A stretch of 64,000 nt of DNA from a virus, in IMG/VR virus record IMGVR_UViG_3300043464_002317, positions 17,323 through 81,322 of that record, one strand, 5' to 3'. The first letter of the stretch is position 1; every line of letters begins with the position of its first letter. The translations under genes and the position numbers were made by a program. This document shows, one piece after another, positions 1 to 64,000 of this stretch. The notes beneath the pieces are model-generated. The model made no database searches, was not told the origin of the DNA, and saw only the letters and a list, made by a program, of their open reading frames with translations.

Positions 1-351
1 AAACAACAAGAATTAGACGCTCAATATAAAGAGCAACTAAAAGATTCTTTGAAAAAAGAAGGAGTAGACTCAAAAAAAGTACAAACTATCGTTAAAGCCT
101 ACACGGAAAAAGATGAAAGAGGTTTAACAGAGGTAGATAAAATGTATATTTCTTTGAGAAATAACCCTGAAAAAACAAACTTACTTTTCCAACTTTTAAG
201 TAACCCAGAAGGTTTCTTAGAAGAAAAGAAGAAAAATATAAAAAACGACACTAAACTTGAAGAGGTTAAAAAAATAATGTTTAGAAAACCAAAAGTAACT
301 TCAGAAAGAGAGTCTCAATCAACAGATAGATTTAAAGAAATTTTCGGATAA
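1..351 (+). CDS. 3' end of structural/scaffold-like protein preceding the major capsid gene (partial)
   Basis: Frame is open from base 1 (KQQELDAQYKEQLK...) to TAA at 351; charged helical protein directly upstream of the MCP, as in crAss-like gene order. Confidence 0.55.
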   Translation, partial: KQQELDAQYKEQLKDSLKKEGVDSKKVQTIVKAYTEKDERGLTEVDKMYISLRNNPEKTNLLFQLLSNPEGFLEEKKKNIKNDTKLEEVKKIMFRKPKVTSERESQSTDRFKEIFG

Positions 352-366
352 AAACAAAAAAACAAA

Positions 367-2031
367 ATGAAATACCTAGGTCAATTTAACAACGGAAACG
401 TTATCGCTTCTGTAAAAAAAGGTGAAATTAAAGATTTCAACTTTACAGATGCTACACTTTTAACAGAAAGTGGTATGGCTGGAGACGCTATGAATCTCGG
501 CAATATTCAATTATTAGAAACAGCAGGGCTTATCAAAGTTCCTTTTTTGAAAGAACCATTTAAAAAAGCAGACCATATCTATGTAAATGGATACAACGGA
601 AGCTTTAAATATGACATCGAATTTCAAGATGAATTCCCTTGTATAGTTCAAGGAGCAGAGCAAGAAGGTAAACTAGGATTAGGAGGAGCTTCTTTCCGTG
701 TTAAACTTTCTCACGCTTATCGTAAAGGTGATATTTTGACTGACGACCCACAAGACGGTTTCCAAATCGTAGTTTCTGAAGAAGATGACGCTATTATTGA
801 CGAAGGAGATGGTTTTAATCACTTGGTAACTGTAGTTGGAGCTGATTCTGACTATGTACCTTCATCTAAACTTGAAAAAGGAAAGCAAATTATCAAAATC
901 GGTAGCATTTCTGGTGAATTTGACCCTACATTCACTGGAATTGGAAATATCGGAAAAAATAGCAAAGTAACTCTTGAGTATGTACTTGGTGATATTACTG
1001 GTGTAGAAGTAGCTTGGACTGAATATGCAAATGCTCTCGAACTTGGTACTCAAGGTGCTGGTTCAGCAAAAGAAAATTCTTATCTTACCGAGATGTTGTT
1101 GAAACAACAACGTACTATGGACGGTGATTTTCTTGCAGTAATCAAACCAAACTCTAACGGCAAACTAACTACATCAGGTATTAAAGCTATCGGCTCTATC
1201 CTACCTATGCTTGCACAAGCAGAACTTTATAAAATTTTGGCAATGCAATTGATGTTTGCTAAAGGAGGTACTGTTACAGGTATCAACGGCAAAAAGCGTA
1301 TCAATGAAGGTATTTATCATCAAATGCGTAGAGGTCACAGATTTACCTATGCAAATGCAGCAGAACTTAGAGATAGAATCAAAGCAGCAGCAGATACAAT
1401 CTTCAGAGGACTTCCAGTAGACCCAATGTTGCGTCAATTGAGATTTAAAGCTGGCTTTATGGCTTACAGTGAAGTAAGAGAACTATTTAAAACAGAATTT
1501 TTGAATAACTCTCCTCATGCTGTAGATGCAGATACTCTTATGCCTCACAAAATTCTATCTGGAAAAGATATGAATAATCTAACATTCAGAACATTTGGTA
1601 TCGAAACAGCATACTTGAATGGAATCGGAAATGTAACTATTGAGCACGACCCATCTTTGGACTTTGATATGGGAGACTACCTTGAAAGAGGATTTAACAA
1701 AGGTTTCTCTAAACGTTCATGGTCTCTTGCAATCTGGGATGTTACTGACCCAATGTACTCTAACAGAATGGACAAAAATGTTCTTCCAGACGGAGTAGAT
1801 ATTGACACTCGTTCTTCAAAAACAAGCAATATGTACCTAGTGCAACCTAAAGGACGCAGCGGTATAGCTTACGGCTCTGAAAAAGGAAGAGTATATGGTC
1901 AAGGGGTAGCTTCTACAAAAGCAACAATGGGAGAAACGTTCTGGGCTTATGGTCAAATAGGTGGATTTATTCCTGATTTGAGCCGAGTAGTTCTAATCGA
2001 AAGACCAGACAATACACCATACTTCGTATAA
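367..2031 (+). CDS. Major capsid protein, crAss-like type
   Basis: 554 aa with abundant C-ending codons; AAAC-rich leader; heads the structural block; contains GIYHQMRRG and NVTIEHDPSLD segments resembling crAss-like MCPs. Confidence 0.8.
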   Translation: MKYLGQFNNGNVIASVKKGEIKDFNFTDATLLTESGMAGDAMNLGNIQLLETAGLIKVPFLKEPFKKADHIYVNGYNGSFKYDIEFQDEFPCIVQGAEQEGKLGLGGASFRVKLSHAYRKGDILTDDPQDGFQIVVSEEDDAIIDEGDGFNHLVTVVGADSDYVPSSKLEKGKQIIKIGSISGEFDPTFTGIGNIGKNSKVTLEYVLGDITGVEVAWTEYANALELGTQGAGSAKENSYLTEMLLKQQRTMDGDFLAVIKPNSNGKLTTSGIKAIGSILPMLAQAELYKILAMQLMFAKGGTVTGINGKKRINEGIYHQMRRGHRFTYANAAELRDRIKAAADTIFRGLPVDPMLRQLRFKAGFMAYSEVRELFKTEFLNNSPHAVDADTLMPHKILSGKDMNNLTFRTFGIETAYLNGIGNVTIEHDPSLDFDMGDYLERGFNKGFSKRSWSLAIWDVTDPMYSNRMDKNVLPDGVDIDTRSSKTSNMYLVQPKGRSGIAYGSEKGRVYGQGVASTKATMGETFWAYGQIGGFIPDLSRVVLIERPDNTPYFV

Positions 2032-2035
2032 AACT

Positions 2036-2066
2036 AAATGGGGTGTTGAAATACACACCCCAATTT
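2036..2066 (+). terminator. Stem-loop after the MCP gene (terminator or mRNA-stabilising hairpin)
   Basis: TGGGGTGT-tgaaatac-ACACCCCA inverted repeat just after the MCP stop; weak U-tract. Confidence 0.55.
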
Positions 2067-2087
2067 CATAAAACCAATCAAAAAAAT

Positions 2088-2975
2088 ATGTATTCAATTA
2101 AACCCAATCGCACGTATAGAATCGTAGAAAAAATCAATGCAGCCACACCAGAAGGATTAAAAGCCATAGGTAGAGTAAAAATGGGTAGCGGATTTTCAGA
2201 ATTTATAGGTTGTCTTTATGACACCACAAATAATATAAACCGATACGATACAGGTTTAGATAAGACTTCGAGAGAGTTCTTTGGAAAGAAAAAAGAAGAG
2301 GTAGACAAAATCTTAGCAGACCGAGAAGATTTAATCGAATACTTTGAAATGATTAAAAATGGTAGAAGTAATGAAGAATTTTTACCATCATTCACGCTTC
2401 AAATATCCCACAACACTTTGTTGGATACAAGTAATCCAGATACTTATTTGAAACTATTCTTGGCAATGCGTGGAAATTTAATATGCCCAGAAACAGAAAT
2501 AGGTAATCCTAAACACAATGCTTCTAACTATATTCTTGTTGATAGCGATGAACAAAAAGATGTTCGTACCAAAGTTAAGGAGATGGAAATCGACATTCAA
2601 GAATGGTTATTCAAAACTTGGAGCGAAAATAAAGAAGAAGTTCTTGAATACTTGAGATACTCTGAAATATTAGCTTTAGATACAAAAGTTAATAGTAAAG
2701 TAGGAATTGTTCAAGCGGTTGAAATGGCAATTAAAAACTATGACAATCTACTTAAACTTCATACATCAATAAAAACCAAAACATTTAACGATGTTAAAAG
2801 GTTTAATCTTGTCCGAACAATGATAAGAAAAGGTCAAATAAAACGAGTAGGTCAACTTTATACTTACGAAGGTATCGAGTTAGGTACGGACGCTCACTCA
2901 GTAACAGCCTTCTTATTTGCAAAAGCAAACAAACAAGTAGCTGCAAAACTTTTAGAAAAATTTGAAGATGACTAA
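2088..2975 (+). CDS. Conserved virion protein following MCP (crAss gene-75-like position)
   Basis: ATG at 2088 after an A-rich leader (the GTG at 2043 lies in the hairpin); assignment is by synteny. Confidence 0.55.
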   Translation: MYSIKPNRTYRIVEKINAATPEGLKAIGRVKMGSGFSEFIGCLYDTTNNINRYDTGLDKTSREFFGKKKEEVDKILADREDLIEYFEMIKNGRSNEEFLPSFTLQISHNTLLDTSNPDTYLKLFLAMRGNLICPETEIGNPKHNASNYILVDSDEQKDVRTKVKEMEIDIQEWLFKTWSENKEEVLEYLRYSEILALDTKVNSKVGIVQAVEMAIKNYDNLLKLHTSIKTKTFNDVKRFNLVRTMIRKGQIKRVGQLYTYEGIELGTDAHSVTAFLFAKANKQVAAKLLEKFEDD

Positions 2976-3649
2976 TGAAAGTCAATGAGATTTATGAACG
3001 TACTGTAATAAAAGCTAACCGTAACAAAGGAACACAAAATGTTTCTATTGATAAATATAGGTGGGTTCTTTCATATAATGAAAATCGAATAAAGCGTATA
3101 GAATATCTTCTTGATAAAAAAAATGACGATGATGTCAGAGAAATACAAGAAGCGATAAAAAATAATACGGAGCTTATCAAAGTTCAAACTTTATCAGATA
3201 GGGTTCTATTTGAACTTCCTAAAGATTATTTAGATTTATCTTCTGCTTACGCTTATGTAAGCCAAAAAGATTGTAAAAATCAAAAAATATACCTCTGGGA
3301 ATTAAAAGACCAAAACTACGGAGAAATATTTCCCGATAGTTTTAATGAACCTTCTTTAGAATATGAAGAAAGCTTTTTTACAATACAAGGAGGAAATCTC
3401 GTAATCTTTAAAAAAGACGACCTTAAAATAGATAAAGTTTTTATAACTTACTATTTTTACCCACCTTTAGTAGATATTGAAGGATATATAAAATCCGACA
3501 ATATTACAAATTCTTCTAATCAAGAAGAAATAATGAGCGACAGATTTATAAATAAAGTCGTTTCAATGGTTGTAGCAGACTTTGCAAGAAACAACCAAGA
3601 TGTCCAAGCAAAAAATCTTAATCAAGATAGAATAGTCACAAACTTTTAA
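2975..3649 (+). CDS. Tail/neck ring protein (crAss gene-74-like position)
   Basis: 224 aa; FELPKDYL and ITYYFYPPLVDIEG motifs typical of ring/adaptor proteins; TAATG-coupled to the upstream gene. Confidence 0.6.
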   Translation: MKVNEIYERTVIKANRNKGTQNVSIDKYRWVLSYNENRIKRIEYLLDKKNDDDVREIQEAIKNNTELIKVQTLSDRVLFELPKDYLDLSSAYAYVSQKDCKNQKIYLWELKDQNYGEIFPDSFNEPSLEYEESFFTIQGGNLVIFKKDDLKIDKVFITYYFYPPLVDIEGYIKSDNITNSSNQEEIMSDRFINKVVSMVVADFARNNQDVQAKNLNQDRIVTNF

Positions 3650-3675
3650 AAAAAAACAAAAAACAAACAAATAAC

Positions 3676-5883
3676 ATGGGAAGAAGAGGAATCCAAGGTA
3701 GTTATAGCGATATTATCGCTCTATTACCTACCGCACCAAAAACAACAGGAGGCAATCTGCAACTTGCAGATGGTCAAATCGGTCTTTTTAAAGACGAATC
3801 TGGCAATGACGGTTTGCCAGCAGTAAACAACATTACAACAACTCTTAATGCTAAGTACTACTTGGAAGTAGGTACTTCTATTAAGTCTAATAGCGGTGGT
3901 TACACTTCTAAAGGACTACGTTCTGTAGCATTTAAAGCAGAAGATGTATTGGATGTAAAGTTTAGCGAAAGCAAACCAGCTCAAGTAGCAAAAGTTTACC
4001 TTGGTTGGGATGGTCTTAACAGCAATAAATCAATTTCTTTGCAAAAAGGTCAAGTTAGTACAATTACAGTAAGACTTTCTGGAGAACCTATCGGTCATCT
4101 CGGATATTCTGATGGTGTTTTTGAACAAACTTATACAGTATCAGCTCCTTTTGAAGAAGCGTGTGAAGATAATTGCACACCAGCTTCATGCGAAACATTT
4201 TTGCTTCCAGTAGTAAATGATATTAAAAATACTTTGCTTAGAAGTGGTGTTAAATTGGAAGATATAATTGATGTTATTCCAGTTTCTAACTGTCTTCCTG
4301 ACCAATCACCTACAGGTTCTGTAACTTTCTACACAATCACATTGTGTGATAATGGAGACGATGCAGCTTTAGGTTTAGTAGAAGGTCAAGTTAATGCTCC
4401 AGTGGTAAGAGTTTCTTATGTAGGTAACGTAAGTACTTATCAAGTGTACACTTCAAACGGAGCTCCAGAAGATTTTGTTTCACCTGCAAAAAGTGTTAAA
4501 ACGGATTGTGAAGGAGACTGCCCAGACGGATTTGTAGCAGTAGGAGGCGGTTATGCTTATACATTTGCTATTGAAGACGATGGTACAAATTTGGCAAGTA
4601 CACTATTAGATACTATTGTAGAAGTTGCAGATACTGCGACAGCCATTGCAGGAGTAACTGTAGGAGCACCAGCTGCTCTTAGAGCCGCAGGAACTTATAC
4701 AATAAACTCAGGATACACTACATCAGGTTCAGGTACTGGAGCTACATTCACTGTAGTGGTTAATGGTTCTGGAGCAGCAACTGTAACTATTAACAATCAC
4801 GGAACAGGATTTGCTGTAGCAAATACAATAACAATACCAGATGCACTATTAGGAGCAGGAGGAGCAGTAGCTTTAGTTCTTACAGTTGCAACTTTAATTA
4901 CTAATGTTGCTACAGTAACTAAATTAGGTCAAGTATTTGGACAAGGGAAGTACTTAGTTGTATCTTCAAGTCCACTATCAACAGCTAGTTTAACAGATTT
5001 AACTACAGAAAACCCTACACTCGCATACGAAATTTCAGGATTTTCTGAAAGCATCTGTGTTGAAGAAGAACCAGCTACAACAGAATGGGTAGAAGGAGAT
5101 TCATGTGATACATTCCTTAAATCTTTCTTCATTGATTTGCAAGATACAGAGTGTGGAAATTCTCGTTTGGCAGAACTTCAAGCCGCTTATCCTGAACTTA
5201 TGATAAGTGAAGATGAAGAAACAACTCCAACTACATGTCGTAGACGTTATGTGACAAGTGTTGTATCTGAATTTTTGTGTAGGGATTGCCATACTGATTT
5301 ATATAAAGTAACAGCTCCTGCTAATTTTGGTGTAATTGCTTGGGAAGAAGTTCCAGCAGCAGCATCAGAAGAAGCGAATTGCAAGTGCGGTATCCTTTTC
5401 CAAGGAAAAGAATTTAAACAATGCCCACCTAAAGAGCTTGCTCATGAAATTGCAACAAGAGTAGGACAAGTTAAAATCGAAGTTTCTGGTGGCGAAACTC
5501 CTCTTTATCTACCTGTAGGTTACAGAAATTATACAGGAGAACCTTTTGCAGTAACTCATGCTCAAAGACCTTTTGACGGAACTGGTTGGGGTTTTGAATA
5601 TATTACAGCAGAAAAAGAAGCTTATAAGAGACTTGTAGGTGTTCCATCTGGAAATTCATACGCAGAACAATGGTTTAAAGGTACAACTTCTAAACTTGAG
5701 CCTTGCGAGCAATACGATACAATCTCTGTTAAAGTTAAAGCTAATAAACATATCAGTTCATTTGCTAACGTAACTTCAGCTGAACACAGATATATTTACA
5801 TCGTGCCTAAAGGAACTAAACCTGTATTTCAATCTTTCTTCAACATGGTTGCAGCAGGAAACCCTAACGCTGGAAGTATCTAA
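3676..5883 (+). CDS. Abundant structural protein (crAss gene-73-like, auxiliary capsid protein candidate) with inserted Thr/Gly/Ala-rich domain
   Basis: 735 aa, Cys-containing; AAAC-rich leader like the MCP; followed by a strong terminator. Confidence 0.55.
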   Translation: MGRRGIQGSYSDIIALLPTAPKTTGGNLQLADGQIGLFKDESGNDGLPAVNNITTTLNAKYYLEVGTSIKSNSGGYTSKGLRSVAFKAEDVLDVKFSESKPAQVAKVYLGWDGLNSNKSISLQKGQVSTITVRLSGEPIGHLGYSDGVFEQTYTVSAPFEEACEDNCTPASCETFLLPVVNDIKNTLLRSGVKLEDIIDVIPVSNCLPDQSPTGSVTFYTITLCDNGDDAALGLVEGQVNAPVVRVSYVGNVSTYQVYTSNGAPEDFVSPAKSVKTDCEGDCPDGFVAVGGGYAYTFAIEDDGTNLASTLLDTIVEVADTATAIAGVTVGAPAALRAAGTYTINSGYTTSGSGTGATFTVVVNGSGAATVTINNHGTGFAVANTITIPDALLGAGGAVALVLTVATLITNVATVTKLGQVFGQGKYLVVSSSPLSTASLTDLTTENPTLAYEISGFSESICVEEEPATTEWVEGDSCDTFLKSFFIDLQDTECGNSRLAELQAAYPELMISEDEETTPTTCRRRYVTSVVSEFLCRDCHTDLYKVTAPANFGVIAWEEVPAAASEEANCKCGILFQGKEFKQCPPKELAHEIATRVGQVKIEVSGGETPLYLPVGYRNYTGEPFAVTHAQRPFDGTGWGFEYITAEKEAYKRLVGVPSGNSYAEQWFKGTTSKLEPCEQYDTISVKVKANKHISSFANVTSAEHRYIYIVPKGTKPVFQSFFNMVAAGNPNAGSI

Positions 5884-5900
5884 TTAATAACAAATATTTA

Positions 5901-5946
5901 AAGGAGGGGTTTCTGTAATAAAATTACAGACTCCTCCTTTTTTTTT
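5901..5946 (+). terminator. Rho-independent terminator
   Basis: AAGGAGG..TCTGTAAT-aaa-ATTACAGA.CTCCTCCTT followed by a T run. Confidence 0.85.
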
Positions 5947-5959
5947 AAAATGTACAGCT

Positions 5960-7063
5960 ATGGCTTGGAATGGTAATTTAAAAGATAATAAAAAAGTAAA
6001 AGATATACTTGGCGAAAAAATTTTTAACAAAGTTGTTAAAATTTTAGACGCTTGTTGTGGAGGAATCTCAAAAGATGGCAATCCAAATGCTTTTCTTAAT
6101 CAACAAGGGGAATGGGTAGAAGGAGGTGGAGGCTCTCAAGATTTACAACAAGTTACAGATGTAGGCAATACTACTGATAATGATATTCAATTTGATGTAG
6201 GAGTTGGGATACTATTAGATAATAGTTCAAGACTAAGAGAGGGGACAATTGATGCAGGTTTAGGAGGGAATAAAGGTATTGCACAAATTTGCGGTTTAGG
6301 TTATGAATTAAAATGGGAAGCAGGGTCATTGTATGTAATGAATGGTAGTGGTAATGGAATAAGACAATCATTATATAATTTTACTACAGTACCAACAATA
6401 ACAGATGATGATACAAAAGGATATACTGTAGGCTCATTATGGACTTTGGATAATAATGACACTTATGTATGTACTGACGCAAGTACAGGTGCTGCTGTTT
6501 GGGCATTAAAACCTAGTTCTGGATATATTTATGAAATAGGTCAATATGTTGCAGCAGAAGGCGGTGTAATTGCTCATAGATGGTTATCTGCATCATCACT
6601 TGGTTCACCTACTTCTGGCACTATTCAAAATTATTTGGTTGTAGATACAGCAAATTTATCAACATCAGCTTTATGGGCTAGTTCAAATGTGAATATATCT
6701 AATGTTGAAAGTACTTGGGATGGAACAACTAATACAGCAAATTTAATTGCTGCTGGAGCAGGTGGAGGTATAACAGCAGGTACAGCAGCAGTTTTATGTA
6801 ATAATAGCACAAACAATAGTAAATTAGATTGGTATCTTCCAGCTGTTGATGAGTTATCTAAAATATGGCAAAATAGATGGGATATATCACAAGGTATAAC
6901 TACTGCTAGTGGAACACAAATAGGATTTAACTTTTATTGGAGTAGTTCGGAGCTTGACACCACCTACGCTTGGGTTTTATCCTTCTACGATGGGGTTGCC
7001 TATGACGGCTTCAGTAAGAACGCCACCTACTATGTGCGTGCAGTAAGAAAATTCAGTATTTAA
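5960..7063 (+). CDS. Fibre/receptor-binding protein with C-terminal C-type-lectin-like (DUF1566/Lcl-like) domain
   Basis: DWYLPAVDEL...YWSSSE...AW...YVRAVRKF signature; N-terminal DACCGG module; SQDLQQVTDVGNTT fibre motif. Confidence 0.75.
   Translation: MAWNGNLKDNKKVKDILGEKIFNKVVKILDACCGGISKDGNPNAFLNQQGEWVEGGGGSQDLQQVTDVGNTTDNDIQFDVGVGILLDNSSRLREGTIDAGLGGNKGIAQICGLGYELKWEAGSLYVMNGSGNGIRQSLYNFTTVPTITDDDTKGYTVGSLWTLDNNDTYVCTDASTGAAVWALKPSSGYIYEIGQYVAAEGGVIAHRWLSASSLGSPTSGTIQNYLVVDTANLSTSALWASSNVNISNVESTWDGTTNTANLIAAGAGGGITAGTAAVLCNNSTNNSKLDWYLPAVDELSKIWQNRWDISQGITTASGTQIGFNFYWSSSELDTTYAWVLSFYDGVAYDGFSKNATYYVRAVRKFSI
5975..6072 (+). repeat. Dispersed repeat copy 1 encoding the shared fibre N-terminal module (copy 2 at about 7103-7200)
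   Basis: Near-identical DNA encoding NLKxNxKVKDILGEKIFNKVVKILDACCGGISK at an offset of 1128 bp. Confidence 0.9.
6935..7045 (+). other. DGR-like variable region at the 3' end of the lectin-fold gene
   Basis: About 15 NNC codons between YWSS and VRAV in a gene that otherwise ends codons in A/T; classical VR position. Confidence 0.6.
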
Positions 7064-7087
7064 TATAAATTTTAAAAACCAAAAAAT

Positions 7088-7366
7088 ATGACAAACATAG
7101 AAAACTTAAAAGAAAACAGAAAAGTAAAAGATATTCTAGGCGAAAAAATCTTTAACAAAGTTGTAAAAATTTTAGATGCTTGCTGCGGTGGAATCTCAAA
7201 AAACGGAGATTCAGCAAAAGTCTTAACACAAACAGGAGAATTTCTTCCTACATCTGACGTATTATTTCTACTACCGTCATATGCTGACGATGTAGCAGCT
7301 GGCGCAGGTGGTTTAGTTGAAGGACAATTATATAGAACAGCGAGTGTAGTTAAAGTTAAGCTTTAA
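7088..7366 (+). CDS. Miniature fibre-like protein (DACCGG module plus short C-terminal domain)
   Basis: 92 aa; N-terminus duplicated from the 5960 gene; C-terminus LPSYADDVAAGAGGLVEGQLYRT. Confidence 0.65.
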   Translation: MTNIENLKENRKVKDILGEKIFNKVVKILDACCGGISKNGDSAKVLTQTGEFLPTSDVLFLLPSYADDVAAGAGGLVEGQLYRTASVVKVKL

Positions 7367-7413
7367 TAATCTTTATAGACTAAATTTTAGTCTACACCCA
7401 TATAAATAAAAAA

Positions 7414-9372
7414 ATGAGCCTCAATCAACAACAACCTGATAAGTTAAGATATTTTTTTGGGAATAACCTCTACTACAAGTTCAAAAAAGTTTTTGACGCT
7501 TGTTGTGGAGGTATCTCCTTTAAAGGAGATGAAAACAAATTTTTAAATCAACAAGGAGATTTTGTTGAAGCGACTGCCTCAGCTTCTATTGAAGACATTA
7601 CCTATTTAGAACTATACAATCTTACAATAAATGAAGAATTAACACCTCTTCAATGGTATAGACTTACAGATTATAAATCAGTAAATTTTCTTAATGGATG
7701 GCAAATAGCTAATGAAAATTCTAATTTTAACAACAATGCTCCAACCGACCCTAATTTTATTCCGAGAGAAGTTTATACAGGAGATACAGAAGTTCTTTTA
7801 CTTCAAGCAATTACAGAATCAGAAATTTCACCAATAGGTTATTCAGAAACTTATCCACAAGATATTATCCAGTATAATCCTTTGGTAAATAAAATTGGAG
7901 TTGGTTTGTATATAAATAATGGTGCTACATTACCTAATTTATCAGTAGTTTCAGGCTTTGACCTTCAATGGGATGGCACTAATGCTTATTTTGAAATGCC
8001 AATCGGTTATCCTGCTTTATTTGGACATTATTTTCGTATTTATTTTACTTTAGATAGTGGTAATGTTGTAAACGAGGGAGTATTTGAACCTTTAAATTCA
8101 GGAATAGCTACTTGTCAATTTCCCGAATCAACTGTAGTTACAAGAATTAAAGTAGAAAATGGAGGAACAAAAATTTTACTGTTAGATATAACCCAACAGG
8201 ATGTAAATGATTACGATATAAATACGCTTTTTGTTGAAACAGTAACAGCAATAGAAAACGCTTACGGTTGGATTGAAAGAAGACAAGATACAGAAAGAAA
8301 TATAGATGTTCCTTTCGACTTTAGAGGTAGAAAATATCGTAGATTTGAAATAGATATGTCACCTATACACCCTTCATTTGGAATAGTTTATGCAGGTATT
8401 GGTGATGATTATAAAAATTTAGGTACTACTGGAAATTATAAAGACTTTCCATGTTTTAGTGAAACTAACTCAACTTTCGATATTCAATGGAACGATATGG
8501 GGAGTCCTGACTCTTACTATTTTAGAGGGTTAAATGATAATAATGTATTTCAAGGTGTTTTTGTAGCTAATAATTTACAATGGACAGTGAGGGATAATAC
8601 AGGTATTGAAGAAATAACTTTAAATCGCATTGAAAATTTTTTTTCGTTGAATATAATAGTTTCTATGTCATCGAACAATATTAAAGATGGTTTTGAATCT
8701 AGTGTTATTGGCAATTATTTTTCCAACAATAACGTAAAAAGTGGTTTTTATAATAACGTAATAGTTAGAGATTTTTATAATAACAATATAGGGGTAAGCT
8801 TTTATGATAACATAACAAGTCAATATTTTATTAATAACACAGTAGGAGATGAGTTTGCTAATAACATTACAGGTGAATATTTTACCCAAAACACTATAGG
8901 AAATTATTTTCAAGACAACGAAATAGGTGATAACTTTCAAAGTAATAACATAGGTAATGTATTTGACAATAACAATACAGGTAATTACTTTGTTTACAAC
9001 AACATAGGTAATGATTTTAAAAACAACGAAATAGGTAATAGCTTCTTCAACAATAACACAGGTAATTACTTTGCTAACACCAATGTAGGTAATAGTTTTG
9101 GAAACAACTATATAGGTGAGAGCTTTCTTTCTAACAACATAGGTAATGACTTCTTAAACAACAATGTAGGTAATGACTTCTTAAACAACAATGTAGGTAA
9201 TGACTTTCGATTAAATACCACAAAAGCATTAGTAAACGGTATAAATTTTACATCTGCTACTCATGTTTATGGTAATTACAATTGTGAAATATTTAAAGCA
9301 AGTAATTCAATTCTATATTTAAGTTATTTTAATGGTACAGCAGTTGTATACCCAGCATCAATAAACTCATAA
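7414..9372 (+). CDS. Tail fibre/spike with 11-aa Asn-rich beta-solenoid repeats
   Basis: N-terminal DACCGG module; YRLTDYK and IDVPFDFRG motifs; many NxIGNxFxxN repeats. Confidence 0.7.
   Translation: MSLNQQQPDKLRYFFGNNLYYKFKKVFDACCGGISFKGDENKFLNQQGDFVEATASASIEDITYLELYNLTINEELTPLQWYRLTDYKSVNFLNGWQIANENSNFNNNAPTDPNFIPREVYTGDTEVLLLQAITESEISPIGYSETYPQDIIQYNPLVNKIGVGLYINNGATLPNLSVVSGFDLQWDGTNAYFEMPIGYPALFGHYFRIYFTLDSGNVVNEGVFEPLNSGIATCQFPESTVVTRIKVENGGTKILLLDITQQDVNDYDINTLFVETVTAIENAYGWIERRQDTERNIDVPFDFRGRKYRRFEIDMSPIHPSFGIVYAGIGDDYKNLGTTGNYKDFPCFSETNSTFDIQWNDMGSPDSYYFRGLNDNNVFQGVFVANNLQWTVRDNTGIEEITLNRIENFFSLNIIVSMSSNNIKDGFESSVIGNYFSNNNVKSGFYNNVIVRDFYNNNIGVSFYDNITSQYFINNTVGDEFANNITGEYFTQNTIGNYFQDNEIGDNFQSNNIGNVFDNNNTGNYFVYNNIGNDFKNNEIGNSFFNNNTGNYFANTNVGNSFGNNYIGESFLSNNIGNDFLNNNVGNDFLNNNVGNDFRLNTTKALVNGINFTSATHVYGNYNCEIFKASNSILYLSYFNGTAVVYPASINS
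8725..9212 (+). repeat. 33-bp (11-aa) degenerate tandem repeat
   Basis: Units such as AACAACAATGTAGGTAATGACTTCTTA repeated almost perfectly at about 9133-9210 and degenerately upstream. Confidence 0.85.
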
Positions 9373-9384
9373 AAATTAACCAAT

Positions 9385-9729
9385 ATGAAAACATTAGTAG
9401 AAAAATCAATTAAAATTACAGGAGTACCAAAGTTTAACGCTAAAACTCTATTTGACTTAAATCAAATACCAATATTAGCAGAAGATGCAACCGAAGAACA
9501 AAAGAAAGAAGTTAAAGAAAAAGAATCTGAAAATAAAAGAATAACTTCTGATAGAGAATTTATCTCTTTAACTATTATTTCAGGTAGGAAATTAGTTGTT
9601 CAATTTGAGTTTGAAGAGGAAGGTGTTAAAACAAAAGATAAAGTTTTAATCTCAATTCCAAAAACAGACTCAGAAGAAGAAATAAAAGAATTTATCATAA
9701 ATGCAATAAACAGCCAAAAAGATAAATAA
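9385..9729 (+). CDS. Hypothetical protein (possible fibre assembly chaperone)
   Basis: 114-aa ORF immediately after a fibre gene; function inferred from position only. Confidence 0.4.
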   Translation: MKTLVEKSIKITGVPKFNAKTLFDLNQIPILAEDATEEQKKEVKEKESENKRITSDREFISLTIISGRKLVVQFEFEEEGVKTKDKVLISIPKTDSEEEIKEFIINAINSQKDK

Positions 9730-9730
9730 A

Positions 9731-10207
9731 ATGAAAACACCAGCACAAGAAATAACATTTTCTGTTTTGCATATTAAATCTTTTCCAGACTTTATATTTA
9801 ATTTATTTGTGACAATATTTTCATTTTTTTTAGGGTACTTTCAAGTTATTACTGTAGGTAGCTCTAACCTTTTTATGGCTGTTGCAATTGTTGTTGTTAT
9901 AGATTTTATTTTTGGCTCACTAAATGCTGTATTAGACCCTAAAAAACATTGGGAAACAAGAAAAGCTTTGAAAATAATCTACTATTTATTTACATATTGG
10001 CTTATGGTTTTTATGGTTTTAGCTATTGAAAAAGCGCATCCAGCAGCATTTTTTCTCAGCGAAGCTATTATTCTACCTATACTAATTTTTCAGACTATCT
10101 CAATATTAAAAAATATGTCTTTGTTAGGATTAATACCAAAAGGACTACTTTTAGAAATATTGAAAAATATTGATTCATACAAAACAAAACTTTCACAACA
10201 AGAGTGA
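9731..10207 (+). CDS. Holin (phage holin family 4-like)
   Basis: Three to four transmembrane segments; IDFIFG..A and ISILKN..LLG motifs. Confidence 0.7.
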   Translation: MKTPAQEITFSVLHIKSFPDFIFNLFVTIFSFFLGYFQVITVGSSNLFMAVAIVVVIDFIFGSLNAVLDPKKHWETRKALKIIYYLFTYWLMVFMVLAIEKAHPAAFFLSEAIILPILIFQTISILKNMSLLGLIPKGLLLEILKNIDSYKTKLSQQE

Positions 10208-11943
10208 AACTAAAAGAATTTGATAAGGAAGAAGTAATTGAATTTTTTCGCTCTCTAAATAGAAAAATAGAGAGCTTAACTTGTTTTGTAAAAGAGTGCT
10301 GTGAAAAAGTCCCTATAAATATAGGAAATGGTGCAAAAATTTATAAAAGGTTTTTTAATAATAAATGGGAATTTAAGAGTTTAATTCCTGGGGCTAATAT
10401 CGGAATAACTGAGACTGAAAATGAAATAGTTGTTTCTAATACTATGCCTCCAGTAAGTTGTGATTATATTGAAAATTGTATTGGCATTACACCTTTAGGA
10501 GATGCAAATAAATACTTAAATGAACAAGGAGATTTTTTAACAATAACAGTTCCTCCTTCGTTTATACAGTCAATATCTGACACATCAAACATTGACCTTA
10601 CTGTTACAGGAACAACTTTATCTGCCGATTTAACAAATACTACAGTTACACCTGCTACTTATGGAGATGCAAACAATATTCCTCAAGTAACAGTAGATAG
10701 TAAAGGAAGAGTAACAAATGTTACAGATATTCCTATTACAATTCCACCTAATTTTATAGACAGTGTTTCTGATACTTCTTCTATAGATTTAACAGTTACA
10801 GGTACTACACTATCGGCAGATTTTATAAATAATGCAGGATATACAACTAACACAGGAACTGTTACTTCTGTAGATTTAACAATGCCAAGCGCATTCACTG
10901 TATCTGGTAATCCAATAACAACTTCTGGAACTTTAGCAGTAACGGGTGCAGGATTAGTTAGTCAATATGTAAGGGGAGATGGTACGTTAGCTAATTTTCC
11001 AGCATCAACAGGCGGAGGTGCTTCACAATCATTTTATTTGAATGGTTCGGTTTCGCAAGGTACTTTTGGAGGAATAGCATGTAAAGAAATGGACAGAGTA
11101 CCAATATTAGGCGCAGGTACTGATTTCACTATAAACACCAACGGATATATTCAATCTTTTATTACAGATGCTAACGTACCTAATCAATTACAAATACCAG
11201 CAGGAAATTGGAACTTTGAAACCTATTTTAGTGCGTCAAGTGGTGGTGGTTCGCCATCTTTTTATGTAGAATTATACAAATGGGATGGAGCGACATTATC
11301 ATTAATAGCTTCAAGTTCAGCAAATCCCGAAGGTATTACAAACGGAACGGCAATAGATTTATATTTAACTGCTTTAGCAGTTCCACAAACAGCATTATTA
11401 GCAACGGATAGATTAGCAGTTAGAATATATGTTAGTAACAGTGGTAGAACAATTAAATTGCATACAGAAAATGGTCATCTTTGTCAAGTTATTACAACAT
11501 TTTCAACTGGAATAACAGCATTGAATGGTTTAACCGACCAAGTTCAAAACTTATCAGTTGGTACAAGCGGAACTGATTTTGCGATTAGTTCAATAAGTCC
11601 AACGCATACATTTAATTTACCAACAGCAAGTGCATCAAATAGAGGTGCTTTGAGTTCAGCGGATTGGACAACTTTTAATGGCAAAGTAAGTTCTGTTTCA
11701 GCAGGAACAAATATATCAATTACAGGAACGGCAACCAGTCCAATAGTTAATAAATTAAATTCTGAAAGACGTAATGACTGGGTAGCACCTTATTCTTATT
11801 GTGGAACAGCTCCAAATGGTTCAGCAGAATCAGCATCAGTGTGGACAATATATAGAATACAAGTAGCAAGTGATGGAACGGTGACTACATTATCAGCTAC
11901 AAATGTAGCATGGACAGATAGATTAATAGCAATATATACATAA
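10204..11943 (+). CDS. Tail fibre protein
   Basis: GTG start overlapping the holin stop; Thr/Ser/Gly-rich; VTVDSKGRVT, GTVTSV, QYVRGDGTLA, GALSSADWTTFNGK fibre motifs; duplicated PPxFIxSxSDTSxIDLTVTGTTLSAD. Confidence 0.8.
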   Translation: MKLKEFDKEEVIEFFRSLNRKIESLTCFVKECCEKVPINIGNGAKIYKRFFNNKWEFKSLIPGANIGITETENEIVVSNTMPPVSCDYIENCIGITPLGDANKYLNEQGDFLTITVPPSFIQSISDTSNIDLTVTGTTLSADLTNTTVTPATYGDANNIPQVTVDSKGRVTNVTDIPITIPPNFIDSVSDTSSIDLTVTGTTLSADFINNAGYTTNTGTVTSVDLTMPSAFTVSGNPITTSGTLAVTGAGLVSQYVRGDGTLANFPASTGGGASQSFYLNGSVSQGTFGGIACKEMDRVPILGAGTDFTINTNGYIQSFITDANVPNQLQIPAGNWNFETYFSASSGGGSPSFYVELYKWDGATLSLIASSSANPEGITNGTAIDLYLTALAVPQTALLATDRLAVRIYVSNSGRTIKLHTENGHLCQVITTFSTGITALNGLTDQVQNLSVGTSGTDFAISSISPTHTFNLPTASASNRGALSSADWTTFNGKVSSVSAGTNISITGTATSPIVNKLNSERRNDWVAPYSYCGTAPNGSAESASVWTIYRIQVASDGTVTTLSATNVAWTDRLIAIYT

Positions 11944-11955
11944 AATAAAAAAAAT

Positions 11956-12252
11956 ATGCCTTTAATAAGCACACAACCAACAATAGTAGACGGAAAAGAA
12001 TATCCATTTTTAGCATTAAATATGGCGGTAAGTCCATTTTGGCAACCTCAATATGTAGGTGGTTCAATAGCTTTAAGATTTACTCCATTTAGATATGATG
12101 AAAATCATAATGTAGAAAAATTAGAAAATCCTGATTATCAAAAAGTACTTAGCTTAATGGATGTATTTGATAATGGTACAACCGAGGAAAAAGATATTGC
12201 AAATAAAATAATGCTACAAATTCAAGAATTAATTAATTATAAAGGTTTTTAA
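11956..12252 (+). CDS. Hypothetical protein in the fibre block
   Basis: 98-aa ORF, TAATG-coupled to the next gene. Confidence 0.55.
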   Translation: MPLISTQPTIVDGKEYPFLALNMAVSPFWQPQYVGGSIALRFTPFRYDENHNVEKLENPDYQKVLSLMDVFDNGTTEEKDIANKIMLQIQELINYKGF

Positions 12253-13376
12253 TGGCAACTATAACATCAGCAGCAACAGGCAATTGGTCAGCAGGCGCTA
12301 CATGGGTTGGAGGAGTTCCTCCTACATCAGTAGATGATGCTGTAATTGGTGCAGGACATACTGTAACACTTGACGTTGATGCAACAGTAATTAGTTTAAG
12401 TGGTGCTGCTAATGCAGCTTCAAATTTAGCAATAACAACAAGCAGGAATTTTACTTGTACAGGGGCTAATGGAATAACATCTAAGACTGTATCAAATGGA
12501 GGTGCTTTAGTCAGAATAACAGGGGTGGGAACTACAGTTAATATTAATTCTAACATATCTCATACAGTTGCAGTTGCAGGAACAGGAACTTTTGCTTTAC
12601 AGGTTTCAACAATATGCACAGTAAATATTGTTGGTAATATAATTGTAGGTGATAATATAAATCATGCTACTTTAGTTATTGACGCTGCAACTGTTAATAT
12701 AACAGGTAATGTAAGTGGTGGTAGCAATGCAATCAGAGTAAATGGAAATTCAACTCTTAATATAACAGGAAATGTTACAGGTGGAGCTGCAGGCACACAA
12801 GCTACAATAGCTAACGCAACATCAGCTTGTACAATAAACATTACAGGAAATTGTACTGCTCAAACAAATATTGCATTAACGTCTGCACAAAATAGTACAA
12901 TTACAATAGTTGGAACAATAACAGCTAGTAGTACAGTAGTTGGAGTTAATATGTCATCTGGAAATATTACAATTTCCACACCTTGTCTAAACGGCACAAA
13001 TGGTGCAATGGCAGTATCAGCTCCAATTGTAAAAATATACAGTAGTGCAATTGCAAGTTGGGGATTTTTAACAGATATTCCAGCAACTAATAAATTTCTT
13101 TATTCAGCAGGGGTAGCACTTGGCAACCCAGTAATAGGAGATGTTAGAGATGGAACAGTATATGGAGCATCAAATGAATTAACAGGCTCATTAATTATGG
13201 CAGTACCAAGTGATGTAAGAAAAAGTGTTCCTACAGATGCAACAGTTGGAACAGCAGATTTAACAGCACAAGACATATTTACAGAAATAGCAAGTAGTTC
13301 TGACCCTATTGCTGTAAGATTAAGAAACATAGCAACAGTACAAACTACTGGAGCACAATTAGCATCATATAATTAA
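12252..13376 (+). CDS. Beta-helix fibre/spike protein, paralogue A
   Basis: GNWS..ATW.GGVPP...DD..I..GHTVT N-terminus; repeated T[VIL]NITGNV strands. Confidence 0.7.
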   Translation: MATITSAATGNWSAGATWVGGVPPTSVDDAVIGAGHTVTLDVDATVISLSGAANAASNLAITTSRNFTCTGANGITSKTVSNGGALVRITGVGTTVNINSNISHTVAVAGTGTFALQVSTICTVNIVGNIIVGDNINHATLVIDAATVNITGNVSGGSNAIRVNGNSTLNITGNVTGGAAGTQATIANATSACTINITGNCTAQTNIALTSAQNSTITIVGTITASSTVVGVNMSSGNITISTPCLNGTNGAMAVSAPIVKIYSSAIASWGFLTDIPATNKFLYSAGVALGNPVIGDVRDGTVYGASNELTGSLIMAVPSDVRKSVPTDATVGTADLTAQDIFTEIASSSDPIAVRLRNIATVQTTGAQLASYN

Positions 13377-13378
13377 TT

Positions 13379-14566
13379 ATGGCTGATAAGTATCCTACAA
13401 TAAATGGAAATTGGAGTAATCCTCTTATTTGGAATGGATTATCTAAACCCATTGCAGGAGACGATGTATATGCAGATGGTAAGACTGTAACTATTGATGA
13501 AAATGTAAATGTCGGAACTATTAGAAATACGCTTAGAAGTGGTGGTACAACAGGAGGTGCTTTCTTAGTTACTTCTGGAGGGTTTACCATAACAACTACA
13601 TCCGCACAAGGCTTTTTCCCTAACATAGGTACATACCTATTACAGTTAAGCCACACTACAGGAACAAACATAATAAATGGCTCGATAGTCTGTCCAGGTA
13701 CATCTAATAATGGTATATCAATTAGTGGTGTAGGTGGGACTACTAATATCAACGGAAACATAACAACTAATGGAGCTTCGATTGCTCTTCTTGTTTCAGC
13801 GGCAGCTACGGTTAATATAGTTGGCAATTTACAAGCAGGCACTTCATCAATTTGTTGCTCTATTACAGCAGCAGCAACTTTAACTGTAATTGGAAATGTA
13901 ACAGGGGCAGCAGGAGGTGGTGGTGCTGGTATAAACAATGCATCAGTAGCAGCAACAATTACTATAACTGGCAATGTTACAGGACAAGCAGGTGCTGGGA
14001 TAAGTAGCAATCAAAACTCTACAATAAACATAACAGGTAATCTTACAGCAAATAATACAAATGCTGTATCATTAACAGCATCACCAACAACAACAGTAGT
14101 TGGAACAATTACTGCTTCAAACAGTGCAGTAGGTTTAAACCAAACAGGAGGAACAGTTACTTTTTCAGGAACAGCAATTAATGCAAGTAATGGTGCAATG
14201 GCTATTTATTGTCCTACTATTAGATTATACAATGCTAATACAGTAGAATGGAGATTTAGGGATGAATTAGGTAATGTAAAAACATTATACAGTGCAGGAA
14301 TAGCATTAGGAAACCCTGCTATTACAAACGTAAGAAGTGGAATTACTTATGGAGCATCATTAGAATTAACAGGAACAATGATAGTTCCAAGTCCAAGTGA
14401 TGTAAGAATTTCAGTACCAACAGATAATACAGTAGGAACAGGACAATTAACAGCAGCAGATTTTCTTGCTGCAATAGCTGCTTCATCTGACCCTATAGCT
14501 GTAAGATTAAACAATGTATCTACAGTAGATACAAGTGGAGCACAAATGGCAAGTTATAACGTATAA
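13379..14566 (+). CDS. Beta-helix fibre/spike protein, paralogue B
   Basis: Same architecture; C-terminal about 95 aa highly similar to paralogue A (PSDVR.SVPTD.TVGT, SSDPIAVRL, GAQ.ASYN). Confidence 0.7.
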   Translation: MADKYPTINGNWSNPLIWNGLSKPIAGDDVYADGKTVTIDENVNVGTIRNTLRSGGTTGGAFLVTSGGFTITTTSAQGFFPNIGTYLLQLSHTTGTNIINGSIVCPGTSNNGISISGVGGTTNINGNITTNGASIALLVSAAATVNIVGNLQAGTSSICCSITAAATLTVIGNVTGAAGGGGAGINNASVAATITITGNVTGQAGAGISSNQNSTINITGNLTANNTNAVSLTASPTTTVVGTITASNSAVGLNQTGGTVTFSGTAINASNGAMAIYCPTIRLYNANTVEWRFRDELGNVKTLYSAGIALGNPAITNVRSGITYGASLELTGTMIVPSPSDVRISVPTDNTVGTGQLTAADFLAAIAASSDPIAVRLNNVSTVDTSGAQMASYNV

Positions 14567-14577
14567 AAATTAAATAA

Positions 14578-14706
14578 ATGGCAAAAACAAAACAAACTTC
14601 TGTAGGAACTTACAATCCAAAACCTAAGAGTAAGGGAAAATACAAGAAAAAATTAAATAAATCTGAAAAACTTTCGACCAAACCTTACGTTGGACAGGGA
14701 AGATGA
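14578..14706 (+). CDS. Small basic protein ending YVGQGR (42 aa, missed by the ORF track)
   Basis: MAKTKQTSVGTYNPKPKSKGKYKKKLNKSEKLSTKPYVGQGR*; Lys-rich with a YxGQG[RK] terminus seen in many phages. Confidence 0.7.
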   Translation: MAKTKQTSVGTYNPKPKSKGKYKKKLNKSEKLSTKPYVGQGR

Positions 14707-14723
14707 AATAAAAATAGTGTTTC

Positions 14724-14775
14724 ATAACAAAAAAAGTTATGTTTTCCAATCGTGTCTTAATTTTCAGTATATTTA
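14724..14775 (+). promoter_or_regulatory. Putative late promoter of the lysis/tail block
   Basis: ATAAC-N7-GTTAT (14724-14740) then TATATTTA at 14768-14775. Confidence 0.6.
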
Positions 14776-14806
14776 CAACAAAATAACCCAGATATGGGCA
14801 TACACC

Positions 14807-15535
14807 ATGGAAAAAATTAATAAAAACAAGATTTTTATTGGCGGCTTACTTTTACTACTTGTAGTATTATTGTTTCTATTTCTCAAAACTTCCTTAGAAG
14901 TACAGAAACAAAAAAACTTACTATTAGATAAGAAAATGGAGTATTTAAAGATAGAAAAAAATTTCTATATAAAACAAAATGCTTCTCTTATAGAAAAAAT
15001 TAATTATTTAAAAAATAAAGACTTAGTTTTAAATACAAAAAAACAAAAAGAAGTTAAAGTTTTAAATAAAATAAAAGTAGATAAAAAAGATAAACTAGAA
15101 AAAATAAAGAAGGATACTTCAGTAGTAAACCAACTAAACACATTTTCTAAAAACATAGAAGATAGTGCAAAACTAAAGGACGACTCTGTTTATTTCCACA
15201 AAGATAACCTAAACGAAATAAATTTTACTTTTGAAGAAAACTCCTATTTAAAACAAGAGGTTAAACAATACGCAAATATTCTAATTACTTCAGACTCAAT
15301 ATATAATAATCAAATATCTATAAACACATCAAAATCGGTAGTTATAAAAAATCAAGAAAGTATAATATCACTCCATATAGATGAGAACAATTTCTTGAAA
15401 AACGAAAATACGAACTTAAAGAAAATTCAAAAAAAGCAAAAAACAATAAATATCATCAAAAATATTGCGTTTTTTGCAGGAGGGAGTTTAATAGGAGTCA
15501 CATCTGGATTTCTAATTTCTAAATTTGCATACTAA
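14807..15535 (+). CDS. Membrane-anchored coiled-coil protein, spanin-like
   Basis: Likely start ATG 14807 (MEKINK); N-terminal TM, long coiled coil, C-terminal hydrophobic segment; directly upstream of the lysozyme. Confidence 0.55.
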   Translation: MEKINKNKIFIGGLLLLLVVLLFLFLKTSLEVQKQKNLLLDKKMEYLKIEKNFYIKQNASLIEKINYLKNKDLVLNTKKQKEVKVLNKIKVDKKDKLEKIKKDTSVVNQLNTFSKNIEDSAKLKDDSVYFHKDNLNEINFTFEENSYLKQEVKQYANILITSDSIYNNQISINTSKSVVIKNQESIISLHIDENNFLKNENTNLKKIQKKQKTINIIKNIAFFAGGSLIGVTSGFLISKFAY

Positions 15536-16062
15536 TGGGAGATATATTTGAATTAGTCAAGTATTACGAATCCCTACACGATGGAGATTTAAAAACTATT
15601 GGATTGCAACCAAAAATTTGCCCAGCAGGTTATTGGACTATAGGTTATGGACGAGTTATTAAAAACGAAAAAGGAGAGATGTTAACATACAAAACTCCTT
15701 ATAAAGATGTATTGAAGTATACTTTAGAAGACGAAAACGAAGCTTTAGCTTTACTAAAAGAAGATTTTGAAGATTACAGAAAAACAGTTAAACAAAATAT
15801 TCATCCAAGTATTTTTTTAAAAAAATATGAAGAAGATAGTTTAACATCTTTTTGTTATAATGTAGGAAGAGGTAATTTTTCTAAAAGTACACTAGTAAAG
15901 CTACTAAATAAGAACGACAGGGTAGGAGCAGCTAATGAACTCTTGAAATGGTGCAAAGCAAAAGACCCGAATACTGGGAAGATGATTATTTTAAAAGGAT
16001 TAGAAAAAAGAAGAAAAGCCGAGAAACATTTTTTTGAAACAGGAACTGTGAAACTATTTTAA
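15535..16062 (+). CDS. Endolysin, GH24 (T4/P21-type) lysozyme
   Basis: YES...CPAGYWTIGYG, SFCYNVGRGNF.KSTL, GLEKRRKAE motifs. Confidence 0.9.
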   Translation: MGDIFELVKYYESLHDGDLKTIGLQPKICPAGYWTIGYGRVIKNEKGEMLTYKTPYKDVLKYTLEDENEALALLKEDFEDYRKTVKQNIHPSIFLKKYEEDSLTSFCYNVGRGNFSKSTLVKLLNKNDRVGAANELLKWCKAKDPNTGKMIILKGLEKRRKAEKHFFETGTVKLF

Positions 16063-16064
16063 CC

Positions 16065-16616
16065 ATGAGTTTATTACCTACATTAAATTTCGATATATTG
16101 CCTACTTACGATTCAAGGATATTAGGTATTTATGATTCGTCAGATTGGAAACATTTATCTTCAGAAGAAGCGTATTTAGATGTGACCACACCAGGAAAAA
16201 AATTTCCAGTAACAAAAATATTTTATAAAAATAAAACAACAATCTATAATAGTGCGACATTTGAGTTAACTTGTACAGATTGCCAAGATGATTTAATTCC
16301 ATTACCAGACGGATTATATCATTTTAAACTTTTTATATGTGAAGGTTCTAAATTCAGCACTGAAAAGTATCATCTTAGAACAGTTAAGCTGTTAGCAAGG
16401 TTAGACCAAATTCTTATAGATGCTGATTTTGGAAGTTGTAACCCACATCTTTGTAATTTTGACCATCTTGTTGAAATAGACTTAATGTTAAAAGGAGCTC
16501 ACGCTAATATAAGATTTGGAAATATAGAAGAAGGGATGATTATTTATAATAAAGTTTTGGATAAAGTTAAACAATTAGAGACATGTGCGGATGTACCAAA
16601 CCTAAGAAGCCAATAA
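16065..16616 (+). CDS. Putative tail hub/structural protein
   Basis: 183 aa; LPDGLY motif; Cys-containing; lies in the tail block. Confidence 0.5.
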   Translation: MSLLPTLNFDILPTYDSRILGIYDSSDWKHLSSEEAYLDVTTPGKKFPVTKIFYKNKTTIYNSATFELTCTDCQDDLIPLPDGLYHFKLFICEGSKFSTEKYHLRTVKLLARLDQILIDADFGSCNPHLCNFDHLVEIDLMLKGAHANIRFGNIEEGMIIYNKVLDKVKQLETCADVPNLRSQ

Positions 16617-16629
16617 AAAAACCAGCTAA

Positions 16630-16872
16630 ATGAATGAGTCAACTCAACTTCGTGAAAATACTGTACAGTCTGTTTTAAAAAAAATAGATATGTGGTATGC
16701 TGATAAATCTTCTAAATTAGTAAGAAATATTCGTTTCGATACTAAATATAAGATAGATTTAGATAGATTTATACTATTATCTATGTATGACAGAGTTCTA
16801 TGCAGTCCAGTAAGAAATGAAGTTGAATTAGAAGGAGAATTTTTAGAAAAAGTAAAAAAAGCAATTAAATAA
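16630..16872 (+). CDS. Hypothetical protein
   Basis: 80-aa ORF coupled to the next gene. Confidence 0.5.
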   Translation: MNESTQLRENTVQSVLKKIDMWYADKSSKLVRNIRFDTKYKIDLDRFILLSMYDRVLCSPVRNEVELEGEFLEKVKKAIK

Positions 16873-17357
16873 TGAGTAGTAATAAAAATAAAAGAACTTG
16901 CAAAAATTGCAGAGATTATGTCACAATATCTTGTGGAGAAGGAAAAACTTTTGCTCCTTGTGTAGGAGTAGAATATGATTTTCCTGATTTCTCTTCATTA
17001 TTAGACGATGACGGAGACCCAATACAATGTGCAACATTACAAGATGTCGTTGAAGATGTTTACACTATTTTAGAAGACTGGCAACTAGATTTAACAGAAT
17101 ACGATAAAAAATGTTTAGATATAGAAGAAGTAACGGAATTTAATATTCTACAAGGTCTTACAGATTTAATTTGCGAACACGAAGAAAGAATAGATGCATT
17201 AGAAAATGTATGTAACATTTTAAATAAAAATATAACAGCTTGTGGATTAGATTTAACATGTTTAGAAGGTACTGATGATTGCGATAATCCTGTAAACCTC
17301 AACACCCTTAAAGATGTTTTACAAGCATTAATTAACAAACATTGCCCAACACCTTAA
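16872..17357 (+). CDS. Cys-rich putative tail protein
   Basis: 161 aa, multiple Cys, short helical repeats (LQ.L...IC). Confidence 0.55.
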   Translation: MSSNKNKRTCKNCRDYVTISCGEGKTFAPCVGVEYDFPDFSSLLDDDGDPIQCATLQDVVEDVYTILEDWQLDLTEYDKKCLDIEEVTEFNILQGLTDLICEHEERIDALENVCNILNKNITACGLDLTCLEGTDDCDNPVNLNTLKDVLQALINKHCPTP

Positions 17358-17359
17358 TT

Positions 17360-18061
17360 ATGAGTACTAAAAATTGCACAAACTGCGACCCAGTTTATAT
17401 AGAAAAATGTGACAAAGACATCTGTGATATTGAAGTCCCAGCAAACTGTGTTATTGTAAATGAAAAATACCCTTGTATAGGAGTTAATACAAAACCAACT
17501 AAATTAAGCGTATTTTTACAAAAATTAGTAGACTATCTTTGTAACTTAGTCTTAGAAAGTTCTTGTACAGTAGCTGTATCCTCAGACGACACTTGCTGTG
17601 GGTATTTAGAAGATAAATTTGTTTCAGATACTTTAGATATAGAAACAGAAACAGATGAAAACGATTGCCAGAAAATTCGTTTAGAGTACAATAATTGTGG
17701 TTTAGATTGGCAGAATATTACGCTAAATCTACCTTTTACTGGTGTAACTACAATACCCCCTGCCCCAGCAGTACAAACTGCACAATATGCAGTTGACAAT
17801 TGTGGTAAGGTGTATTTTAGAGGTTCTTTTCTAATTCCAAATGGTACAGATACTTCTATAGATAGCTTATTCTTTACTTTACCTTCAGGAGCAAGACCTT
17901 TACTTACTAGAGGAGCTTTAAATATTCGCCCTGCATCAAATTCTGGCGATTCTTATACAACTACCTTTTTACCAGACGGGCAGGTTAGGATAAGAGAGAC
18001 TGTTACTTTTGATAGTACAGCTTACGTTCTTTTAGACGGTTTTTCATACGAAATAAATTAA
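17360..18061 (+). CDS. Cys-rich short fibre with C-terminal beta-sandwich head
   Basis: Likely start ATG 17360; W.NITL...GKVYFRG...FTLPSGARP head motif. Confidence 0.6.
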   Translation: MSTKNCTNCDPVYIEKCDKDICDIEVPANCVIVNEKYPCIGVNTKPTKLSVFLQKLVDYLCNLVLESSCTVAVSSDDTCCGYLEDKFVSDTLDIETETDENDCQKIRLEYNNCGLDWQNITLNLPFTGVTTIPPAPAVQTAQYAVDNCGKVYFRGSFLIPNGTDTSIDSLFFTLPSGARPLLTRGALNIRPASNSGDSYTTTFLPDGQVRIRETVTFDSTAYVLLDGFSYEIN

Positions 18062-18070
18062 AAAATTAAA

Positions 18071-18652
18071 ATGAGTCATCACTTAAATTCTTGCGGAGAA
18101 CCAATAAAACCATGTTGTAATACACATGACGATTGTTTAGGCTGCACCCATTATCATACTACAGACTGCATTACAGTAAATGATGATTATGAATGCCTTG
18201 AAGTTGAAAAAGGAGACTTATTGTCTACCGTTTTAGAAAAATTGTGCGAACAATCAACTCAAAATTGTACTTTAACTTGGCAAGATATTACCGTTAAATC
18301 TGCATATACTGTACCTGCGGTATTCAGTACACTTGCATTACAAATACCACAATTTGCAAAAAATGAATGTACAAATCAAGTTTATTTAAGAGGCACATTT
18401 ATGATTCCACAAGGTAATCCAGACCCTAATTCTGCCTCAGCCTTTACATTACCATCAGGTTTTAGACCAGTAACCAACCGTTTATTTCCGAACAGCTTAT
18501 TCCCTTTAGATGGTTTTGACACTGCATCACAAAAATATACGTTATTATTAATTAAACCTAATGGGCAAGTTATACCATCAGAAATAGCTGGAAATTCAGC
18601 CAACAGAGATTTATATTATTGTTTAGACGGAATCGTATTTGAAACAGATTAA
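18071..18652 (+). CDS. Cys-rich short fibre, paralogue of the preceding gene
   Basis: W.DITV...QVYLRG...FTLPSGFRP...PNGQV...LDG motifs shared with the 17360 gene. Confidence 0.6.
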   Translation: MSHHLNSCGEPIKPCCNTHDDCLGCTHYHTTDCITVNDDYECLEVEKGDLLSTVLEKLCEQSTQNCTLTWQDITVKSAYTVPAVFSTLALQIPQFAKNECTNQVYLRGTFMIPQGNPDPNSASAFTLPSGFRPVTNRLFPNSLFPLDGFDTASQKYTLLLIKPNGQVIPSEIAGNSANRDLYYCLDGIVFETD

Positions 18653-18674
18653 AAGGTGTGATTGGTTGCCTTTT

Positions 18675-18714
18675 AGGGGGGAGAGCACTACGTGCTACTC
18701 CCTCTTTTTTTTTT
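18675..18714 (+). terminator. Rho-independent terminator
   Basis: AGGGGGGAGAGCAC-tac-GTGCTACTCCCTCT followed by a long T run. Confidence 0.85.
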
Positions 18715-18766
18715 ATAACTAAAAAAGTTATGAATTATAATTGTAACAATTTTTGTTGTATATTTG
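18715..18766 (+). promoter_or_regulatory. Putative late promoter
   Basis: ATAAC-N7-GTTAT (18715-18731) and Bacteroidota -7 box TATATTTG (18759-18766), 4 nt before ATG 18771. Confidence 0.7.
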
Positions 18767-18770
18767 CAAG

Positions 18771-19457
18771 ATGACGAATCGTGAATTTGTAAGCAAAGTT
18801 AGGCATACACTCAAAACGCTCAATATTGACGAGCGTATGAGTAATAGATTTATTCTGCAAGTTGGAAGAGATTATGTACAAAATATTCTCGCTAATCGAC
18901 CATTAAGCGATATTCTTCGAGACAATTCGTTTAGCACTGTTTTAGAGTGTTTTCCAATGGAAAAATTAGACACTGTTAAATGCGATGTTGTAGAGTTCAG
19001 AACATGCCAAACAGTCATGAAATCTAAAAAAAAGATTCCAGACTTGTTTAATTCTAAAATAGGTTTATCTGTCATATCTGTTATAAATATAGATAGAACT
19101 ATTGAATATCAACCACTTAGAAATATAAAAGATTTTATAAATGAGTCTAAAAGAATGTTCGGTAAACATTCTAAATATTATTATATAACTAATGGTTATT
19201 TATATGTATTAAACTCTGAAACAGAATTAGTGCATATAGAAGGTCTTTTTATAGACGAAAAACAAGTTAAAGAAGCTTCAGATTGCACAGACTGTCCTGC
19301 TTGCACCAAGATTCTTGATATGGAATTTAAATGTCCAGCTAAATTCTTGAGTGTTATTCACGAGCAAGTTGCAAATACGTTAAGACTTCCAAGAACGATA
19401 ATAGAAGATGAAAACCCAGACGGAGACAGTAACCAAAAGTCAGAAAAACAAGCATAG
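18771..19457 (+). CDS. Tail ring protein
   Basis: Likely start ATG 18771 (MTNREF); SKKKIP, YYYITNGYLYV, EGLF.D motifs of crAss-like ring proteins. Confidence 0.6.
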   Translation: MTNREFVSKVRHTLKTLNIDERMSNRFILQVGRDYVQNILANRPLSDILRDNSFSTVLECFPMEKLDTVKCDVVEFRTCQTVMKSKKKIPDLFNSKIGLSVISVINIDRTIEYQPLRNIKDFINESKRMFGKHSKYYYITNGYLYVLNSETELVHIEGLFIDEKQVKEASDCTDCPACTKILDMEFKCPAKFLSVIHEQVANTLRLPRTIIEDENPDGDSNQKSEKQA

Positions 19458-19947
19458 GACTTATTCAAGAAGTACTTATGTAGATAGTTCTTTTAGTGCG
19501 CACTCTGGTGCTCTTTATAAAATGTTTATAAAAACATATCCAGAATATAATTATCTTTCTTATAAAGAAATAATTCAAACTTTCAACGAATTATTAGAAT
19601 ATATTGGAGAAACATTAATCAATTCTGAGCATGGAATTATTTTAGAAGGTATCGGATATTTTGGAATGCCATCATATAATAAAAAAAGAATTCTTTTACC
19701 AAAAGTTCGCTTTTTAGACGATATTTATATAAATGACAGAGATAAAACAGATATATATACATCCGCATTTTTCCCACATCTTTACAAAAATCTCGATGCA
19801 ATGGCTTGGAGATTTCAATTAGATTTAAAATGGAGAAGAAGAATGAGAGATGTTATTATTAAGGGACATAAATACACCTGCCATGCAGAAGTGTTTAAAA
19901 AAATAAAAAACAATGGTAGAACTCGTATCTTTGGAGAATCTTATTAG
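19408..19947 (+). CDS. IHF/HU-like DNA-binding protein
   Basis: Helix then IILEGIGYF resembling the HU/IHF V.L.GFG.F motif; located before the tail tubular gene as in crAss-like phages; start uncertain. Confidence 0.55.
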   Translation: MKTQTETVTKSQKNKHRTYSRSTYVDSSFSAHSGALYKMFIKTYPEYNYLSYKEIIQTFNELLEYIGETLINSEHGIILEGIGYFGMPSYNKKRILLPKVRFLDDIYINDRDKTDIYTSAFFPHLYKNLDAMAWRFQLDLKWRRRMRDVIIKGHKYTCHAEVFKKIKNNGRTRIFGESY

Positions 19948-20794
19948 TGAGGTAGCCTCTCAACCTTATTTTAAAGATAATCCTCATCTTATTGATAAAG
20001 CGGCAATTTATAGATGGGTTACAATGGCTCTTGGTAATTTTGGTAGAAATATCATGCAAAAACAAGAAGCTGTTATTCATATTCAAAATTATAAAGGTCT
20101 GAAACCAAAAGGTTTTAAACAACTATCGTTAGCAATAAAATTAGATTTAGCTGGGATAAATGTAAATACAGAAGATAAATCTGTAATGCAAGGTTCTTTT
20201 ATGTGGAAAGAACGTATAGAAAAATACAACTTAGAAGATACTGTCGATTTTAATTGTGAAGAAACTTGCGAGAAAAAAACCTGTGAAAAAACTATAGTTG
20301 AAAATTTTTATCTTCGACCAGATGTTTTAGCAACAGCTCGCTACATAAACCCTCTTTACTTAAAAATAGGTGATGATTTACTAGGTTCATGCGACTCCGA
20401 TTGTGTAAACCGTTTTAATTATGACTCAAGATTTCAAATCAATATTAAAGGAGACTTTGTTAATGCAAACTTCAAAAACGGAGTTATTTACTTACGCTAT
20501 TGGGGATTACCAATAGATGATGATGGATTGCCATTAATCCCTGATACAGAAAATCATTCTGTTCAACACTATTTAGAATACCTTATAAAGAGAAAATTGC
20601 TTGAACAAGCAATGTGGAGCAAAGATGCAGTTAATTTACAAGCAATGTTCCAATTCACTGTGCAAGAAGAAAAAAATCTACTTGGAACAGCTTTAAGAGA
20701 CACAAGTCCTCTATCCATGAAAGCTTTGTGGAATGCAATAGATTTTAAAAGAAAAAATGTTTCTAAGTTTAATGTAAATCTTGGTAATTATTAA
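19913..20794 (+). CDS. Tail tubular/ring protein (Ttub-like)
   Basis: NFKNGVIYLRY.GLP.DDDGLPLIPD motif; synteny. Confidence 0.7.
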   Translation: MVELVSLENLISEVASQPYFKDNPHLIDKAAIYRWVTMALGNFGRNIMQKQEAVIHIQNYKGLKPKGFKQLSLAIKLDLAGINVNTEDKSVMQGSFMWKERIEKYNLEDTVDFNCEETCEKKTCEKTIVENFYLRPDVLATARYINPLYLKIGDDLLGSCDSDCVNRFNYDSRFQINIKGDFVNANFKNGVIYLRYWGLPIDDDGLPLIPDTENHSVQHYLEYLIKRKLLEQAMWSKDAVNLQAMFQFTVQEEKNLLGTALRDTSPLSMKALWNAIDFKRKNVSKFNVNLGNY

Positions 20795-23700
20795 TGGAAA
20801 AATCAAATCAAAATATAAATCAAGGTTTTAAAGGAATGAATAAAGACGTTCCTGTTGACACTAACAATCAACAAACCTATACCTATATGCTTAACGGTAA
20901 TATTGAAAGCATAGATGGTAATTCAGTAGGCATCCAAAATGAGCAATCAAATCTTTTATGTACGGTATTTCCTGAAGGTTATAAAGTAATAAATTATCAA
21001 TTAGATATTACAGACGATACAGTTTATTATTTTTTAGTAAACCCAGATACAAATTGTTCAGAAATAGGTAAAATAAGAAATATTCAAAATATATCTAATT
21101 TATCTGATACAGAGATATTATGTGGTTGCGGTATAAAAATGGTTTTAGCAGAAGGTCTCGAAACACAAGAGCCAACTCCAATATGCAACTATGAAACGGT
21201 AATAAACGACTGTGATTGCAACGAATTAGAAGAAGGTTTAAGATGTTTAAATTTTAGTATTAACTACCCAATAGATTCTGAGATAAAAGATGAAAAATGT
21301 GGTAAGGTACTTTATTTTACAGATAATTATAACGAACGAAGAAGATTAGAAGTAGATAGTTTAGAACAGTATTATACCAAATTAGAATACTGCGAAGAAG
21401 GAGACGAAGATTGTAACGATTGCGGAACGAAAGAAGTTCAAGTATGTTTGAATTGCACAAAAATGCTTGTACAAGCTCCTTTTTCTATTCCTTGTATAGA
21501 CGTAAAACCAATAGTTAACGGAGGAAATTTACGCCATGGACTTTATGTTTATTATGTAGCTTATTCTGATAAATTAGGTAATGAACTAACACGATATATG
21601 AGTGTTACAGGAGAAATTCCTGTAAAAGATTTAAACAGAAATATCTATCAACAAAATGAATTAGATGCAGTAACTAATTTAGGCATCAAACTCGAAGTAT
21701 CTAATTTAGATTTAAACTACAAATACTTTAAAATAGCTGTTGTAGAGAAAACATCTGTAGACGGAGCAGTGAGATACGTAACTGTAGGGACATATCCTAT
21801 TGGAGAAAATGTAGTTTTTCATACAGCAAACAATTTAACTACAGAAGAAAAACTCTCTCGTGAAAGATTATCTTTAGATTTTCCGCAATATAAAAAGAGT
21901 AAATATGTTCAGCAAATTGACAATAAACTCTTTTTTTCAGATTTAGAAGCACAAGATGAAATAAATCTGCAACCTGTTGTAAATTTAATAGGTCAATTTG
22001 CAAAATGGAGAACAGTTATTGCGGAAGAAGATATTTATAAGTCTTCTGATTTAGCTTCTAAGTATAGAAGTAATATGAGAGATGAAGTTATTCCATACGC
22101 CATACGATTCTTTACATCCGATGGATATGTAACAGCAAATTTCCCACTAATAAATAGAGTAGCTCAAGACCCTAATGATTTATACTTTGATAATACGCAC
22201 GCAGCAGACCCACAAGGCACTATAGAAACTCTTTTGGAAGAGTACAAAGATTCTCAAATACAACCAGAGAATACTTGGGAAAAAGATATTGTTTCAACTC
22301 TTGTAAATGGCAACTCAAATTGTGAGAGTTTAGAGCGTATTTACAAATGGCAATATTATAACACTGCAATAGTTGAAATAGATGGTTTTGAAACAGTATT
22401 TTCTTCAGAATACCCAGATTGTCTTACTGGAGAAACAGAAACATTAGAAGACCAAGATGTTACAAAATATTGTATTAGTCAGTATTTTACAGACCAAGTT
22501 GGTAAAATAATTATTTCAAATTTTGAAGAAGGAGAAATATTTACAACATTAGAAGAGTATATAGAAGACCATCAAAATGACCCAGACCCAGATGCTAATT
22601 TAGATTTTGCAGATAGCGGAATAACAACCATAAAAACATCAAATTATACTTCTAAAATTTGTTGTGTATGTGGAGAACAAGACTGTGATTTAGCTTGTGA
22701 AGACTCTTCTTGTATAGATTGCGAAGTTAGTGAAGATTGTTTCGTACCTTGCATAGATGATGTAGTAGAAGTAAATAGTTGTGATTTATCAACTTTATTT
22801 CCAGAAGGTATTTGCGGAGAACCTTGTTATGATGAATCTAAAAGTAAAGCTTCTTTTGTAAAACTACATAAATGTGAAAACGAAATTTCTATTGTAAAAA
22901 CCTACAAAGATTGCAACACTTACGATAGACAAGACGAACCTGTAAACTGTTATATATATCAACAGACAACAGGTGGTTTTACTAATCTAAATGTTTGTTG
23001 CCCAAATTGCTCTTCAGCAGAATGTACAAATGCAGATGGAGATAGTTGTGAAGAAACATCTCCTGGAGCTAATGATGGCGACCCATGTTGTGAATGGGAA
23101 TATGCTCAAGTTATGGACACTTCAGGAACTGGAAATTGTAGAAGTTCCATGGAAGTATACGACAGAGTAGCTAACGCTTACGGAGGTAAAACTTGTGCAA
23201 CAGCAAGCAATGTATTTCTCAATCAAATTTCAGCTTTAACTGCACATTTAATTCCTTATTACACAAATGCAGGAGCAACAGATTTAGTTACTTCAGTAGT
23301 AGCAGGATACAGTGGAAATTATGGGACTTTGGCAACAATAAAAAGTTGTAATGCAGGTATTGGTAAATCTCAACCAACAGGAGAAACAGCTATTTTTGAT
23401 ACAAACATACATAAAAATGCGCTGTGGTTTAAAGTAGAAAATATACCTACAGGAGTAGATAAAATAGTTTTAACTATATCAGATTTAACAAATACCCCTT
23501 CTGGAACAACAGGAAAAGACTGTTTAATGTACAGCTCATACCACAGATTTTCACTTTATACAACATGTGGAACTCCATTAGCAGGAGGATTAGTAGAAGA
23601 ACCAGCCGAATTAGTAAATGACGTTAATAATTCTATTGACCAACCAAAAGCAGGTGTTTTATGTATTGATACACTATCGTTAAGAGATGACCCAGATGTA

Positions 23701-26700
23701 CCTATCACAACAATATATATTGCAATAGATGCACCTTATTGGATAAACTCAGCTGATACTGATTATGGATATGTTGTAGGAACAGCATCTTGTTTTTCTA
23801 TTTTAGCTAAATCGGCAGATATTGAATCAGTTACTGTAGACTTAGGTACTGCAAGATTAGAATATGAAAAGAAGTGTGCATACACAGCTAAATGTGATTT
23901 ACAAATTTTTAAAGATGTAAAGTGCAATCCTGTTCCATTTTCAGAAGGAAAATTTGCATATTGGGAATCAATAGAAAAATATCCAGACAACTCTTATTTA
24001 TATAACAGTACTAACTTAGTTATAAATGAAGATGATATTCCATTAGATATACAAACAGAATTTGAAGATGTATTTACAAGTGATACTTTAGAAAATGGAG
24101 ATTATGAATTGAACTTAGAAACTACAGATTTTAGATGCAAACCTATTCGTCATTTTAAATTCCCAGATAGTTGTATATCTCCAGAACACGATGGTAATTT
24201 AGAATTTGGATTACAACCAAACTTTAATAAAAATAAAGTGTTCCCTATAGGACTTTATTTAGATAACAAAATTATCAATGCATTCTTAGATGTTGCAGCA
24301 AAACCAGAAAATGCTCTAATAACTCCAGAATTTAGAGATAAAATAGTCGGCTATGAAATCTTTATAGGTAACATGATGTTAAACAGAAGTATTATTGGAA
24401 AAGGTCTTTTGTACGATATGTATAAATACAAAGAAGATAATAAAGATGTTTTATTTTCTAACTTCCCATTCAATACTTTAGGTAATAATAAATTGCTCTA
24501 TAAAGATATGAGTAGAGCAGAATTTATTGACCACCCTTACAACTCAACAGAAAACGATAGGTTCTCTTTCTTATCTCCAGATTTTAGTTTTGACAGACCA
24601 AATTTACCTTTTGAAATGAAAATAGAACATTTCAAAATAGGAAATAGCCGAGGAAGATTTGCACAAGTAGAGGGACATTCTAAAATGGTTCTACTTACTA
24701 AGAATGCTGAAATTATTGCTGCCGTATTAGCAGGATTAGAAGAAGCACTTTTAATAGTTACAAAAACACTAGATAGCTTAGTTGTAGCAGGGACAGGAAC
24801 ATTTGGTATAGGCGTATCAATTGCAGCTATATCAGCTACATTAGCAGCAGAATTAGTAGCTTCGTTTACATATCGAGGAGCTCAAAAAACATTCCAATGG
24901 TTACAAATATTTGACCAAAACGGGATACCAAATAATTTCGCTTCTTATTACGCTTCAGAAGGTTTATACAATGGATTTTCTTGTAGCGGAACAGAAGGGA
25001 ATTTATTGCGAGGTCTACAAGGCAAACAATATATTCGTAATGGAAGATATTTATTCAATGAAAATTTTGAAGAAACTCGTATAAATAATTTTAACAGAGA
25101 AAGTTCTGTTTATTTGAACTTAGGAAAAGATTTTAAATTAGAATATCCGTCTCAAATAAAAACATACGATGATTCAAGAATTGATGAAGCTCCATCAGAA
25201 ACAGAAGGAGAAGAAAGAAAAACATCAACAGAACAAATAAGAAATATTGCATCTGCATATGTATCTTTAAAAAATTATACTCCAGCTCAACATGGAACTA
25301 TTAATTCTATCAGTTGGATAAGTACAAGTTACTGCGGTGATTTAACAAAAGAAAACACATGTGATACAGTTTTCGGTGGAGATACTTTTATTGTTAGACA
25401 TACAGTTAAAAGAAAGTTTCCTTTCTTTATAGCTCCGATGATTAATGGTATAAATTCATTACCATCTTTAACACCTTTCAGTTATTCTTTACAAAGAAAC
25501 ATAGGAGCACCACGTTACTACGTTGATTATAAAACAGGACAAGTACCATTACTAGGTTTAGTTTCTTTTCCACCAATAAAAAGCTATTATTACTTAGATA
25601 ATCAGGAAACTTCTTTCTTGTATGTAAAAGATACATCTAAGTTCTATTTATACGAATACGGTATAGCAAGTTTTATTTGCGAAACAAGAATAAACGAGAA
25701 TTTTAGATACGCTGAAAATAGCCGAGAAAGAGATTTTTGGGGTAATCAAAATGATTATATAGCTTGGACGCAAGAAGAAAATGTTCCTATATTTGAAGAT
25801 AATTATTATTTTTATAACAACACTTATAGTGCAGATAATTATATCTATGCATGGAGAGCATTAAGGGCTGACTTTGACCCAGTACAATCCGCTTGTCAAG
25901 TAAATCATTGGGACAGAACAATCTATAGTATAGAAGATAATAATGAGCAAGATAATATAGATAACTGGCGTATATTTTTACCAAATAATTTTAAGGATTT
26001 TGGTAATAAATATGGAACTTTTTACGGAGTTAAACCTATTGAATCTTTAAAGTTAGTAGCTCGATTTGAAAATGGCTTTGCTATTTATCCATCAACAGCT
26101 ACAGTACAAAGTTCGGCAGGTGATGTAACATTAGGAACAGCTGGTCTTTTCCAAGTAAAACCTTCAGATTTTGTTGTATCAGATTTAGGTTACGGAGGCA
26201 CACAACAATCAGCTTGGCTAAGTACAGAATACGGTCATTTTTGGGTAGATGCAAAACGAGGAAGAGTTCATAGATTAGAAGTACAAGCAGCAGGACAAGA
26301 AGAAATCTCTAAGAACGGAATGAAAAACTGGTTCAGAGAAAATTTACCTTTCAATATCTTGAAACAATTCCCTAACATGTCCGTAGAGATGTTAGACAAC
26401 CCTTATAAAGGAATAGGTATTGTTCTCGGTTGGGACAGCAGACACGAAAGAGTCTTCTTAACTAAGAAAGATGTAAAATTAAAACAACAATATTTAAATA
26501 ATGTTGTTATAGAAGGATTAGATTTTTATCTAGTAACTATAGAAGACGAAGAAGAAGTAAAAACATTAATACAACCTTCAGATGAAACTTACTTTACAGA
26601 TACAAGCTGGACTTTAGCTTACAGCCCAAATCTTAAAACTTGGATTTCATACTATACATTTAAACCTAATTATTTCGTACCGTTCCAACATTATTTTCAA

Positions 26701-27300
26701 ACAGGTATAAACTGGGGAGCTAATACAGGACTATGGTCGCACTTACTAACAGATAACACTTCTTTCCAAGTTTTTTACGGTAACTTAGAACCTTGGAAAT
26801 TAGAAATACCTTATAAGAGCGATGTGTATTCTAAATATGGAGAAGATATAAACTATTCTTTAGAAACATTACGTTATGAAAATGAAAACGATTTTAAACA
26901 TATTGTTGCTAACTTCAACCATGTAGTTATCTATAACAATCAAGAAAGCACAGGGAAATTAAATTTAATAAGACAAATTCCAAATAATGCTAGATTTATA
27001 TGTAATTATCCTAAATACAATGTTTATAACTCAGTAGATATTTTAGCGACTAACGAATACCAAGATTGGAGTTTTAATTATCTATTTGACAATATTAAAA
27101 ACAATACAAACATTCCTATTTGGATTCATACTCCGAGTGCAGACGATAAAGTTTTAAATCAAAATGCGCACGATTATAGACCAACATTTAAAAACCTACT
27201 AAGAGGTAAATATTTCTTGGCACGATTTACTCAAGAAACAGAGTCAAGAATTAAATTCATCTACAAGTGGAGCAGTTTACAAAATAAATTGTTTGATTAA
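20794..27300 (+). CDS. Tail stabilisation/muzzle protein (Tstab-like)
   Basis: 2168 aa; KGMNKD, LYFTDNYN, MRDEV.PYAIRF, IRHFKFPD, FGGDTFI, FWVDAKRG, SWTLAYS, WISYYTF.P motifs. Confidence 0.75.
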   Translation: MEKSNQNINQGFKGMNKDVPVDTNNQQTYTYMLNGNIESIDGNSVGIQNEQSNLLCTVFPEGYKVINYQLDITDDTVYYFLVNPDTNCSEIGKIRNIQNISNLSDTEILCGCGIKMVLAEGLETQEPTPICNYETVINDCDCNELEEGLRCLNFSINYPIDSEIKDEKCGKVLYFTDNYNERRRLEVDSLEQYYTKLEYCEEGDEDCNDCGTKEVQVCLNCTKMLVQAPFSIPCIDVKPIVNGGNLRHGLYVYYVAYSDKLGNELTRYMSVTGEIPVKDLNRNIYQQNELDAVTNLGIKLEVSNLDLNYKYFKIAVVEKTSVDGAVRYVTVGTYPIGENVVFHTANNLTTEEKLSRERLSLDFPQYKKSKYVQQIDNKLFFSDLEAQDEINLQPVVNLIGQFAKWRTVIAEEDIYKSSDLASKYRSNMRDEVIPYAIRFFTSDGYVTANFPLINRVAQDPNDLYFDNTHAADPQGTIETLLEEYKDSQIQPENTWEKDIVSTLVNGNSNCESLERIYKWQYYNTAIVEIDGFETVFSSEYPDCLTGETETLEDQDVTKYCISQYFTDQVGKIIISNFEEGEIFTTLEEYIEDHQNDPDPDANLDFADSGITTIKTSNYTSKICCVCGEQDCDLACEDSSCIDCEVSEDCFVPCIDDVVEVNSCDLSTLFPEGICGEPCYDESKSKASFVKLHKCENEISIVKTYKDCNTYDRQDEPVNCYIYQQTTGGFTNLNVCCPNCSSAECTNADGDSCEETSPGANDGDPCCEWEYAQVMDTSGTGNCRSSMEVYDRVANAYGGKTCATASNVFLNQISALTAHLIPYYTNAGATDLVTSVVAGYSGNYGTLATIKSCNAGIGKSQPTGETAIFDTNIHKNALWFKVENIPTGVDKIVLTISDLTNTPSGTTGKDCLMYSSYHRFSLYTTCGTPLAGGLVEEPAELVNDVNNSIDQPKAGVLCIDTLSLRDDPDVPITTIYIAIDAPYWINSADTDYGYVVGTASCFSILAKSADIESVTVDLGTARLEYEKKCAYTAKCDLQIFKDVKCNPVPFSEGKFAYWESIEKYPDNSYLYNSTNLVINEDDIPLDIQTEFEDVFTSDTLENGDYELNLETTDFRCKPIRHFKFPDSCISPEHDGNLEFGLQPNFNKNKVFPIGLYLDNKIINAFLDVAAKPENALITPEFRDKIVGYEIFIGNMMLNRSIIGKGLLYDMYKYKEDNKDVLFSNFPFNTLGNNKLLYKDMSRAEFIDHPYNSTENDRFSFLSPDFSFDRPNLPFEMKIEHFKIGNSRGRFAQVEGHSKMVLLTKNAEIIAAVLAGLEEALLIVTKTLDSLVVAGTGTFGIGVSIAAISATLAAELVASFTYRGAQKTFQWLQIFDQNGIPNNFASYYASEGLYNGFSCSGTEGNLLRGLQGKQYIRNGRYLFNENFEETRINNFNRESSVYLNLGKDFKLEYPSQIKTYDDSRIDEAPSETEGEERKTSTEQIRNIASAYVSLKNYTPAQHGTINSISWISTSYCGDLTKENTCDTVFGGDTFIVRHTVKRKFPFFIAPMINGINSLPSLTPFSYSLQRNIGAPRYYVDYKTGQVPLLGLVSFPPIKSYYYLDNQETSFLYVKDTSKFYLYEYGIASFICETRINENFRYAENSRERDFWGNQNDYIAWTQEENVPIFEDNYYFYNNTYSADNYIYAWRALRADFDPVQSACQVNHWDRTIYSIEDNNEQDNIDNWRIFLPNNFKDFGNKYGTFYGVKPIESLKLVARFENGFAIYPSTATVQSSAGDVTLGTAGLFQVKPSDFVVSDLGYGGTQQSAWLSTEYGHFWVDAKRGRVHRLEVQAAGQEEISKNGMKNWFRENLPFNILKQFPNMSVEMLDNPYKGIGIVLGWDSRHERVFLTKKDVKLKQQYLNNVVIEGLDFYLVTIEDEEEVKTLIQPSDETYFTDTSWTLAYSPNLKTWISYYTFKPNYFVPFQHYFQTGINWGANTGLWSHLLTDNTSFQVFYGNLEPWKLEIPYKSDVYSKYGEDINYSLETLRYENENDFKHIVANFNHVVIYNNQESTGKLNLIRQIPNNARFICNYPKYNVYNSVDILATNEYQDWSFNYLFDNIKNNTNIPIWIHTPSADDKVLNQNAHDYRPTFKNLLRGKYFLARFTQETESRIKFIYKWSSLQNKLFD

Positions 27301-30300
27301 TGAAAAATAATAAATTAATAAGGTTTAGTTTAGAGCAAAATGGAGGGTCTGCACCAAAGTTAATGCAAGAAGGAAGATTTTCTAATTATAATTGGAAAGA
27401 AAATAGAGAATATAAAAAAAACCCAGCTAATTTAAATAGTAGAGGTGGACTTGATGTAGGTGTTTCAAAAAATTTACCATTAGGATTTAGAAGTTCTGCT
27501 GGTGTAGAGTTTGATGAAGGTAAAGTTAATTACAGAGGAGGTTTAGGATATAATAATAAAGGTCTTGATATAAACACTAATTATAATAGCAGCGGCAAAC
27601 TTAATGCGAGTGTTAATTATGATAGCCCTGTTGGTCTTAAAGCAGGTTTTAGATATAGTGATAATAAAGGAGAAAAAACTTATAGTGGAAATTTAGGTTA
27701 TAGTGGTGAAAAAATACCTATAGGTTTAAATACTGGTTATACACATACATCTGAAGGACATAATGCAAATGCTGACCTTAACTTTAATACAAAAAATATT
27801 AATGGAAATTTTGGGTACGAGTATAATCAAGAAGGTAATAAAAATTCATTTAATGCAGGAGTAAATATTCCATTTGCTAATAAAAAAGGAAACATAGGCA
27901 TCAACAGTAAGTATAATATAGGAGATAAACAACCATCTGTTAATATAGGAACTACTTTTAAATTTAAAAACGGAGGGGATGTAAGCGATAAAAAAGACAC
28001 ATTATCTAAATTAAAAAAAGCTTTATCTTTAAGAGAAAACTTAGGTAATCTTGATACTGAACAAGGATATAATACTCCATTAAAACAAGTTTTAAGAACT
28101 GCAATAGGATTAGAAGGAAAAGATTATAGTAATAAACCTATGTCATCTATTGCTAGAGAGCAAGATGCTTTTAGAATGTATTTAGGATTACCTTCTAGAA
28201 CAGGAGCATTTGAACAAACAGGTTCTAATAAATATAGAATAAGGGATTATGGTCAGTTGTATCCTGAAACTATGCCTTCAGATGAAGCAGTATTATATTC
28301 TAATAAAATAAATAAGGCTGTTGAAATGGATAAATCTCCTGTAGATTTAAACAAACTAGTAGAGTTAACTCCTTATGCGGATATACTTATGGGCACCCAT
28401 AATGTTGTTAAAGATAAAGATGCTAAAGGAGAATATTTAAAATACTACGATAGATTTGATTTTGACCCTACAAGATACGCAAATCAATTTATTGATAGAA
28501 ATGTTAACCCAACTATTGGTAAATATTTAAAAAAAGCAACTCCTGTATTAGATGAATTAGAGAGTCTAATATTTAACCCTTTTGAACTAGAAGATAAAGT
28601 TTATTACAACCCTAAAACAAAATTACGTTCAGATATTATTTTACAACAAAATAGACAAAGAGTAGTTCCAGGACAACCAATAGCTATCCCAGCAGATTTT
28701 CAAAGTGGTGGAGAAATGATAAAAAGAAATCTTTGGGATAATATAGGGAGTACTTTTAAGTTTCAAAATGCAGGGCAAAAAAACTCAACATATACTTGGA
28801 GTACACAAGAAGCATCAAAACCAAAAGGGACAGATGTAAAAGCTCCAAATGACACAAATATTACCAAAACAGATGTATTAACTGATAAAGCTCAATTAGA
28901 CGAGTACCGAGATTTTCTAAAATCTAAATATAAAAAACAAGACGAAGAATATAATAATCTACCTCTTGTAAAAATGCAATCTTTATATAGCGATAAAATA
29001 GAAAACTTCTCACCAGAGACTAGGTTTGGAGAAATCCCAGAAAATCCTACAACAGTAAATTTAACACAAGGTAGATTTAATACAGCAAAAGTACCAACCT
29101 ATGTTATTGACCAAGCAATAGAATCAGCAAAAAGAAATAATAGACCAGTAGGAGAATTATTAGCTCTTATAGGAAGAGAATCTACATTTGGTCAACAAAA
29201 AAGTGACATGAGAGGTACTGCAAATAAAAAAGACTTAATTTCTGGTTGGAATCTAGCTGAAAAATATGAACCTTACGATTACATGCGTTTTTTAGCAGAT
29301 AAAGGTGTTGAAGGTATTATTGCTGAAAAAGATAGATTAAGAACATATTATGACTTTGACCCAAATGGAGGAAGAGAACAAGTTTTTGATTATGTCAATA
29401 GAAACCCAAAATTACTTGAAGAGTATAAGAAAAAATTAGAATCTCAACCTCAAATAGGAAATCAAGATTATTTTGATTTAGCTTATGAATTTCTCAAAGA
29501 CAAAGGAATTAAGAAGTACAATCCAGGAGACCCAAAATATGAAAGTATGTATAACGAAGATTTTCAAACATTGGAAAAAGAACCTGCATTACAAGAATAT
29601 TTAAAAAGCAAAGGAGTTTCATTTTCAAATACAAAATATCAACAAGGAGGCAACATTAATATAAATTCATTACAAATGCAAAACAACAATAAATTACAAA
29701 CACCTTCAGAAGCCGTTTATTCTGCATTAAGTAACTCGTACAATATAAATACAGATATGGGTTTACCAGAACTAACTACTTTAGAGCAATTTAAAAACGG
29801 AGGTTATAAAGTTATTCGCACTAACGAAAGAAAAGGTAAGACTCATAAAGTCATAGCACCAGATGGAAAAGTGCAATATTTTGGCGATGCAAAATTAGGA
29901 CAACATCCAAGAGACCCAGAAAGAAAAAAAGCTTTCTATGCTCGCCATAAAAAGAATTTAGAAAAAAACCCTTTATTCAGAGCATTCGCACGAGAAACTT
30001 GGCAAGATGGAGGAGAATTAAATAAACTAGGAGTAGAAAATTCTTTGTGGAATAATATCAGAGAAAATAGAGGCAGCGGAAGAAAACCTACAAAAGAAAT
30101 GTTAGAACAAGAAAAGAAAATTAAAGCTAAAGAAATGCAATCTGGTGGTAGCGTACAAGATAAAGAAATGGTAGATGGTATTGCAAATATATTATCACAA
30201 ATCAAAGACAAATCAAATAGAAAACAAGTAGCAAAAAATATGATAAAAGACTTTAACAACGAAAATGTAAATTTTAATTACGATAATTTTTTACAAGCTA

Positions 30301-31646
30301 TTAATCTTGATAGATTAAAAAACGGAGGAGGAATAGATTTAAACGAACAATTTATAGTAGGAAACTATCAAGGAGGAGGTATAAATTTAGACCCATCTAA
30401 AAAAGGTACTTTTAAAGTGCAAGCTACGAGAATGGGAGTATCTGTTCAAGAAGCAGCCAATAAAATTTTATCTGCGCCAGAAGGTGAATATTCTCCAGAA
30501 ATGAGACGTAAAGCTAATTTTGCTCGTAATTTTGCAAAACAAGATGGAGGCGTGATGGACGATATGGTATATATTAACGGAGCTTGGTATGATAAAACTA
30601 CAATGCAAAACGGAGGTAATAAACAACCAGCCTATTCTTGGAGTACACAACAAGCACCATCCCAAGCAAACACAAGTATACGAATCCCTACAACTTCAAA
30701 AAACAGAGGAATCATCGCAAGACCGCTAGCAGATTTTAATAAAGAATTAGAAGAAAAAAGACAAAAAAATATTAAATTAGAACAAGAAAGAAAAGCAGCT
30801 ATAAATAGAGCTAATTTAGCTCAAAGCACACAAGGATTTCCTACAACACCAGAAGAATTAGCTGCTCAAGTAGCAGTAGAAGAAAAATTTACTATACCTT
30901 ATACGTCTCCGCTTGCACCTTTAAATTATTTTAATGTTTTTAAAGGGATTGGTAGTATGTCTAATGAGTTAGCATATGCCCCATTAAATGTTAAAAGAGG
31001 TGAATATTTAAAAGCTGCTACAGCTGTAGCGCAACCACTATTATTAGGACATATTGCAGGAGCACATGGAAATATAGCGGCTAATTTAGTAAATCCTGTT
31101 GCAGGTGTAAAAAATGCTGTTACATCGCTTGCAAAAGGAGAAATAATGCCAGCAGCACAAGTTGCAGCTAAAAATTTTCTTAAAAAGTATTCTTCAGAAA
31201 ATCCAGATTTAATTGATTTACCGTATGCAATAGATAAAAGATTCGTAACCACCAAAGAAGTTACACCAACAGCACAACAACCACTTGTAGGTCAAAACGG
31301 AGGTCTTACGCCTAAAAAAGCCAGAGAAATTTTGCATGATGGCACAGTACATGGAAAACCAATAACTGAGCAACAACGCAAATATTTTGGCTATATTTCG
31401 TCTAAAAAACAAGACGGTGGAGCTGTAACTATGACGGGTTACAGACAAGATTCTCCAGATGTAAATAACGCATTTAACTATATACCAAGCAAGAATATTT
31501 CTATGGGTAACGTAGTTGGCGATGTAAATGCCGTGGATAGATTTGGGAATGTAACTACTATGAAACCTAACGAAAACTATGTTTTTCCTAACGGAGGAGT
31601 ATTAGAATATAGACCTAAAAAAGGAAGAGTAAAATTCTCTATGTAA
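27300..31646 (+). CDS. Modular virion cargo protein segmented by xxGG motifs
   Basis: 1448 aa, no Cys; about 14 [FYMWLKGE][QK]xGG-type motifs separating unrelated modules. Confidence 0.6.
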   Translation: MKNNKLIRFSLEQNGGSAPKLMQEGRFSNYNWKENREYKKNPANLNSRGGLDVGVSKNLPLGFRSSAGVEFDEGKVNYRGGLGYNNKGLDINTNYNSSGKLNASVNYDSPVGLKAGFRYSDNKGEKTYSGNLGYSGEKIPIGLNTGYTHTSEGHNANADLNFNTKNINGNFGYEYNQEGNKNSFNAGVNIPFANKKGNIGINSKYNIGDKQPSVNIGTTFKFKNGGDVSDKKDTLSKLKKALSLRENLGNLDTEQGYNTPLKQVLRTAIGLEGKDYSNKPMSSIAREQDAFRMYLGLPSRTGAFEQTGSNKYRIRDYGQLYPETMPSDEAVLYSNKINKAVEMDKSPVDLNKLVELTPYADILMGTHNVVKDKDAKGEYLKYYDRFDFDPTRYANQFIDRNVNPTIGKYLKKATPVLDELESLIFNPFELEDKVYYNPKTKLRSDIILQQNRQRVVPGQPIAIPADFQSGGEMIKRNLWDNIGSTFKFQNAGQKNSTYTWSTQEASKPKGTDVKAPNDTNITKTDVLTDKAQLDEYRDFLKSKYKKQDEEYNNLPLVKMQSLYSDKIENFSPETRFGEIPENPTTVNLTQGRFNTAKVPTYVIDQAIESAKRNNRPVGELLALIGRESTFGQQKSDMRGTANKKDLISGWNLAEKYEPYDYMRFLADKGVEGIIAEKDRLRTYYDFDPNGGREQVFDYVNRNPKLLEEYKKKLESQPQIGNQDYFDLAYEFLKDKGIKKYNPGDPKYESMYNEDFQTLEKEPALQEYLKSKGVSFSNTKYQQGGNININSLQMQNNNKLQTPSEAVYSALSNSYNINTDMGLPELTTLEQFKNGGYKVIRTNERKGKTHKVIAPDGKVQYFGDAKLGQHPRDPERKKAFYARHKKNLEKNPLFRAFARETWQDGGELNKLGVENSLWNNIRENRGSGRKPTKEMLEQEKKIKAKEMQSGGSVQDKEMVDGIANILSQIKDKSNRKQVAKNMIKDFNNENVNFNYDNFLQAINLDRLKNGGGIDLNEQFIVGNYQGGGINLDPSKKGTFKVQATRMGVSVQEAANKILSAPEGEYSPEMRRKANFARNFAKQDGGVMDDMVYINGAWYDKTTMQNGGNKQPAYSWSTQQAPSQANTSIRIPTTSKNRGIIARPLADFNKELEEKRQKNIKLEQERKAAINRANLAQSTQGFPTTPEELAAQVAVEEKFTIPYTSPLAPLNYFNVFKGIGSMSNELAYAPLNVKRGEYLKAATAVAQPLLLGHIAGAHGNIAANLVNPVAGVKNAVTSLAKGEIMPAAQVAAKNFLKKYSSENPDLIDLPYAIDKRFVTTKEVTPTAQQPLVGQNGGLTPKKAREILHDGTVHGKPITEQQRKYFGYISSKKQDGGAVTMTGYRQDSPDVNNAFNYIPSKNISMGNVVGDVNAVDRFGNVTTMKPNENYVFPNGGVLEYRPKKGRVKFSM

Positions 31647-31695
31647 ACAAATATTGTTATAAATTATGAAGTTCATAACTTTTTTTGTATTTTTG
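31644..31695 (+). promoter_or_regulatory. Putative late promoter
   Basis: TAAAC-N7-GTTAT (31644-31660) and TATTTTTG (31688-31695). Confidence 0.65.
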
Positions 31696-31715
31696 TCACC
31701 TCTCATTATAACATC

Positions 31716-34700
31716 ATGAAAATCAAACGCAAAGTAAAATCTAAATTACCTAAGTATCAAAATAATCTTACAGATAATACTAATTTGTCAGGACAATCTC
31801 AAACAATAGATTTAAATCCAAACAATAGTGCTTTAGGTAATAATATGAGTTTAAGACAACAAGAAAATATTTCTACTCTTTCGCCTTTAACAACTCAAAG
31901 TTTATCACAAGCTAATCAATATACTCAACAACCTAACTTAGTTAAACAGCCCCAGCCTGCCATGGCTGGAACTACTAAAAAAGAACCTCAAGTATTACCT
32001 ATTTGGATGGATAGCCCATTTGGAACAAACGAAGGTTTTACGTATGCTGGGAGAGGATTTGGAGCACTTAAACCTATTTCTAAAAATGAAAATTTAACAC
32101 CAGAACAAAAGAAAGATTATAAAGCATTAGCAATAACAGAAGGAATTTCTGGGACTCTTGCAGGAGGGTTCGGAATGGCACGAGATTTTATGAGTGGTTT
32201 TTCTTCTAAAAGAGAAAATCAATTTCTTTCGCAAGAAGCTGTTGAAAATCAATTACGAGCAAATAGGCAATATAACAGAGGAGAACAAGATATAAATGCA
32301 AATAGAGGTTATGTTAATTCACAAAATGGTGGTATATTTCAAGCAGGAGGTGAAGTACCAATAGAAGAAATGTTAAGTGACAGAAGCGTTAAAGGATTAC
32401 CAGAAGAAATGGAAGGTGTCGCTAATGCGGAACTTGAATCTAAAGAATTTTTAATATCTCAAGGAGATATAAGCCGAGTGGAAGGAAAACGTCATTCAGA
32501 AGGAGGAGAGAAATTTGCTCTGAAAGGAGGTGATAAAATAATATCTGATAATATTCTTATAGGAAAACAACTTGATAAGTTTTTTGATGATATGGGATTA
32601 AATACAAACCCTAAAAACTCTTTTGCTACAGTAATGGAAAAATTCCGTAAAAAAATCGGAATGACTGAACTTCAAAAAGAGCAAGAAGTATATTTCAAAA
32701 AACTTGAAAAAAATACTAAGCTACCTGATTCCGAAACAAAAACTAAAAATGAAGAGTTTATATCTTCTCAAATTAATGAGATAGAAGAACAAAAAGAAGA
32801 TTTAAAAGCATTAGAATCATTTTTTGCAGATGTAGTTTATAATAAACAAGAAGATAGAAAAAAAGAAGGAGGCAATATCTATAAAAATAAAGTAATTGAC
32901 CAACCAATGCCAGAAGACGATTCTTATAATGGAGAAGTAATCATGGCTGCAAATGGAACTAAAATTCCTGTATATTTAGAAGATGGAGGTATTTTTGTAG
33001 ATTCAGCAGATGATAATATAGCTCTTAAAAATTGGGCTAAAAATAAAGGCTTTACTACAGAAGAGCAAATGTATGATTATCTTAGTCGTAAACAACAAGG
33101 TGGCGAACAAGAAAATCAATTAATGCAAGAAATTGCTTCAGCTCTTCAACAAGGTGCATCTCCAGAAGAAATTGTACAAGCTTTAGTTCAACAAGGAGCT
33201 TCAGAAGAACAAGCAGCAGCAATGATAGAACAAGTGACCATGCAAATGCAACAGCAACCTATGATGCAACAAGGGGGCGAGCAAGAAAATCAATTAATGC
33301 AAGAAATAGCCTCAGCTCTTCAACAAGGCGCATCACCAGAAGAAGTAGTGAGTGCTCTAATACAACAAGGAGCTTCAGAAGAACAAGCAATGGCAATAGT
33401 TGAGCAAGTAACTGCTCAAATGCAACAGCAACCTATGATGCAACAAGGTGGTGAACAAGATGTTATGACATACATATCAGACTCATTGCAACAAGGAGTA
33501 GACCCACAAGAAATTATGACTTCATTAGTTGAACAAGGGTTACAAGAAGAAGAGGTTACAGCAGCTATTCAACAAGTTATGGCACAAATGCAACAACCTA
33601 ATGAACAAATGATGCGTAACGGAGGAATGAAACTACCTATGTATGATAACGGGGGAGGAAAAGATACACCCCCTTACGATGAAAAAGACGCTTATACTGA
33701 AGAAGGTGTTGCAAGACTAAACAGGTTTCTTAAAGAATATAATCTAAAAGAATTACCTAAAACAGCTACAAAATCAGAAGTAAAGGATGCAGCAAGTGCA
33801 ATGCAAAAAAAAGCTCTACAAATAAATCCTGAACTAGTTACTCACTACCTATTAAATCAATCTCATCAGGCTGCTAATAAATTTACATCTGTCTTAGATA
33901 AAAAGTATGGTTCAGCTGCCGATTATAAAAAAGATTGGACACAAGCTGAAAAACAAGCTTACGCAAGAGAAAAATATAAAACTGGAGATTTAAAATTTGA
34001 TGAATTAGGAGATGCTTTTAATGATGCCTTATGGTGGTATCGTTCAGTATCTAATGATGTAAAAGCAGTGCCAAGACCAGAATATGAAAAATTTCTAAAA
34101 GATAATGCAGATAAACTTATAAAGCAAGCAGATGCAAGTGGTAATCCTTTGTACTATCTTTATAAAGGAGATGGTCAATACGAAGCTTTAACACCATACG
34201 ATGTAGAAACAACAAAAAAAGAAAAAGAGAAAATAGAGCAAGGAAAACAAGGCGACATGAAATCTTTTCAAGCAGCGGCTCAACAAAGAGCCGCAGGTTT
34301 TACACCAATTACGCCAAGATATAGAGAAATGCCAACTTCTATGCTACTACCTGGATATTTTCAAGAAACTCCAGAAGATGTTGTAGCTCCAAAAGTATCA
34401 CCTACAGAACAAATAGCTGCAATCACTGGAAGCGCAAGAAATGTTGCTGGACTTATGTCTGGAACTTCTGGTGCAGAAAAAATGGCTAATTTAGCATATC
34501 TACAAGCACAAGAAGCTGAACAAATTGATAAAGCTATTTCTGGAACTAATAGAGCTAACTTAGAATCTGAATTTAGCGCAAGACAAGCAAATAGAGCTAA
34601 CAGACAAGGAGTTCAAACAAAAAATATCTCTTATGCAATACCTTACGTAGATAAAGCTAATCTTGCACAAATAAATACCGAACAAGAATGGCAAAAATAC

Positions 34701-34910
34701 TTTGCAGAAATGAGTGGGGACAGATTAAACAATATTAGAGAACAAAGAGCTTTACAAACTTACGCAAGCATGACACCTAATTATAGATATGATGCTGCAA
34801 CAGGAATTACTTATGGAGCTGATGGAAAGCCTATAATTAATGAACAATTAGACCCAATAGCAATGGCAATTCTTGCTCAACAGCAACAACAAAATACTCC
34901 GAGAAAATAA
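31716..34910 (+). CDS. Virion cargo protein with xxGG motifs and Gln-rich repeats
   Basis: 1064 aa, no Cys; ANAELESKE...GKRHSEGG segment; several xxGG motifs; glycine-rich hydrophobic helix near the N-terminus. Confidence 0.6.
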   Translation: MKIKRKVKSKLPKYQNNLTDNTNLSGQSQTIDLNPNNSALGNNMSLRQQENISTLSPLTTQSLSQANQYTQQPNLVKQPQPAMAGTTKKEPQVLPIWMDSPFGTNEGFTYAGRGFGALKPISKNENLTPEQKKDYKALAITEGISGTLAGGFGMARDFMSGFSSKRENQFLSQEAVENQLRANRQYNRGEQDINANRGYVNSQNGGIFQAGGEVPIEEMLSDRSVKGLPEEMEGVANAELESKEFLISQGDISRVEGKRHSEGGEKFALKGGDKIISDNILIGKQLDKFFDDMGLNTNPKNSFATVMEKFRKKIGMTELQKEQEVYFKKLEKNTKLPDSETKTKNEEFISSQINEIEEQKEDLKALESFFADVVYNKQEDRKKEGGNIYKNKVIDQPMPEDDSYNGEVIMAANGTKIPVYLEDGGIFVDSADDNIALKNWAKNKGFTTEEQMYDYLSRKQQGGEQENQLMQEIASALQQGASPEEIVQALVQQGASEEQAAAMIEQVTMQMQQQPMMQQGGEQENQLMQEIASALQQGASPEEVVSALIQQGASEEQAMAIVEQVTAQMQQQPMMQQGGEQDVMTYISDSLQQGVDPQEIMTSLVEQGLQEEEVTAAIQQVMAQMQQPNEQMMRNGGMKLPMYDNGGGKDTPPYDEKDAYTEEGVARLNRFLKEYNLKELPKTATKSEVKDAASAMQKKALQINPELVTHYLLNQSHQAANKFTSVLDKKYGSAADYKKDWTQAEKQAYAREKYKTGDLKFDELGDAFNDALWWYRSVSNDVKAVPRPEYEKFLKDNADKLIKQADASGNPLYYLYKGDGQYEALTPYDVETTKKEKEKIEQGKQGDMKSFQAAAQQRAAGFTPITPRYREMPTSMLLPGYFQETPEDVVAPKVSPTEQIAAITGSARNVAGLMSGTSGAEKMANLAYLQAQEAEQIDKAISGTNRANLESEFSARQANRANRQGVQTKNISYAIPYVDKANLAQINTEQEWQKYFAEMSGDRLNNIREQRALQTYASMTPNYRYDAATGITYGADGKPIINEQLDPIAMAILAQQQQQNTPRK
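33093..33600 (+). repeat. Three 174-bp (58-aa) tandem repeats
   Basis: QQGGEQ...ALQQGASPEE...QQGASEEQA...QMQQQPMM units start at 33093, 33267 and 33441 (third more diverged). Confidence 0.9.
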
Positions 34911-37339
34911 TGGCTACATTTAACTCACAACCATACCAGTATGGAGAATATATTTCTCAATACCCTGTAGAATTAATTGGTAAATCTCTTTTGTACAAAC
35001 AAGAGAAATACGATGTTAATAGACAAAAACTTCAGGATTTTTACAATAGAATGAATATGACTGACTTCTATAAAAAAGAAGACAGAGAATATTTTCAACA
35101 AAGATTAAGTGTATTATCAGAAGAAGTAAATAAAGCAGGAGCAGGTGATTTATCTATTGCAGCAAATTTAGATGGGGTAACTGGACATCTTTCTCAAGCG
35201 ACAGATGAAAGAGTTATAAACGGTTATTTAGGTACACAACAGATTCGTCAATACCAACAAGAGTTTGAAAAACTAAGAGAAAAAGACCCTAAAAACTACA
35301 ACGATTTAAATTATCAATACGGCTTAGTAAATGCACAAAAATGGGCTCAAGATGGAAAATCTGGTACAAGATTAGATTCTTACAAAGATTCAAGAATCGG
35401 AGCTGGAATAGGTAGAGTTACTCCATACAGAGATACAATGAAAGAATTACAGGAGGCAGCTGAAAAAATATCTCCAGATATAAAAGTAGTTCAAACAGAA
35501 CAAGGACTTCAATTTATAGATATTTACAATAAAACTGTAAGTGATTCGAGACTAAGAAATCTTGTAGAAATGAAAATGCAAGATTCTGGATTTTCAGAGC
35601 AAATGAATGTAAATGCTTGGGGTCAATACCGAGGCATGGATGACGGTACTTTTAAAAGTTATGCCAAGATAAATCTTGAAACGCAAAAAACACAATTACA
35701 AGACCAACTAAGTACATTGCAAACAGAAGCTACTAAATTAACAGGAGCTGAAAAACAGAAAAAAGATGCTGAAATAAATATGGTTTCAGCAAATATGAAT
35801 GCTATACAGAATAGAATGGTTAACTTAGATGTCGATTTAGATAAAGAACGAGCTCTTTTGGAAAGAAATATGCATGCTCAAGAATTAACTAACAATTTTG
35901 TAGATACCTACGGCTATTCTCAAGTAACAGATATTAAGTATCATACTAATGAGGCTAAAAAGTTGCTTTTTGACCACAATCTTCAAACGGAAAGAATGAA
36001 GCTTAAAAATCAATATGATAAGGCAGCAGCAAAACAAAAAGAATCTGATGATTTATTAAAATTAGCTTATGCAAATGCAACAAAAGACCCAGAATTAGCA
36101 CAATTATATAATCAAAGATTTAAAGGACTAACAGGTACTGAAGGACAACCTTCTCCTTTTGATAGAGATATAGCTGCTACAGTTAAAAAAGAAACAGCAA
36201 CAGCACAGATAGAACAATCAGTAAATAAAGCTCAACTGTTTAATCAAAACATAGACAATATAAGAGCAGCTAAAGAAGCTACAGGTATAGGCACTATTGA
36301 CAGAGCAAATGAAATAATAAACGAATATACAGCTACTAAAAAATCAGGAAAAACAATACCTCAAGAATTAGCTAATAATTATAAATTAGCTTTAAATTTT
36401 CAAACTAATAATGATGCTGAATTAATATCATTAGAAAGAAAAAAACAAGCAGAAGACGCATATGTAAATAAATGGATAAACGGTAAATTTGGTAAGGTTA
36501 ATTTGAATTTTTCAAATAAAATAGAAAAAGAAAATGGAAAATTTATACTAACCACTAAGACAACTGAAGGATATGATGCAGCGACTGGAGTAGGTGAATT
36601 AAAAGAAACAAAAAGAGAATTAAGTAGAGGAGAATTTGCAAAATTAATAAGAGACGAAGTAAACAAACCTAACTCTACATTCAGAGAGGATTTTAATGGC
36701 TTTTTATCCGCACCTGCAAACAGAAATATATTACCTGCCCAAACATTTCAAACAAAAGTAGTCATCGGAGATGATATTAGTAGTGGGGATAAAGCTATCT
36801 TAAATGAAGCAGAAGCTTTAGGTTTTAAACCCTCAAAAGAAGACGATGGCAAATTAAAAGGAACAGTAGATGTACAAATAAATGCTCAAGGTATAACTTT
36901 TATTCCATCAGACGACCCTAAAAATAGTAAAACTATTTCAGCTGAAAAAATAAATTCTCAATATCCGCAGTTAAGTGCAGTATACGGAGCAAATTTACAA
37001 AATCAACAACCAGAAGCATCAAAAATAGTTGTACAAGATTATTTTAATAGAGCTAAAAAAAGTGGAATTGGACATACTTATCAAATTCCTGATGCCTACA
37101 CATTAAATGATGGTTCATCTATAGAAGGAGCATTTAGAATTGAAACTGGGGCTTCAGAGCAAGAAAACAAAATTTATTTTGATATTAATAGAACATATAA
37201 AGATAATACCCAAAAAGATATAATTATACCACCATTAACACAAGGAAATTTATCTGAAGTAGATTTCTTTAATCAAGCCAATTTATATTTTTTACAAAAT
37301 ATCAGTAAATACCCATTAAAAAATCCAATCAATCTTTAA
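34910..37339 (+). CDS. Virion cargo/ejection protein
   Basis: 809 aa, helical, no Cys; YISQYPVELIGK...KQEKYD N-terminus like crAss-like cargo proteins. Confidence 0.55.
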   Translation: MATFNSQPYQYGEYISQYPVELIGKSLLYKQEKYDVNRQKLQDFYNRMNMTDFYKKEDREYFQQRLSVLSEEVNKAGAGDLSIAANLDGVTGHLSQATDERVINGYLGTQQIRQYQQEFEKLREKDPKNYNDLNYQYGLVNAQKWAQDGKSGTRLDSYKDSRIGAGIGRVTPYRDTMKELQEAAEKISPDIKVVQTEQGLQFIDIYNKTVSDSRLRNLVEMKMQDSGFSEQMNVNAWGQYRGMDDGTFKSYAKINLETQKTQLQDQLSTLQTEATKLTGAEKQKKDAEINMVSANMNAIQNRMVNLDVDLDKERALLERNMHAQELTNNFVDTYGYSQVTDIKYHTNEAKKLLFDHNLQTERMKLKNQYDKAAAKQKESDDLLKLAYANATKDPELAQLYNQRFKGLTGTEGQPSPFDRDIAATVKKETATAQIEQSVNKAQLFNQNIDNIRAAKEATGIGTIDRANEIINEYTATKKSGKTIPQELANNYKLALNFQTNNDAELISLERKKQAEDAYVNKWINGKFGKVNLNFSNKIEKENGKFILTTKTTEGYDAATGVGELKETKRELSRGEFAKLIRDEVNKPNSTFREDFNGFLSAPANRNILPAQTFQTKVVIGDDISSGDKAILNEAEALGFKPSKEDDGKLKGTVDVQINAQGITFIPSDDPKNSKTISAEKINSQYPQLSAVYGANLQNQQPEASKIVVQDYFNRAKKSGIGHTYQIPDAYTLNDGSSIEGAFRIETGASEQENKIYFDINRTYKDNTQKDIIIPPLTQGNLSEVDFFNQANLYFLQNISKYPLKNPINL

Positions 37340-40300
37340 TGAATACACCAGAATATTACGCTAAATTTGCAGCACCAAGCTCATTTGAAGGTAGTTATGT
37401 AGCCCCTCAGAAATCTTTTGATTTTGATGCTGTATATAACTATGCAGGTAAAAATTTAGGTTATATAACAAGGTATCCTGAATTAAGTCCTTATGGGGAT
37501 TCAGAACAAATTCAAGCTGAAAAACAATCTGGATGGGATAAAGCATTAAATTCTGGTTTACAATTAGGAGCTTTAGCAACTAATACGTTTGCAAATCATT
37601 TTTACAGTTATGGAAGACAAGCATCAGCCTTAACAAATCAAGATTGGAGTAAGCTATGGCAAGATGATTTTGGGCAAGAAAGTGCTCAAATGATACAAGG
37701 TGTCAGTGATTTATACCCTATATACGAAACAGAAGAACAACAAAGATTAAGAGATGAAGAAGGAGGTTTATCAACTTCATTAAAACAATTTGTTCCGTTT
37801 ACTGGTCGTGCTGGAAATGCTTGGGCAAATTTAGCAGGGCAATTAGGTTTTATGGCTGGTACAGCAGGAGCAGTAGCCTTAGAATCCGCAGGATTAGCTG
37901 CACTAACAGCTGCAACAGAAGGAGTAGCAGCTCCCCTAGCTTTGACTAAAACTGTTTCAAATGCAAAGCTATTAAAATCAATGTACACCTTATATAAAAA
38001 TGCACGTACAGGACTAACAGGTGTAAAAAATGCAGCACAATCAGCAGGATTAATAGGTAATATTGTAAAAAGCCCAGTATTTACAACATATCGAATGTTA
38101 ACAGCAGCTCAAGGTGAAGCGGCTATTGAGGCTAATATAAATGCATTAGAATACAAAAATAAACAGCTTGAAAAATATGGAGTAAATGTTACTCCAGAAC
38201 AAATGCAAGAAATAGATACAAGAGCAACAGAATTAGGTAATACAGTATTTAATTGGAATGCACCTGTTTTAATGCTTGGAAATGCAATGACTATTGGAAG
38301 TCTTTTCAGAGTTGGAAATTTAGGTAAATCAGCTACAAGTCAGCTAATCAAAGAAGAAGCAACAGGAGTAATAAAAAAGAAATTTGGAGAATTAACAACT
38401 AAAGAAGCTTTAAACCCTTTTATTAAAAAAACATGGGAATTTTCTAAAAAAGGAGGTAAATTTGTAGTTAATGAAAATTTATATGAAGGTGTAGAAGAAG
38501 TTCTCCAAGGTATTGGAGGTAGAGCTGCTCAACATATGTACGAGACATATGATTCTGAAGGGGGTAAAGGTTTGGATGCATTTTTAACTGCGTTAGGAGA
38601 AGAAACTTCAAATACATTTAGTACAAGAGAAGGTTGGGATGAATTTGTATCTGGAGCTCTTACTGGTTATGGCATAAAAGGTATTACTTCTGTATACAAT
38701 AGAGCAACAGGAGCAACAGCTAAAGAACAAGCAATACGAGACTTTACTCAAAAAGGGGTTGAACAAGATATTCAATCAGTAAATAATTATATGAAGTCTG
38801 TTTTAACTAATACAGACCCAAACACTAATTATGTAAAAAATCAAGTTGCTTCTATAGAACAACAAGAAACAGCAATAGCTGATGGTAATGTTAAAGTTGC
38901 AAAAGATGCGCAAGGTCAAACTAAAATAGGTTTATTTTCAAAGTTGCAAAAATACGGTACATCTGTATCAGACGATATTTTTGATTTGTGGGGAGAAACC
39001 ATGAAAGAAATGCAAAAAACCAACGAAACAGATTTCCGTCAAATGATGGGAGACAGAAACGTTGAAGAAGTTGTATCTAAATTAAAACAAGAAAATAAAC
39101 AATTTAACGATGTTTATAATACCATAGATAAAAACGCAAAAAATCCGTATAACCAAAAAACAGACTCTAAAAATTATCAGCTTTATGAGCAAGCAAAACT
39201 TTTTGCTGCTGGAATGGAATACAATGCAAGAGACAGTAAAGAACGAGGTCAGGCAATTGTAAAAGATTTAACAACTAATTTTGGTATAGATGAAACTTTA
39301 ATTGCTTCCATGTTTGATGGAACAACTTTAAGGGATAATCTTACAACAGCTAAAAAACTTTTTAAATTACAAGAAGAAGCATTAAAAAATGCTGCAACCC
39401 CAGAAGAAAGGGAAGCTTTAGAACAAGAGCTTCTTAAATCAAAAGAAAAAGTAGAACTTCTTCAAGCAATAGAGACTGGAGCTTTTGATGAAAAAGGTAA
39501 TCCTGTTTACGGAGAGAAAAATCCAGAAGAAACAGCAGCTATGTTTATTAAAGCTTATTACAGAGATAAGTCAGCTTTAGTACCAGACGAACTTAAAAAG
39601 AATATAGAAGATTTAATAACTTTAGAAACAGAATCTGAAGGCTATTTAGCAGCTTATAACTTTCTTTCAAACAAAGATTATCTTGAAAAATTTGCCGAAT
39701 CTTATTTAAATGAAGCAAATAAAAAAATAGCTCAATCTGAAAAAAACATAAGCAGAAATCAAAAAGCGGCTTCAAAACCTATTATAACCCCAGAGGAAAA
39801 ATACGATGATAATCAAGTTGATGAAGCTTTAACAGGAACTACAGCAAAGGCAAGCATAACAGATTTTTTAGAAGAGGTTCGTTCAAAAAAACAATCAGAC
39901 GGAACATACCTACATAATGGTAAAAAATATAACACTGCAAAAGAATTAGCAGAAGACTTAAAAAAAGAAACTGAAGGTTTTGAAGATTTACTTGACCAAA
40001 CAAATGATAAAGGTGAATCAATAGATTCTATCTTAGAAAAAGCTCTTAATAATTTAGAAGAAGAGTTAACAGAACCAGGAGATGCGGTAAGAAAAACAGA
40101 AGGGCAACCAAAGCAAGTTATCCAACCAAAAACTAAAACACAATCAGAAGCCGAAATTAAAAAAGGTTTTTGGCAAAAATCTTCTCCATATAACACAAAA
40201 GTACATAGCTTTGATTTAGTTATCTCGTTTCTATTTCCTAAAGATTTAAGTTATCTTTTTGATAGTCTTGTTAAGGCAAATCAAAACGATGTACTTAACG

Positions 40301-43300
40301 TCATACAAAATGGATTATCAAGAATTGGTCGTGGGGCGAGAGTAACTATGATAAATCTTGCAGATGAGACAGTTATTGATGTTTCAAGGATAAACAATCC
40401 AGAACAAATTGAAGTTATATCAGATGGAATTCGTTTTTATATAATTACTCCAGCAGATGTAGCTCCAAACGTAGTTATTAAAGAGCAACTAGGCTTAGAA
40501 GTTGGAGATGCAGAAAGAAAGTTTACAACAATACGAAATGATAAGGGAACTGTAATCTCATCACCATTCAGAGCTGCAAATCAAATTACTCCAGCTTCAG
40601 ACGATGTTATTCACTCATTGAAAATAGATGATGAAGTAGAAATTTTTGTTGCAGATAATCAATATAATAGGGATTTACAAGATAAGAGAAATAACAACGA
40701 AATAACAGAACAAGAATATACAGATAAGTTGGTTCTTTCTGTTGTAAAGAATGGTGAAATTATCGGAGTTCTAAGAGCAGCAGACTTTCTATTTGAACAA
40801 GAAGAAAATCAAGCTCAAATGGACGAATTCCGTTCGCAATTCGCAAATCGAGAATTAGGCGATAGAATTGGTTCTACACCAGTACAAGGTTTTGAAGTTG
40901 CTCGTGGCTATAATTATGTAAATGGTCAGATTCAATACACAACATTAAACGAATACAATCCTGTAAACTATAGCACATCTTTTTATTTTGTAAAAGAAGA
41001 TGGAACTATTATTGATGAACAAGGTAATGAAGTTCAAGAAGACTTTTTTGACCGAGGGAGTTTTGCGCAAGGCGGTGTCTATATGCGTGTTGATGGAGTA
41101 AATAATAAAAAGAATCATACAGTTCAAGTTCTACGTAGTGATAACGATAACTCTGTATTTACTGAAGAAGAATTTACAAGCGGTAAATTTAAAGAAATAG
41201 GGCAAACAAGCCTATCGGATGAACCTATTATTTCTAAGCGTATATCTATTTCTTTGAGACAAGTAAAAGATACTGATACTACACACAGTGAAGGTATAAA
41301 AGAACAAGTTCAGAATATTACTGATAATAAAGTTTTATCTCAAGAAGAGGAAAAAGAAGTAGCTAAATTGGAAAAAGATTTAGCTAAAAAACAAGAATCT
41401 TTAGATAAAGTAAATAGGCAAATTGACGAGAATAAAGAAAGAGTAAAAAAATACAACGAAAGCGGAGTATTGGGTCAAGCGGAGTATAAAAAACTTACTA
41501 AAAAAGATATTGATTTAAATATATCTAAACAATCTCTTGAAAAAGATATTCAAGATATAAATCAAAAAATAAAATTAATTAAAGGTGACAGAGCAGTAAT
41601 TGAAGATGTTAACGGAGCTCAAACTGTAGTAGATTCTGTTGTAGAATCAGAAAATGAAACTGTTTTAATATCAGTTAACGGAGAAACTGTAGAAGTTAAA
41701 CTTTCTGAAATCAGTTCAGTAGAACCTGTAGAAACAAGTAGTGATGGTGTAGGGGGGGAAGATGTAGATGTAAAAGATGATATAGAAAGAAGAAGACAAG
41801 AAAAATTAAGTCAAATTAAACCTGATGGTAAAACTTCTAAAGATAGAAGAAAAGTTTTAATGTTAAACGAAGATTCTGATAAAACATTTGATGAATCTTT
41901 ACAAGAAGCAGGGTATGTAAATGTACAAGGGGTTTGGGTTGAACCAGATATAAACATAGAATTACTAAAAAGTTTACCTCAAATTTTTTGGGAATACTTA
42001 TTTGATAAACAAGTTATTTTAGTAAATGACACTACTAAAGAAAGAGGTGGGCAAAGTGCAGACAGAACATTTAAAAACGAATCAAGACCTGTTATTTCTT
42101 TAGGTAAAAATTCTTCTACGAAAGGAACTTTACAGTTAATTGCACATGAACTTGGTCATTTTGAGTTTAGAAAATTATCTGAACAAGAAAAAAACTCTTT
42201 AAAAAACTATGGTACAGCATCTACTTGGTATGTAAAAGGTTTAGAAGAAGGAACTTACAAATCAGCAGCAGAAAATTATGAAGAAAATTTTGTTGAAAAT
42301 TATGCAGCAGATTTATTACAAAAAATGGGAATTTCTAAAGGTGTAGATAGAGCTGAAATAAAAATTAATTCCATTTATAAAACTATTTTTGATAAAATCA
42401 ATGCCAAATATGATGCAGAACTAGATGCTTTACAACAACCTAACGAAGAAACAATAGTTTCAGAACAACAACTACCAGCAGAACAAGTACAAACAGCACC
42501 TACAGAACAAGATGCTAACAAATGGATAGCTCAAAATGCTAAAACAGGTGATAAATTAATATTAACAGATGGAACTGAAATAGAAATAGTTTCTAATGAA
42601 GATGGTGTAATAACTATTAAAAGAACTAAAAATGATACTACTGTACAACAAGTATTTCGAGTTTTACCTGATGGTACTGTTGTTTCAGATGAACCATTAT
42701 CTTTAGAAAAAGCTGAAGAACCATTAGCTCTACCAAGAAAACCACAAGATACTACAGTTATAGACTCTTTCAGAGAAAGATTAAGAAAACATGGGATAGA
42801 ATCAGAAGTTGTTTTATCAGCTTTATCTCAAGTATATCAAAAATCTATAAATGAAGGCAATCCTATAACAAATCTTGACGATTTGATTGAAGCTTCTGGA
42901 TTGACAGCAACTCAAAAAGAACAGTTACAAATGGTTCTTACTCCAGTATATAGAATGGGTGTATGGCAATTCTTAACTAATTCTGATACTATTTTTGATA
43001 TTGCTCAACAAGAAAGATGGGCAGCATTTCAAACAACCATCAAAAGTATTCTTGAAGAATCTAGCACTGTAGAAAGTTCCCTACCTACTGACAACTTAAA
43101 AAATGAATTTAAATTAAACGTAATAGATGCCCTTTCAGATGTATTTAATAATTTCAAAATCGGTATCAAAAACATTGAAATAGCTAATACATTTACTTTA
43201 CCTGATTGGAATAAAATAACATCAGCTTTAAGTGCAGCAGTTAACACTATAAATCCAAGAGAAGCTATTGTTAAGTTACAACAAGACTTAGCTGAGTTAG

Positions 43301-43962
43301 GATTACAAGTATACGCAAAAGGACTAATTCAAGTAGCTAGAGTTTCAAGAGCTTCATTAGGTAGAAATCCGCAAGTAGCTACAGACTATAACAATGTATA
43401 CACAGATTTATCCATGGCAAATGTAGATGGTAAAATATTTGTTCGTAACGAAAAAGACGGTCTTTTTGTAGAAGTTAAAGCAACTAAGAAAAAATTTTCA
43501 GAAAATGTTATAAATATTCAAAAAGATTTATTATCTTTGTTGGGAGTAAAATTCCCATTAGAATATTTAAACGCATATCAACGTATAAACGGAGATTTTG
43601 CAGCATTAAAAGAAAGAGCCATATATGAACAACAAAGAGCCGATGCTTTACCTAATTTCTCTTTCTCAGAGATTAAACCAGAAAGTATATCATTTGTCAC
43701 TGAGGATTTATTCGTATCTAAATATTCTGCTAGTACATTAAGTCTTGATGGTAAAAAATATTATAATCTACTGACACTTGAAAATGGAGAAACTGTTTAT
43801 GCACCTATAAATAAACGTTTAAACTCAGCAGAAGTAAGAAACTTACTAAAGAGAAACGGGCTTAATGTAGGTAAAATTGTAAGAAAAGACCAATCATTCG
43901 CAGAAAGATTATCTAAAATAGCAAAAATTAAAAAACAATTAGAAAAAATAACTTGTAACTAA
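37339..43962 (+). CDS. Giant cargo/ejection protein 1 with hydrophobic N-terminal region and inserted zincin domain
   Basis: 2207 aa; Ala/Gly-rich hydrophobic helices, EG.EE..Q motif, HELGH at 42145; single Cys at the penultimate residue. Confidence 0.65.
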   Translation: MNTPEYYAKFAAPSSFEGSYVAPQKSFDFDAVYNYAGKNLGYITRYPELSPYGDSEQIQAEKQSGWDKALNSGLQLGALATNTFANHFYSYGRQASALTNQDWSKLWQDDFGQESAQMIQGVSDLYPIYETEEQQRLRDEEGGLSTSLKQFVPFTGRAGNAWANLAGQLGFMAGTAGAVALESAGLAALTAATEGVAAPLALTKTVSNAKLLKSMYTLYKNARTGLTGVKNAAQSAGLIGNIVKSPVFTTYRMLTAAQGEAAIEANINALEYKNKQLEKYGVNVTPEQMQEIDTRATELGNTVFNWNAPVLMLGNAMTIGSLFRVGNLGKSATSQLIKEEATGVIKKKFGELTTKEALNPFIKKTWEFSKKGGKFVVNENLYEGVEEVLQGIGGRAAQHMYETYDSEGGKGLDAFLTALGEETSNTFSTREGWDEFVSGALTGYGIKGITSVYNRATGATAKEQAIRDFTQKGVEQDIQSVNNYMKSVLTNTDPNTNYVKNQVASIEQQETAIADGNVKVAKDAQGQTKIGLFSKLQKYGTSVSDDIFDLWGETMKEMQKTNETDFRQMMGDRNVEEVVSKLKQENKQFNDVYNTIDKNAKNPYNQKTDSKNYQLYEQAKLFAAGMEYNARDSKERGQAIVKDLTTNFGIDETLIASMFDGTTLRDNLTTAKKLFKLQEEALKNAATPEEREALEQELLKSKEKVELLQAIETGAFDEKGNPVYGEKNPEETAAMFIKAYYRDKSALVPDELKKNIEDLITLETESEGYLAAYNFLSNKDYLEKFAESYLNEANKKIAQSEKNISRNQKAASKPIITPEEKYDDNQVDEALTGTTAKASITDFLEEVRSKKQSDGTYLHNGKKYNTAKELAEDLKKETEGFEDLLDQTNDKGESIDSILEKALNNLEEELTEPGDAVRKTEGQPKQVIQPKTKTQSEAEIKKGFWQKSSPYNTKVHSFDLVISFLFPKDLSYLFDSLVKANQNDVLNVIQNGLSRIGRGARVTMINLADETVIDVSRINNPEQIEVISDGIRFYIITPADVAPNVVIKEQLGLEVGDAERKFTTIRNDKGTVISSPFRAANQITPASDDVIHSLKIDDEVEIFVADNQYNRDLQDKRNNNEITEQEYTDKLVLSVVKNGEIIGVLRAADFLFEQEENQAQMDEFRSQFANRELGDRIGSTPVQGFEVARGYNYVNGQIQYTTLNEYNPVNYSTSFYFVKEDGTIIDEQGNEVQEDFFDRGSFAQGGVYMRVDGVNNKKNHTVQVLRSDNDNSVFTEEEFTSGKFKEIGQTSLSDEPIISKRISISLRQVKDTDTTHSEGIKEQVQNITDNKVLSQEEEKEVAKLEKDLAKKQESLDKVNRQIDENKERVKKYNESGVLGQAEYKKLTKKDIDLNISKQSLEKDIQDINQKIKLIKGDRAVIEDVNGAQTVVDSVVESENETVLISVNGETVEVKLSEISSVEPVETSSDGVGGEDVDVKDDIERRRQEKLSQIKPDGKTSKDRRKVLMLNEDSDKTFDESLQEAGYVNVQGVWVEPDINIELLKSLPQIFWEYLFDKQVILVNDTTKERGGQSADRTFKNESRPVISLGKNSSTKGTLQLIAHELGHFEFRKLSEQEKNSLKNYGTASTWYVKGLEEGTYKSAAENYEENFVENYAADLLQKMGISKGVDRAEIKINSIYKTIFDKINAKYDAELDALQQPNEETIVSEQQLPAEQVQTAPTEQDANKWIAQNAKTGDKLILTDGTEIEIVSNEDGVITIKRTKNDTTVQQVFRVLPDGTVVSDEPLSLEKAEEPLALPRKPQDTTVIDSFRERLRKHGIESEVVLSALSQVYQKSINEGNPITNLDDLIEASGLTATQKEQLQMVLTPVYRMGVWQFLTNSDTIFDIAQQERWAAFQTTIKSILEESSTVESSLPTDNLKNEFKLNVIDALSDVFNNFKIGIKNIEIANTFTLPDWNKITSALSAAVNTINPREAIVKLQQDLAELGLQVYAKGLIQVARVSRASLGRNPQVATDYNNVYTDLSMANVDGKIFVRNEKDGLFVEVKATKKKFSENVINIQKDLLSLLGVKFPLEYLNAYQRINGDFAALKERAIYEQQRADALPNFSFSEIKPESISFVTEDLFVSKYSASTLSLDGKKYYNLLTLENGETVYAPINKRLNSAEVRNLLKRNGLNVGKIVRKDQSFAERLSKIAKIKKQLEKITCN

Positions 43963-46900
43963 TGGCTTGTATTTTAAAAGATAAAAACGGAAATGTAACT
44001 TCAGTAACAGCTGACAATGGAAAACCATCTCAACTATTTGATGCAATTAATAAAATACCAGTTTTTGAAAATAGAAACAAAGCAGCAGAATTTTATGCTT
44101 ATATTGTCTCTGAAAAGTATAATCAACAAAAAGATTTACTATTAGATAATAATGGAGAGCCAGTTTTATTTTTTAAAGATTTAACAACAACTACAGACCC
44201 TGCATCTGGTCAATTTAAATATGAAACAGACTTTTTAATTTCGTTTAATAAAGACAAAGATTCAAAAGGTATACAAATAGGTTTTTTAAAAGGAACTGAA
44301 ACTCAAACAGATTCGGCTAAAAACTTTGTACAAATAGAAAAATTTGAAAGAAATTTAAATCCAAGAACATACTCTGGTTTTATTGAAAACATGTTGAGCA
44401 GAGGTGTACAGCTGACGACTAAAACTGAGAGTGAGCCATCTCAAGCAGGTAGTGTTGGGAAATTGAATGTTGTTGACAAAACTAAGGATATATTAGACGA
44501 AGTTACTGATGAAAAAATAGGTGAAAAAAAGTATCAAGACTTTTCTATTGATTTTGAAGACGGGGCAAGAGCTTTTGGGACAATTGAAAATGGAGTTGCA
44601 AATATTTCAGGCATCAATGCACCTAAAAAAGAAGACAGCGTTATTGAGCCAAAAAGAGGAACAAAAACATACGAAAGAGTAATTGAAAAGTTAAAAGAAA
44701 ATGGAATAAAAACCATTAAGGTATCTTTACAATCACAAGACAGTCAAACAGCACTATCTAAGTTAGTTGAAAAAGGTATATTGTCAAACCCAAGAGATAT
44801 GCAAGGGGTGAGCGACAGTCAATTTGCTACCACTTTTGATATACAATCCCTCAAAGAAACACTCCAAGCAGGTAGTGTTGGTGTAGGGGGAGATGTGAAG
44901 CAACAAGAATTGGATGCACAGAGGGTTAACAAAGAAGCAGGTGTAGATATTTATGTAGCAAGACAAGATGTGGATGCGAATGGCAGTACATACACATTAT
45001 CGCAAATAAAGGAGAATGGGAATACCAATACATTTTTAATTGAAGATGCCAATGGTAATGAAGTTGGGAAAGCACAATTAAGTGTAGATGGTAATTATTT
45101 AGAGAATATAAGGATTGACGAAAATCACAGAAGAAAAGGACTTGCAAGTAAGGTATACGATTTTATAGAATTACGAAAAGGTATTGAATTAAAGCCTTCA
45201 CCAAATAAGCAATCAAAAGAAGCTAAAGCGTTGTGGGATAATCGTAATTTAAAAAAATCAGAACAACCCCTCAAAGAACAACAGACTCAAACTACTCCAG
45301 AAAAAACTTTATTTGACAGAGCTGTTGATTCATTAAAATCATTTGTAGCTTTTAAGGATACTAACGTAACAACTGACGACACTAATTTGAAAAAAGCTTT
45401 GAACGCTGTAGATTTAAAAACTCCAAAAGGAGAAATCTACGGTGCATCTTATGTCAATGCAGACGGGCAACAAGAAATTTATATCAATCCTGAAAAACTT
45501 TCAATCGAGTCATTAATCCATGAAAATTTTCATCCGTTTCAAGTAGCACTTAGAGAAGCAGCTAAAAGCGGAGACCCACAAGCAAAAGCATTTATAGACA
45601 GAATGCTTGAACTTGCAAAACAAGAAGTAAAAGATAATTTTGCACCTGCCGAAGCCGAGCAGATTTTGGCGCAGTTTGAAAATAGGTTGACAAAAACATC
45701 TATGCCAGAAACAACCCCTGTAAACTTCTTTGCAATAGGTCAAAGAGGTGCTATGGCTCTTGATAAAATAGAAGGAGGATTTAATAGATTAAAAAGACTA
45801 AAAGAAGCAAAAGAATTAGAAAGTTTAGGAAAATCTAACGCATACATAAAATTTTTGACAGGTTGGGAAAGACAAGATGGTAAATGGAAAACAGAAATTG
45901 ATGATTTTACTGATTTAAAAACAACCCCAGAACAAATTCTTAATCTCAGAGAAAATATAGGAGCAACAACAACCGTAAAAGAATTTTTTAATAATAATGC
46001 AGCAATTGTTTTACAAGCATTTCCTAAAATAGGAGATATAACTGTAAGATACGATGACAATGCTACAGGAGCTTATGCACATTATGACCCTATAAATAAA
46101 GAAATAGTCTTTTATAAAGATTATTTAGATAGACCAGTAAATGATATTAAAAGTTCATTTCTTCATGAAATACAACACGCTATCCAACAAATAGAAGGTT
46201 TTGATTTTGGAGCTGACGAAAATATGCAAAAGATTTTGTCAGATATGCATAAAATAACTACAAATGATGCATATTTTAGGTCAGCTAGTGAAGTTGAAGC
46301 AAGAAACATACAAAAACGTATGTTGATGTCAGCTAAAGATAGATTACTTACTGAATTAGATGCTACAGCAGATGTTTTACCAGAAGATAGGCTTTTTATA
46401 GCAGATGCTTTAGATGCAACAAATAAAGCTATAGTCAAGTTATCTGATGTTAACTTCGTAAGAAATATGGAAGTTAAACCAATAGCCAATGAAATAGATG
46501 TTGTAAACGGATTTTATTCTCCTATTGAAAAAATATTAACTGAAACAAAAATTGAAAAACAGAGTGGAGCGAAGTGGCTTTCAGTAGTAGGTAAAGGTGA
46601 CGAGGCTACATGGACAGGAGTTAAAAATTGGTTAGAAGAAAATTCACAAAAACAAATTTCAAAATCTGAAATTCAGCAATGGACGAAGGATAATCGTATT
46701 GAGGTTGTGGAGGTGGTTAAGGGTTCTAAGTATGTCCCAAATTATTCAATAGAAAATGAGCCGCCATCTAAATTTGGTGCTACAAGAAATGATTTACTGG
46801 GGGCATTAATGGCTTCCGAAAATATTGACAATCCAAGGTTTGAACAATATCTTGAAAATAGATATGGGAATGGAAAAGAATTACTTACTTGGTTAAAGGA

Positions 46901-49900
46901 AAACACCACAGAAAATGGTAGTTATTTAAAAGAGGAAGATACAAAGTTTGGAAGCTACCAATTAGCAGGGGACAAGGAAAATTATAAAGAGCTATTAGTT
47001 ACGATGCCGAGTAATAATGAAACTCAAAAGTCGCTTGATATAGCCTTTAAAGAAAAAGGGTATGTAATGACAAGTAATGGCAATATTTACCCTAAAACTA
47101 TTGCTGGATATGCAGATGTAAATAATTATCCTGATGGGGTATCATTAAATAGTTTGCCAACGGATGTACAAAAAATAGCAAATAAATTAAAAGGAACGAT
47201 AGGGGGTAAAGATTTCAAATCCTCTCACTTTTCAGAACCAAACATCCTTGTTCATTTAAGAATGAATACCCGTACAGATGCAGATGGGAATAAAGTTTTG
47301 TTTATAGAGGAATTTCAGCGAGATGTTGAAAAAGAAACTGATTTAGGCGAAAAAGAAGCAGGATTACCATTTAGCAAAACTACTGACTATGTAAAATTGG
47401 CGTGGAAAGTAGCTTTAAAAGAAGCCGTTAAACAAGGTGCTGATAAGATTGCTTGGACAACAGGAGAGCAGCAGAATGATAGGTATGATTTGAGTAAGCA
47501 AGTAGATAAAATTGAAATAATAAAAAGAGAAGGTGTAGATAGTTACCGAGCAAAGACGTATAAAGATGGAAAAATATTAGAAGACCAAGACTATATCCCC
47601 TTTAGTCAATTAGAAGGAATGTTTGGCAAAGAAATAGCTACAAAAGTTCAAAATGGAGAAAGTGTTTTTGAGGGCGAAGGATTAAAAGTAGGCGGAAAAG
47701 GCATGATTGGATTTTATGGGTCTCCAACAGAAAACAAATTAGGCATAGTAGGTAATGTAGCTAAGAGTTTGTTTAAGCAAGAGCCGAAAACGGTTGAGAT
47801 TGAAACAGGGGTTGATACTAATGAAAAAGAAATTATTTGGGAAGACCTTGGGGATGGGGAACAAAGGGTTTCAATAGGGGGTGACGATAAATATTTTAGC
47901 ACGGAAGAAGCAGCGAAAAAATATGTAGCTAAATTAAAGTCTAATAAAGTCACCCAACACTCCATAGACATAACTCTCGAATTAAAACAACAAGTACAAG
48001 CTGGGCTTCCGATGTTCAAAGCTGGCGAAGACTTAGGAAAAACTTTTCTATCAAATCTAATGTCGAATCCAGCATACGAAAACTACACTGGAGACCAACT
48101 GCTTGATGAGTTAATCACAACAATGGTCGGTAAGACTGGGGAGCAGTTGTTGGGCGAACCTACAACGCAAAACAAAACATTCTTTGATGCAGTAAAAGAA
48201 GCGGTAGTAGATGCAATAAAATGGCTGGCAGAAAAATTTGGTGTTTCTCTGAAAGATAAAACAGCAGACCAAATATTAAACATGAAACTCGGTGAACTTG
48301 TTTCAGCTGGATTAGCTAGTGCAAGAAAAGGAGAATTTCTACAGAATAAAATAGAAAAATTAAAAGCTATATTAAACGAAGAAAATATTCTTTCTCCGCA
48401 GTTAGTAGAATCAAATCTATTTTTAGAAACTAATCAAGAGTTATTAGAAATAGCAGACAAATATAAAAATTCTAAAGGTTTAAGTTTGCAAACACCAGAA
48501 CTTGTTTTAAATGTACCACAAGAAGATGCTAAAAGAATTGCAGATGCTTACGAAGCAGCTAAACACACTCCAGATGACCCTAACGCACAAAAATCTTTTA
48601 ATCAATTACTAAAAGAAATAAAAGAACAAGCTGATATATTATTAAAAGCAGGTTATGTATTTCAAATAGCAAAGGAAGGGGAAGGTTATAACTCTAACAG
48701 TAGAGAAATGGTTAAAGATGTTAAGCAAAATAAAAGAATTTTTGTTGACCCATCTTCAAAATCTTTTGGAACTACAAGAGTTTTTGACGAAAACAATATA
48801 GGCTTACAAGATAGCGGATATAAAGATGTTAACGGAATCCCAATGACAAATGTTGAAGTTATCAGAGGAGTTCATGACTTATTTGGACATGCTAAATATG
48901 GTAACGGTTTTGGAGCTGTAGGAGAAGAAAATGCTTGGAGAATACATATGGCTATGTTTTCACCTTTAGCTCAAAAAGCTCTTACTATAACTACACGAGG
49001 TCAAAATTCTTGGGTTAACTTCGGAAACCATATGAGAAATGCAGATGGAAGTATCAAAAAAATTACAGACCCAGGGTATTTATCTCCAAAAAATAGACCT
49101 TTTGCCGAGCAAAAAATTACCTTACTACCTGACTGGGCACTTACGAAAGCTTATGGAGATGTTGTCACTGTAGGTAGTAAAAAGGTAACACCTGCAAATA
49201 AACATGTAATCGCAGGTACTGATGTTTATGAAATAACAGATGCAAAAGCTTTTTATTCAGCTATTACAGCAGCTAAAAAAAGCCGAGGTTTAGATGGAAT
49301 TCAAGTAGATAATAAATCAGTAGCGGAATTTGAACAAATAGTAAAAGAAGGTGGAAGATTATTTATCACTCAAGACGGTTTAGCAGGTGTTGTGTTAAAA
49401 GGGGACGGATACGTAGGTATGGGATTTGCGCATAATAATTTGCCAAAAGGAAGTAATATTTTAAAACCTTTACTGCAATTAACAATTAAGTTAGGTGCAA
49501 CATACGCTGACGCTTACGATACATTTCTTCCTAAATACTACGCTAAATTTGGTTTCAAACCTTTTAATAGATTAAAATTTAATCCTGAATTTGCTGAAAA
49601 AGGGTGGGAAAAAACTATTTTGAATACTCAACCAGATGTTGTTACAATGTATTGGGATGGAGGAGATAGAACAAAAGTAGAGCAAAATTACGATATATTT
49701 GAACCTTACGATAAAACACAAGGAACATATACAGAAGATTATGATGCTGCATTAGCAGCTACAAAAGAAAAATCTTTTGAAAAAACAAATCAAGTATCTA
49801 TTACACCTCCAAAAATCCCAAATAAACAGATTGTTTCTTTACAATTTAAACCTGCTGTTCAAGTTACTGAATTTGACCCTACAACCAATTCTATAGCTGC

Positions 49901-50264
49901 ATTTAGAGGGGATAATTATGTAGGTAGGATAAATACACAAAAAGTAGGCGATGATTATATAATTACTCATTCAAGCGTAGTTCAAAAAGAACAAGGCAAA
50001 CAAATAGGTACAACTATGTATTTAGGTGTTATTGAATTTGCAAATAATCAGAGCAGAATAGTTTATTCTGACCAAAATCCTCAACCACAAGCTAAAGCTA
50101 TATGGGAAAAATTAGTAGATGCTAATGTGGCTGAAATTAATGGAAATGGATATATGGTATTACCTGATACTTTAGCAACAAATAGAGACCAACCTTTAGA
50201 TATTGATGCTATCGTAGAGAAAATGATTCAGAATAACGATATTATACGTAATTGCAAACTTTAA
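43962..50264 (+). CDS. Giant polyvalent cargo protein 2 (GNAT-like, zincin/MPTase-like, LPD23-like domains)
   Basis: 2100 aa; HENFH (45519), HEIQH (46164), TGWER.DGKWKTEI, RRKGLASKVY, QGKQIGTTMY, HDLFGH; Cys only at residues 3 and 2098. Confidence 0.7.
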   Translation: MACILKDKNGNVTSVTADNGKPSQLFDAINKIPVFENRNKAAEFYAYIVSEKYNQQKDLLLDNNGEPVLFFKDLTTTTDPASGQFKYETDFLISFNKDKDSKGIQIGFLKGTETQTDSAKNFVQIEKFERNLNPRTYSGFIENMLSRGVQLTTKTESEPSQAGSVGKLNVVDKTKDILDEVTDEKIGEKKYQDFSIDFEDGARAFGTIENGVANISGINAPKKEDSVIEPKRGTKTYERVIEKLKENGIKTIKVSLQSQDSQTALSKLVEKGILSNPRDMQGVSDSQFATTFDIQSLKETLQAGSVGVGGDVKQQELDAQRVNKEAGVDIYVARQDVDANGSTYTLSQIKENGNTNTFLIEDANGNEVGKAQLSVDGNYLENIRIDENHRRKGLASKVYDFIELRKGIELKPSPNKQSKEAKALWDNRNLKKSEQPLKEQQTQTTPEKTLFDRAVDSLKSFVAFKDTNVTTDDTNLKKALNAVDLKTPKGEIYGASYVNADGQQEIYINPEKLSIESLIHENFHPFQVALREAAKSGDPQAKAFIDRMLELAKQEVKDNFAPAEAEQILAQFENRLTKTSMPETTPVNFFAIGQRGAMALDKIEGGFNRLKRLKEAKELESLGKSNAYIKFLTGWERQDGKWKTEIDDFTDLKTTPEQILNLRENIGATTTVKEFFNNNAAIVLQAFPKIGDITVRYDDNATGAYAHYDPINKEIVFYKDYLDRPVNDIKSSFLHEIQHAIQQIEGFDFGADENMQKILSDMHKITTNDAYFRSASEVEARNIQKRMLMSAKDRLLTELDATADVLPEDRLFIADALDATNKAIVKLSDVNFVRNMEVKPIANEIDVVNGFYSPIEKILTETKIEKQSGAKWLSVVGKGDEATWTGVKNWLEENSQKQISKSEIQQWTKDNRIEVVEVVKGSKYVPNYSIENEPPSKFGATRNDLLGALMASENIDNPRFEQYLENRYGNGKELLTWLKENTTENGSYLKEEDTKFGSYQLAGDKENYKELLVTMPSNNETQKSLDIAFKEKGYVMTSNGNIYPKTIAGYADVNNYPDGVSLNSLPTDVQKIANKLKGTIGGKDFKSSHFSEPNILVHLRMNTRTDADGNKVLFIEEFQRDVEKETDLGEKEAGLPFSKTTDYVKLAWKVALKEAVKQGADKIAWTTGEQQNDRYDLSKQVDKIEIIKREGVDSYRAKTYKDGKILEDQDYIPFSQLEGMFGKEIATKVQNGESVFEGEGLKVGGKGMIGFYGSPTENKLGIVGNVAKSLFKQEPKTVEIETGVDTNEKEIIWEDLGDGEQRVSIGGDDKYFSTEEAAKKYVAKLKSNKVTQHSIDITLELKQQVQAGLPMFKAGEDLGKTFLSNLMSNPAYENYTGDQLLDELITTMVGKTGEQLLGEPTTQNKTFFDAVKEAVVDAIKWLAEKFGVSLKDKTADQILNMKLGELVSAGLASARKGEFLQNKIEKLKAILNEENILSPQLVESNLFLETNQELLEIADKYKNSKGLSLQTPELVLNVPQEDAKRIADAYEAAKHTPDDPNAQKSFNQLLKEIKEQADILLKAGYVFQIAKEGEGYNSNSREMVKDVKQNKRIFVDPSSKSFGTTRVFDENNIGLQDSGYKDVNGIPMTNVEVIRGVHDLFGHAKYGNGFGAVGEENAWRIHMAMFSPLAQKALTITTRGQNSWVNFGNHMRNADGSIKKITDPGYLSPKNRPFAEQKITLLPDWALTKAYGDVVTVGSKKVTPANKHVIAGTDVYEITDAKAFYSAITAAKKSRGLDGIQVDNKSVAEFEQIVKEGGRLFITQDGLAGVVLKGDGYVGMGFAHNNLPKGSNILKPLLQLTIKLGATYADAYDTFLPKYYAKFGFKPFNRLKFNPEFAEKGWEKTILNTQPDVVTMYWDGGDRTKVEQNYDIFEPYDKTQGTYTEDYDAALAATKEKSFEKTNQVSITPPKIPNKQIVSLQFKPAVQVTEFDPTTNSIAAFRGDNYVGRINTQKVGDDYIITHSSVVQKEQGKQIGTTMYLGVIEFANNQSRIVYSDQNPQPQAKAIWEKLVDANVAEINGNGYMVLPDTLATNRDQPLDIDAIVEKMIQNNDIIRNCKL

Positions 50265-50306
50265 TTGTTATAAAGTTTGAAGTTTGAACAAAAAATGTTA
50301 TTTTTA
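50255..50306 (+). promoter_or_regulatory. Putative late promoter
   Basis: CAAAC-N7-GTTAT (50255-50271) and TATTTTTA (50299-50306); aligns with the 31644 promoter. Confidence 0.6.
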
Positions 50307-50323
50307 CTCCAAAATATTTAATA

Positions 50324-53300
50324 ATGGCATGTGTATATACCTATAATGGTGTAGATTTTGAAACTAAAGAACAACTCAAAGCAGCTGTAGAAAAAGATAT
50401 GCAACTCGGTTTCAAAGATGGAGTTATTAATCTACAAGGCGAGGACGTTGAATGGCAAAAGACAATTATGAAAGCCGAAGCAAAAAAAGCTTTTGGAACA
50501 TCTGAATTTATGTCTTTTGAAAAACAAGAAGATGGTACATACAATGTTTTTATTGACAAGAAAAGTTTAGATGAGCTGGCAGGAGATACTAAAACATTTA
50601 CTACAGAAAATGGCGAAAAAAAGGATTTTAGCATAAAACAACTTATTAACGACTTAGTTAGAAACAATAAACTTCCAGATATACGTAATGCTGTAGATAA
50701 TATGATTAATATTTTATCTACAGAGTACATTAAAAAAATGGAACGTCAAGCTCAAACTTCAAACAGGCAAAACTTAACAGAAGACGAGCTTGCTGGAAAA
50801 TTACTATCGTTTGCCGAAAAACTCGGTATTAGTGTTACTACTCTTACAAATTATTTGGATAGTTATTCTAACCGAGTAAATACAGAAACAGCCGATATTA
50901 AGTCTTTGGCAGATTTACTTAACAAAGTTATAGCAGTATCAAATACTGGAGATATATCACAATTATCTGAAGAAATAGCTCACTTTGCTATTGAATATCA
51001 TAATGATAAGATGATTATCTCCAAAATGATAGATAAGATAGACCAAACAACAGCTTATAGAAAATACGCTGAGAATTATAGAGCAATATACTCTGACAAA
51101 TTGTCTGGTGAAGCTTTAGAAAAAAAAGTTAGAAAAGAAGTCCTCGGTAAAATTTTGGCTGAAAAAATACAAGATAACTTTACAGATGAAAATGCTATAA
51201 ACTCTACAGAAATAGGTATATTCAATCAACTGCAACAACTATGGAATGATTTTATTTCTCTTTTTCAAATAAATGATGAAAACCAAAGATTTTTCCAAGA
51301 ATTTGGAGAAGTTTTAGATACATTAGCTGCTGATGTTGTTTTAAATAATGATTCTCGTTTCTCTCCTGTAGAGAGTCGAGAAGTTTATTATATGGCAGAT
51401 GCCAAACAAAGGAATATTCATGACGGTCTTAGAGATTTAATAGAGAGATTAGAAGATAAATATAAAAGTCTTTCTACTCTTCCAAGTTTTGATAGAACAT
51501 TGAGACTCAACGAGTTATCAGACATACAAGAAAAATTACTTCAAGCTAAAACTTATCAAGGAATAAACTCTATTCTCGCCTTAATGAGCGAAGATATTGG
51601 ACGTGTTATTTCTACTTTGCAAAATGCAAAATCAACAGACCCTGCACAGTTTTTTAGAAATGTAGGTAATCTAAATTTGTCTAACCTAATTACGTTTACG
51701 AGTGACTTAGATTATAATCTACAAGTTTTGCGTAATTTCTTGGTAGATAATGATAGTTTAGCTCCAGAACTAACAGCAGAATTGCTTAACAAATTAAATG
51801 GGGTATCATCATCTTTTCAAAATGCAAAACCAGACTTAGATATTATTAAATCTCAGGCTCAACGAAGTGCAATAAGAGACATAGCTACAAGTTATGGTGT
51901 AAAAAATGAAGAAATTTTGCAAGCTTTAGATGATATGTCTAATCGAGTATTTAAAGATGTTAATTGGTTTGTTAAAAACGTCTTCTCGTCAAGAACCGTA
52001 GATAATCCAGTTGTAAAAGCTATTTTTGCAATGGTTGCAAGAGCTCAGAGTATTATAAATACTAAAAATGCTGATTTTGCCAGAGAAATAGTTGATTTCT
52101 TTAATGATTCTAATTTGACGGATGCTGATATTCAAAATCTATACGATAAATATCACATGATAAATCCTTTTAAGTCGGATGTTTACGAAGCATATGAAGC
52201 AGCTAAACAAGCTGTCAGAGATAAATACACACCAGAATCACTTAACAGTATAGAAAATCAAAAAGCTCTTGAAAAAGAGTTAGCGGATTTAGATAAAAAA
52301 TGGATAGTAAGAGAATTTACTGATGAAATATATAAACAGACAGAAAATCTTCATCCCGAAGTTAAGAAGGCAATTTTTCAACGTTCTTCTGCGAGAAACG
52401 AAGTTTATAGACAATATAAAAAAGCAGATGGTTCTATATCTTTAAAAAATATTTCAGTAGCTGACAGACAAAGATTAGAAGATATTGATAGAAGATTTAA
52501 ATCCATGGCTTCTATATGGGATATAAATGGTGAGAAAAAAGAAGGAGTCTCATTATTGATAGCCGAAGGTTTACAAGAATACACTGCATCTTTTAATCCT
52601 GAAAAATTAAAAGAAAAATATGAAGCTGCAATAAAACAAAATCCTCAGAGAGAAGCCGAGCTCAGAAAAGAATTAGAAGACAAACTTAAAGAATTAGAAG
52701 ATAGAAAAGTAAATTCTGGCGATGCAGCATTTCAAAAAGAATTAGAACTTATCAAAAGAAAATATGGCGAAAATTCAAAAGAGTTTCGTGATTGGTTAAG
52801 TGTAAATGGTTTTGAAACTTATGATGATTCTGTGCTTAATGCATTAGAATCAGAAGGAGCAATCGTAAACGAAGAACAAACAGCTAAAAAGATAAATGAT
52901 TCTCAAAAACGAGCACTAATAAAAAATTTAGGTCTTAAAAATAATGCAACATTTTCAGAGATATACACAGCGTTACTTGAAAAAAGACGAGAAATTATAA
53001 AACCATATAAAAAATCTGGATTATTTAATCAGATTGATGGTAATGTAGTTTCAGCTATACCAGAACTTACACAAACATTAGATGAGATAGCAGCAAAGTT
53101 ATATTTATTTACATTAGAAGATAGTAAACAGACATCAAATATTCAATCTTTAGCTAACGATGCTTTCAAAAGAAAATACGATGAGTTAAATAAGAGCCCA
53201 AATAAGAAAGCTTTATACCAATTTTTAAATAATGTTGGTGTTATGAAGGGTAAAGAGGTAGATGGTTATCCAGTTCCATTAGCTTATCAGTATAGAACTT

Positions 53301-55531
53301 TTCGTTTTGTAGATGAAAAGAGAGCTCCGATTAATAAAGTTTATAAACCTAATTTTACTTGGAACGCTAAAAACGAGATTACACGTACAAAAAACCCTCT
53401 GTTCAATGAAGACTTACGTGGAAAAACAATACAGTTTAACCCAAATTTAACGGAACATGTAAATCAAGAGTTTTTTGATTTATTTGGTATAGATAAAGAT
53501 ACGGATTTTTACGGCACTAAGCAAGGGGCAACTAAAAATCAAGAGCTTTGGGAATTTAGAAAGTTATTGTTAAAACAAAAAGACAAAAACGACACAGAAC
53601 TTAGACGCTTTAACCAATATTTTCAGCTACCACAAGTACTTAAACAGGATGTATTCAGAGAAACAACTGTTAAAGATATAAAAGGCTCTTTAAAAGCAGC
53701 AGCTATACGCCAATTCACCACTCAAAATGAAGGTGAATTCCGAGTGAGCCAAGGAACTGTGCAGAAATTATATGGTCAAAAAGCAAACGACCCACAAGAG
53801 CTCACTAGAGATATGGCTCTAATGTATACAAAGTATAATGAAATGACTGCTAATTATACAGAAAAGTCTAAAATACTTCCAGATGTACTTCTTTTGAAAG
53901 ATAGGTTAGATAATTCAATGTTATTTGAGGGAGGTAAAAAAGGAAAAGAGACTAATCTTTCTCAGATGCTTGAAGGATTTATTGACATGAATATTTATGG
54001 TCAAACATTGGATAATGGTGGTGAATTTGATATTTTTGGATTATCAGAAAAGTATCTTGGTTTCAGATTGTCTGGCTCTAAAATAGCTGATTCTCTTTAC
54101 AAATACATATCCTTTTCAAACTTAGGTGGAAATATATTTGTTCCTGTAGTTGGAGCACTTTCTTCATTTACCAAATCAAATATAGAAGCGTTTGCTGGTA
54201 ATGATATTACATACGAAAACTTTTTATGGGCTAATGGAAAAATATCAAGAAAAGATATTTGGACTTATGCAGGAGAAATAGGAAATTTAGCTCCAACTAA
54301 CGAAGTAAAAAAATTACTAACTTACGCTAAAGTAACTATTTCAAATAAAGAACTTCAGTCTGGTATTACTAGAGGCAGAATGTACAGAACTAACACAAAC
54401 TGGTTCTTTAAACATTACGAGGCTGTTGGTGTTGTTTCTGGAGCTGTTGCTACACTTTCTGTTTTTGATAACTATAGATTAGTTGACGGTAAATTTATTT
54501 CTTTCCAAGAGTTTGAAACAAACAATAAAACTAAACCTGAAAAACAAATAAAGGAAGAATGGGATACTTATAAAGATAAAACATACTATTCTTACCTTGT
54601 AGACGAAGGAGATAAAGCATTATATCTTGATAAAACAAGATTACAGAGTGATGGTTTTGATGTTAAAAATATTGCTACAACCGAAGCTAAAATGGAAAGA
54701 CAAGCAAATCTTTTCCATTCAAAAATAGAAGGTATGATAGACCCTTTAGATAAGGGTATTTATCTTAAAAATCCTATTTTTAAATTCTTAGGTATGCATA
54801 AAGGTTGGTTTACAAATGCTATTCAAGATAGGTATGTAGGTCAACATAAAGACTGGATTAGTGGGAGAACAATTGAAGGTAGTTATAATACTTATGGAAG
54901 ACTTATTAAAGAAACATTAACAAGAGACGATTTAAACGGAAGAGAAAGATTAAAATCTATATTAGAACTTCATCTATCATTAGTTACTTTAGGTATATAT
55001 TCAAAAGGTCTTGAAAATTTAGATGGCTTTGAAAAATCCAACATTAAACTATTAGCAGGAGATATGATGGCTGTAGCTGGATTATTTGCCTTATTTGTTT
55101 TAGCCAATGCAGCAGCAGACGATGATGAAGATGACTATTTGAAACAATATCTTGCCTATATCAGTTCAAGGGCTTTATCTGAACAATTATCTACTACTAT
55201 GCCATTTGCTTTGTCTGAGGTTTATACTATTGTAAACTCACCTGCTGCTGGAGTAGGAATGCTTGAAACAATTACTAAAATACCTCAACTCGTTATAAAT
55301 GGAGACAAAGTGGTATCTTCTGGAGCATATGAAGGTTTAACTCAAAGAACTAAAGAAGTAATGAAATGGACTGTTGTGAAAAACATATGGAATCCTATGA
55401 ACGATAATGCCAGAAATGCTAACTTATATTTTAGAGCTAAAGTTATTGGAACTCCAAACGATATATTGAAAGAACTTCTAAATTATGATGAAGAAGAAGA
55501 CCAAAAGAAGAAACGTAAAAAGAAACAGTAA
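50324..55531 (+). CDS. Giant cargo/ejection protein 3
   Basis: 1735 aa, helical; degenerate zincin (EEIAHF...KEVLGKIL); C-terminal hydrophobic helix followed by DDDEDD; only Cys at residue 3. Confidence 0.65.
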   Translation: MACVYTYNGVDFETKEQLKAAVEKDMQLGFKDGVINLQGEDVEWQKTIMKAEAKKAFGTSEFMSFEKQEDGTYNVFIDKKSLDELAGDTKTFTTENGEKKDFSIKQLINDLVRNNKLPDIRNAVDNMINILSTEYIKKMERQAQTSNRQNLTEDELAGKLLSFAEKLGISVTTLTNYLDSYSNRVNTETADIKSLADLLNKVIAVSNTGDISQLSEEIAHFAIEYHNDKMIISKMIDKIDQTTAYRKYAENYRAIYSDKLSGEALEKKVRKEVLGKILAEKIQDNFTDENAINSTEIGIFNQLQQLWNDFISLFQINDENQRFFQEFGEVLDTLAADVVLNNDSRFSPVESREVYYMADAKQRNIHDGLRDLIERLEDKYKSLSTLPSFDRTLRLNELSDIQEKLLQAKTYQGINSILALMSEDIGRVISTLQNAKSTDPAQFFRNVGNLNLSNLITFTSDLDYNLQVLRNFLVDNDSLAPELTAELLNKLNGVSSSFQNAKPDLDIIKSQAQRSAIRDIATSYGVKNEEILQALDDMSNRVFKDVNWFVKNVFSSRTVDNPVVKAIFAMVARAQSIINTKNADFAREIVDFFNDSNLTDADIQNLYDKYHMINPFKSDVYEAYEAAKQAVRDKYTPESLNSIENQKALEKELADLDKKWIVREFTDEIYKQTENLHPEVKKAIFQRSSARNEVYRQYKKADGSISLKNISVADRQRLEDIDRRFKSMASIWDINGEKKEGVSLLIAEGLQEYTASFNPEKLKEKYEAAIKQNPQREAELRKELEDKLKELEDRKVNSGDAAFQKELELIKRKYGENSKEFRDWLSVNGFETYDDSVLNALESEGAIVNEEQTAKKINDSQKRALIKNLGLKNNATFSEIYTALLEKRREIIKPYKKSGLFNQIDGNVVSAIPELTQTLDEIAAKLYLFTLEDSKQTSNIQSLANDAFKRKYDELNKSPNKKALYQFLNNVGVMKGKEVDGYPVPLAYQYRTFRFVDEKRAPINKVYKPNFTWNAKNEITRTKNPLFNEDLRGKTIQFNPNLTEHVNQEFFDLFGIDKDTDFYGTKQGATKNQELWEFRKLLLKQKDKNDTELRRFNQYFQLPQVLKQDVFRETTVKDIKGSLKAAAIRQFTTQNEGEFRVSQGTVQKLYGQKANDPQELTRDMALMYTKYNEMTANYTEKSKILPDVLLLKDRLDNSMLFEGGKKGKETNLSQMLEGFIDMNIYGQTLDNGGEFDIFGLSEKYLGFRLSGSKIADSLYKYISFSNLGGNIFVPVVGALSSFTKSNIEAFAGNDITYENFLWANGKISRKDIWTYAGEIGNLAPTNEVKKLLTYAKVTISNKELQSGITRGRMYRTNTNWFFKHYEAVGVVSGAVATLSVFDNYRLVDGKFISFQEFETNNKTKPEKQIKEEWDTYKDKTYYSYLVDEGDKALYLDKTRLQSDGFDVKNIATTEAKMERQANLFHSKIEGMIDPLDKGIYLKNPIFKFLGMHKGWFTNAIQDRYVGQHKDWISGRTIEGSYNTYGRLIKETLTRDDLNGRERLKSILELHLSLVTLGIYSKGLENLDGFEKSNIKLLAGDMMAVAGLFALFVLANAAADDDEDDYLKQYLAYISSRALSEQLSTTMPFALSEVYTIVNSPAAGVGMLETITKIPQLVINGDKVVSSGAYEGLTQRTKEVMKWTVVKNIWNPMNDNARNANLYFRAKVIGTPNDILKELLNYDEEEDQKKKRKKKQ

Positions 55532-55534
55532 ACT

Positions 55535-55565
55535 AAAAAGCCTCCGAAATGGAGGCTTATTTTTT
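55535..55565. terminator. Bidirectional terminator at the convergence of the two genome arms
   Basis: AAAAAGCCTCC-gaaat-GGAGGCTTATTTTTT, with A and T tracts on either side. Confidence 0.85.
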
Positions 55566-55890
55566 ATAGGTAAGTTATAAGTTTATTCTTTTTTTCAGCA
55601 TAAGCTATTTCAGCTTGGACTCCTTTAGACTGTATTATCTTATTTATCCCTTCTTTAGGGATAACAACATAAATTTCATCTGCCCAGTCGATAAATTGAT
55701 AGTCTAATTGTTCCCAATAATCCCAACTACCAGATAAACCTAATTTAGCTAACGGATGTGAGTGTGTTATCGGACTAAAAACATTTAAGTTTTTATTGTT
55801 ATTCATTAAGTCAAACGTGGTTTGCGTTGCTTGTTCAAAAGAACTTTCCTCCATACCTGAGTATGGGATTGCTAAATATATTTTTTTCAT
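55564..55890 (-). CDS. Nucleoside 2-deoxyribosyltransferase-like protein (DUF1937-like)
   Basis: KIYLAIPYS, VFSPITHSH, W...D..FI, SKGVQAEI..A; likely start at 55890. Confidence 0.75.
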   Translation of the reverse strand: MKKIYLAIPYSGMEESSFEQATQTTFDLMNNNKNLNVFSPITHSHPLAKLGLSGSWDYWEQLDYQFIDWADEIYVVIPKEGINKIIQSKGVQAEIAYAEKKNKLITYL

Positions 55891-55891
55891 A

Positions 55892-56899
55892 TTACCAGAT
55901 TGGTTCGTTATCATCTTCTTCTTTTTCTAATACTTCGCTTAAAGGTCTAAAATTACTTACTCTAGGTTTTCCAAAAATTCTTTCTCCAAATACATCTTGT
56001 CTATCATATTCTTCTTCAATATTTCTTGATTTTAAATAGTGGTAAAAAGCCACACCAACAGAATCTAATTGACATGTTTTATTCCCTGTAAGCTTAAATT
56101 CAGATACACCTTGGTAAGAGAATCTATCCTGACTAAATACACCGTATTTTTCAATACCCAGCTTATATGGAAGATGTTTCACAACAAGAACATCACATAG
56201 TTTAAATAACGCAGAAGAGCCGTAAATATCCCCTTCTCTTGGAAAATGATTCTTAGGGTCTCCAGTTCGTTCAGCTACCTCTCTATTCAACTGATTTAGT
56301 ACTATAAAAATAATAAAAGGATGAGTCTTTTTCAATTTATTAATAACTGAAATAAGTTTATCCATAGTTAGCTTCTGAGTTTCGCTGGTAACAAGTATAT
56401 TTTCTAAGTTATCTACAGTTACGACTATTTTTTTATTTGGGTAGTTCCTAATCAAACCTTCTATGTCTTCTGCAAAAACATCAGTACTTACAGGTTCTGT
56501 TTGAAAATACATGTTATTACTATTATATCTTTCATATATTTCAAGATATTTATCTTTAGTATCAGAATCTGGCATTTGAAAAAGAACTTCTTTAACTGTT
56601 TTTTTAGTCTTTTTAGCTAAATCTCTCACAACAATTTTAAATAGCTCTAACTCCCAAAGACATTGTAATAATACAACATCTTCATGTTTTACTACATTAG
56701 CGTTTATTTGTTCCAGAAAAAATGTTTTCCCATGCGTAGATAAACCACATATACCTAAAACCGTACTTGGCGTTAATCCTCCTAAAAGATGGTAATCCAA
56801 ATGGGCTATTCCAGTAGATATTGGTTTAACTAAACCGTGCTGGAAATTATGTATTTGTTCTTGAGTTTCTTTAATTAAGTCTTGACTTCTTTTTAGCAT
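55892..56899 (-). CDS. dnaB: DnaB-like replicative helicase
   Basis: STGIAHLD..LLGG, Walker A GLSTHGKT, Walker B VTVDN, LNQLNR, DIYGSS; start ATG 56899 just after a promoter box. Confidence 0.85.
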   Translation of the reverse strand: MLKRSQDLIKETQEQIHNFQHGLVKPISTGIAHLDYHLLGGLTPSTVLGICGLSTHGKTFFLEQINANVVKHEDVVLLQCLWELELFKIVVRDLAKKTKKTVKEVLFQMPDSDTKDKYLEIYERYNSNNMYFQTEPVSTDVFAEDIEGLIRNYPNKKIVVTVDNLENILVTSETQKLTMDKLISVINKLKKTHPFIIFIVLNQLNREVAERTGDPKNHFPREGDIYGSSALFKLCDVLVVKHLPYKLGIEKYGVFSQDRFSYQGVSEFKLTGNKTCQLDSVGVAFYHYLKSRNIEEEYDRQDVFGERIFGKPRVSNFRPLSEVLEKEEDDNEPIW

Positions 56900-56903
56900 G
56901 TTA

Positions 56904-56911
56904 CAAATATA
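56904..56911 (-). promoter_or_regulatory. Bacteroidota-type -7 promoter box
   Basis: TATATTTG on the minus strand 4 nt upstream of the helicase ATG. Confidence 0.65.
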
Positions 56912-56934
56912 CAAAAAAATTTTTAAAATAAATA

Positions 56935-56961
56935 AAAAACGGGAGAAAAAATCTCCCGTTT
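56935..56961 (-). terminator. Rho-independent terminator
   Basis: Minus strand AAACGGGAGA-ttttt-TCTCCCGTTTTTT downstream of the 57604-56969 gene. Confidence 0.75.
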
Positions 56962-56968
56962 GCAAGCT

Positions 56969-57604
56969 TTATACAGCTTGTTCTTCGATTGGTTGTTCTT
57001 TTTTATTTATCTGTTCTAAAAATGCCTCTTTTGTAAGAGTTTTTCCTTCAGATACAAATCTAACATGGTAAGCATTATACAAGTGATTGTATAGCTGTAA
57101 TAGTGGAAGCATCTTTTTAGGCACAGTTGCTAATTCTTTACCCATAACTTCAGATGATTCGGAATCAATTGAGTTTTCAACCATCTTACGGAAGGTAGTA
57201 AAAAATGCTCCATTAATTTCTACTTTAGAATCTTTTTTAAACACACCTAAAGATGCCTTTTGAAATTCTGGCTTATCTTGGTCAGTTTCTGCTACTTCAA
57301 GTAGACCTGCTTCCAAAGCTGGTACATTTACCGTTTTCACCATATAATCAACAAGAGATAACAACTGCTCGTTGAGCACTACTGTACCAGTAATTGAATT
57401 ACTTCCGTCTGATGAAATTACTGGTTTAGTGTAAGAACCAAGAACTCCTCTTACAGTTTTAAAATACTCATTATAATCACTTGCGCCAAGTTCTAATTTG
57501 ACATCTGGTAAGTAAAATGCGTTTTCAAGTTTAGAATCTACTGCTTTCTCAGCAGCTTTCTTTTTAGCATCGAGATTTCTATCTCCCGTTCTTTTTTTGT
57601 CCAT
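56969..57604 (-). CDS. Hypothetical protein, probably highly expressed
   Basis: 211 aa; AAAC-repeat leader like the MCP; own terminator. Confidence 0.6.
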   Translation of the reverse strand: MDKKRTGDRNLDAKKKAAEKAVDSKLENAFYLPDVKLELGASDYNEYFKTVRGVLGSYTKPVISSDGSNSITGTVVLNEQLLSLVDYMVKTVNVPALEAGLLEVAETDQDKPEFQKASLGVFKKDSKVEINGAFFTTFRKMVENSIDSESSEVMGKELATVPKKMLPLLQLYNHLYNAYHVRFVSEGKTLTKEAFLEQINKKEQPIEEQAV

Positions 57605-57620
57605 TTTTGTTTGTTTTTGT

Positions 57621-57848
57621 TTATAAAATAGTTACTAATTTATTTTCTTTATCAGTGAGAAAAATTATTGAAAAAATACTATCTAAATCCTGCATAATTT
57701 TATTCTGCTCTGTATGAAAGTACATAGGAAAGTAATGTACAAAAGTATTATAATCGTATTTCCCCCCTTTATCTTTGTAGTATGAAAAGAATAAATCTAA
57801 GTTTATAGAATTATTTTTTCGCATTTCTAAATATTGTTCTCTTGTCAT
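57621..57848 (-). CDS. Hypothetical protein
   Basis: 75-aa ORF in an operon-like array. Confidence 0.5.
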   Translation of the reverse strand: MTREQYLEMRKNNSINLDLFFSYYKDKGGKYDYNTFVHYFPMYFHTEQNKIMQDLDSIFSIIFLTDKENKLVTIL

Positions 57849-57875
57849 TTCGTTGTAATATTACTCAAAAATTTT

Positions 57876-58151
57876 CTAAAAATCAAATTCTAATTGATTT
57901 ATTTTTTCTTCTCTGAAATGTACATTAATTTTATATTTTTTAATATACTTATGTAATTGATTTACAGTGATTCCTAATTTTTCAGCAACATTTATTTCAG
58001 TTAAATTCCCATTACAAACTAAAGCAATAGCCGATTTTATTAAATCATCAATTTTAACAGAAGCTGTTTGATTTGCATAGAAACTAAATTTTTCAGTATC
58101 TGTGCCGTTAATCGGGTATCCGTCTGGATAAACAGTTTTTACTTGGGTCAT
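57876..58151 (-). CDS. Small helix-turn-helix protein (Fis-like C-terminus)
   Basis: GNLTEINVAEKLGITVNQLHKYIKKY. Confidence 0.6.
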   Translation of the reverse strand: MTQVKTVYPDGYPINGTDTEKFSFYANQTASVKIDDLIKSAIALVCNGNLTEINVAEKLGITVNQLHKYIKKYKINVHFREEKINQLEFDF

Positions 58152-58678
58152 TTTTGTATAATTTTATTTAATTTTTGAATGTAAGACCTATCTTCTGCGT
58201 AACATTGTTGTAATACTTGTAAATACTCTTCTCTTGTTAATTTTGAAGCATATTTTTGTTGCCATAAAACTATATCAATTACAGAGTCATAATAGCTGTC
58301 GTATATAGCATGATTTAAATTAGTACCTACATTTGTAGAAGCCCTTATAAAACTTTGACGCATTCCGAACAAATTTTTGTTTTGTTTAAATACTTCAGAA
58401 CTATAATTTCCACTTTCAAGTTTACTCTGCGCTATCAAAATATCAATATGTTCTGCATTAAGCTTTAATAGTTTAGCTTCTACCCATTCTTCATCTATTT
58501 TTTCATTGTTAGATTTAACAATTATTGGAATTTTTTCAAGTGCTGTATTTACCCTTATTGCAGATGTAAAACCGATAGAACTAAATAAGACAAAAGAAAC
58601 AAATAATATTCCTACATAATGTTTTATATTCATAGGAATATATCTTAATTGTTTATGGTCTATATAATATAATCTCAT
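58148..58678 (-). CDS. Membrane-anchored glucosaminidase (GH73-like) peptidoglycan hydrolase
   Basis: N-terminal TM; AQSKLESG, NLFGM, YAED..Y..KL motifs. Confidence 0.8.
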   Translation of the reverse strand: MRLYYIDHKQLRYIPMNIKHYVGILFVSFVLFSSIGFTSAIRVNTALEKIPIIVKSNNEKIDEEWVEAKLLKLNAEHIDILIAQSKLESGNYSSEVFKQNKNLFGMRQSFIRASTNVGTNLNHAIYDSYYDSVIDIVLWQQKYASKLTREEYLQVLQQCYAEDRSYIQKLNKIIQK

Positions 58679-59043
58679 ACGTTAAAATAATAAGTAAATA
58701 TAGTCTTTTTGTATACAACCATAATCGCTCCAGCTGTTCCATATCTTGTAATAGAAACTCTGCATCTTCTGTTTAGTTCATCTGTTGCTTCATAACTATG
58801 TGAATTTTTATCTGAAGAAATCAATTGATACAAATAGTAAATAGAATTAGCATCGTCATCCGCATATAAATAATATCCTTTTAATACAAAAGTTATATTC
58901 GCATATGTTTTATTAACTACATACCATTTATTTGCATATGTATTAAACTCTGATGTTTCTTCGAGATTTGTTTGTATTACAATTTGACCATAAGATGTTG
59001 CTGTAATAAATAATACAGCTAATAATAGAATTATTTTTTTCAT
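58675..59043 (-). CDS. Exported protein with signal peptide
   Basis: MKKIILLLAVLFITATSYG|Q Bacteroidota-style Sec signal; beta-rich mature part. Confidence 0.65.
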   Translation of the reverse strand: MKKIILLLAVLFITATSYGQIVIQTNLEETSEFNTYANKWYVVNKTYANITFVLKGYYLYADDDANSIYYLYQLISSDKNSHSYEATDELNRRCRVSITRYGTAGAIMVVYKKTIFTYYFNV

Positions 59044-59044
59044 A

Positions 59045-59356
59045 TTAAAATTTTTGTCGGTTATCTGAATTAGGTCTAAATTTATGTAGCAACATTAACA
59101 TCATAATACAACACCCTGCGTGAGCTAAATGAGATAAACCAGTTTCTTCATCATTATCTATCCCACCAAACCAAGCATTAAGATGTCTTTGCAAAGAATC
59201 ATACACTCTGGATAATTTTAGACCTTCACCGTTCATGAAATTGTAGTCTGAGTATTTCTGTGCTCCAAAAGTAAAAACCTGCGCAATCTCTGTTAGCGGT
59301 TCGATAGGTACTAGACTAAATCTGGCTTTACCAGAATCATGTTTTATTGCTTCCAT
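59045..59356 (-). CDS. dATP/dGTP diphosphohydrolase N-terminal-type domain protein (DUF5664-like)
   Basis: KHDSGK.RFSLVP, FGAQKY..YN, SLQRHL, D.ETGLSHLAHA motifs. Confidence 0.85.
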   Translation of the reverse strand: MEAIKHDSGKARFSLVPIEPLTEIAQVFTFGAQKYSDYNFMNGEGLKLSRVYDSLQRHLNAWFGGIDNDEETGLSHLAHAGCCIMMLMLLHKFRPNSDNRQKF

Positions 59357-59634
59357 TTTATTGATTTTAATTTACCTTTCTCTAAGTTTATGTAATCATT
59401 CATAAAATTCAGCAGTATATTAATTTGAATTGCCAAAGAATAATCTACTTTTTTACCTATTTTTTGAGAGAATTTAAAACCACTCCCAGTGTCTATCGCT
59501 GTTAATACCGTCTTTTCTCTAATTGTAGAATACCAAACTTCGGAATTTGAGTATTTTAAAATATGAGTTCTTTTTTCTTCATCGTAAAAGTAATCATAAT
59601 CGTATTCTGAATCTACAAAAATAGGAGTATTCAT
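59344..59634 (-). CDS. Hypothetical protein
   Basis: 96-aa ORF overlapping its neighbours. Confidence 0.5.
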   Translation of the reverse strand: MNTPIFVDSEYDYDYFYDEEKRTHILKYSNSEVWYSTIREKTVLTAIDTGSGFKFSQKIGKKVDYSLAIQINILLNFMNDYINLEKGKLKSIKWKQ

Positions 59635-59903
59635 GCTCTTGATGTTTTTAGGAAGTAATATTCCATACTTTTTTTATCTTTACAAATATAGTTTAGCTCT
59701 TTTAACTCTCTCATTTTTCTAAGCTCTCTAAGTACAGTATCTGGATAAAAATATCGGATTCCAGTAAATTTACGGATATACGCTATTAGCTCTGGAGATT
59801 TAAAAGATTCTCTCTTTTCTTTTTTAGCTGTTTTGAAAAAATCAATAATAGCTGTTCTGAATTTTTGTGATTTGCTAACCATAGTCGTTTCATTTTTTTG
59901 CAT
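59631..59903 (-). CDS. Putative winged-helix DNA-binding protein
   Basis: Likely start 59903 after an AAAC leader; YPDTVLRELRKMRE...LNY.C. Confidence 0.45.
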   Translation of the reverse strand: MQKNETTMVSKSQKFRTAIIDFFKTAKKEKRESFKSPELIAYIRKFTGIRYFYPDTVLRELRKMRELKELNYICKDKKSMEYYFLKTSRA

Positions 59904-59913
59904 TTTGTTTTGT

Positions 59914-60204
59914 TTATTTGTTATTAAATTTTTTATTATAATACTCTTCTCCAAAAGAAAGATTTTCTTTATCAAGAAGTTCTAAAATCTCATCTTTTGA
60001 TAGGTTTTCTAATTCATAATAGAAGTTAAAACATTTATCAGCACAATAGTTACCTGAGTCTATTATTTGTGCTTTTTCTATAATTTTAGCCTTATGTATG
60101 ACATTCAATTCTTCTTTTAAATAATCCGCAAAAGATAATTTACCAGTTCTTAGTTGCAACTTTAAATTATAAATTGCTTGCTCAATTTGTGTAACTGCTG
60201 TCAT
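59914..60204 (-). CDS. Hypothetical protein
   Basis: MTAV...AK..EK.QIID...GEEYYNKKF pattern typical of small Bacteroidota-phage proteins. Confidence 0.55.
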   Translation of the reverse strand: MTAVTQIEQAIYNLKLQLRTGKLSFADYLKEELNVIHKAKIIEKAQIIDSGNYCADKCFNFYYELENLSKDEILELLDKENLSFGEEYYNKKFNNK

Positions 60205-60407
60205 CTAATTAAAATATAAATTATTGTGTAAACAATTGAAGATAATGCAAAAATAATACAAGAAGAAAAAAGTGCAATAAGACTATTATAATCATCTTCA
60301 CCACACAAAACAAAACTATAAAATTCTTTAAGTGATAGGTTTATTCTTCTTGCATAAATATATTGGCAAAAAAGTGTTGTTAGTATTGCTGGTATAATTA
60401 CTTCCAT
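60201..60407 (-). CDS. Small membrane protein
   Basis: 68 aa, two hydrophobic segments; preceded by a promoter box. Confidence 0.55.
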   Translation of the reverse strand: MEVIIPAILTTLFCQYIYARRINLSLKEFYSFVLCGEDDYNSLIALFSSCIIFALSSIVYTIIYILIR

Positions 60408-60411
60408 GATA

Positions 60412-60419
60412 CAAATATA
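60412..60419 (-). promoter_or_regulatory. Bacteroidota-type -7 promoter box
   Basis: TATATTTG on the minus strand 4 nt upstream of ATG 60407. Confidence 0.6.
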
Positions 60420-60448
60420 AGGATAATTTATTAAAAATAGAAATTTTT

Positions 60449-60982
60449 TTACTTTTTTAACAATTCATATAATTTACTATCCGCTAAATCCCAATTGGTA
60501 GCAAAAACATTTTTACCTTTCCAAATTAGATTATTAAGCTTACTTATATACGTCTTCTCTGTGCTCATCACATAATTTTCTACTGCATCGTATACAGCTG
60601 TGCCTTCTTCTTGTGTTTCAGCTAAAAACCAAGCCACCAACTCTACAATTTCTTTTTTATTACCTATTAATAATCCTCTGCTCTCGTATAAGTCTATAAG
60701 ATTTTTTGTTAACTCTTTAGCTTCCTCAGTAACCTTAGCTATCTGTAATTCTTTAAGAAAAGATTTTGCTTTCATAGTAAGTCTTGCGCCTAAATATGCA
60801 GGTTTATTTTTAGGAAGAGAAGAAGTTTTAGTAACTAATTTTCTCTGAAATAATTTATTAAGAGACTCTGAGCAGTTATCTAATCTTTCATACTCTTTTT
60901 GACGAATACAAAAAATAACTAACAATTCATTATTTTTCCACTCGAAACTTTCTTTTTCTAATAAATCAAAATTTATATACAT
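60449..60982 (-). CDS. Putative replication initiator/helicase-loader-like protein
   Basis: 177 aa; winged-helix-like N-half (RLTMKAKSFL) and helical C-half; lies in the replication cluster. Confidence 0.4.
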   Translation of the reverse strand: MYINFDLLEKESFEWKNNELLVIFCIRQKEYERLDNCSESLNKLFQRKLVTKTSSLPKNKPAYLGARLTMKAKSFLKELQIAKVTEEAKELTKNLIDLYESRGLLIGNKKEIVELVAWFLAETQEEGTAVYDAVENYVMSTEKTYISKLNNLIWKGKNVFATNWDLADSKLYELLKK

Positions 60983-60983
60983 A

Positions 60984-62354
60984 TTATGCTTTTTGTAATC
61001 TTAATAAATGCCTTTCAGTTTCTTTTCGGAATAATTTCATTTTTTCTGAGTATGGGGGTATCATTCCATTCATCAACCATTTTAAATAATCTACTGGTAT
61101 ATCTTTTACTAATTTTCCATTATGTTTTCCAAACCATATCTTCATAGGTTTTGGTTTAAATAAATCTTCAAAATAAGTATTATCAATAGTATTAGAAAGG
61201 GTAGGGACTATTTTTTTATTAGTCAGTCGCCTATTTCCAGACAACATAACCCAACTATCATCTTTTCTTTCAAAAGAAATATTCTCTAAAGTTCCAAACT
61301 CTTTGATATTCCCAGATAAATCTATAATGAGTAAATCTTTTTTATTTGGGTGAGGTCTAACACCTCTACCTGCTTGTTGGTAGTATATTGCAAACGATTG
61401 TGTTGGTCTTAACATTATTATTGCATCTAATTCTGGATGGTCAAACCCAACTGATAATATGTTTACATTTGCAACTACATCAATCTCTTTATTTTTAAAT
61501 TTAGTAATTATCTCATCACGTTCTGTTTGAGGAGTGTTACTACTCACAGCATAACAACCATCTATAATCTTACTAATAGCCTCTGCTTCATGAATACTTG
61601 GCATAAAAAGAAGAATAGATTTTCTACCCTGAGCTCTCAATCTTTCTACTTGTGCTAAAACTTTCTCATGAAGATTATTAGCTTGAAAAAATTTTCTAAG
61701 TGAATTTTCTGTATAATCAGCCCCAGTGGAGTTAAGTACCAAATCTTTTTTATCTACTTTATACTCTTCATATTTAATCTTAGCCCAGTAATTTTGTTCT
61801 ACAACTTCTTTTATTTGAGTTACATGGATTATTTTATTAAATATGTTTTTTCTTGAATCTGTAATCATCATCAAAAATGCTCCATACATACTTGCACGAA
61901 GTTCTATAGGGGTGGCAGTAAACCCTATAACTTTTGTAACTCCAATCCCTTTTATAAATTTAGCTGTTAATGAGCTATGTTTTGTTTGCAGATGAGCTTC
62001 ATCTATCAAAACTAATTTAACACCCATAGTTTTAATCTGCTCTACTTCTTTTATAATAGAACCGATAGTTGCAAAAGTTACATGCCCAAGCTCTCTTTTT
62101 TTAGCAGATGCTGAGTATATAGAAGCTTCGTTACCATATGAAATGTATTTATCATAGTTCTGCTTCAATAGTTCTTTAGAGGGTTGTAGCACGATTATTG
62201 GAAAGTCTACTTCATTTGCTATTGCAGCTATATATAAACTCTTGCCTGCCCCAGTAGGAGCTATTTCAATAGCTTTACTTAAATCAGCTCTATCATTAAT
62301 ATAAGCTAATGCTTCATCAACGCCTCTTTGTTGGTATGGTCTTAATTTAAACAT
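60984..62354 (-). CDS. Superfamily 2 (DEAH) helicase
   Basis: LRPYQ, APTGAGKS, IDEAH, GFTATP, LSVGFDHP, QQAGRG.R; C-terminal FGKHNG...IP.DYLKW domain. Confidence 0.92.
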   Translation of the reverse strand: MFKLRPYQQRGVDEALAYINDRADLSKAIEIAPTGAGKSLYIAAIANEVDFPIIVLQPSKELLKQNYDKYISYGNEASIYSASAKKRELGHVTFATIGSIIKEVEQIKTMGVKLVLIDEAHLQTKHSSLTAKFIKGIGVTKVIGFTATPIELRASMYGAFLMMITDSRKNIFNKIIHVTQIKEVVEQNYWAKIKYEEYKVDKKDLVLNSTGADYTENSLRKFFQANNLHEKVLAQVERLRAQGRKSILLFMPSIHEAEAISKIIDGCYAVSSNTPQTERDEIITKFKNKEIDVVANVNILSVGFDHPELDAIIMLRPTQSFAIYYQQAGRGVRPHPNKKDLLIIDLSGNIKEFGTLENISFERKDDSWVMLSGNRRLTNKKIVPTLSNTIDNTYFEDLFKPKPMKIWFGKHNGKLVKDIPVDYLKWLMNGMIPPYSEKMKLFRKETERHLLRLQKA

Positions 62355-62356
62355 GA

Positions 62357-62614
62357 TTATTTATTATTATAAAAATAATAAGGTGAATTTCCAAAGCTTC
62401 TGTCAATATCTTCATTCATACTAGGTTTTACTTTAGTAGCATGTACTTTTAAGTAACTACCTTTACTATCTTCTGCGAGCTTTCCATCCATTGTATTTAA
62501 ATAAACTAAATTAGCTCCACCAGCAGTATCAAAATCACCTATTTTATATTTAGTACCTTCAAATTCAACAGTATCTCCTTTTTTTAAACCAGTATTTTCG
62601 TTTAATTGAGCCAT
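62357..62614 (-). CDS. Hypothetical protein (small beta-barrel-like)
   Basis: 85-aa ORF; minus-strand TATTTTTA box at 62631-62638 upstream. Confidence 0.5.
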   Translation of the reverse strand: MAQLNENTGLKKGDTVEFEGTKYKIGDFDTAGGANLVYLNTMDGKLAEDSKGSYLKVHATKVKPSMNEDIDRSFGNSPYYFYNNK

Positions 62615-62674
62615 ATTATTTATTTTGATGTAAAAATACAGTTTCTTTTCGGTAAAAAGAAATTTTTTAACACT

Positions 62675-64000
62675 TTAATGTGTTTGTGCCCAGTTTGCGC
62701 CTACTTGCCACTCAAAGCCAAGAGGAATATTTAATTTCATCAACTCGCATGTTTTTGCTATAGCTTTATTTATACTTTCTGATACTGGATTTGGTAAAGC
62801 TACATACCATTTTTTAACATGACTTAGTGGTGTTAATTGAGCTCCAGAGTAGTTTTTTATAAATTCTTTTCCTTCTTCTTCATTATCAAATACTTTGTAT
62901 TTAACAATTGTATTTTTTACAGCTAAGGCTACTTCATCGTGCATAGAAATCATTTCACAAGCATCAGGTTTTGCTATAAAAGGGTCTATTGTAAAACCAG
63001 CTTTTTCTATTTCGTTTAATAACAACACTGTAGTATACTTAGCGCAAATAGCTCCAGCAGACTGAAATAAACTATTTAATAGGCTATGAGGGCTTCTGGC
63101 AATAATTTTTCTACCATCAATACCTATGATAAACTCTCTATTATTATTTTCCCAAGTTTCTAAAACTTCTTCTTTTAAAGCTTTTAACGCTGGCATAGCC
63201 TCCCAAGCTTCTTCGTATATTCTTTTACCTTCCTCTAAAGATTCTCCAGTCATTTTGGCGATTTTTTTAGGTTGCGCTCCATAAATACAGTTTCCTGTAA
63301 TTCCTATAAAATTATCTTGCCATATAATAAAACTTGAATTTTTTGTAGTGAGACAAAAAGTATCTTGTATACCTAAAGTATCTTTTTTTATCTCTTGGCA
63401 AGTTAGATGTGATTTTTTCTTTTTTCTTATAGAAATACATTTATCACTCTTATTTGTGAATGAGAGTCTACCCGTACCTAACAGTTGCATAGCTGTTGCA
63501 ACACCATCAAAAATATTACCTTTATTTTGCGAAATAAGGTATTCTTTATTTTTTTGAAAAGACTTTACATTACCATCACCTAAAAAAAATCCATACATGA
63601 ATCTTTCTAAACTTTCCCTTTTTAAAGATATAACCCACTTAACCCAGTTTATATCATGCTTATCTTTTCTAATACCAACAACTCTATCTATAAATTTTCT
63701 TGCACACTCATTTGAAATAACATATATTACAACTGTATTACCATTATCGGGGGTTGGTCTGGGATATTTATAAAACGAAATATTAAGTTTATTTAACAAT
63801 TTTTCTATATGTTCTGTATAATAATTTATAGATTGTGTGATTAATACACGAACCTCTTTTTTTAAACCTTTTGAAGCTGAAGTATTCTCAGATTTTTTTG
63901 ACCAAGTAATACTTCCTTCTGATAAAATCCAACCGATAAGCTCCGATTCATCTGGAGTTATATCACTATCTCCTCCGATATATGGTGCGGATAGAAGTAT
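62675..64000 (-). CDS. polA: Family A DNA polymerase, C-terminal part, intein-containing (5' end outside window)
   Basis: Frame open from 64000; motif B tail CIYGAQ..KI, GIDGR, LNSLFQSAGA, motif C MHDE, G.NWAQTH. Confidence 0.9.
   Translation of the reverse strand: MLLSAPYIGGDSDITPDESELIGWILSEGSITWSKKSENTSASKGLKKEVRVLITQSINYYTEHIEKLLNKLNISFYKYPRPTPDNGNTVVIYVISNECARKFIDRVVGIRKDKHDINWVKWVISLKRESLERFMYGFFLGDGNVKSFQKNKEYLISQNKGNIFDGVATAMQLLGTGRLSFTNKSDKCISIRKKKKSHLTCQEIKKDTLGIQDTFCLTTKNSSFIIWQDNFIGITGNCIYGAQPKKIAKMTGESLEEGKRIYEEAWEAMPALKALKEEVLETWENNNREFIIGIDGRKIIARSPHSLLNSLFQSAGAICAKYTTVLLLNEIEKAGFTIDPFIAKPDACEMISMHDEVALAVKNTIVKYKVFDNEEEGKEFIKNYSGAQLTPLSHVKKWYVALPNPVSESINKAIAKTCELMKLNIPLGFEWQVGANWAQTH
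63290..64000 (-). mobile_element. Intein with LAGLIDADG homing endonuclease (partial)
   Basis: LIGWILSEG and FMYGFFLGDG motifs; block F DTFCLTT.NSSF; C-terminal ITGN followed by +1 Cys (63289-63287). Confidence 0.88.

What the first reader, a model, noticed from the sequence alone, without database searches (positions are those of the whole stretch)
27300..31646. Polyprotein-like cargo: unrelated modules strung together by a recurring xxGG motif
Seen: EQNGG (27333), FKNGG (27963), FQSGG (28698), FQNAG (28761), YQQGG (29637), FKNGG (29790), WQDGG (30000), MQSGG (30135), LKNGG (30315), YQGGG (30366), KQDGG (30537), MQNGG (30603), GQNGG (31290), KQDGG (31407). Each falls at a boundary between compositionally distinct segments of about 15-290 aa, and the codons differ, so the signal is at protein level. 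Several segments look like stand-alone small basic phage proteins (KGKTHKV...FGD...RKKAFYARH; NSLWNNIR...KPTKEM; PSKKGTF...RRKANFARNFAK; KKAREILHDGTVHGKPIT). Established: Gly-Gly-directed cleavage matures adenovirus and ASFV core proteins. Inference: a plug-in platform in which modules carrying this tag are packaged and released by proteolysis, or the tag is a multivalent capsid-docking signal.
Basis: partly seen in the sequence, partly recalled or inferred. Interest (0 to 1): 0.85.

Follow-up and report, generated by a model that had tools for sequence, protein, structure and literature searches.

The report
Gly-Gly jointed cassette cargo protein
A large protein that this crAss-like phage probably carries in its particle and injects is a chain of small swappable modules joined by one short conserved peptide ending in Gly-Gly; the pattern is real, but nothing shows that the joints are cut.

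Summary
All 14 listed motifs are at the stated coordinates. [KQ][NSDQG]GG occurs 13 times in ORF 27300-31646 (0.5 expected), 4 times in the next ORF and 0 times in 35 other ORFs. The ORF follows a crassvirus-type muzzle gene. Homologues share only single blocks of it, in other orders and with other partners, and the block ends lie on the GG sites. Inter-motif segments also exist as free genes: 60 of 62 free copies of the 45-aa module have no GG, while 18 of 18 fused copies are followed by a GG joint. So the plug-in platform reading is supported.

Proteolytic release is not shown. In AlphaFold models the joints are flexible breaks at helix ends. In crAss001 one joint is ordered and continuous with the portal-bound domain. 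No protease family that I tested was found. The motif is not a tag that every module needs.

The best reading is a standard flexible connector at which cassettes are exchanged; cutting stays open. I found no description in print. This scan has noted the same pattern in at least 21 other genomes.

The parts
20794..27300 (+). Muzzle protein gene (2168 aa), directly upstream of the finding
   Evidence: Pfam crAss_MUZ, E=1.5e-21. phrog_37948, 1080 bits. 36.6-37% identity to Cellulophaga phages phi17:2 and phi4:1, and a match to the 'Muzzle protein' of csAssE-Sib.
27300..31646 (+). ORF1, 1448 aa: the jointed cassette cargo protein (the finding)
27300..27347 (+). Basic N-terminal leader, aa 1-16, ending in joint EQNGG
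   Evidence: In 43 of 72 homologues the first GG ends within 40 residues of the start.
27348..27977 (+). Module A, aa 17-226: disordered to about aa 50, then 13 antiparallel strands (aa 52-222), ending in joint FKNGG
   Evidence: AF2 mean pLDDT 67.5, core 78-90. The best Foldseek hits are all membrane beta-barrels (VDAC1 3.6e-4, TOM40 8.7e-4, porins), but TM-scores are only 0.3-0.48. HSP block 20-226/233.
27978..28712 (+). Module B, aa 227-471, ending in joint FQSGG; absent from the 84%-identical relative P0005
   Evidence: HSP block 221/222-473/477 at 70-85% identity in about 24 otherwise different proteins. Indel in P0005. No Pfam match.
27942..27977 (+). Left copy of the 36-nt direct repeat that encodes the joint (N-I-G-T-T-F-K-F-K-N-G-G)
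   Evidence: 30 of 36 nt identical to 28740-28775. P0005 has a single copy.
28740..28775 (+).
28776..29651 (+). Module C, aa 493-784, ending in joint YQQGG; function unknown
   Evidence: HSP block 481/492-782. No match in Pfam or in PDB sequences.
29805..30014 (+). Module D, aa 836-905: three strands plus three helices, between joints FKNGG and WQDGG
   Evidence: AF2 pLDDT 90-96. In 26 viral loci it is always embedded and always flanked by GG on both sides. Free 78-aa form P0077.
30015..30149 (+). Module E, aa 906-950: 45-aa basic two-helix module ending in joint MQSGG
   Evidence: The free 43-53-aa gene occurs in 62 of 80 viral loci. AF2.
30150..30332 (+). Module F, aa 951-1011: three helices ending in joint LKNGGG
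   Evidence: AF2 helices 127-142, 146-161 and 169-182 of the model.
30381..30551 (+). Module G, aa 1028-1084: basic three-helix module between joints YQGGG and KQDGG
   Evidence: 52% identity to the Dulem virus 41 homologue of gp45 (E=6e-17) and a match to a free 75-aa gene of cr10_1. Weak match to crAss001 gp45 373-419 (E=0.009). AF2 pLDDT 88-96.
30618..31304 (+). Module H, aa 1107-1335, between joints MQNGG and GQNGG
   Evidence: HSP blocks 1103/1147-1270/1296 at 24-34% identity, found at other positions in homologues.
31305..31421 (+). Module I, aa 1336-1374: small basic module ending in joint KQDGG
   Evidence: HSP block 1332-1374/1376. It lies at the C-terminus of P0006, P0007 and P0015 and at the N-terminus of P0073.
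31422..31646 (+). C-terminal tail, aa 1375-1448, with the last joint FPNGG 15 residues before the end
   Evidence: In 38 of 72 homologues the last GG lies within 20 residues of the end.
31716..34910 (+). ORF2, 1064 aa: second jointed cargo-type protein, related to phi17:2 gp041 (annotated as a virion structural protein)
   Evidence: 13 GG sites against 5.3 expected. phrog_36695, E=1.4e-30. phi17:2 gp041 has 14 GG against 6.9 expected, p=0.008.
33093..33460 (+). Tandem duplication of a 58-aa cassette in ORF2; each unit starts at its QQGG joint
   Evidence: TRF: period 174, 2.1 copies, 84% matches. A third, more diverged copy follows.
43962..50264 (+). Neighbouring 2100-aa polyvalent cargo-type protein with a weak zincin-like motif (HEIQH at aa 735); it has no joints of the [KQ][NSDQG]GG type
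   Evidence: GNAT, LPD23 (7.3e-6) and DUF6782 (E=0.002, below the cut-off). 28-29% identity to internal virion proteins of F116/H66-like phages. 0 motifs.

Best explanation
ORF1 is a virion cargo (ejection) protein of a crAss-like phage and belongs to the class called polyvalent proteins. It is a string of at least nine independently folding cassettes. These are a beta-barrel-like module, two larger modules of unknown function, several small basic helical modules, and short spacers. The cassettes are joined by one conserved joint: an aromatic residue or Met, then Q, K or A, then any residue, then Gly-Gly. The first half of the joint is the end of the last helix or strand of the upstream cassette. 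The Gly-Gly is a flexible break. I think the joint most likely works, uncut in the virion, as a standard connector. It lets each cassette fold and unfold on its own while the chain is packed and threaded through portal and tail. It is also the place where cassettes are inserted, deleted, duplicated and swapped in frame. Shown here: the motif excess, the match between joints and homology breakpoints, the free-gene forms, an indel flanked by a repeated joint, and the predicted structure. Inferred: packaging, ejection and the hinge role. Open: whether the joints are also cut later, for example after ejection.
For: The context is a crassvirus-type virion module: crAss_MUZ and CrAss_Ring_1 and CrAss_Ring_2. 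Homologues carry modules D, E and G in one chain with crAss_CARG1, ART-PolyVal, SET, YkuD or M23 domains. Modules occur in other orders and with other partners, and 86 of 154 HSP ends lie on GG sites against 20.5 expected. The motif belongs to junctions: 60 of 62 free copies of module E have no GG and the other 2 are cut by contig ends. All 18 fused copies are followed by a joint, and the 4 internal ones are also preceded by one. In L115 modules D and G share a single joint. Cassette gain or loss happens at joints. Module B is missing in the 84%-identical P0005, between two copies of a 36-nt repeat that encodes the joint (30 of 36 nt identical). ORF2 has a tandem cassette duplication in register with QQGG. 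The Dulem gp45 homologue lacks about 160 aa of GG-delimited segments that crAss001 gp45 has. The joint codons are unusually uniform, AAC-GGA-GGN. In the AF2 model of aa 826-1110 the modules are well folded. At four joints in that stretch (D|E, E|F, after F, after G) a helix ends 1-4 residues before the GG, and pLDDT dips at or just after the GG. In crAss001 gp45 the resolved pieces start at or just after joints, and A425-F-G-G428 is ordered together with the portal-bound domain.
Against: A passive hinge does not explain the sequence preference. In 3,178 GG sites of 211 proteins, position -3 is W (6.3x), Y (4.7x), M (4.5x), F (2.9x) or H (2.8x), while L, I and V are depleted (0.3-0.4x). That looks like recognition by a partner. 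The three giant multidomain cargo-type proteins next door have no such joints, so joints are not a general need of ejected multidomain proteins. The free form of module D (P0077) keeps GG at both ends. Packaging of ORF1 itself is not shown. ORF1 has no CARG1 domain. ORF2 against gp45 and ORF3 against gp46 give no significant BLASTP match. The evidence for an uncut joint is one joint in one distant phage, and it comes from the paper's text only.
Confidence: 0.45

Rival explanations
1. The joints are protease sites. The chain is a true polyprotein that is cut after Gly-Gly. The cut happens either in the head during maturation or in the host after ejection. The protease is a co-packaged zincin-like domain, an unrecognised phage protease or a host enzyme, and the cut releases the small basic modules.
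For: There is an extended preference on both sides of the GG: -3 W/Y/M/F/H, -2 Q/A/E, +1 Y/M/E, +2 I/M/V. Joints lie near both termini: the first GG within 40 residues of the start in 43 of 72 proteins, the last within 20 of the end in 38 of 72. Inter-joint segments have the same extent as free genes. The joints are flexible and exposed in the models. Neighbouring cargo-type proteins hold weak HExxH domains. Drobysheva et al. note a zincin-like protease domain in a virion protein of crAss-like phages and a fused 'polyprotein, likely cleaved' (passages). Iyer et al. predict that polyvalent proteins are processed by zincin-like peptidases (passages).
Against: At E<=0.1 there was no hit to C5, C48, C39, S78, M23 or MPTase-PolyVal in this record. 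C39, C48, S78, M23 and MPTase-PolyVal were also absent from 3 of 3 near-complete related records. No peptidase is among the 25 of 32 Pfam families listed for 55 ORFs. The two HExxH hits are below the Pfam cut-offs. crAss001 residues 425-428 are ordered and continuous with the downstream domain. Pro follows the GG in 3.5% of strict joints. The words 'cleav' and 'proteoly' occur 0 times in the crAss001 structure paper.
Confidence: 0.3
2. The joint is a docking or packaging handle. Repeated copies bind a site on the portal, the capsid interior or the scaffold, so that the chain is built into the procapsid. It may mimic a motif of the scaffolding protein.
For: The preference for aromatic residues or Met with aliphatic residues depleted suggests a binding pocket. 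In the scaffold-like protein between the portal and capsid genes, K-N-G-G makes up 4 of only 10 invariant columns in 15 sequences of 21-36% identity. crAss001 gp45 pieces bound to the tail barrel and to the portal begin at joints. Conserved short peptides also recur at the termini of homologues.
Against: 60 of 62 free copies of module E lack the motif, and copies of E at the N-terminus have no leader joint. The scaffold motif does not follow the flavour of the cargo joints. crAss001 gp31 has no GG at that place. Record G001 has A-D-G-G in the scaffold-like protein but K-N-G-G and E-E-G-G in its cargo. pLDDT at the joints is low.
Confidence: 0.13
3. The signal lies mainly in the nucleic acid. 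The joint codons (AAC-GGA-GGN, which contain GGAGG) serve as microhomology for cassette recombination or as a translational pause site, and the peptide is a by-product.
For: The codons are uniform at joints: AAC in 8 of 11, p=0.0043; GGA first in 23 of 29 against 40 of 82, p=0.0047. A 36-nt direct repeat flanks the module B indel. The tandem repeat in ORF2 is in register with the joint.
Against: The peptide is kept across homologues down to about 25% identity, with different residues around it and other compositions. Fifteen bases with variable codons are little homology. The codon bias rests on small numbers.
Confidence: 0.1
4. It is a chance or compositional artefact of a Gly- and Asn-rich protein.
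For: Gly makes up 8.4% of the protein, and the pattern was defined after the fact.
Against: 13 observed against 0.5 expected, with 0 of 2000 shuffles reaching 13. 54.5% of 3,178 GG sites have W, Y, F or M at -3, against 12.7% expected. The joints coincide with homology breakpoints.
Confidence: 0.01

Closest known systems
Polyvalent proteins of phages and conjugative elements (Iyer, Burroughs, Anand, de Souza, Aravind 2017, PMC5512222; passages read)
   Same: They are large proteins, delivered with the virion, that string many unrelated domains together and show extensive mosaicism. Homologues of ORF1 carry ART-PolyVal, and the neighbouring ORF carries LPD23. That paper predicts processing by zincin-like peptidases.
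   Different: The paper has 0 occurrences of 'linker', 'glycine' or 'Gly-Gly', so no conserved joint is described there. ORF1's own modules match no Pfam family at significance.
Cargo protein C1 (gp45) of Bacteroides phage crAss001 (Bayfield et al. 2023, PMC10172136; PDB 7QOG; Pfam PF25725 crAss_CARG1)
   Same: The gene lies right after the muzzle gene. gp45 has the same kind of GG sites, at residues 20, 209, 263, 332, 373, 427, 562, 821 and 828. It also has a module G-like stretch at 373-419 (firm for the Dulem homologue). The authors propose that it is stored partly in the tail and ejected unfolded.
   Different: ORF1 has no CARG1 domain and no significant overall similarity to gp45. In gp45 the aromatic residue is mostly at -1 (A-Y/F-G-G), whereas here it is at -3. 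The paper does not discuss the motif or cleavage.
Gly-Gly-directed processing of core proteins by adenovirus protease and ASFV pS273R (recalled, not from a call)
   Same: A short site ending in Gly-Gly with a hydrophobic residue upstream recurs in small basic proteins packed with the genome.
   Different: No clan CE protease was found. Here the hydrophobic residue lies one position further upstream and is aromatic or Met rather than aliphatic. Cleavage is not shown.
T4 internal proteins with a capsid-targeting sequence, cut by the prohead protease (recalled)
   Same: Small proteins are packed in the head and injected. A short N-terminal leader ends at a conserved site that the scaffold core proteins share.
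   Different: There is no prohead protease gene between the portal and capsid genes. The T4 site ends in Glu. The modules here are fused in one chain.
Ejection proteins of podoviruses (T7 gp14-16, P22 gp7/16/20), as cited in PMC10172136
   Same: Internal proteins leave before the DNA and build a channel across the cell envelope. Module A's beta-barrel-like prediction would fit an outer-membrane role.
   Different: There is no sequence relationship. Those proteins are not cassette arrays with a common joint.

Membership tests
Polyvalent proteins (Iyer et al. 2017) | Many unrelated domains in one polypeptide | tested here: met
   At least 9 blocks that recur independently in other proteins. AF2 shows separate folded modules.
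Polyvalent proteins (Iyer et al. 2017) | Domains with disparate enzymatic or nucleic-acid-binding activities, including hallmark PolyVal/LPD domains | tested here: inconclusive
   ORF1 has no significant Pfam match. Homologues carry ART-PolyVal, SET, YkuD, M23 and lysozyme. The neighbouring ORF carries LPD23 and GNAT.
Polyvalent proteins (Iyer et al. 2017) | Encoded by a phage or plasmid in a context of proteins delivered with the DNA | tested here: met
   The gene lies between the muzzle gene and the giant cargo-type ORFs.
Crassvirus cargo protein 1 (gp45, PF25725) | crAss_CARG1 portal-binding domain | tested here: not met
   No Pfam family at E<=0.01 in ORF1 or for CARG1 in ORF2. The domain is present in homologues such as P0036.
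Crassvirus cargo protein 1 (gp45, PF25725) | Gene immediately downstream of the muzzle gene | tested here: met
   The ORF1 start overlaps the muzzle stop codon at 27300.
Crassvirus cargo protein 1 (gp45, PF25725) | Present in purified virions | not testable with these tools
   The phage is uncultured. The phi17:2 gp041 relative of ORF2 is annotated as a virion structural protein.
GG-processed viral polyproteins (adenovirus or ASFV type) | Clan CE cysteine protease encoded by the virus | tested here: not met
   Peptidase_C5 and Peptidase_C48 gave 0 hits in the own record, which is 54% complete. C48 gave 0 of 3 in near-complete relatives.
GG-processed viral polyproteins (adenovirus or ASFV type) | Site consensus: aliphatic residue, any residue, G-G, then the cut (recalled) | tested here: not met
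   At -2, the position the recalled consensus requires to be aliphatic, L is 0.3x, I 0.6x and M 0.8x. The enriched hydrophobic residue sits one position further upstream, at -3, and is W/Y/M/F/H, with L, I and V at 0.3-0.4x there.
GG-processed viral polyproteins (adenovirus or ASFV type) | Demonstrated cleavage products | not testable with these tools
   This needs proteomics. The one structural datum, crAss001 residues 425-428, argues against a cut there.
Double-glycine leader peptides with a C39 peptidase | C39 peptidase domain in the genome | tested here: not met
   0 hits in the own record and 0 of 3 in near-complete relatives.
T4-type capsid-targeted internal proteins | Prohead protease gene in the head module | tested here: not met
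   Only an acidic 369-aa scaffold-like ORF lies between the portal and capsid genes. Peptidase_S78 gave 0 hits. The T4 gp21 family itself was not searched.

The most novel reading that the evidence does not exclude
The aromatic-x-x-Gly-Gly joint is the recognition site of a processing or loading system of crAss-like phages that has not yet been identified. The cargo chains and the scaffold share it: the scaffold's most conserved element is K-N-G-G. Jointed cargo would then be true polyproteins that are delivered as one thread and cut into free small basic proteins, either in the head or after injection. This would be a phage counterpart of adenovirus core-protein maturation. It would also offer another reading of why pieces of crAss001 gp45 are seen in both tail and capsid.
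Probability: 0.22. Interest if true: 0.85.

Novelty: new variant of a known kind. Interest (0 to 1): 0.6.

Why it matters
Cargo and polyvalent proteins are the largest and least understood genes of crAss-like phages, which are among the most abundant viruses known. A conserved joint gives a simple rule for cutting these giant dark proteins into their real units for annotation, folding and function tests. The D-G stretch alone has 1,939 related cluster representatives. The joint also marks natural in-frame insertion points where phages add and drop payload modules. That matters for understanding the arms race between phage and host, and for ordinary phage engineering in laboratory strains. If the joints turn out to be cut, it would reveal a maturation system that has not been described in tailed phages.

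Tried and rejected
I tried Pfam and PHROGs on the whole ORF1 and Pfam on ten of its segments at E<=1. Nothing was significant; there was only a weak phrog_7595 match. I had guessed that module C is a lytic transglycosylase because of an E-S-T-F stretch. Pfam and PDB sequence searches found nothing, so I dropped that guess.

Foldseek on the four-module model gave no hit at E<=0.001. BLASTP of ORF2 against gp45 and of ORF3 against gp46 was not significant, so I claim only that they occupy equivalent positions.

I considered spontaneous Asn-Gly or Asp-Gly chemistry as the reason for the motif. I rejected it because N and D at -1 are only 1.5x and 2.0x enriched and many other residues occur there.

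I considered a plain helix C-cap. AF2 supports helix ends at the joints. But the depletion of L, I and V at -3 does not fit a generic hydrophobic cap, so I keep it only as part of the picture.

I tested whether the scaffold motif and the flavour of the cargo joints vary together. The scaffold profile matched in only 1 of 5 long viral records, and the three or four cases I saw do not co-vary.

Scans of metagenome contigs and viral contigs with the whole ORF1 found no relatives, so P0005 is the only close variant I could compare, and only as protein. The ESM Atlas match of module A to attacin and gloverin (0.83-0.84) is below the level worth trusting.

The gel-band assignment of gp45 in PMC6235969 (Fig. 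3a and supplement) and the peptide map in PMC10172136 (Extended Data Fig. 3 and Table 3) could bear directly on whether the joints are cut. I could not see them, because figures are not held and supplements are closed.

Full report
WHAT IS THERE. The window is part of an 81,322-base linear virus record with an estimated completeness of 54%. Its G+C content is about 31%. The head and tail genes are of the crassvirus type. In order they are: a terminase that contains an intein, a portal gene, an acidic 369-aa scaffold-like ORF, a capsid-like ORF, fibre genes and ring proteins. Pfam finds CrAss_Ring_1 (2.1e-18) and CrAss_Ring_2 (1.4e-21). Next comes a 2168-aa muzzle protein (crAss_MUZ, 1.5e-21). 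By the muzzle protein, the nearest cultured relatives are Cellulophaga phages phi17:2 and phi4:1, with 36.6-37% identity over 84-87% of the query. Their record taxonomy gives the genus Lightbulbvirus. The finding is the ORF that starts on the muzzle stop codon (27300-31646, 1448 aa). After it come ORFs of 1064, 809, 2207, 2100 and 1735 aa. In crAss001 this position holds the cargo proteins gp45 and gp46 and the RNA-polymerase-related giants (passages of PMC10172136).

THE OBSERVATION. The pattern [KQ][NSDQG]GG occurs 13 times in ORF1, against 0.5 in shuffles. It occurs 4 times in ORF2, against 0.34, and never in the 35 other ORFs tested. Plain GG is in excess in both ORFs. More telling, the ends of BLASTP blocks shared with 70 homologues fall on the GG sites: 86 of 154 ends lie within 5 residues, against 20.5 expected, and 8 of 2000 circular shifts reach that number.

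MODULES AND SHUFFLING. A search of 5.8 billion proteins gave 72 hits, the query itself included. Most share only 5-20% of ORF1, often at 70-85% identity. They carry very different Pfam domains elsewhere in the chain: ART-PolyVal, SET, YkuD, M23, lysozyme, CHAP, DUF6321, DUF3597 and crAss_CARG1. The shared blocks define modules A (aa 20-226), B (221-477), C (about 490-782), D (830-910), E (913-954), F (947-1010), G (1024-1089), H (1103-1296) and I (1332-1374). In the homologues these stand in other orders. In P0056, E comes before D. In P0006 the order is H, B, I. The D-G stretch alone has 1,939 related cluster representatives at E<=0.001 and 202 at E<=1e-30. Module D sits anywhere from residue 8 to residue 1498 of its host protein.

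FREE GENES. Module E exists as a free gene of 43-53 aa in 62 of 80 viral loci. Module D exists as a 78-aa protein (P0077). Module G exists as a 75-aa gene between the portal and capsid genes of the crassvirus cr10_1. The free forms show what the motif is tied to. Of the 62 free copies of E, 60 contain no GG, and the 2 that do are cut off by contig ends. Of 103 short proteins with the E core, 1 contains GG. All 18 fused copies are followed by a joint. The 4 internal copies are also preceded by one, and the 14 N-terminal copies start directly with the module and have no leader. In locus L115, modules D and G abut and share one joint. So the motif belongs to junctions. It is not a tag that every module must carry. 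The free form of D does keep GG at both ends, so for some modules the glycines are part of the unit.

THE JOINT AS A SEQUENCE. I examined 211 related proteins (221,290 aa), taken from the P0005-P0075 and P0217-P0357 sets and limited to those of 150 aa or more. They hold 3,178 scorable GG sites, and GG is 1.63 times more frequent than the Gly content predicts. Of these sites, 54.5% have W, Y, F or M at position -3, against 12.7% expected. The enrichments at -3 are W 6.3x, Y 4.7x, M 4.5x, F 2.9x and H 2.8x, while L, I and V are at 0.3-0.4x. At -2 the enriched residues are Q 3.0x, A 2.7x and E 2.0x. At +1 they are Y 3.0x and M 2.3x, and at +2 they are I and M at 3.0x and V at 2.5x. Pro at +1 is only mildly depleted, at 0.64x. 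Lineages differ in flavour. This phage uses F/Y/M-K/Q-N/S/D-G-G. crAss001 and Dulem virus 41 mostly use A-Y/F-G-G.

THE JOINT AS STRUCTURE. I ran AlphaFold2 on aa 826-1110 with a 60-row alignment (mean pLDDT 73.6). It gives four well-folded small modules: D with pLDDT 90-96, G with 88-96, and E and F, both helical. At four joints in this stretch a helix ends 1-4 residues before the GG. pLDDT dips at or just after the GG, and it is below 50 at model residues 86-88, 184-206 and 257-261. Module A is predicted as 13 antiparallel strands after a disordered leader of 50 residues. Its best Foldseek matches are all membrane beta-barrels: VDAC1 at 3.6e-4, TOM40, porins and ushers. The TM-scores are only 0.3-0.48, so I treat this as a lead. 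If it holds, the chain starts with a part that could enter the host outer membrane. That is inference.

JOINTS AND CASSETTE TURNOVER. The one close relative I could find, P0005 (84% identical), lacks module B. ORF1 carries the joint twice, at window 27942-27977 and 28740-28775, with 30 of 36 bases identical, and module B lies between the two copies. P0005 has one hybrid copy. That is what recombination between the repeated joints would leave, or what an insertion that duplicated the joint would make. ORF2 holds a tandem duplication of a 58-aa cassette whose unit begins with the codons for Q-Q-G-G (33093-33460, 84% matches). Among true gp45 homologues (Dulem against crAss001, E=3e-63), crAss001 has about 160 extra residues made of three GG-delimited segments. 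The joint codons are more uniform than the genome's codon usage predicts.

IS IT CUT? I could not show cleavage. Points in favour are the extended site preference, the joints close to both termini, and the match in extent between inter-joint segments and free genes. There are also weak HExxH domains in the two neighbouring giants: M78-like with E=0.0023 and DUF6782 with E=0.002, both below the Pfam cut-offs. The published remarks fit as well. They say that crAss-like virion proteins include a zincin-like protease domain and that fused forms are 'likely cleaved'. They also say that polyvalent proteins are probably processed by zincin-like peptidases.

Points against are as follows. Six protease families gave no hit in this record. 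Five of them gave no hit in three records that are 96-100% complete and carry jointed cargo with module D. There is no protease gene between the portal and capsid genes. In crAss001 the resolved portal-bound domain of gp45 is given as residues 425-552. By the gp45 sequence this domain begins with A-F-G-G (425-428) and ends before the next joint at 562-563. A cut after G428 would separate those four residues from the domain, so that joint looks uncut in the virion. The other resolved piece, residues 214-245, starts four residues after the joint at 209-210. The authors themselves model gp45 as one chain that spans tail and capsid. This is one joint in a distant phage, taken from the text only.

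THE SCAFFOLD. The 369-aa acidic ORF between the portal and capsid genes lies mostly upstream of the window. It has 18 homologues besides its own cluster. I aligned 15 sequences of 21-36% identity. Only 10 columns are invariant, and four of them are K-N-G-G. cr10_1 has R-N-G-G at the matching place. One long viral record has A-D-G-G. crAss001 gp31 has no GG there. This may be a conserved turn between helices and nothing more. It may also be a link between scaffold and cargo. I could not decide between the two.

COMPARISON WITH WHAT IS KNOWN, AND NOVELTY. The class is known: polyvalent proteins and crassvirus cargo. The conserved joint is not described in the papers I could search. The polyvalent-protein paper contains none of the words 'linker', 'glycine' or 'Gly-Gly'. 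The crAss001 paper has no 'cleav' or 'proteoly'. Two full-text searches for Gly-Gly or double-glycine motifs together with phage or crAss terms found nothing relevant. Earlier notes of this scan report the same seams in at least 21 other genomes and also leave the question of cutting open. They agree with my reading, which I had formed before I looked at them. They are not independent evidence.

VERDICT. The plug-in platform reading is supported, proteolysis is unproven, and an obligatory docking tag is contradicted. My odds are: an uncut standard connector or hinge 0.45, a cleavage site 0.30, a docking handle 0.13, and mainly a nucleic-acid signal 0.10.

Noticed in passing
L005:16564-17673 (own record, upstream of the window; its last 351 bases are window 1-351): Acidic 369-aa scaffold-like ORF between the portal and capsid genes. 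K-N-G-G accounts for 4 of only 10 invariant columns across 15 homologues of 21-36% identity. cr10_1 has R-N-G-G at the matching place. crAss001 gp31 has no GG there.
   Followed up: partly
L005:10470-13712 (own record, upstream of the window): The large terminase gene (1080 aa) is interrupted by an intein with a LAGLIDADG homing endonuclease: Intein_splicing 2.8e-14 and LAGLIDADG_3 7.8e-16.
   Followed up: no
window 27348-27977: Module A of ORF1 is predicted as a 13-strand beta meander. Its best structural matches are all membrane beta-barrels, and it ends in an F-x-F strand, as outer-membrane proteins do (that last point is recalled). It may be an outer-membrane-inserting head of the ejected chain.
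   Followed up: partly
window 33093-33460, and on to about 33620: ORF2 has three tandem 58-aa Gln-rich cassettes with a weak UBA-like match (E=0.0014). Each starts at a QQGG joint.
   Followed up: partly
window 43962-50264: A 2100-aa polyvalent protein with two GNAT acetyltransferase regions, LPD23 and a weak metallopeptidase-like HEIQH region. That region resembles internal virion proteins of Pseudomonas phages of the F116/H66 type.
   Followed up: partly
loci L007-L086 (viral contigs): The free 45-aa form of module E is a very conserved small basic protein: 24 invariant positions among 16 aligned proteins. It is present in at least 147 viral-contig stretches, and its function is unknown.
   Followed up: partly
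homologues P0006-P0075: Besides the joints, short conserved peptides recur at the chain ends. A G-W-L-D-type or D-W-E-I-type peptide stands near the N-terminus and again at the extreme C-terminus of the same protein.
   Followed up: no
window 27300-34910: The joint codons are unusually uniform (AAC-GGA-GGN), so most joints contain GGAGG, a sequence like a Shine-Dalgarno site. I do not know whether this matters for translation or recombination.
   Followed up: partly
window 55564-64000, minus strand: The strand switches at about 55.5 kb (GC skew changes sign). The record also holds RecA, PhoH, helicase and dGTP-diphosphohydrolase genes, but I did not place them on the map, so I cannot say that they lie in this minus-strand block.
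   Followed up: no

Follow-up and report, generated by a model that had tools for sequence, protein, structure and literature searches.

The window analysed here is the whole 64,000-nucleotide stretch spanning positions 17,323 to 81,322 of the IMG/VR virus record IMGVR_UViG_3300043464_002317. It encodes six consecutive virion-type ORFs (A-F, 27300-55531) that directly follow a gene for a crassvirus-type muzzle protein:

20794-27300, + strand: crassvirus-type muzzle protein, 2168 aa with 58 Cys, directly 5' of the Cys-free block
27300-31646, + strand: gene A, 1448 aa, 0 Cys
31716-34910, + strand: gene B, 1064 aa, 0 Cys; match to PHROG 36695 ('virion structural protein')
34910-37339, + strand: gene C, 809 aa, 0 Cys
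37339-43962, + strand: gene D, first protein of the putative chain, 2207 aa; sole Cys at residue 2206 (codon 43954-43956)
43962-50264, + strand: gene E, middle protein, 2100 aa; Cys3 (codon 43968-43970) and Cys2098 (codon 50253-50255)
43962-44195, + strand: N-terminal module of E, residues 1-78, carrying Cys3
50324-55531, + strand: gene F, last protein of the putative chain, 1735 aa; sole Cys at residue 3 (codon 50330-50332), C-terminal Cys absent

The muzzle protein matches the Pfam family crAss_MUZ (PF25731; E=1.5e-21, 76.7 bits with a cut-off of 27 bits). Within the block that follows it, D contains an HELGH motif at residue 1603 and a weak match to the Pfam family Peptidase_M78 (18.2 bits, below the 22-bit cut-off), and the homologues recovered for its C-terminal 458 residues are near-identical sequences only (4 of 4 matches at 99-100% identity). 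E matches Acetyltransf_1 (32.5 bits, cut-off 20.7) and Acetyltransf_10 (24.8 bits, cut-off 23.6) above the Pfam cut-offs, as well as LPD23 (26.1 bits) and DUF6782 (17.9 bits) below theirs, which is 27 bits in both cases; these matches are of the polyvalent-protein type, and an HEIQH motif is present at residue 735. F matches PHROG 37651, also labelled 'virion structural protein'. D, E and F are probably packed inside the particle of a large short-tailed phage as giant internal cargo or ejection proteins, a role for which the PHROG labels of B and F, the position after the muzzle gene and the MS/MS annotations of a relative (see below) give indirect support.

Examination of amino acid composition reveals that A-F contain four Cys in 9,363 residues, and that all four lie at the termini by which D, E and F, the last three of the six ORFs, face one another. 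The Cys of D is its penultimate residue, and D has none at its N-terminus; the second Cys of E is the third residue from its C-terminus. Elsewhere in the window, the 26 other ORFs of at least 150 aa together contain 183 Cys among 10,205 residues (1.79%), a background at which about 168 would be expected in A-F (Poisson P(<=4) ~4e-66). The depletion operates at the protein level, because the triplets TGT and TGC are rare only in the coding frame of the A-F DNA (4, compared with 109 and 457 in the two remaining frames). Given four Cys, the probability of finding them all within three residues of one or another of the 12 termini is ~2e-10, a post-hoc figure. Their codons are TGT, TGT, TGC and TGT, in differing nucleotide contexts; D and E overlap by 1 nt and E and F are separated by 59 nt. 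An earlier note on this DNA had placed the four codons at 43954, 43968, 50253 and 50330, and all of its coordinates and counts hold. Its view that the depletion is not genome-wide is borne out by the 1.79% Cys of the other ORFs and the Cys-rich muzzle-like protein next door, and the topology that it described, a linear chain in gene order, is likewise found: D has a C-terminal Cys only, E has one at both ends and F has an N-terminal one only. A, B and C lack terminal Cys and are therefore not coupled by a rule based on such facing residues.

In related chains, many of the middle and last proteins start with the same N-terminal module as E. In an alignment of 18 such N-termini (A2), Cys3 and Ser23 are the sole invariant columns, and a profile built from columns 1-100 matches E residues 1-78 with E=5e-26. 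This profile gave 33 domain matches in 32 proteins, 30 of them N-terminal; two internal copies of the module lack the Cys-bearing start. Among 15 homologues of F (28-99% identity over the N-terminal 500 aa), a Cys is found at position 3 or 4 in every one and is the sole Cys in 14, and in their alignment (A1) Cys3 is one of 24 invariant columns.

Sequence similarity shows the window phage to be distantly related to Cellulophaga phage phi4:1 (Lightbulbvirus). A capsid-type ORF at 367-2031 matches phi4:1 and phi17:2 by tblastn with 30.4% identity across 92% of its length, and residues 152-310 of F are 34.4% identical to phi4:1 gp35. Both Cellulophaga phages share with the window the gene order of Cys-free and chained genes and the Cys topology. 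In phi4:1, gp38 (1957 aa) ends in its sole Cys, gp37 (517 aa) contains Cys4 and Cys516, and gp35 (1914 aa) has Cys3 only, with gp41, gp40 and gp39, the positional equivalents of A, B and C, having 0 Cys. The phi4:1 middle protein is much shorter than that of the window (517 versus 2100 aa), and a 119-aa ORF lies between its middle and last genes. The GenBank record of phi4:1 annotates the proteins of this block (gp41-gp37 and gp35) as virion proteins detected by MS/MS; a search for literature on the cysteines of phi4:1 or phi17:2 virion proteins recovered no paper. The terminal Cys are also kept in the gut phage csAssE-Sib, though ~8 kb of other genes part its middle and last genes. The habitat of csAssE-Sib is anoxic, and yet its terminal Cys are retained, an observation that counts against reading them as disulfides.

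The earlier note had also proposed checking whether terminal Cys co-occur pairwise in related phages and vanish in gene fusions, and both proved to be the case in a survey of 34 viral and 22 metagenome loci together with the window and phi4:1. Defining a junction as the boundary between consecutive Cys-poor ORFs of at least 300 aa each, we obtained 60 distinct junctions, of which 50 carry paired Cys (in related sequences, hence not independent events), 10 carry none and 0 carry an unpaired one. The 10 Cys-less junctions are all upstream of the chain start, and in every chain the outer ends, namely the N-terminus of the first protein and the C-terminus of the last, are empty. At the paired junctions the upstream protein has its Cys 1-4 residues from the C-terminus, with 0-3 residues beyond it, and the N-terminal Cys lies at position 3-5 counted from the nearest Met, with 2-4 residues ahead of it, a position that in 8 of the 50 (11 loci) rests on the choice of a downstream Met start. 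The two members of a pair are more than 100 nt apart in 12 of 50 cases, with a maximum of 786 nt. The 110 distinct proteins involved (196,775 aa) contain 119 Cys, six of which are interior. Across relatives the middle protein ranges from 352 to 2100 aa in length and keeps both terminal Cys.

Four loci (L007, L008, L047 and L052) encode proteins of 2127-2182 aa that are colinear fusions of an E-like and an F-like protein. At the fusion joint both Cys positions are occupied by other residues, and when split forms are aligned colinearly with the fusions their two Cys fall just 5 residues apart. These fusions come from one clade, and a single event probably gave rise to them. The rule also has predictive use: for a 5'-open middle ORF starting with a Cys, an upstream partner was sought on its basis and then found, a 1794-aa protein with a single Cys1793, itself preceded by a Cys-free 1045-aa protein.

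A comparable arrangement is seen in the Crassvirales phage phi14:2, in which the 1797-aa g067 ends in its sole Cys, the 2180-aa g066 (virion RNA polymerase) contains Cys3 and Cys2179, and the only Cys of the 1421-aa g065 is Cys3; g067-g066-g065 thus share the terminal-Cys pattern of the window. The muzzle gene just 5' of the Cys-free block is a further likeness to the Crassvirales and gave the sole match to a crassvirus family. Giant two-barrel RNA polymerases are marked by DxDGD motifs. Unlike the Crassvirales cargo block, A-F lack this motif (searched as D.DGD), and Pfam and PHROGs searches recovered no polymerase family in them; E carries instead the GNAT and metallopeptidase-type matches. 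The N-terminal module profile gave no match to the phi14:2 proteins.

An experimental precedent comes from Anabaena phage A-4L, the cyanopodophage A4, which is 42 kb in size and belongs to a different family, Saffermanviridae. The available text of its cryo-EM study describes a disulfide between gp27 Cys1715 and gp26 Cys5 in the pre-ejectosome (PNAS 2025, PMC12002296), where the C-terminal helix of gp27 lies in a cleft of gp26 within a pentameric ring and is 'further stabilized' by the bond. As far as that text goes, the authors cast the bond solely as stabilizing the packaged pre-ejectosome and state no general rule. In the A-4L record, Cys1715 is the sole Cys of gp27 (1717 aa) and Cys5 that of gp26 (1114 aa). 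As at D/E and E/F, the genes are consecutive, the upstream protein contributes a C-terminal and the downstream protein an N-terminal Cys, and the coupling Cys are the only ones in the proteins; unlike the window, A4 has one link rather than two and no middle protein with Cys at both ends. Such a bond has been observed experimentally in A4 only. Searches of PDB chains with D, E and F (phmmer) and with the A1 profile gave no phage match, the N-terminal module profile had no significant match to A-4L gp26 or gp27, and Foldseek with a model of F residues 1-600 (pLDDT 67.5, which is limiting) returned nothing at E<=0.001. The precedent is thus an analogy, because these searches found neither sequence homology nor a significant fold match.

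We propose that all Cys have been purged from D, E and F save those at the termini facing the next protein. Each upstream protein would dock by its C-terminal tail onto the N-terminal module of its downstream neighbour, and both thiols would then oxidize to a disulfide, yielding D-S-S-E-S-S-F, a covalent 6,042-residue chain inside the virion, in which the disulfide would replace the peptide bond present in relatives with fused genes. Such a link could keep the split cargo at 1:1, ordered and nearly unbranched, such that it is packed and leaves via the tail as one thread, and with no other Cys present, incorrect cross-links would be avoided. In the host cytoplasm the links would be reduced and the individual enzymes, namely the GNAT and metallopeptidase domains, set free. 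Virions assemble in a reducing cytoplasm, which counts against disulfide formation; moreover, no Erv1-type oxidase or thioredoxin was found in the 81-kb record, which is 54% complete. Nevertheless, we consider it likely that the paired Cys are covalently joined, and on balance we lean, with less assurance, towards the complete proposal of a D-E-F chain with docking, threading and reductive release. The head-to-tail chain put forward in the earlier note is thus supported in part, by the pairing, the loss on fusion and the A4 precedent; for the window phage we infer the bond, its timing, the threading and the release by reductive uncoupling.

The same disulfides might alternatively act as a static staple that locks the packaged body, a pre-ejectosome or cargo bundle, in the capsid; there would be no threading, and the bond would be broken or play no part during ejection. 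This explanation accommodates the strict pairing and the loss on fusion as well as a thread does, and the sole experimental case, A4, is described in this manner in the available text of that study (PMC12002296). However, an interface between folded domains could hold its Cys anywhere, whereas all 50 pairs here are at extreme termini, as would befit a nearly unbranched join and a replaced peptide bond. This argument from placement is suggestive, because gene splitting would yield the same placement, and we regard a purely stapling function as rather unlikely. A further alternative retains the pairing and changes the chemistry: the thiols could form a shared metal site, as the earlier note also suggested, for example a four-Cys zinc site made by two junctions from two copies, or they could mediate peptide ligation via a thioester. 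Pairing shows that the thiols act together and not by what means, and an N-terminal Cys near a C-terminal Cys resembles the arrangement used in chemical ligation. Against such chemistry, a Pfam search of A-F at E<=0.01 found no splicing domain (intein, Hint or other), none of the N-terminal Cys occupies residue 2, the C-terminal Cys is not accompanied by a conserved His or Asp, and metal sites usually need more than a single Cys from each terminus. Given also that the A4 density was modelled as a disulfide according to the available text (PMC12002296), we consider non-disulfide chemistry improbable.

Cys suppression without coupling is also known, which raises the question of whether the terminal Cys interact at all: the termini might merely tolerate Cys, or each Cys might bind another partner. 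The available text of a study of Schitoviridae describes ejected proteins (N4 gp50, DEV gp71, gp72 and gp73 and homologues of the latter three) as nearly Cys-free, which is explained there by the need to form no disulfides during passage through the periplasm (Nat Commun 2024, PMC11445570). The few Cys present are put down to annotation errors in that text, which describes no terminal pairs (PMC11445570). While the periplasm explanation could apply also to the interior of A-F, the window differs from the Schitoviridae in that its terminal Cys are conserved and paired. Tolerance does not explain their invariance (15 of 15 F homologues; Cys3 in A1 and A2), and non-interacting Cys do not account for 0 unpaired residues at 60 junctions, for the empty outer chain ends or for joint loss upon fusion; this explanation is accordingly disfavoured and, in our estimate, very improbable.

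Regarding domain content, the chain proteins may recall the polyvalent proteins, in which several unrelated effector domains and a metallopeptidase are combined in one giant polypeptide. The available text of their description presents these as very large proteins of many domains whose genes lie among those for the virion and which are predicted to enter the particle and be injected (J Bacteriol 2017, PMC5512222), with embedded metallopeptidases proposed to free their domains (Iyer et al. 2017, PMC5512222). In that text the words 'cysteine' and 'disulfide' have 0 occurrences each. The reducible link between polypeptides proposed here would be another way of joining and releasing modules than that of the polyvalent proteins.

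Our literature search for a general terminal-Cys rule found no paper stating one. Tentatively, we raise the possibility that terminal Cys pairs are a general device of short-tailed phages spanning several lineages (Lightbulbvirus-like phages, Crassvirales and the A4 group), in which Cys-coupled cargo would form a reducible, order-encoding thread pulled protein after protein through the tail, with the reducing cytoplasm as the release switch and the Cys purge as the price of an unbranched thread. Podophages expel megadalton amounts of internal protein through a narrow tail, in order and at fixed ratios. How they do so is a standing problem, to which a covalent, reducible head-to-tail link would, if true, offer a simple physical answer. 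Using nothing but sequence, the terminal-Cys rule recognizes cargo or ejection proteins, gives their order and tells which adjacent genes act as one functional unit. It widens a single published bond, that of A4, to two-link chains of giant proteins of the polyvalent type in a different phage lineage.

Six consecutive giant ORFs of virion type, here designated A to F, contain only four cysteines (Cys) between them, each within three residues of a terminus:

27300-31646, + strand: protein A, 1448 aa, no Cys
31716-34910, + strand: protein B, 1064 aa, no Cys
34910-37339, + strand: protein C, 809 aa, no Cys
37339-43962, + strand: protein D, 2207 aa, a single Cys at residue 2206
43962-50264, + strand: protein E, 2100 aa, two Cys at residues 3 and 2098
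50324-55531, + strand: protein F, 1735 aa, a single Cys at residue 3

These counts and positions agree exactly with those of an earlier note, which had proposed D, E and F as the first, middle and last proteins of a chain. The 26 other ORFs of at least 150 aa in the window contain 1.79% Cys, a rate at which approximately 168 would be expected in A-F, and four Cys would all sit no more than three residues from a terminus with a probability of about 2e-10, a figure calculated post hoc. The pattern is real and far beyond chance. Furthermore, Cys triplets occur only 4 times in frame in the DNA of A-F versus 109 and 457 times in the two non-coding frames; given this abundance out of frame, selection acts on the protein.

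A search with residues 1-500 of F against 5.8 billion proteins recovered 15 proteins, including that of the window, at 28-99% identity. All 15 have a Cys at position 3 or 4, 14 of them have no other, and Cys3 is among the 24 invariant columns of their alignment. This alignment was used to fetch 34 viral and 22 metagenome loci, in which all + strand ORFs were listed, with a junction defined as the boundary between consecutive ORFs of at least 300 aa and less than 0.6% Cys. Across the fetched loci, the window and Cellulophaga phage phi4:1 there are 60 distinct junctions, 50 of which, being related sequences rather than 50 independent events, have Cys on both sides, while 10 have it on neither and none on one side only. 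The 10 empty junctions are all found upstream of the chain's first protein, as are A/B, B/C and C/D in the window, and Cys is always absent from the two outer ends of a chain, namely the N-terminus of its first protein and the C-terminus of its last. The Cys filter dropped only 11 ORFs, all downstream of the F-like gene; interior residues account for 6 of 119 Cys in 196,775 aa, a figure that covers the chain and neighboring Cys-free proteins in a sample biased by the filter toward Cys-poor proteins. The C-terminal Cys is 1, 2, 3 or 4 residues from the end in 13, 20, 14 and 3 cases, respectively, and, with numbering from the nearest Met, the N-terminal Cys is at position 3, 4 or 5 in 29, 13 and 8 cases. 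In 8 junctions (11 loci) this Met was assumed to be one downstream of the first possible start, a choice backed in loci L031 and L058 by the module profile described below.

The chain sequences are diverse, with F-like proteins only 20-30% identical to each other and N-terminal sequences of at least three types, and the middle proteins (counterparts of E) vary in length between 352 and 2100 aa while retaining both Cys-bearing ends. Three closely related loci encode middle proteins of 582 aa (L044 2355-4103), 528 aa (L048 8395-9981) and 352 aa (L053 8923-9981), whose first 12 and last 8 residues are identical; thus, large internal indels are tolerated with retention of the Cys-bearing ends.

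The window, with a GC content of 29-36%, corresponds to bases 17323-81322 of an 81,322-bp IMG/VR virus record (CheckV completeness 54%). It carries a long + strand virion module that ends at 55531, followed by a - strand replication module with helicases and a DNA polymerase. Two of its ORFs bear on the affiliation of the phage:

367-2031: capsid-type ORF, matching PHROG 35737
20794-27300, + strand: muzzle-type protein, 2168 aa with 58 Cys, matching Pfam PF25731 (crassvirus muzzle family; E=1.5e-21)

Across 92% of its length, the first shares 30% identity with structural proteins of phi4:1 and phi17:2, and it shares 29% with the protein annotated as major capsid protein in the gut phage csAssE-Sib. 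Neither megablast nor tblastn with the N-terminus of E found close relatives among GenBank phages. Based on the capsid-type and muzzle-family matches, the phage is distantly related to the phi4:1 group and has a crass-like tail element. The Cellulophaga phages phi4:1 and phi17:2 belong to the genus Lightbulbvirus and have genomes of 145 kb. These closest named relatives are not classed in Crassvirales, yet the muzzle protein of the window matches a crassvirus family, which hints at a tail architecture common to Lightbulbvirus-like phages and Crassvirales. At the opposite extreme to the Cys-poor block, three consecutive small ORFs at 16872-18652 (+ strand; 161, 239 and 193 aa) contain 7.5%, 5.4% and 5.7% Cys with similar clusters near their N-termini, and may be paralogous external virion proteins.

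Despite great sequence distance, phi4:1 displays a topology identical to that of the window: gp41, gp40 and gp39 lack Cys, the sole Cys of gp38 (1957 aa) is its last residue, gp37 (517 aa) carries Cys4 and Cys516, and gp35 (1914 aa) has Cys3 only. According to the GenBank record, these Cys-free and chain proteins were all detected in virions by MS/MS. In csAssE-Sib (L005, OR575929), a 2208-aa protein likewise has its sole Cys as the last residue, and a 752-aa middle protein has Cys5 and Cys751 along with two interior Cys. Its last gene comes as two ORFs in 18728-25130, WOZ57322 (281 aa, Cys5) and WOZ57323 (1885 aa), which overlap by about 100 nt. As homology to phi4:1 gp35 runs on from the shorter ORF into the other frame, the two look like a single frameshifted F-like gene, which would make the 281-aa ORF only an apparent exception to the rule. 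Interior Cys are more numerous in this phage than in the aquatic relatives, with three in the F-like and two in the middle protein.

A nucleotide-level cause, namely translational coupling or a conserved junction motif, was rejected given that the four Cys codons of the window lie in differing contexts. Also against it, 12 of the 50 paired junctions are separated by more than 100 nt, some with small ORFs between, and approximately 8 kb of unrelated genes separate the middle from the last gene of csAssE-Sib. In several relatives the last chain gene is separated from the middle one by inserted small ORFs (119-259 aa) that contain Cys:

L025 8852-9238: inserted small Cys-containing ORF
L027 9113-9565: inserted small Cys-containing ORF
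L039 7281-7769: inserted small Cys-containing ORF
L054 8595-9374: inserted small Cys-containing ORF
L004 18923-19282: inserted small Cys-containing ORF, phi4:1 gp36

Proteins of 2127-2182 aa in loci L007, L008, L047 and L052 align colinearly with the middle and F-like proteins: residues 1 to about 340 match an entire middle protein (that of L053, 352 aa), and from about residue 348 they match an F-like protein starting at its residue 4. In the joint alignment, just five columns separate the paired Cys of the split forms, and other residues occupy both positions in the fused forms. The peptide bond and the Cys pair thus substitute for each other; the fused forms belong to one clade and probably represent a single event. 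Both comparative predictions of the earlier note, namely pairwise co-occurrence of terminal Cys in relatives and their loss on fusion, were thereby borne out. The rule also had predictive value in locus L030, which begins with a 5'-open ORF whose second residue is Cys and for which an upstream partner was predicted: directly before it is a 1794-aa protein with a single Cys1793, and before that comes a 1045-aa protein without Cys. Two giant ORFs of other IMG/VR viruses, L001 5951-19222 (4423 aa, one Cys at residue 1679, none terminal) and L002 6551-15526 (2991 aa, no Cys), were not counted as fusions, as they are non-orthologous and have in common with E only a domain of 460 aa, 61-63% identical to its residues 1490-1949. 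This appears to be a mobile cargo domain exchanged between otherwise unrelated giant proteins.

The first approximately 80 residues of E form a module that recurs at the N-terminal end of numerous middle and last proteins, and in which Cys3 and Ser23 are the sole invariant columns of an 18-sequence alignment. A profile of this module yielded 33 domain matches in 32 proteins, among which are gp35 of phi4:1 and the two csAssE-Sib proteins. No full internal copy indicative of a D+E fusion was found with it; the only two internal copies (residues 1206-1272 of L054 ORF 3971-8608 and 51-117 of L023 ORF 8762-13675) lack the first 16 profile positions, Cys included, and may have been left behind by earlier fusion or duplication events. 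In an AlphaFold2 model covering F residues 1-600 (mean pLDDT 67.5), Cys3 lies at a tip predicted with low confidence, immediately ahead of a β-hairpin. Alignment support for the D/E junction comes from the E module alone, because the homologues of the D C-terminus (4/4) are near-identical. In a run without controls, co-folding of D 2008-2207 with the first 200 residues of E, using the module alignment, scored 0.12 against a mark of 0.32, an outcome that speaks neither for nor against binding.

As to the cargo, E shows two GNAT acetyltransferase matches above cut-offs, LPD23 and DUF6782 metallopeptidase-type matches just below them, and an HEIQH motif at residue 735, and HELGH occurs in D at residue 1603.

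Protein E, + strand, residues 354-403, 610-648, 683-757 and 1972-2051: GNAT, LPD23 and DUF6782 matches

By sequence, the make-up of D and E resembles that of the polyvalent proteins, the domain mix of E being similar to those described by Iyer et al. 2017; the text of that paper (PMC5512222) contains neither 'cysteine' nor 'disulfide'.

A disulfide between gp27 Cys1715 and gp26 Cys5 has been seen experimentally, by cryo-EM, in cyanopodophage A4 (PNAS 2025, PMC12002296). In the Anabaena phage A-4L record these proteins (1717 and 1114 aa) are encoded by adjacent genes, and the bonded Cys is the only one in each. This matches the Cys pattern of the window, there with the bond itself observed. The A4 proteins show no sequence similarity to D, E or F, nor did the model of F residues 1-600, at its pLDDT of 67.5, give a significant fold match to them; no deep homology of the chain proteins to the A4 or phi14:2 couplers was found. 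In the crass-like phage phi14:2 (Crassvirales) the terminal-Cys rule holds for g067, g066 and g065, of which g066 is the virion RNA polymerase, whereas the DxDGD polymerase motif is absent from A-F. Cys suppression has been described in ejected proteins of Schitoviridae, for which passage through the periplasm was put forward as an explanation (PMC11445570). Literature searches found no paper stating a general terminal-Cys rule, and the crassvirus structural atlas lacks 'cysteine' in its text as indexed by the search.

Together, the separately encoded giant virion proteins meet at chain junctions that each carry a pair of invariant thiols, placed strictly at the termini, and the pair disappears when fusion makes the backbone continuous. 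We propose that, in the virion, two disulfides would link D, E and F as a single chain of 6,042 residues. With near-terminal Cys the join would be almost unbranched, allowing the chain to be handled as one polypeptide in packing and exit; exclusion of all other Cys would avoid wrong cross-links, and reduction of the links in the host cytoplasm would free the enzymes. We regard a covalent Cys pair as quite likely, and the full picture of threading and release as tentative and rather doubtful; the links could instead merely staple the chain rather than thread it. Virion assembly takes place in the reducing cytoplasm, and the gut phage csAssE-Sib inhabits an environment without oxygen. No phage thiol oxidase or thioredoxin was found in the 81-kb record (54% complete); an Erv1 search matched no control genome and is therefore uninformative. 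Phages phi4:1 and phi17:2, isolated on Cellulophaga baltica, offer a system for deciding on the proposed bond. This kind of link is known from one published structure; what would be new is its occurrence, with no RNA polymerase detected, in a different lineage and with cargo of the polyvalent type.
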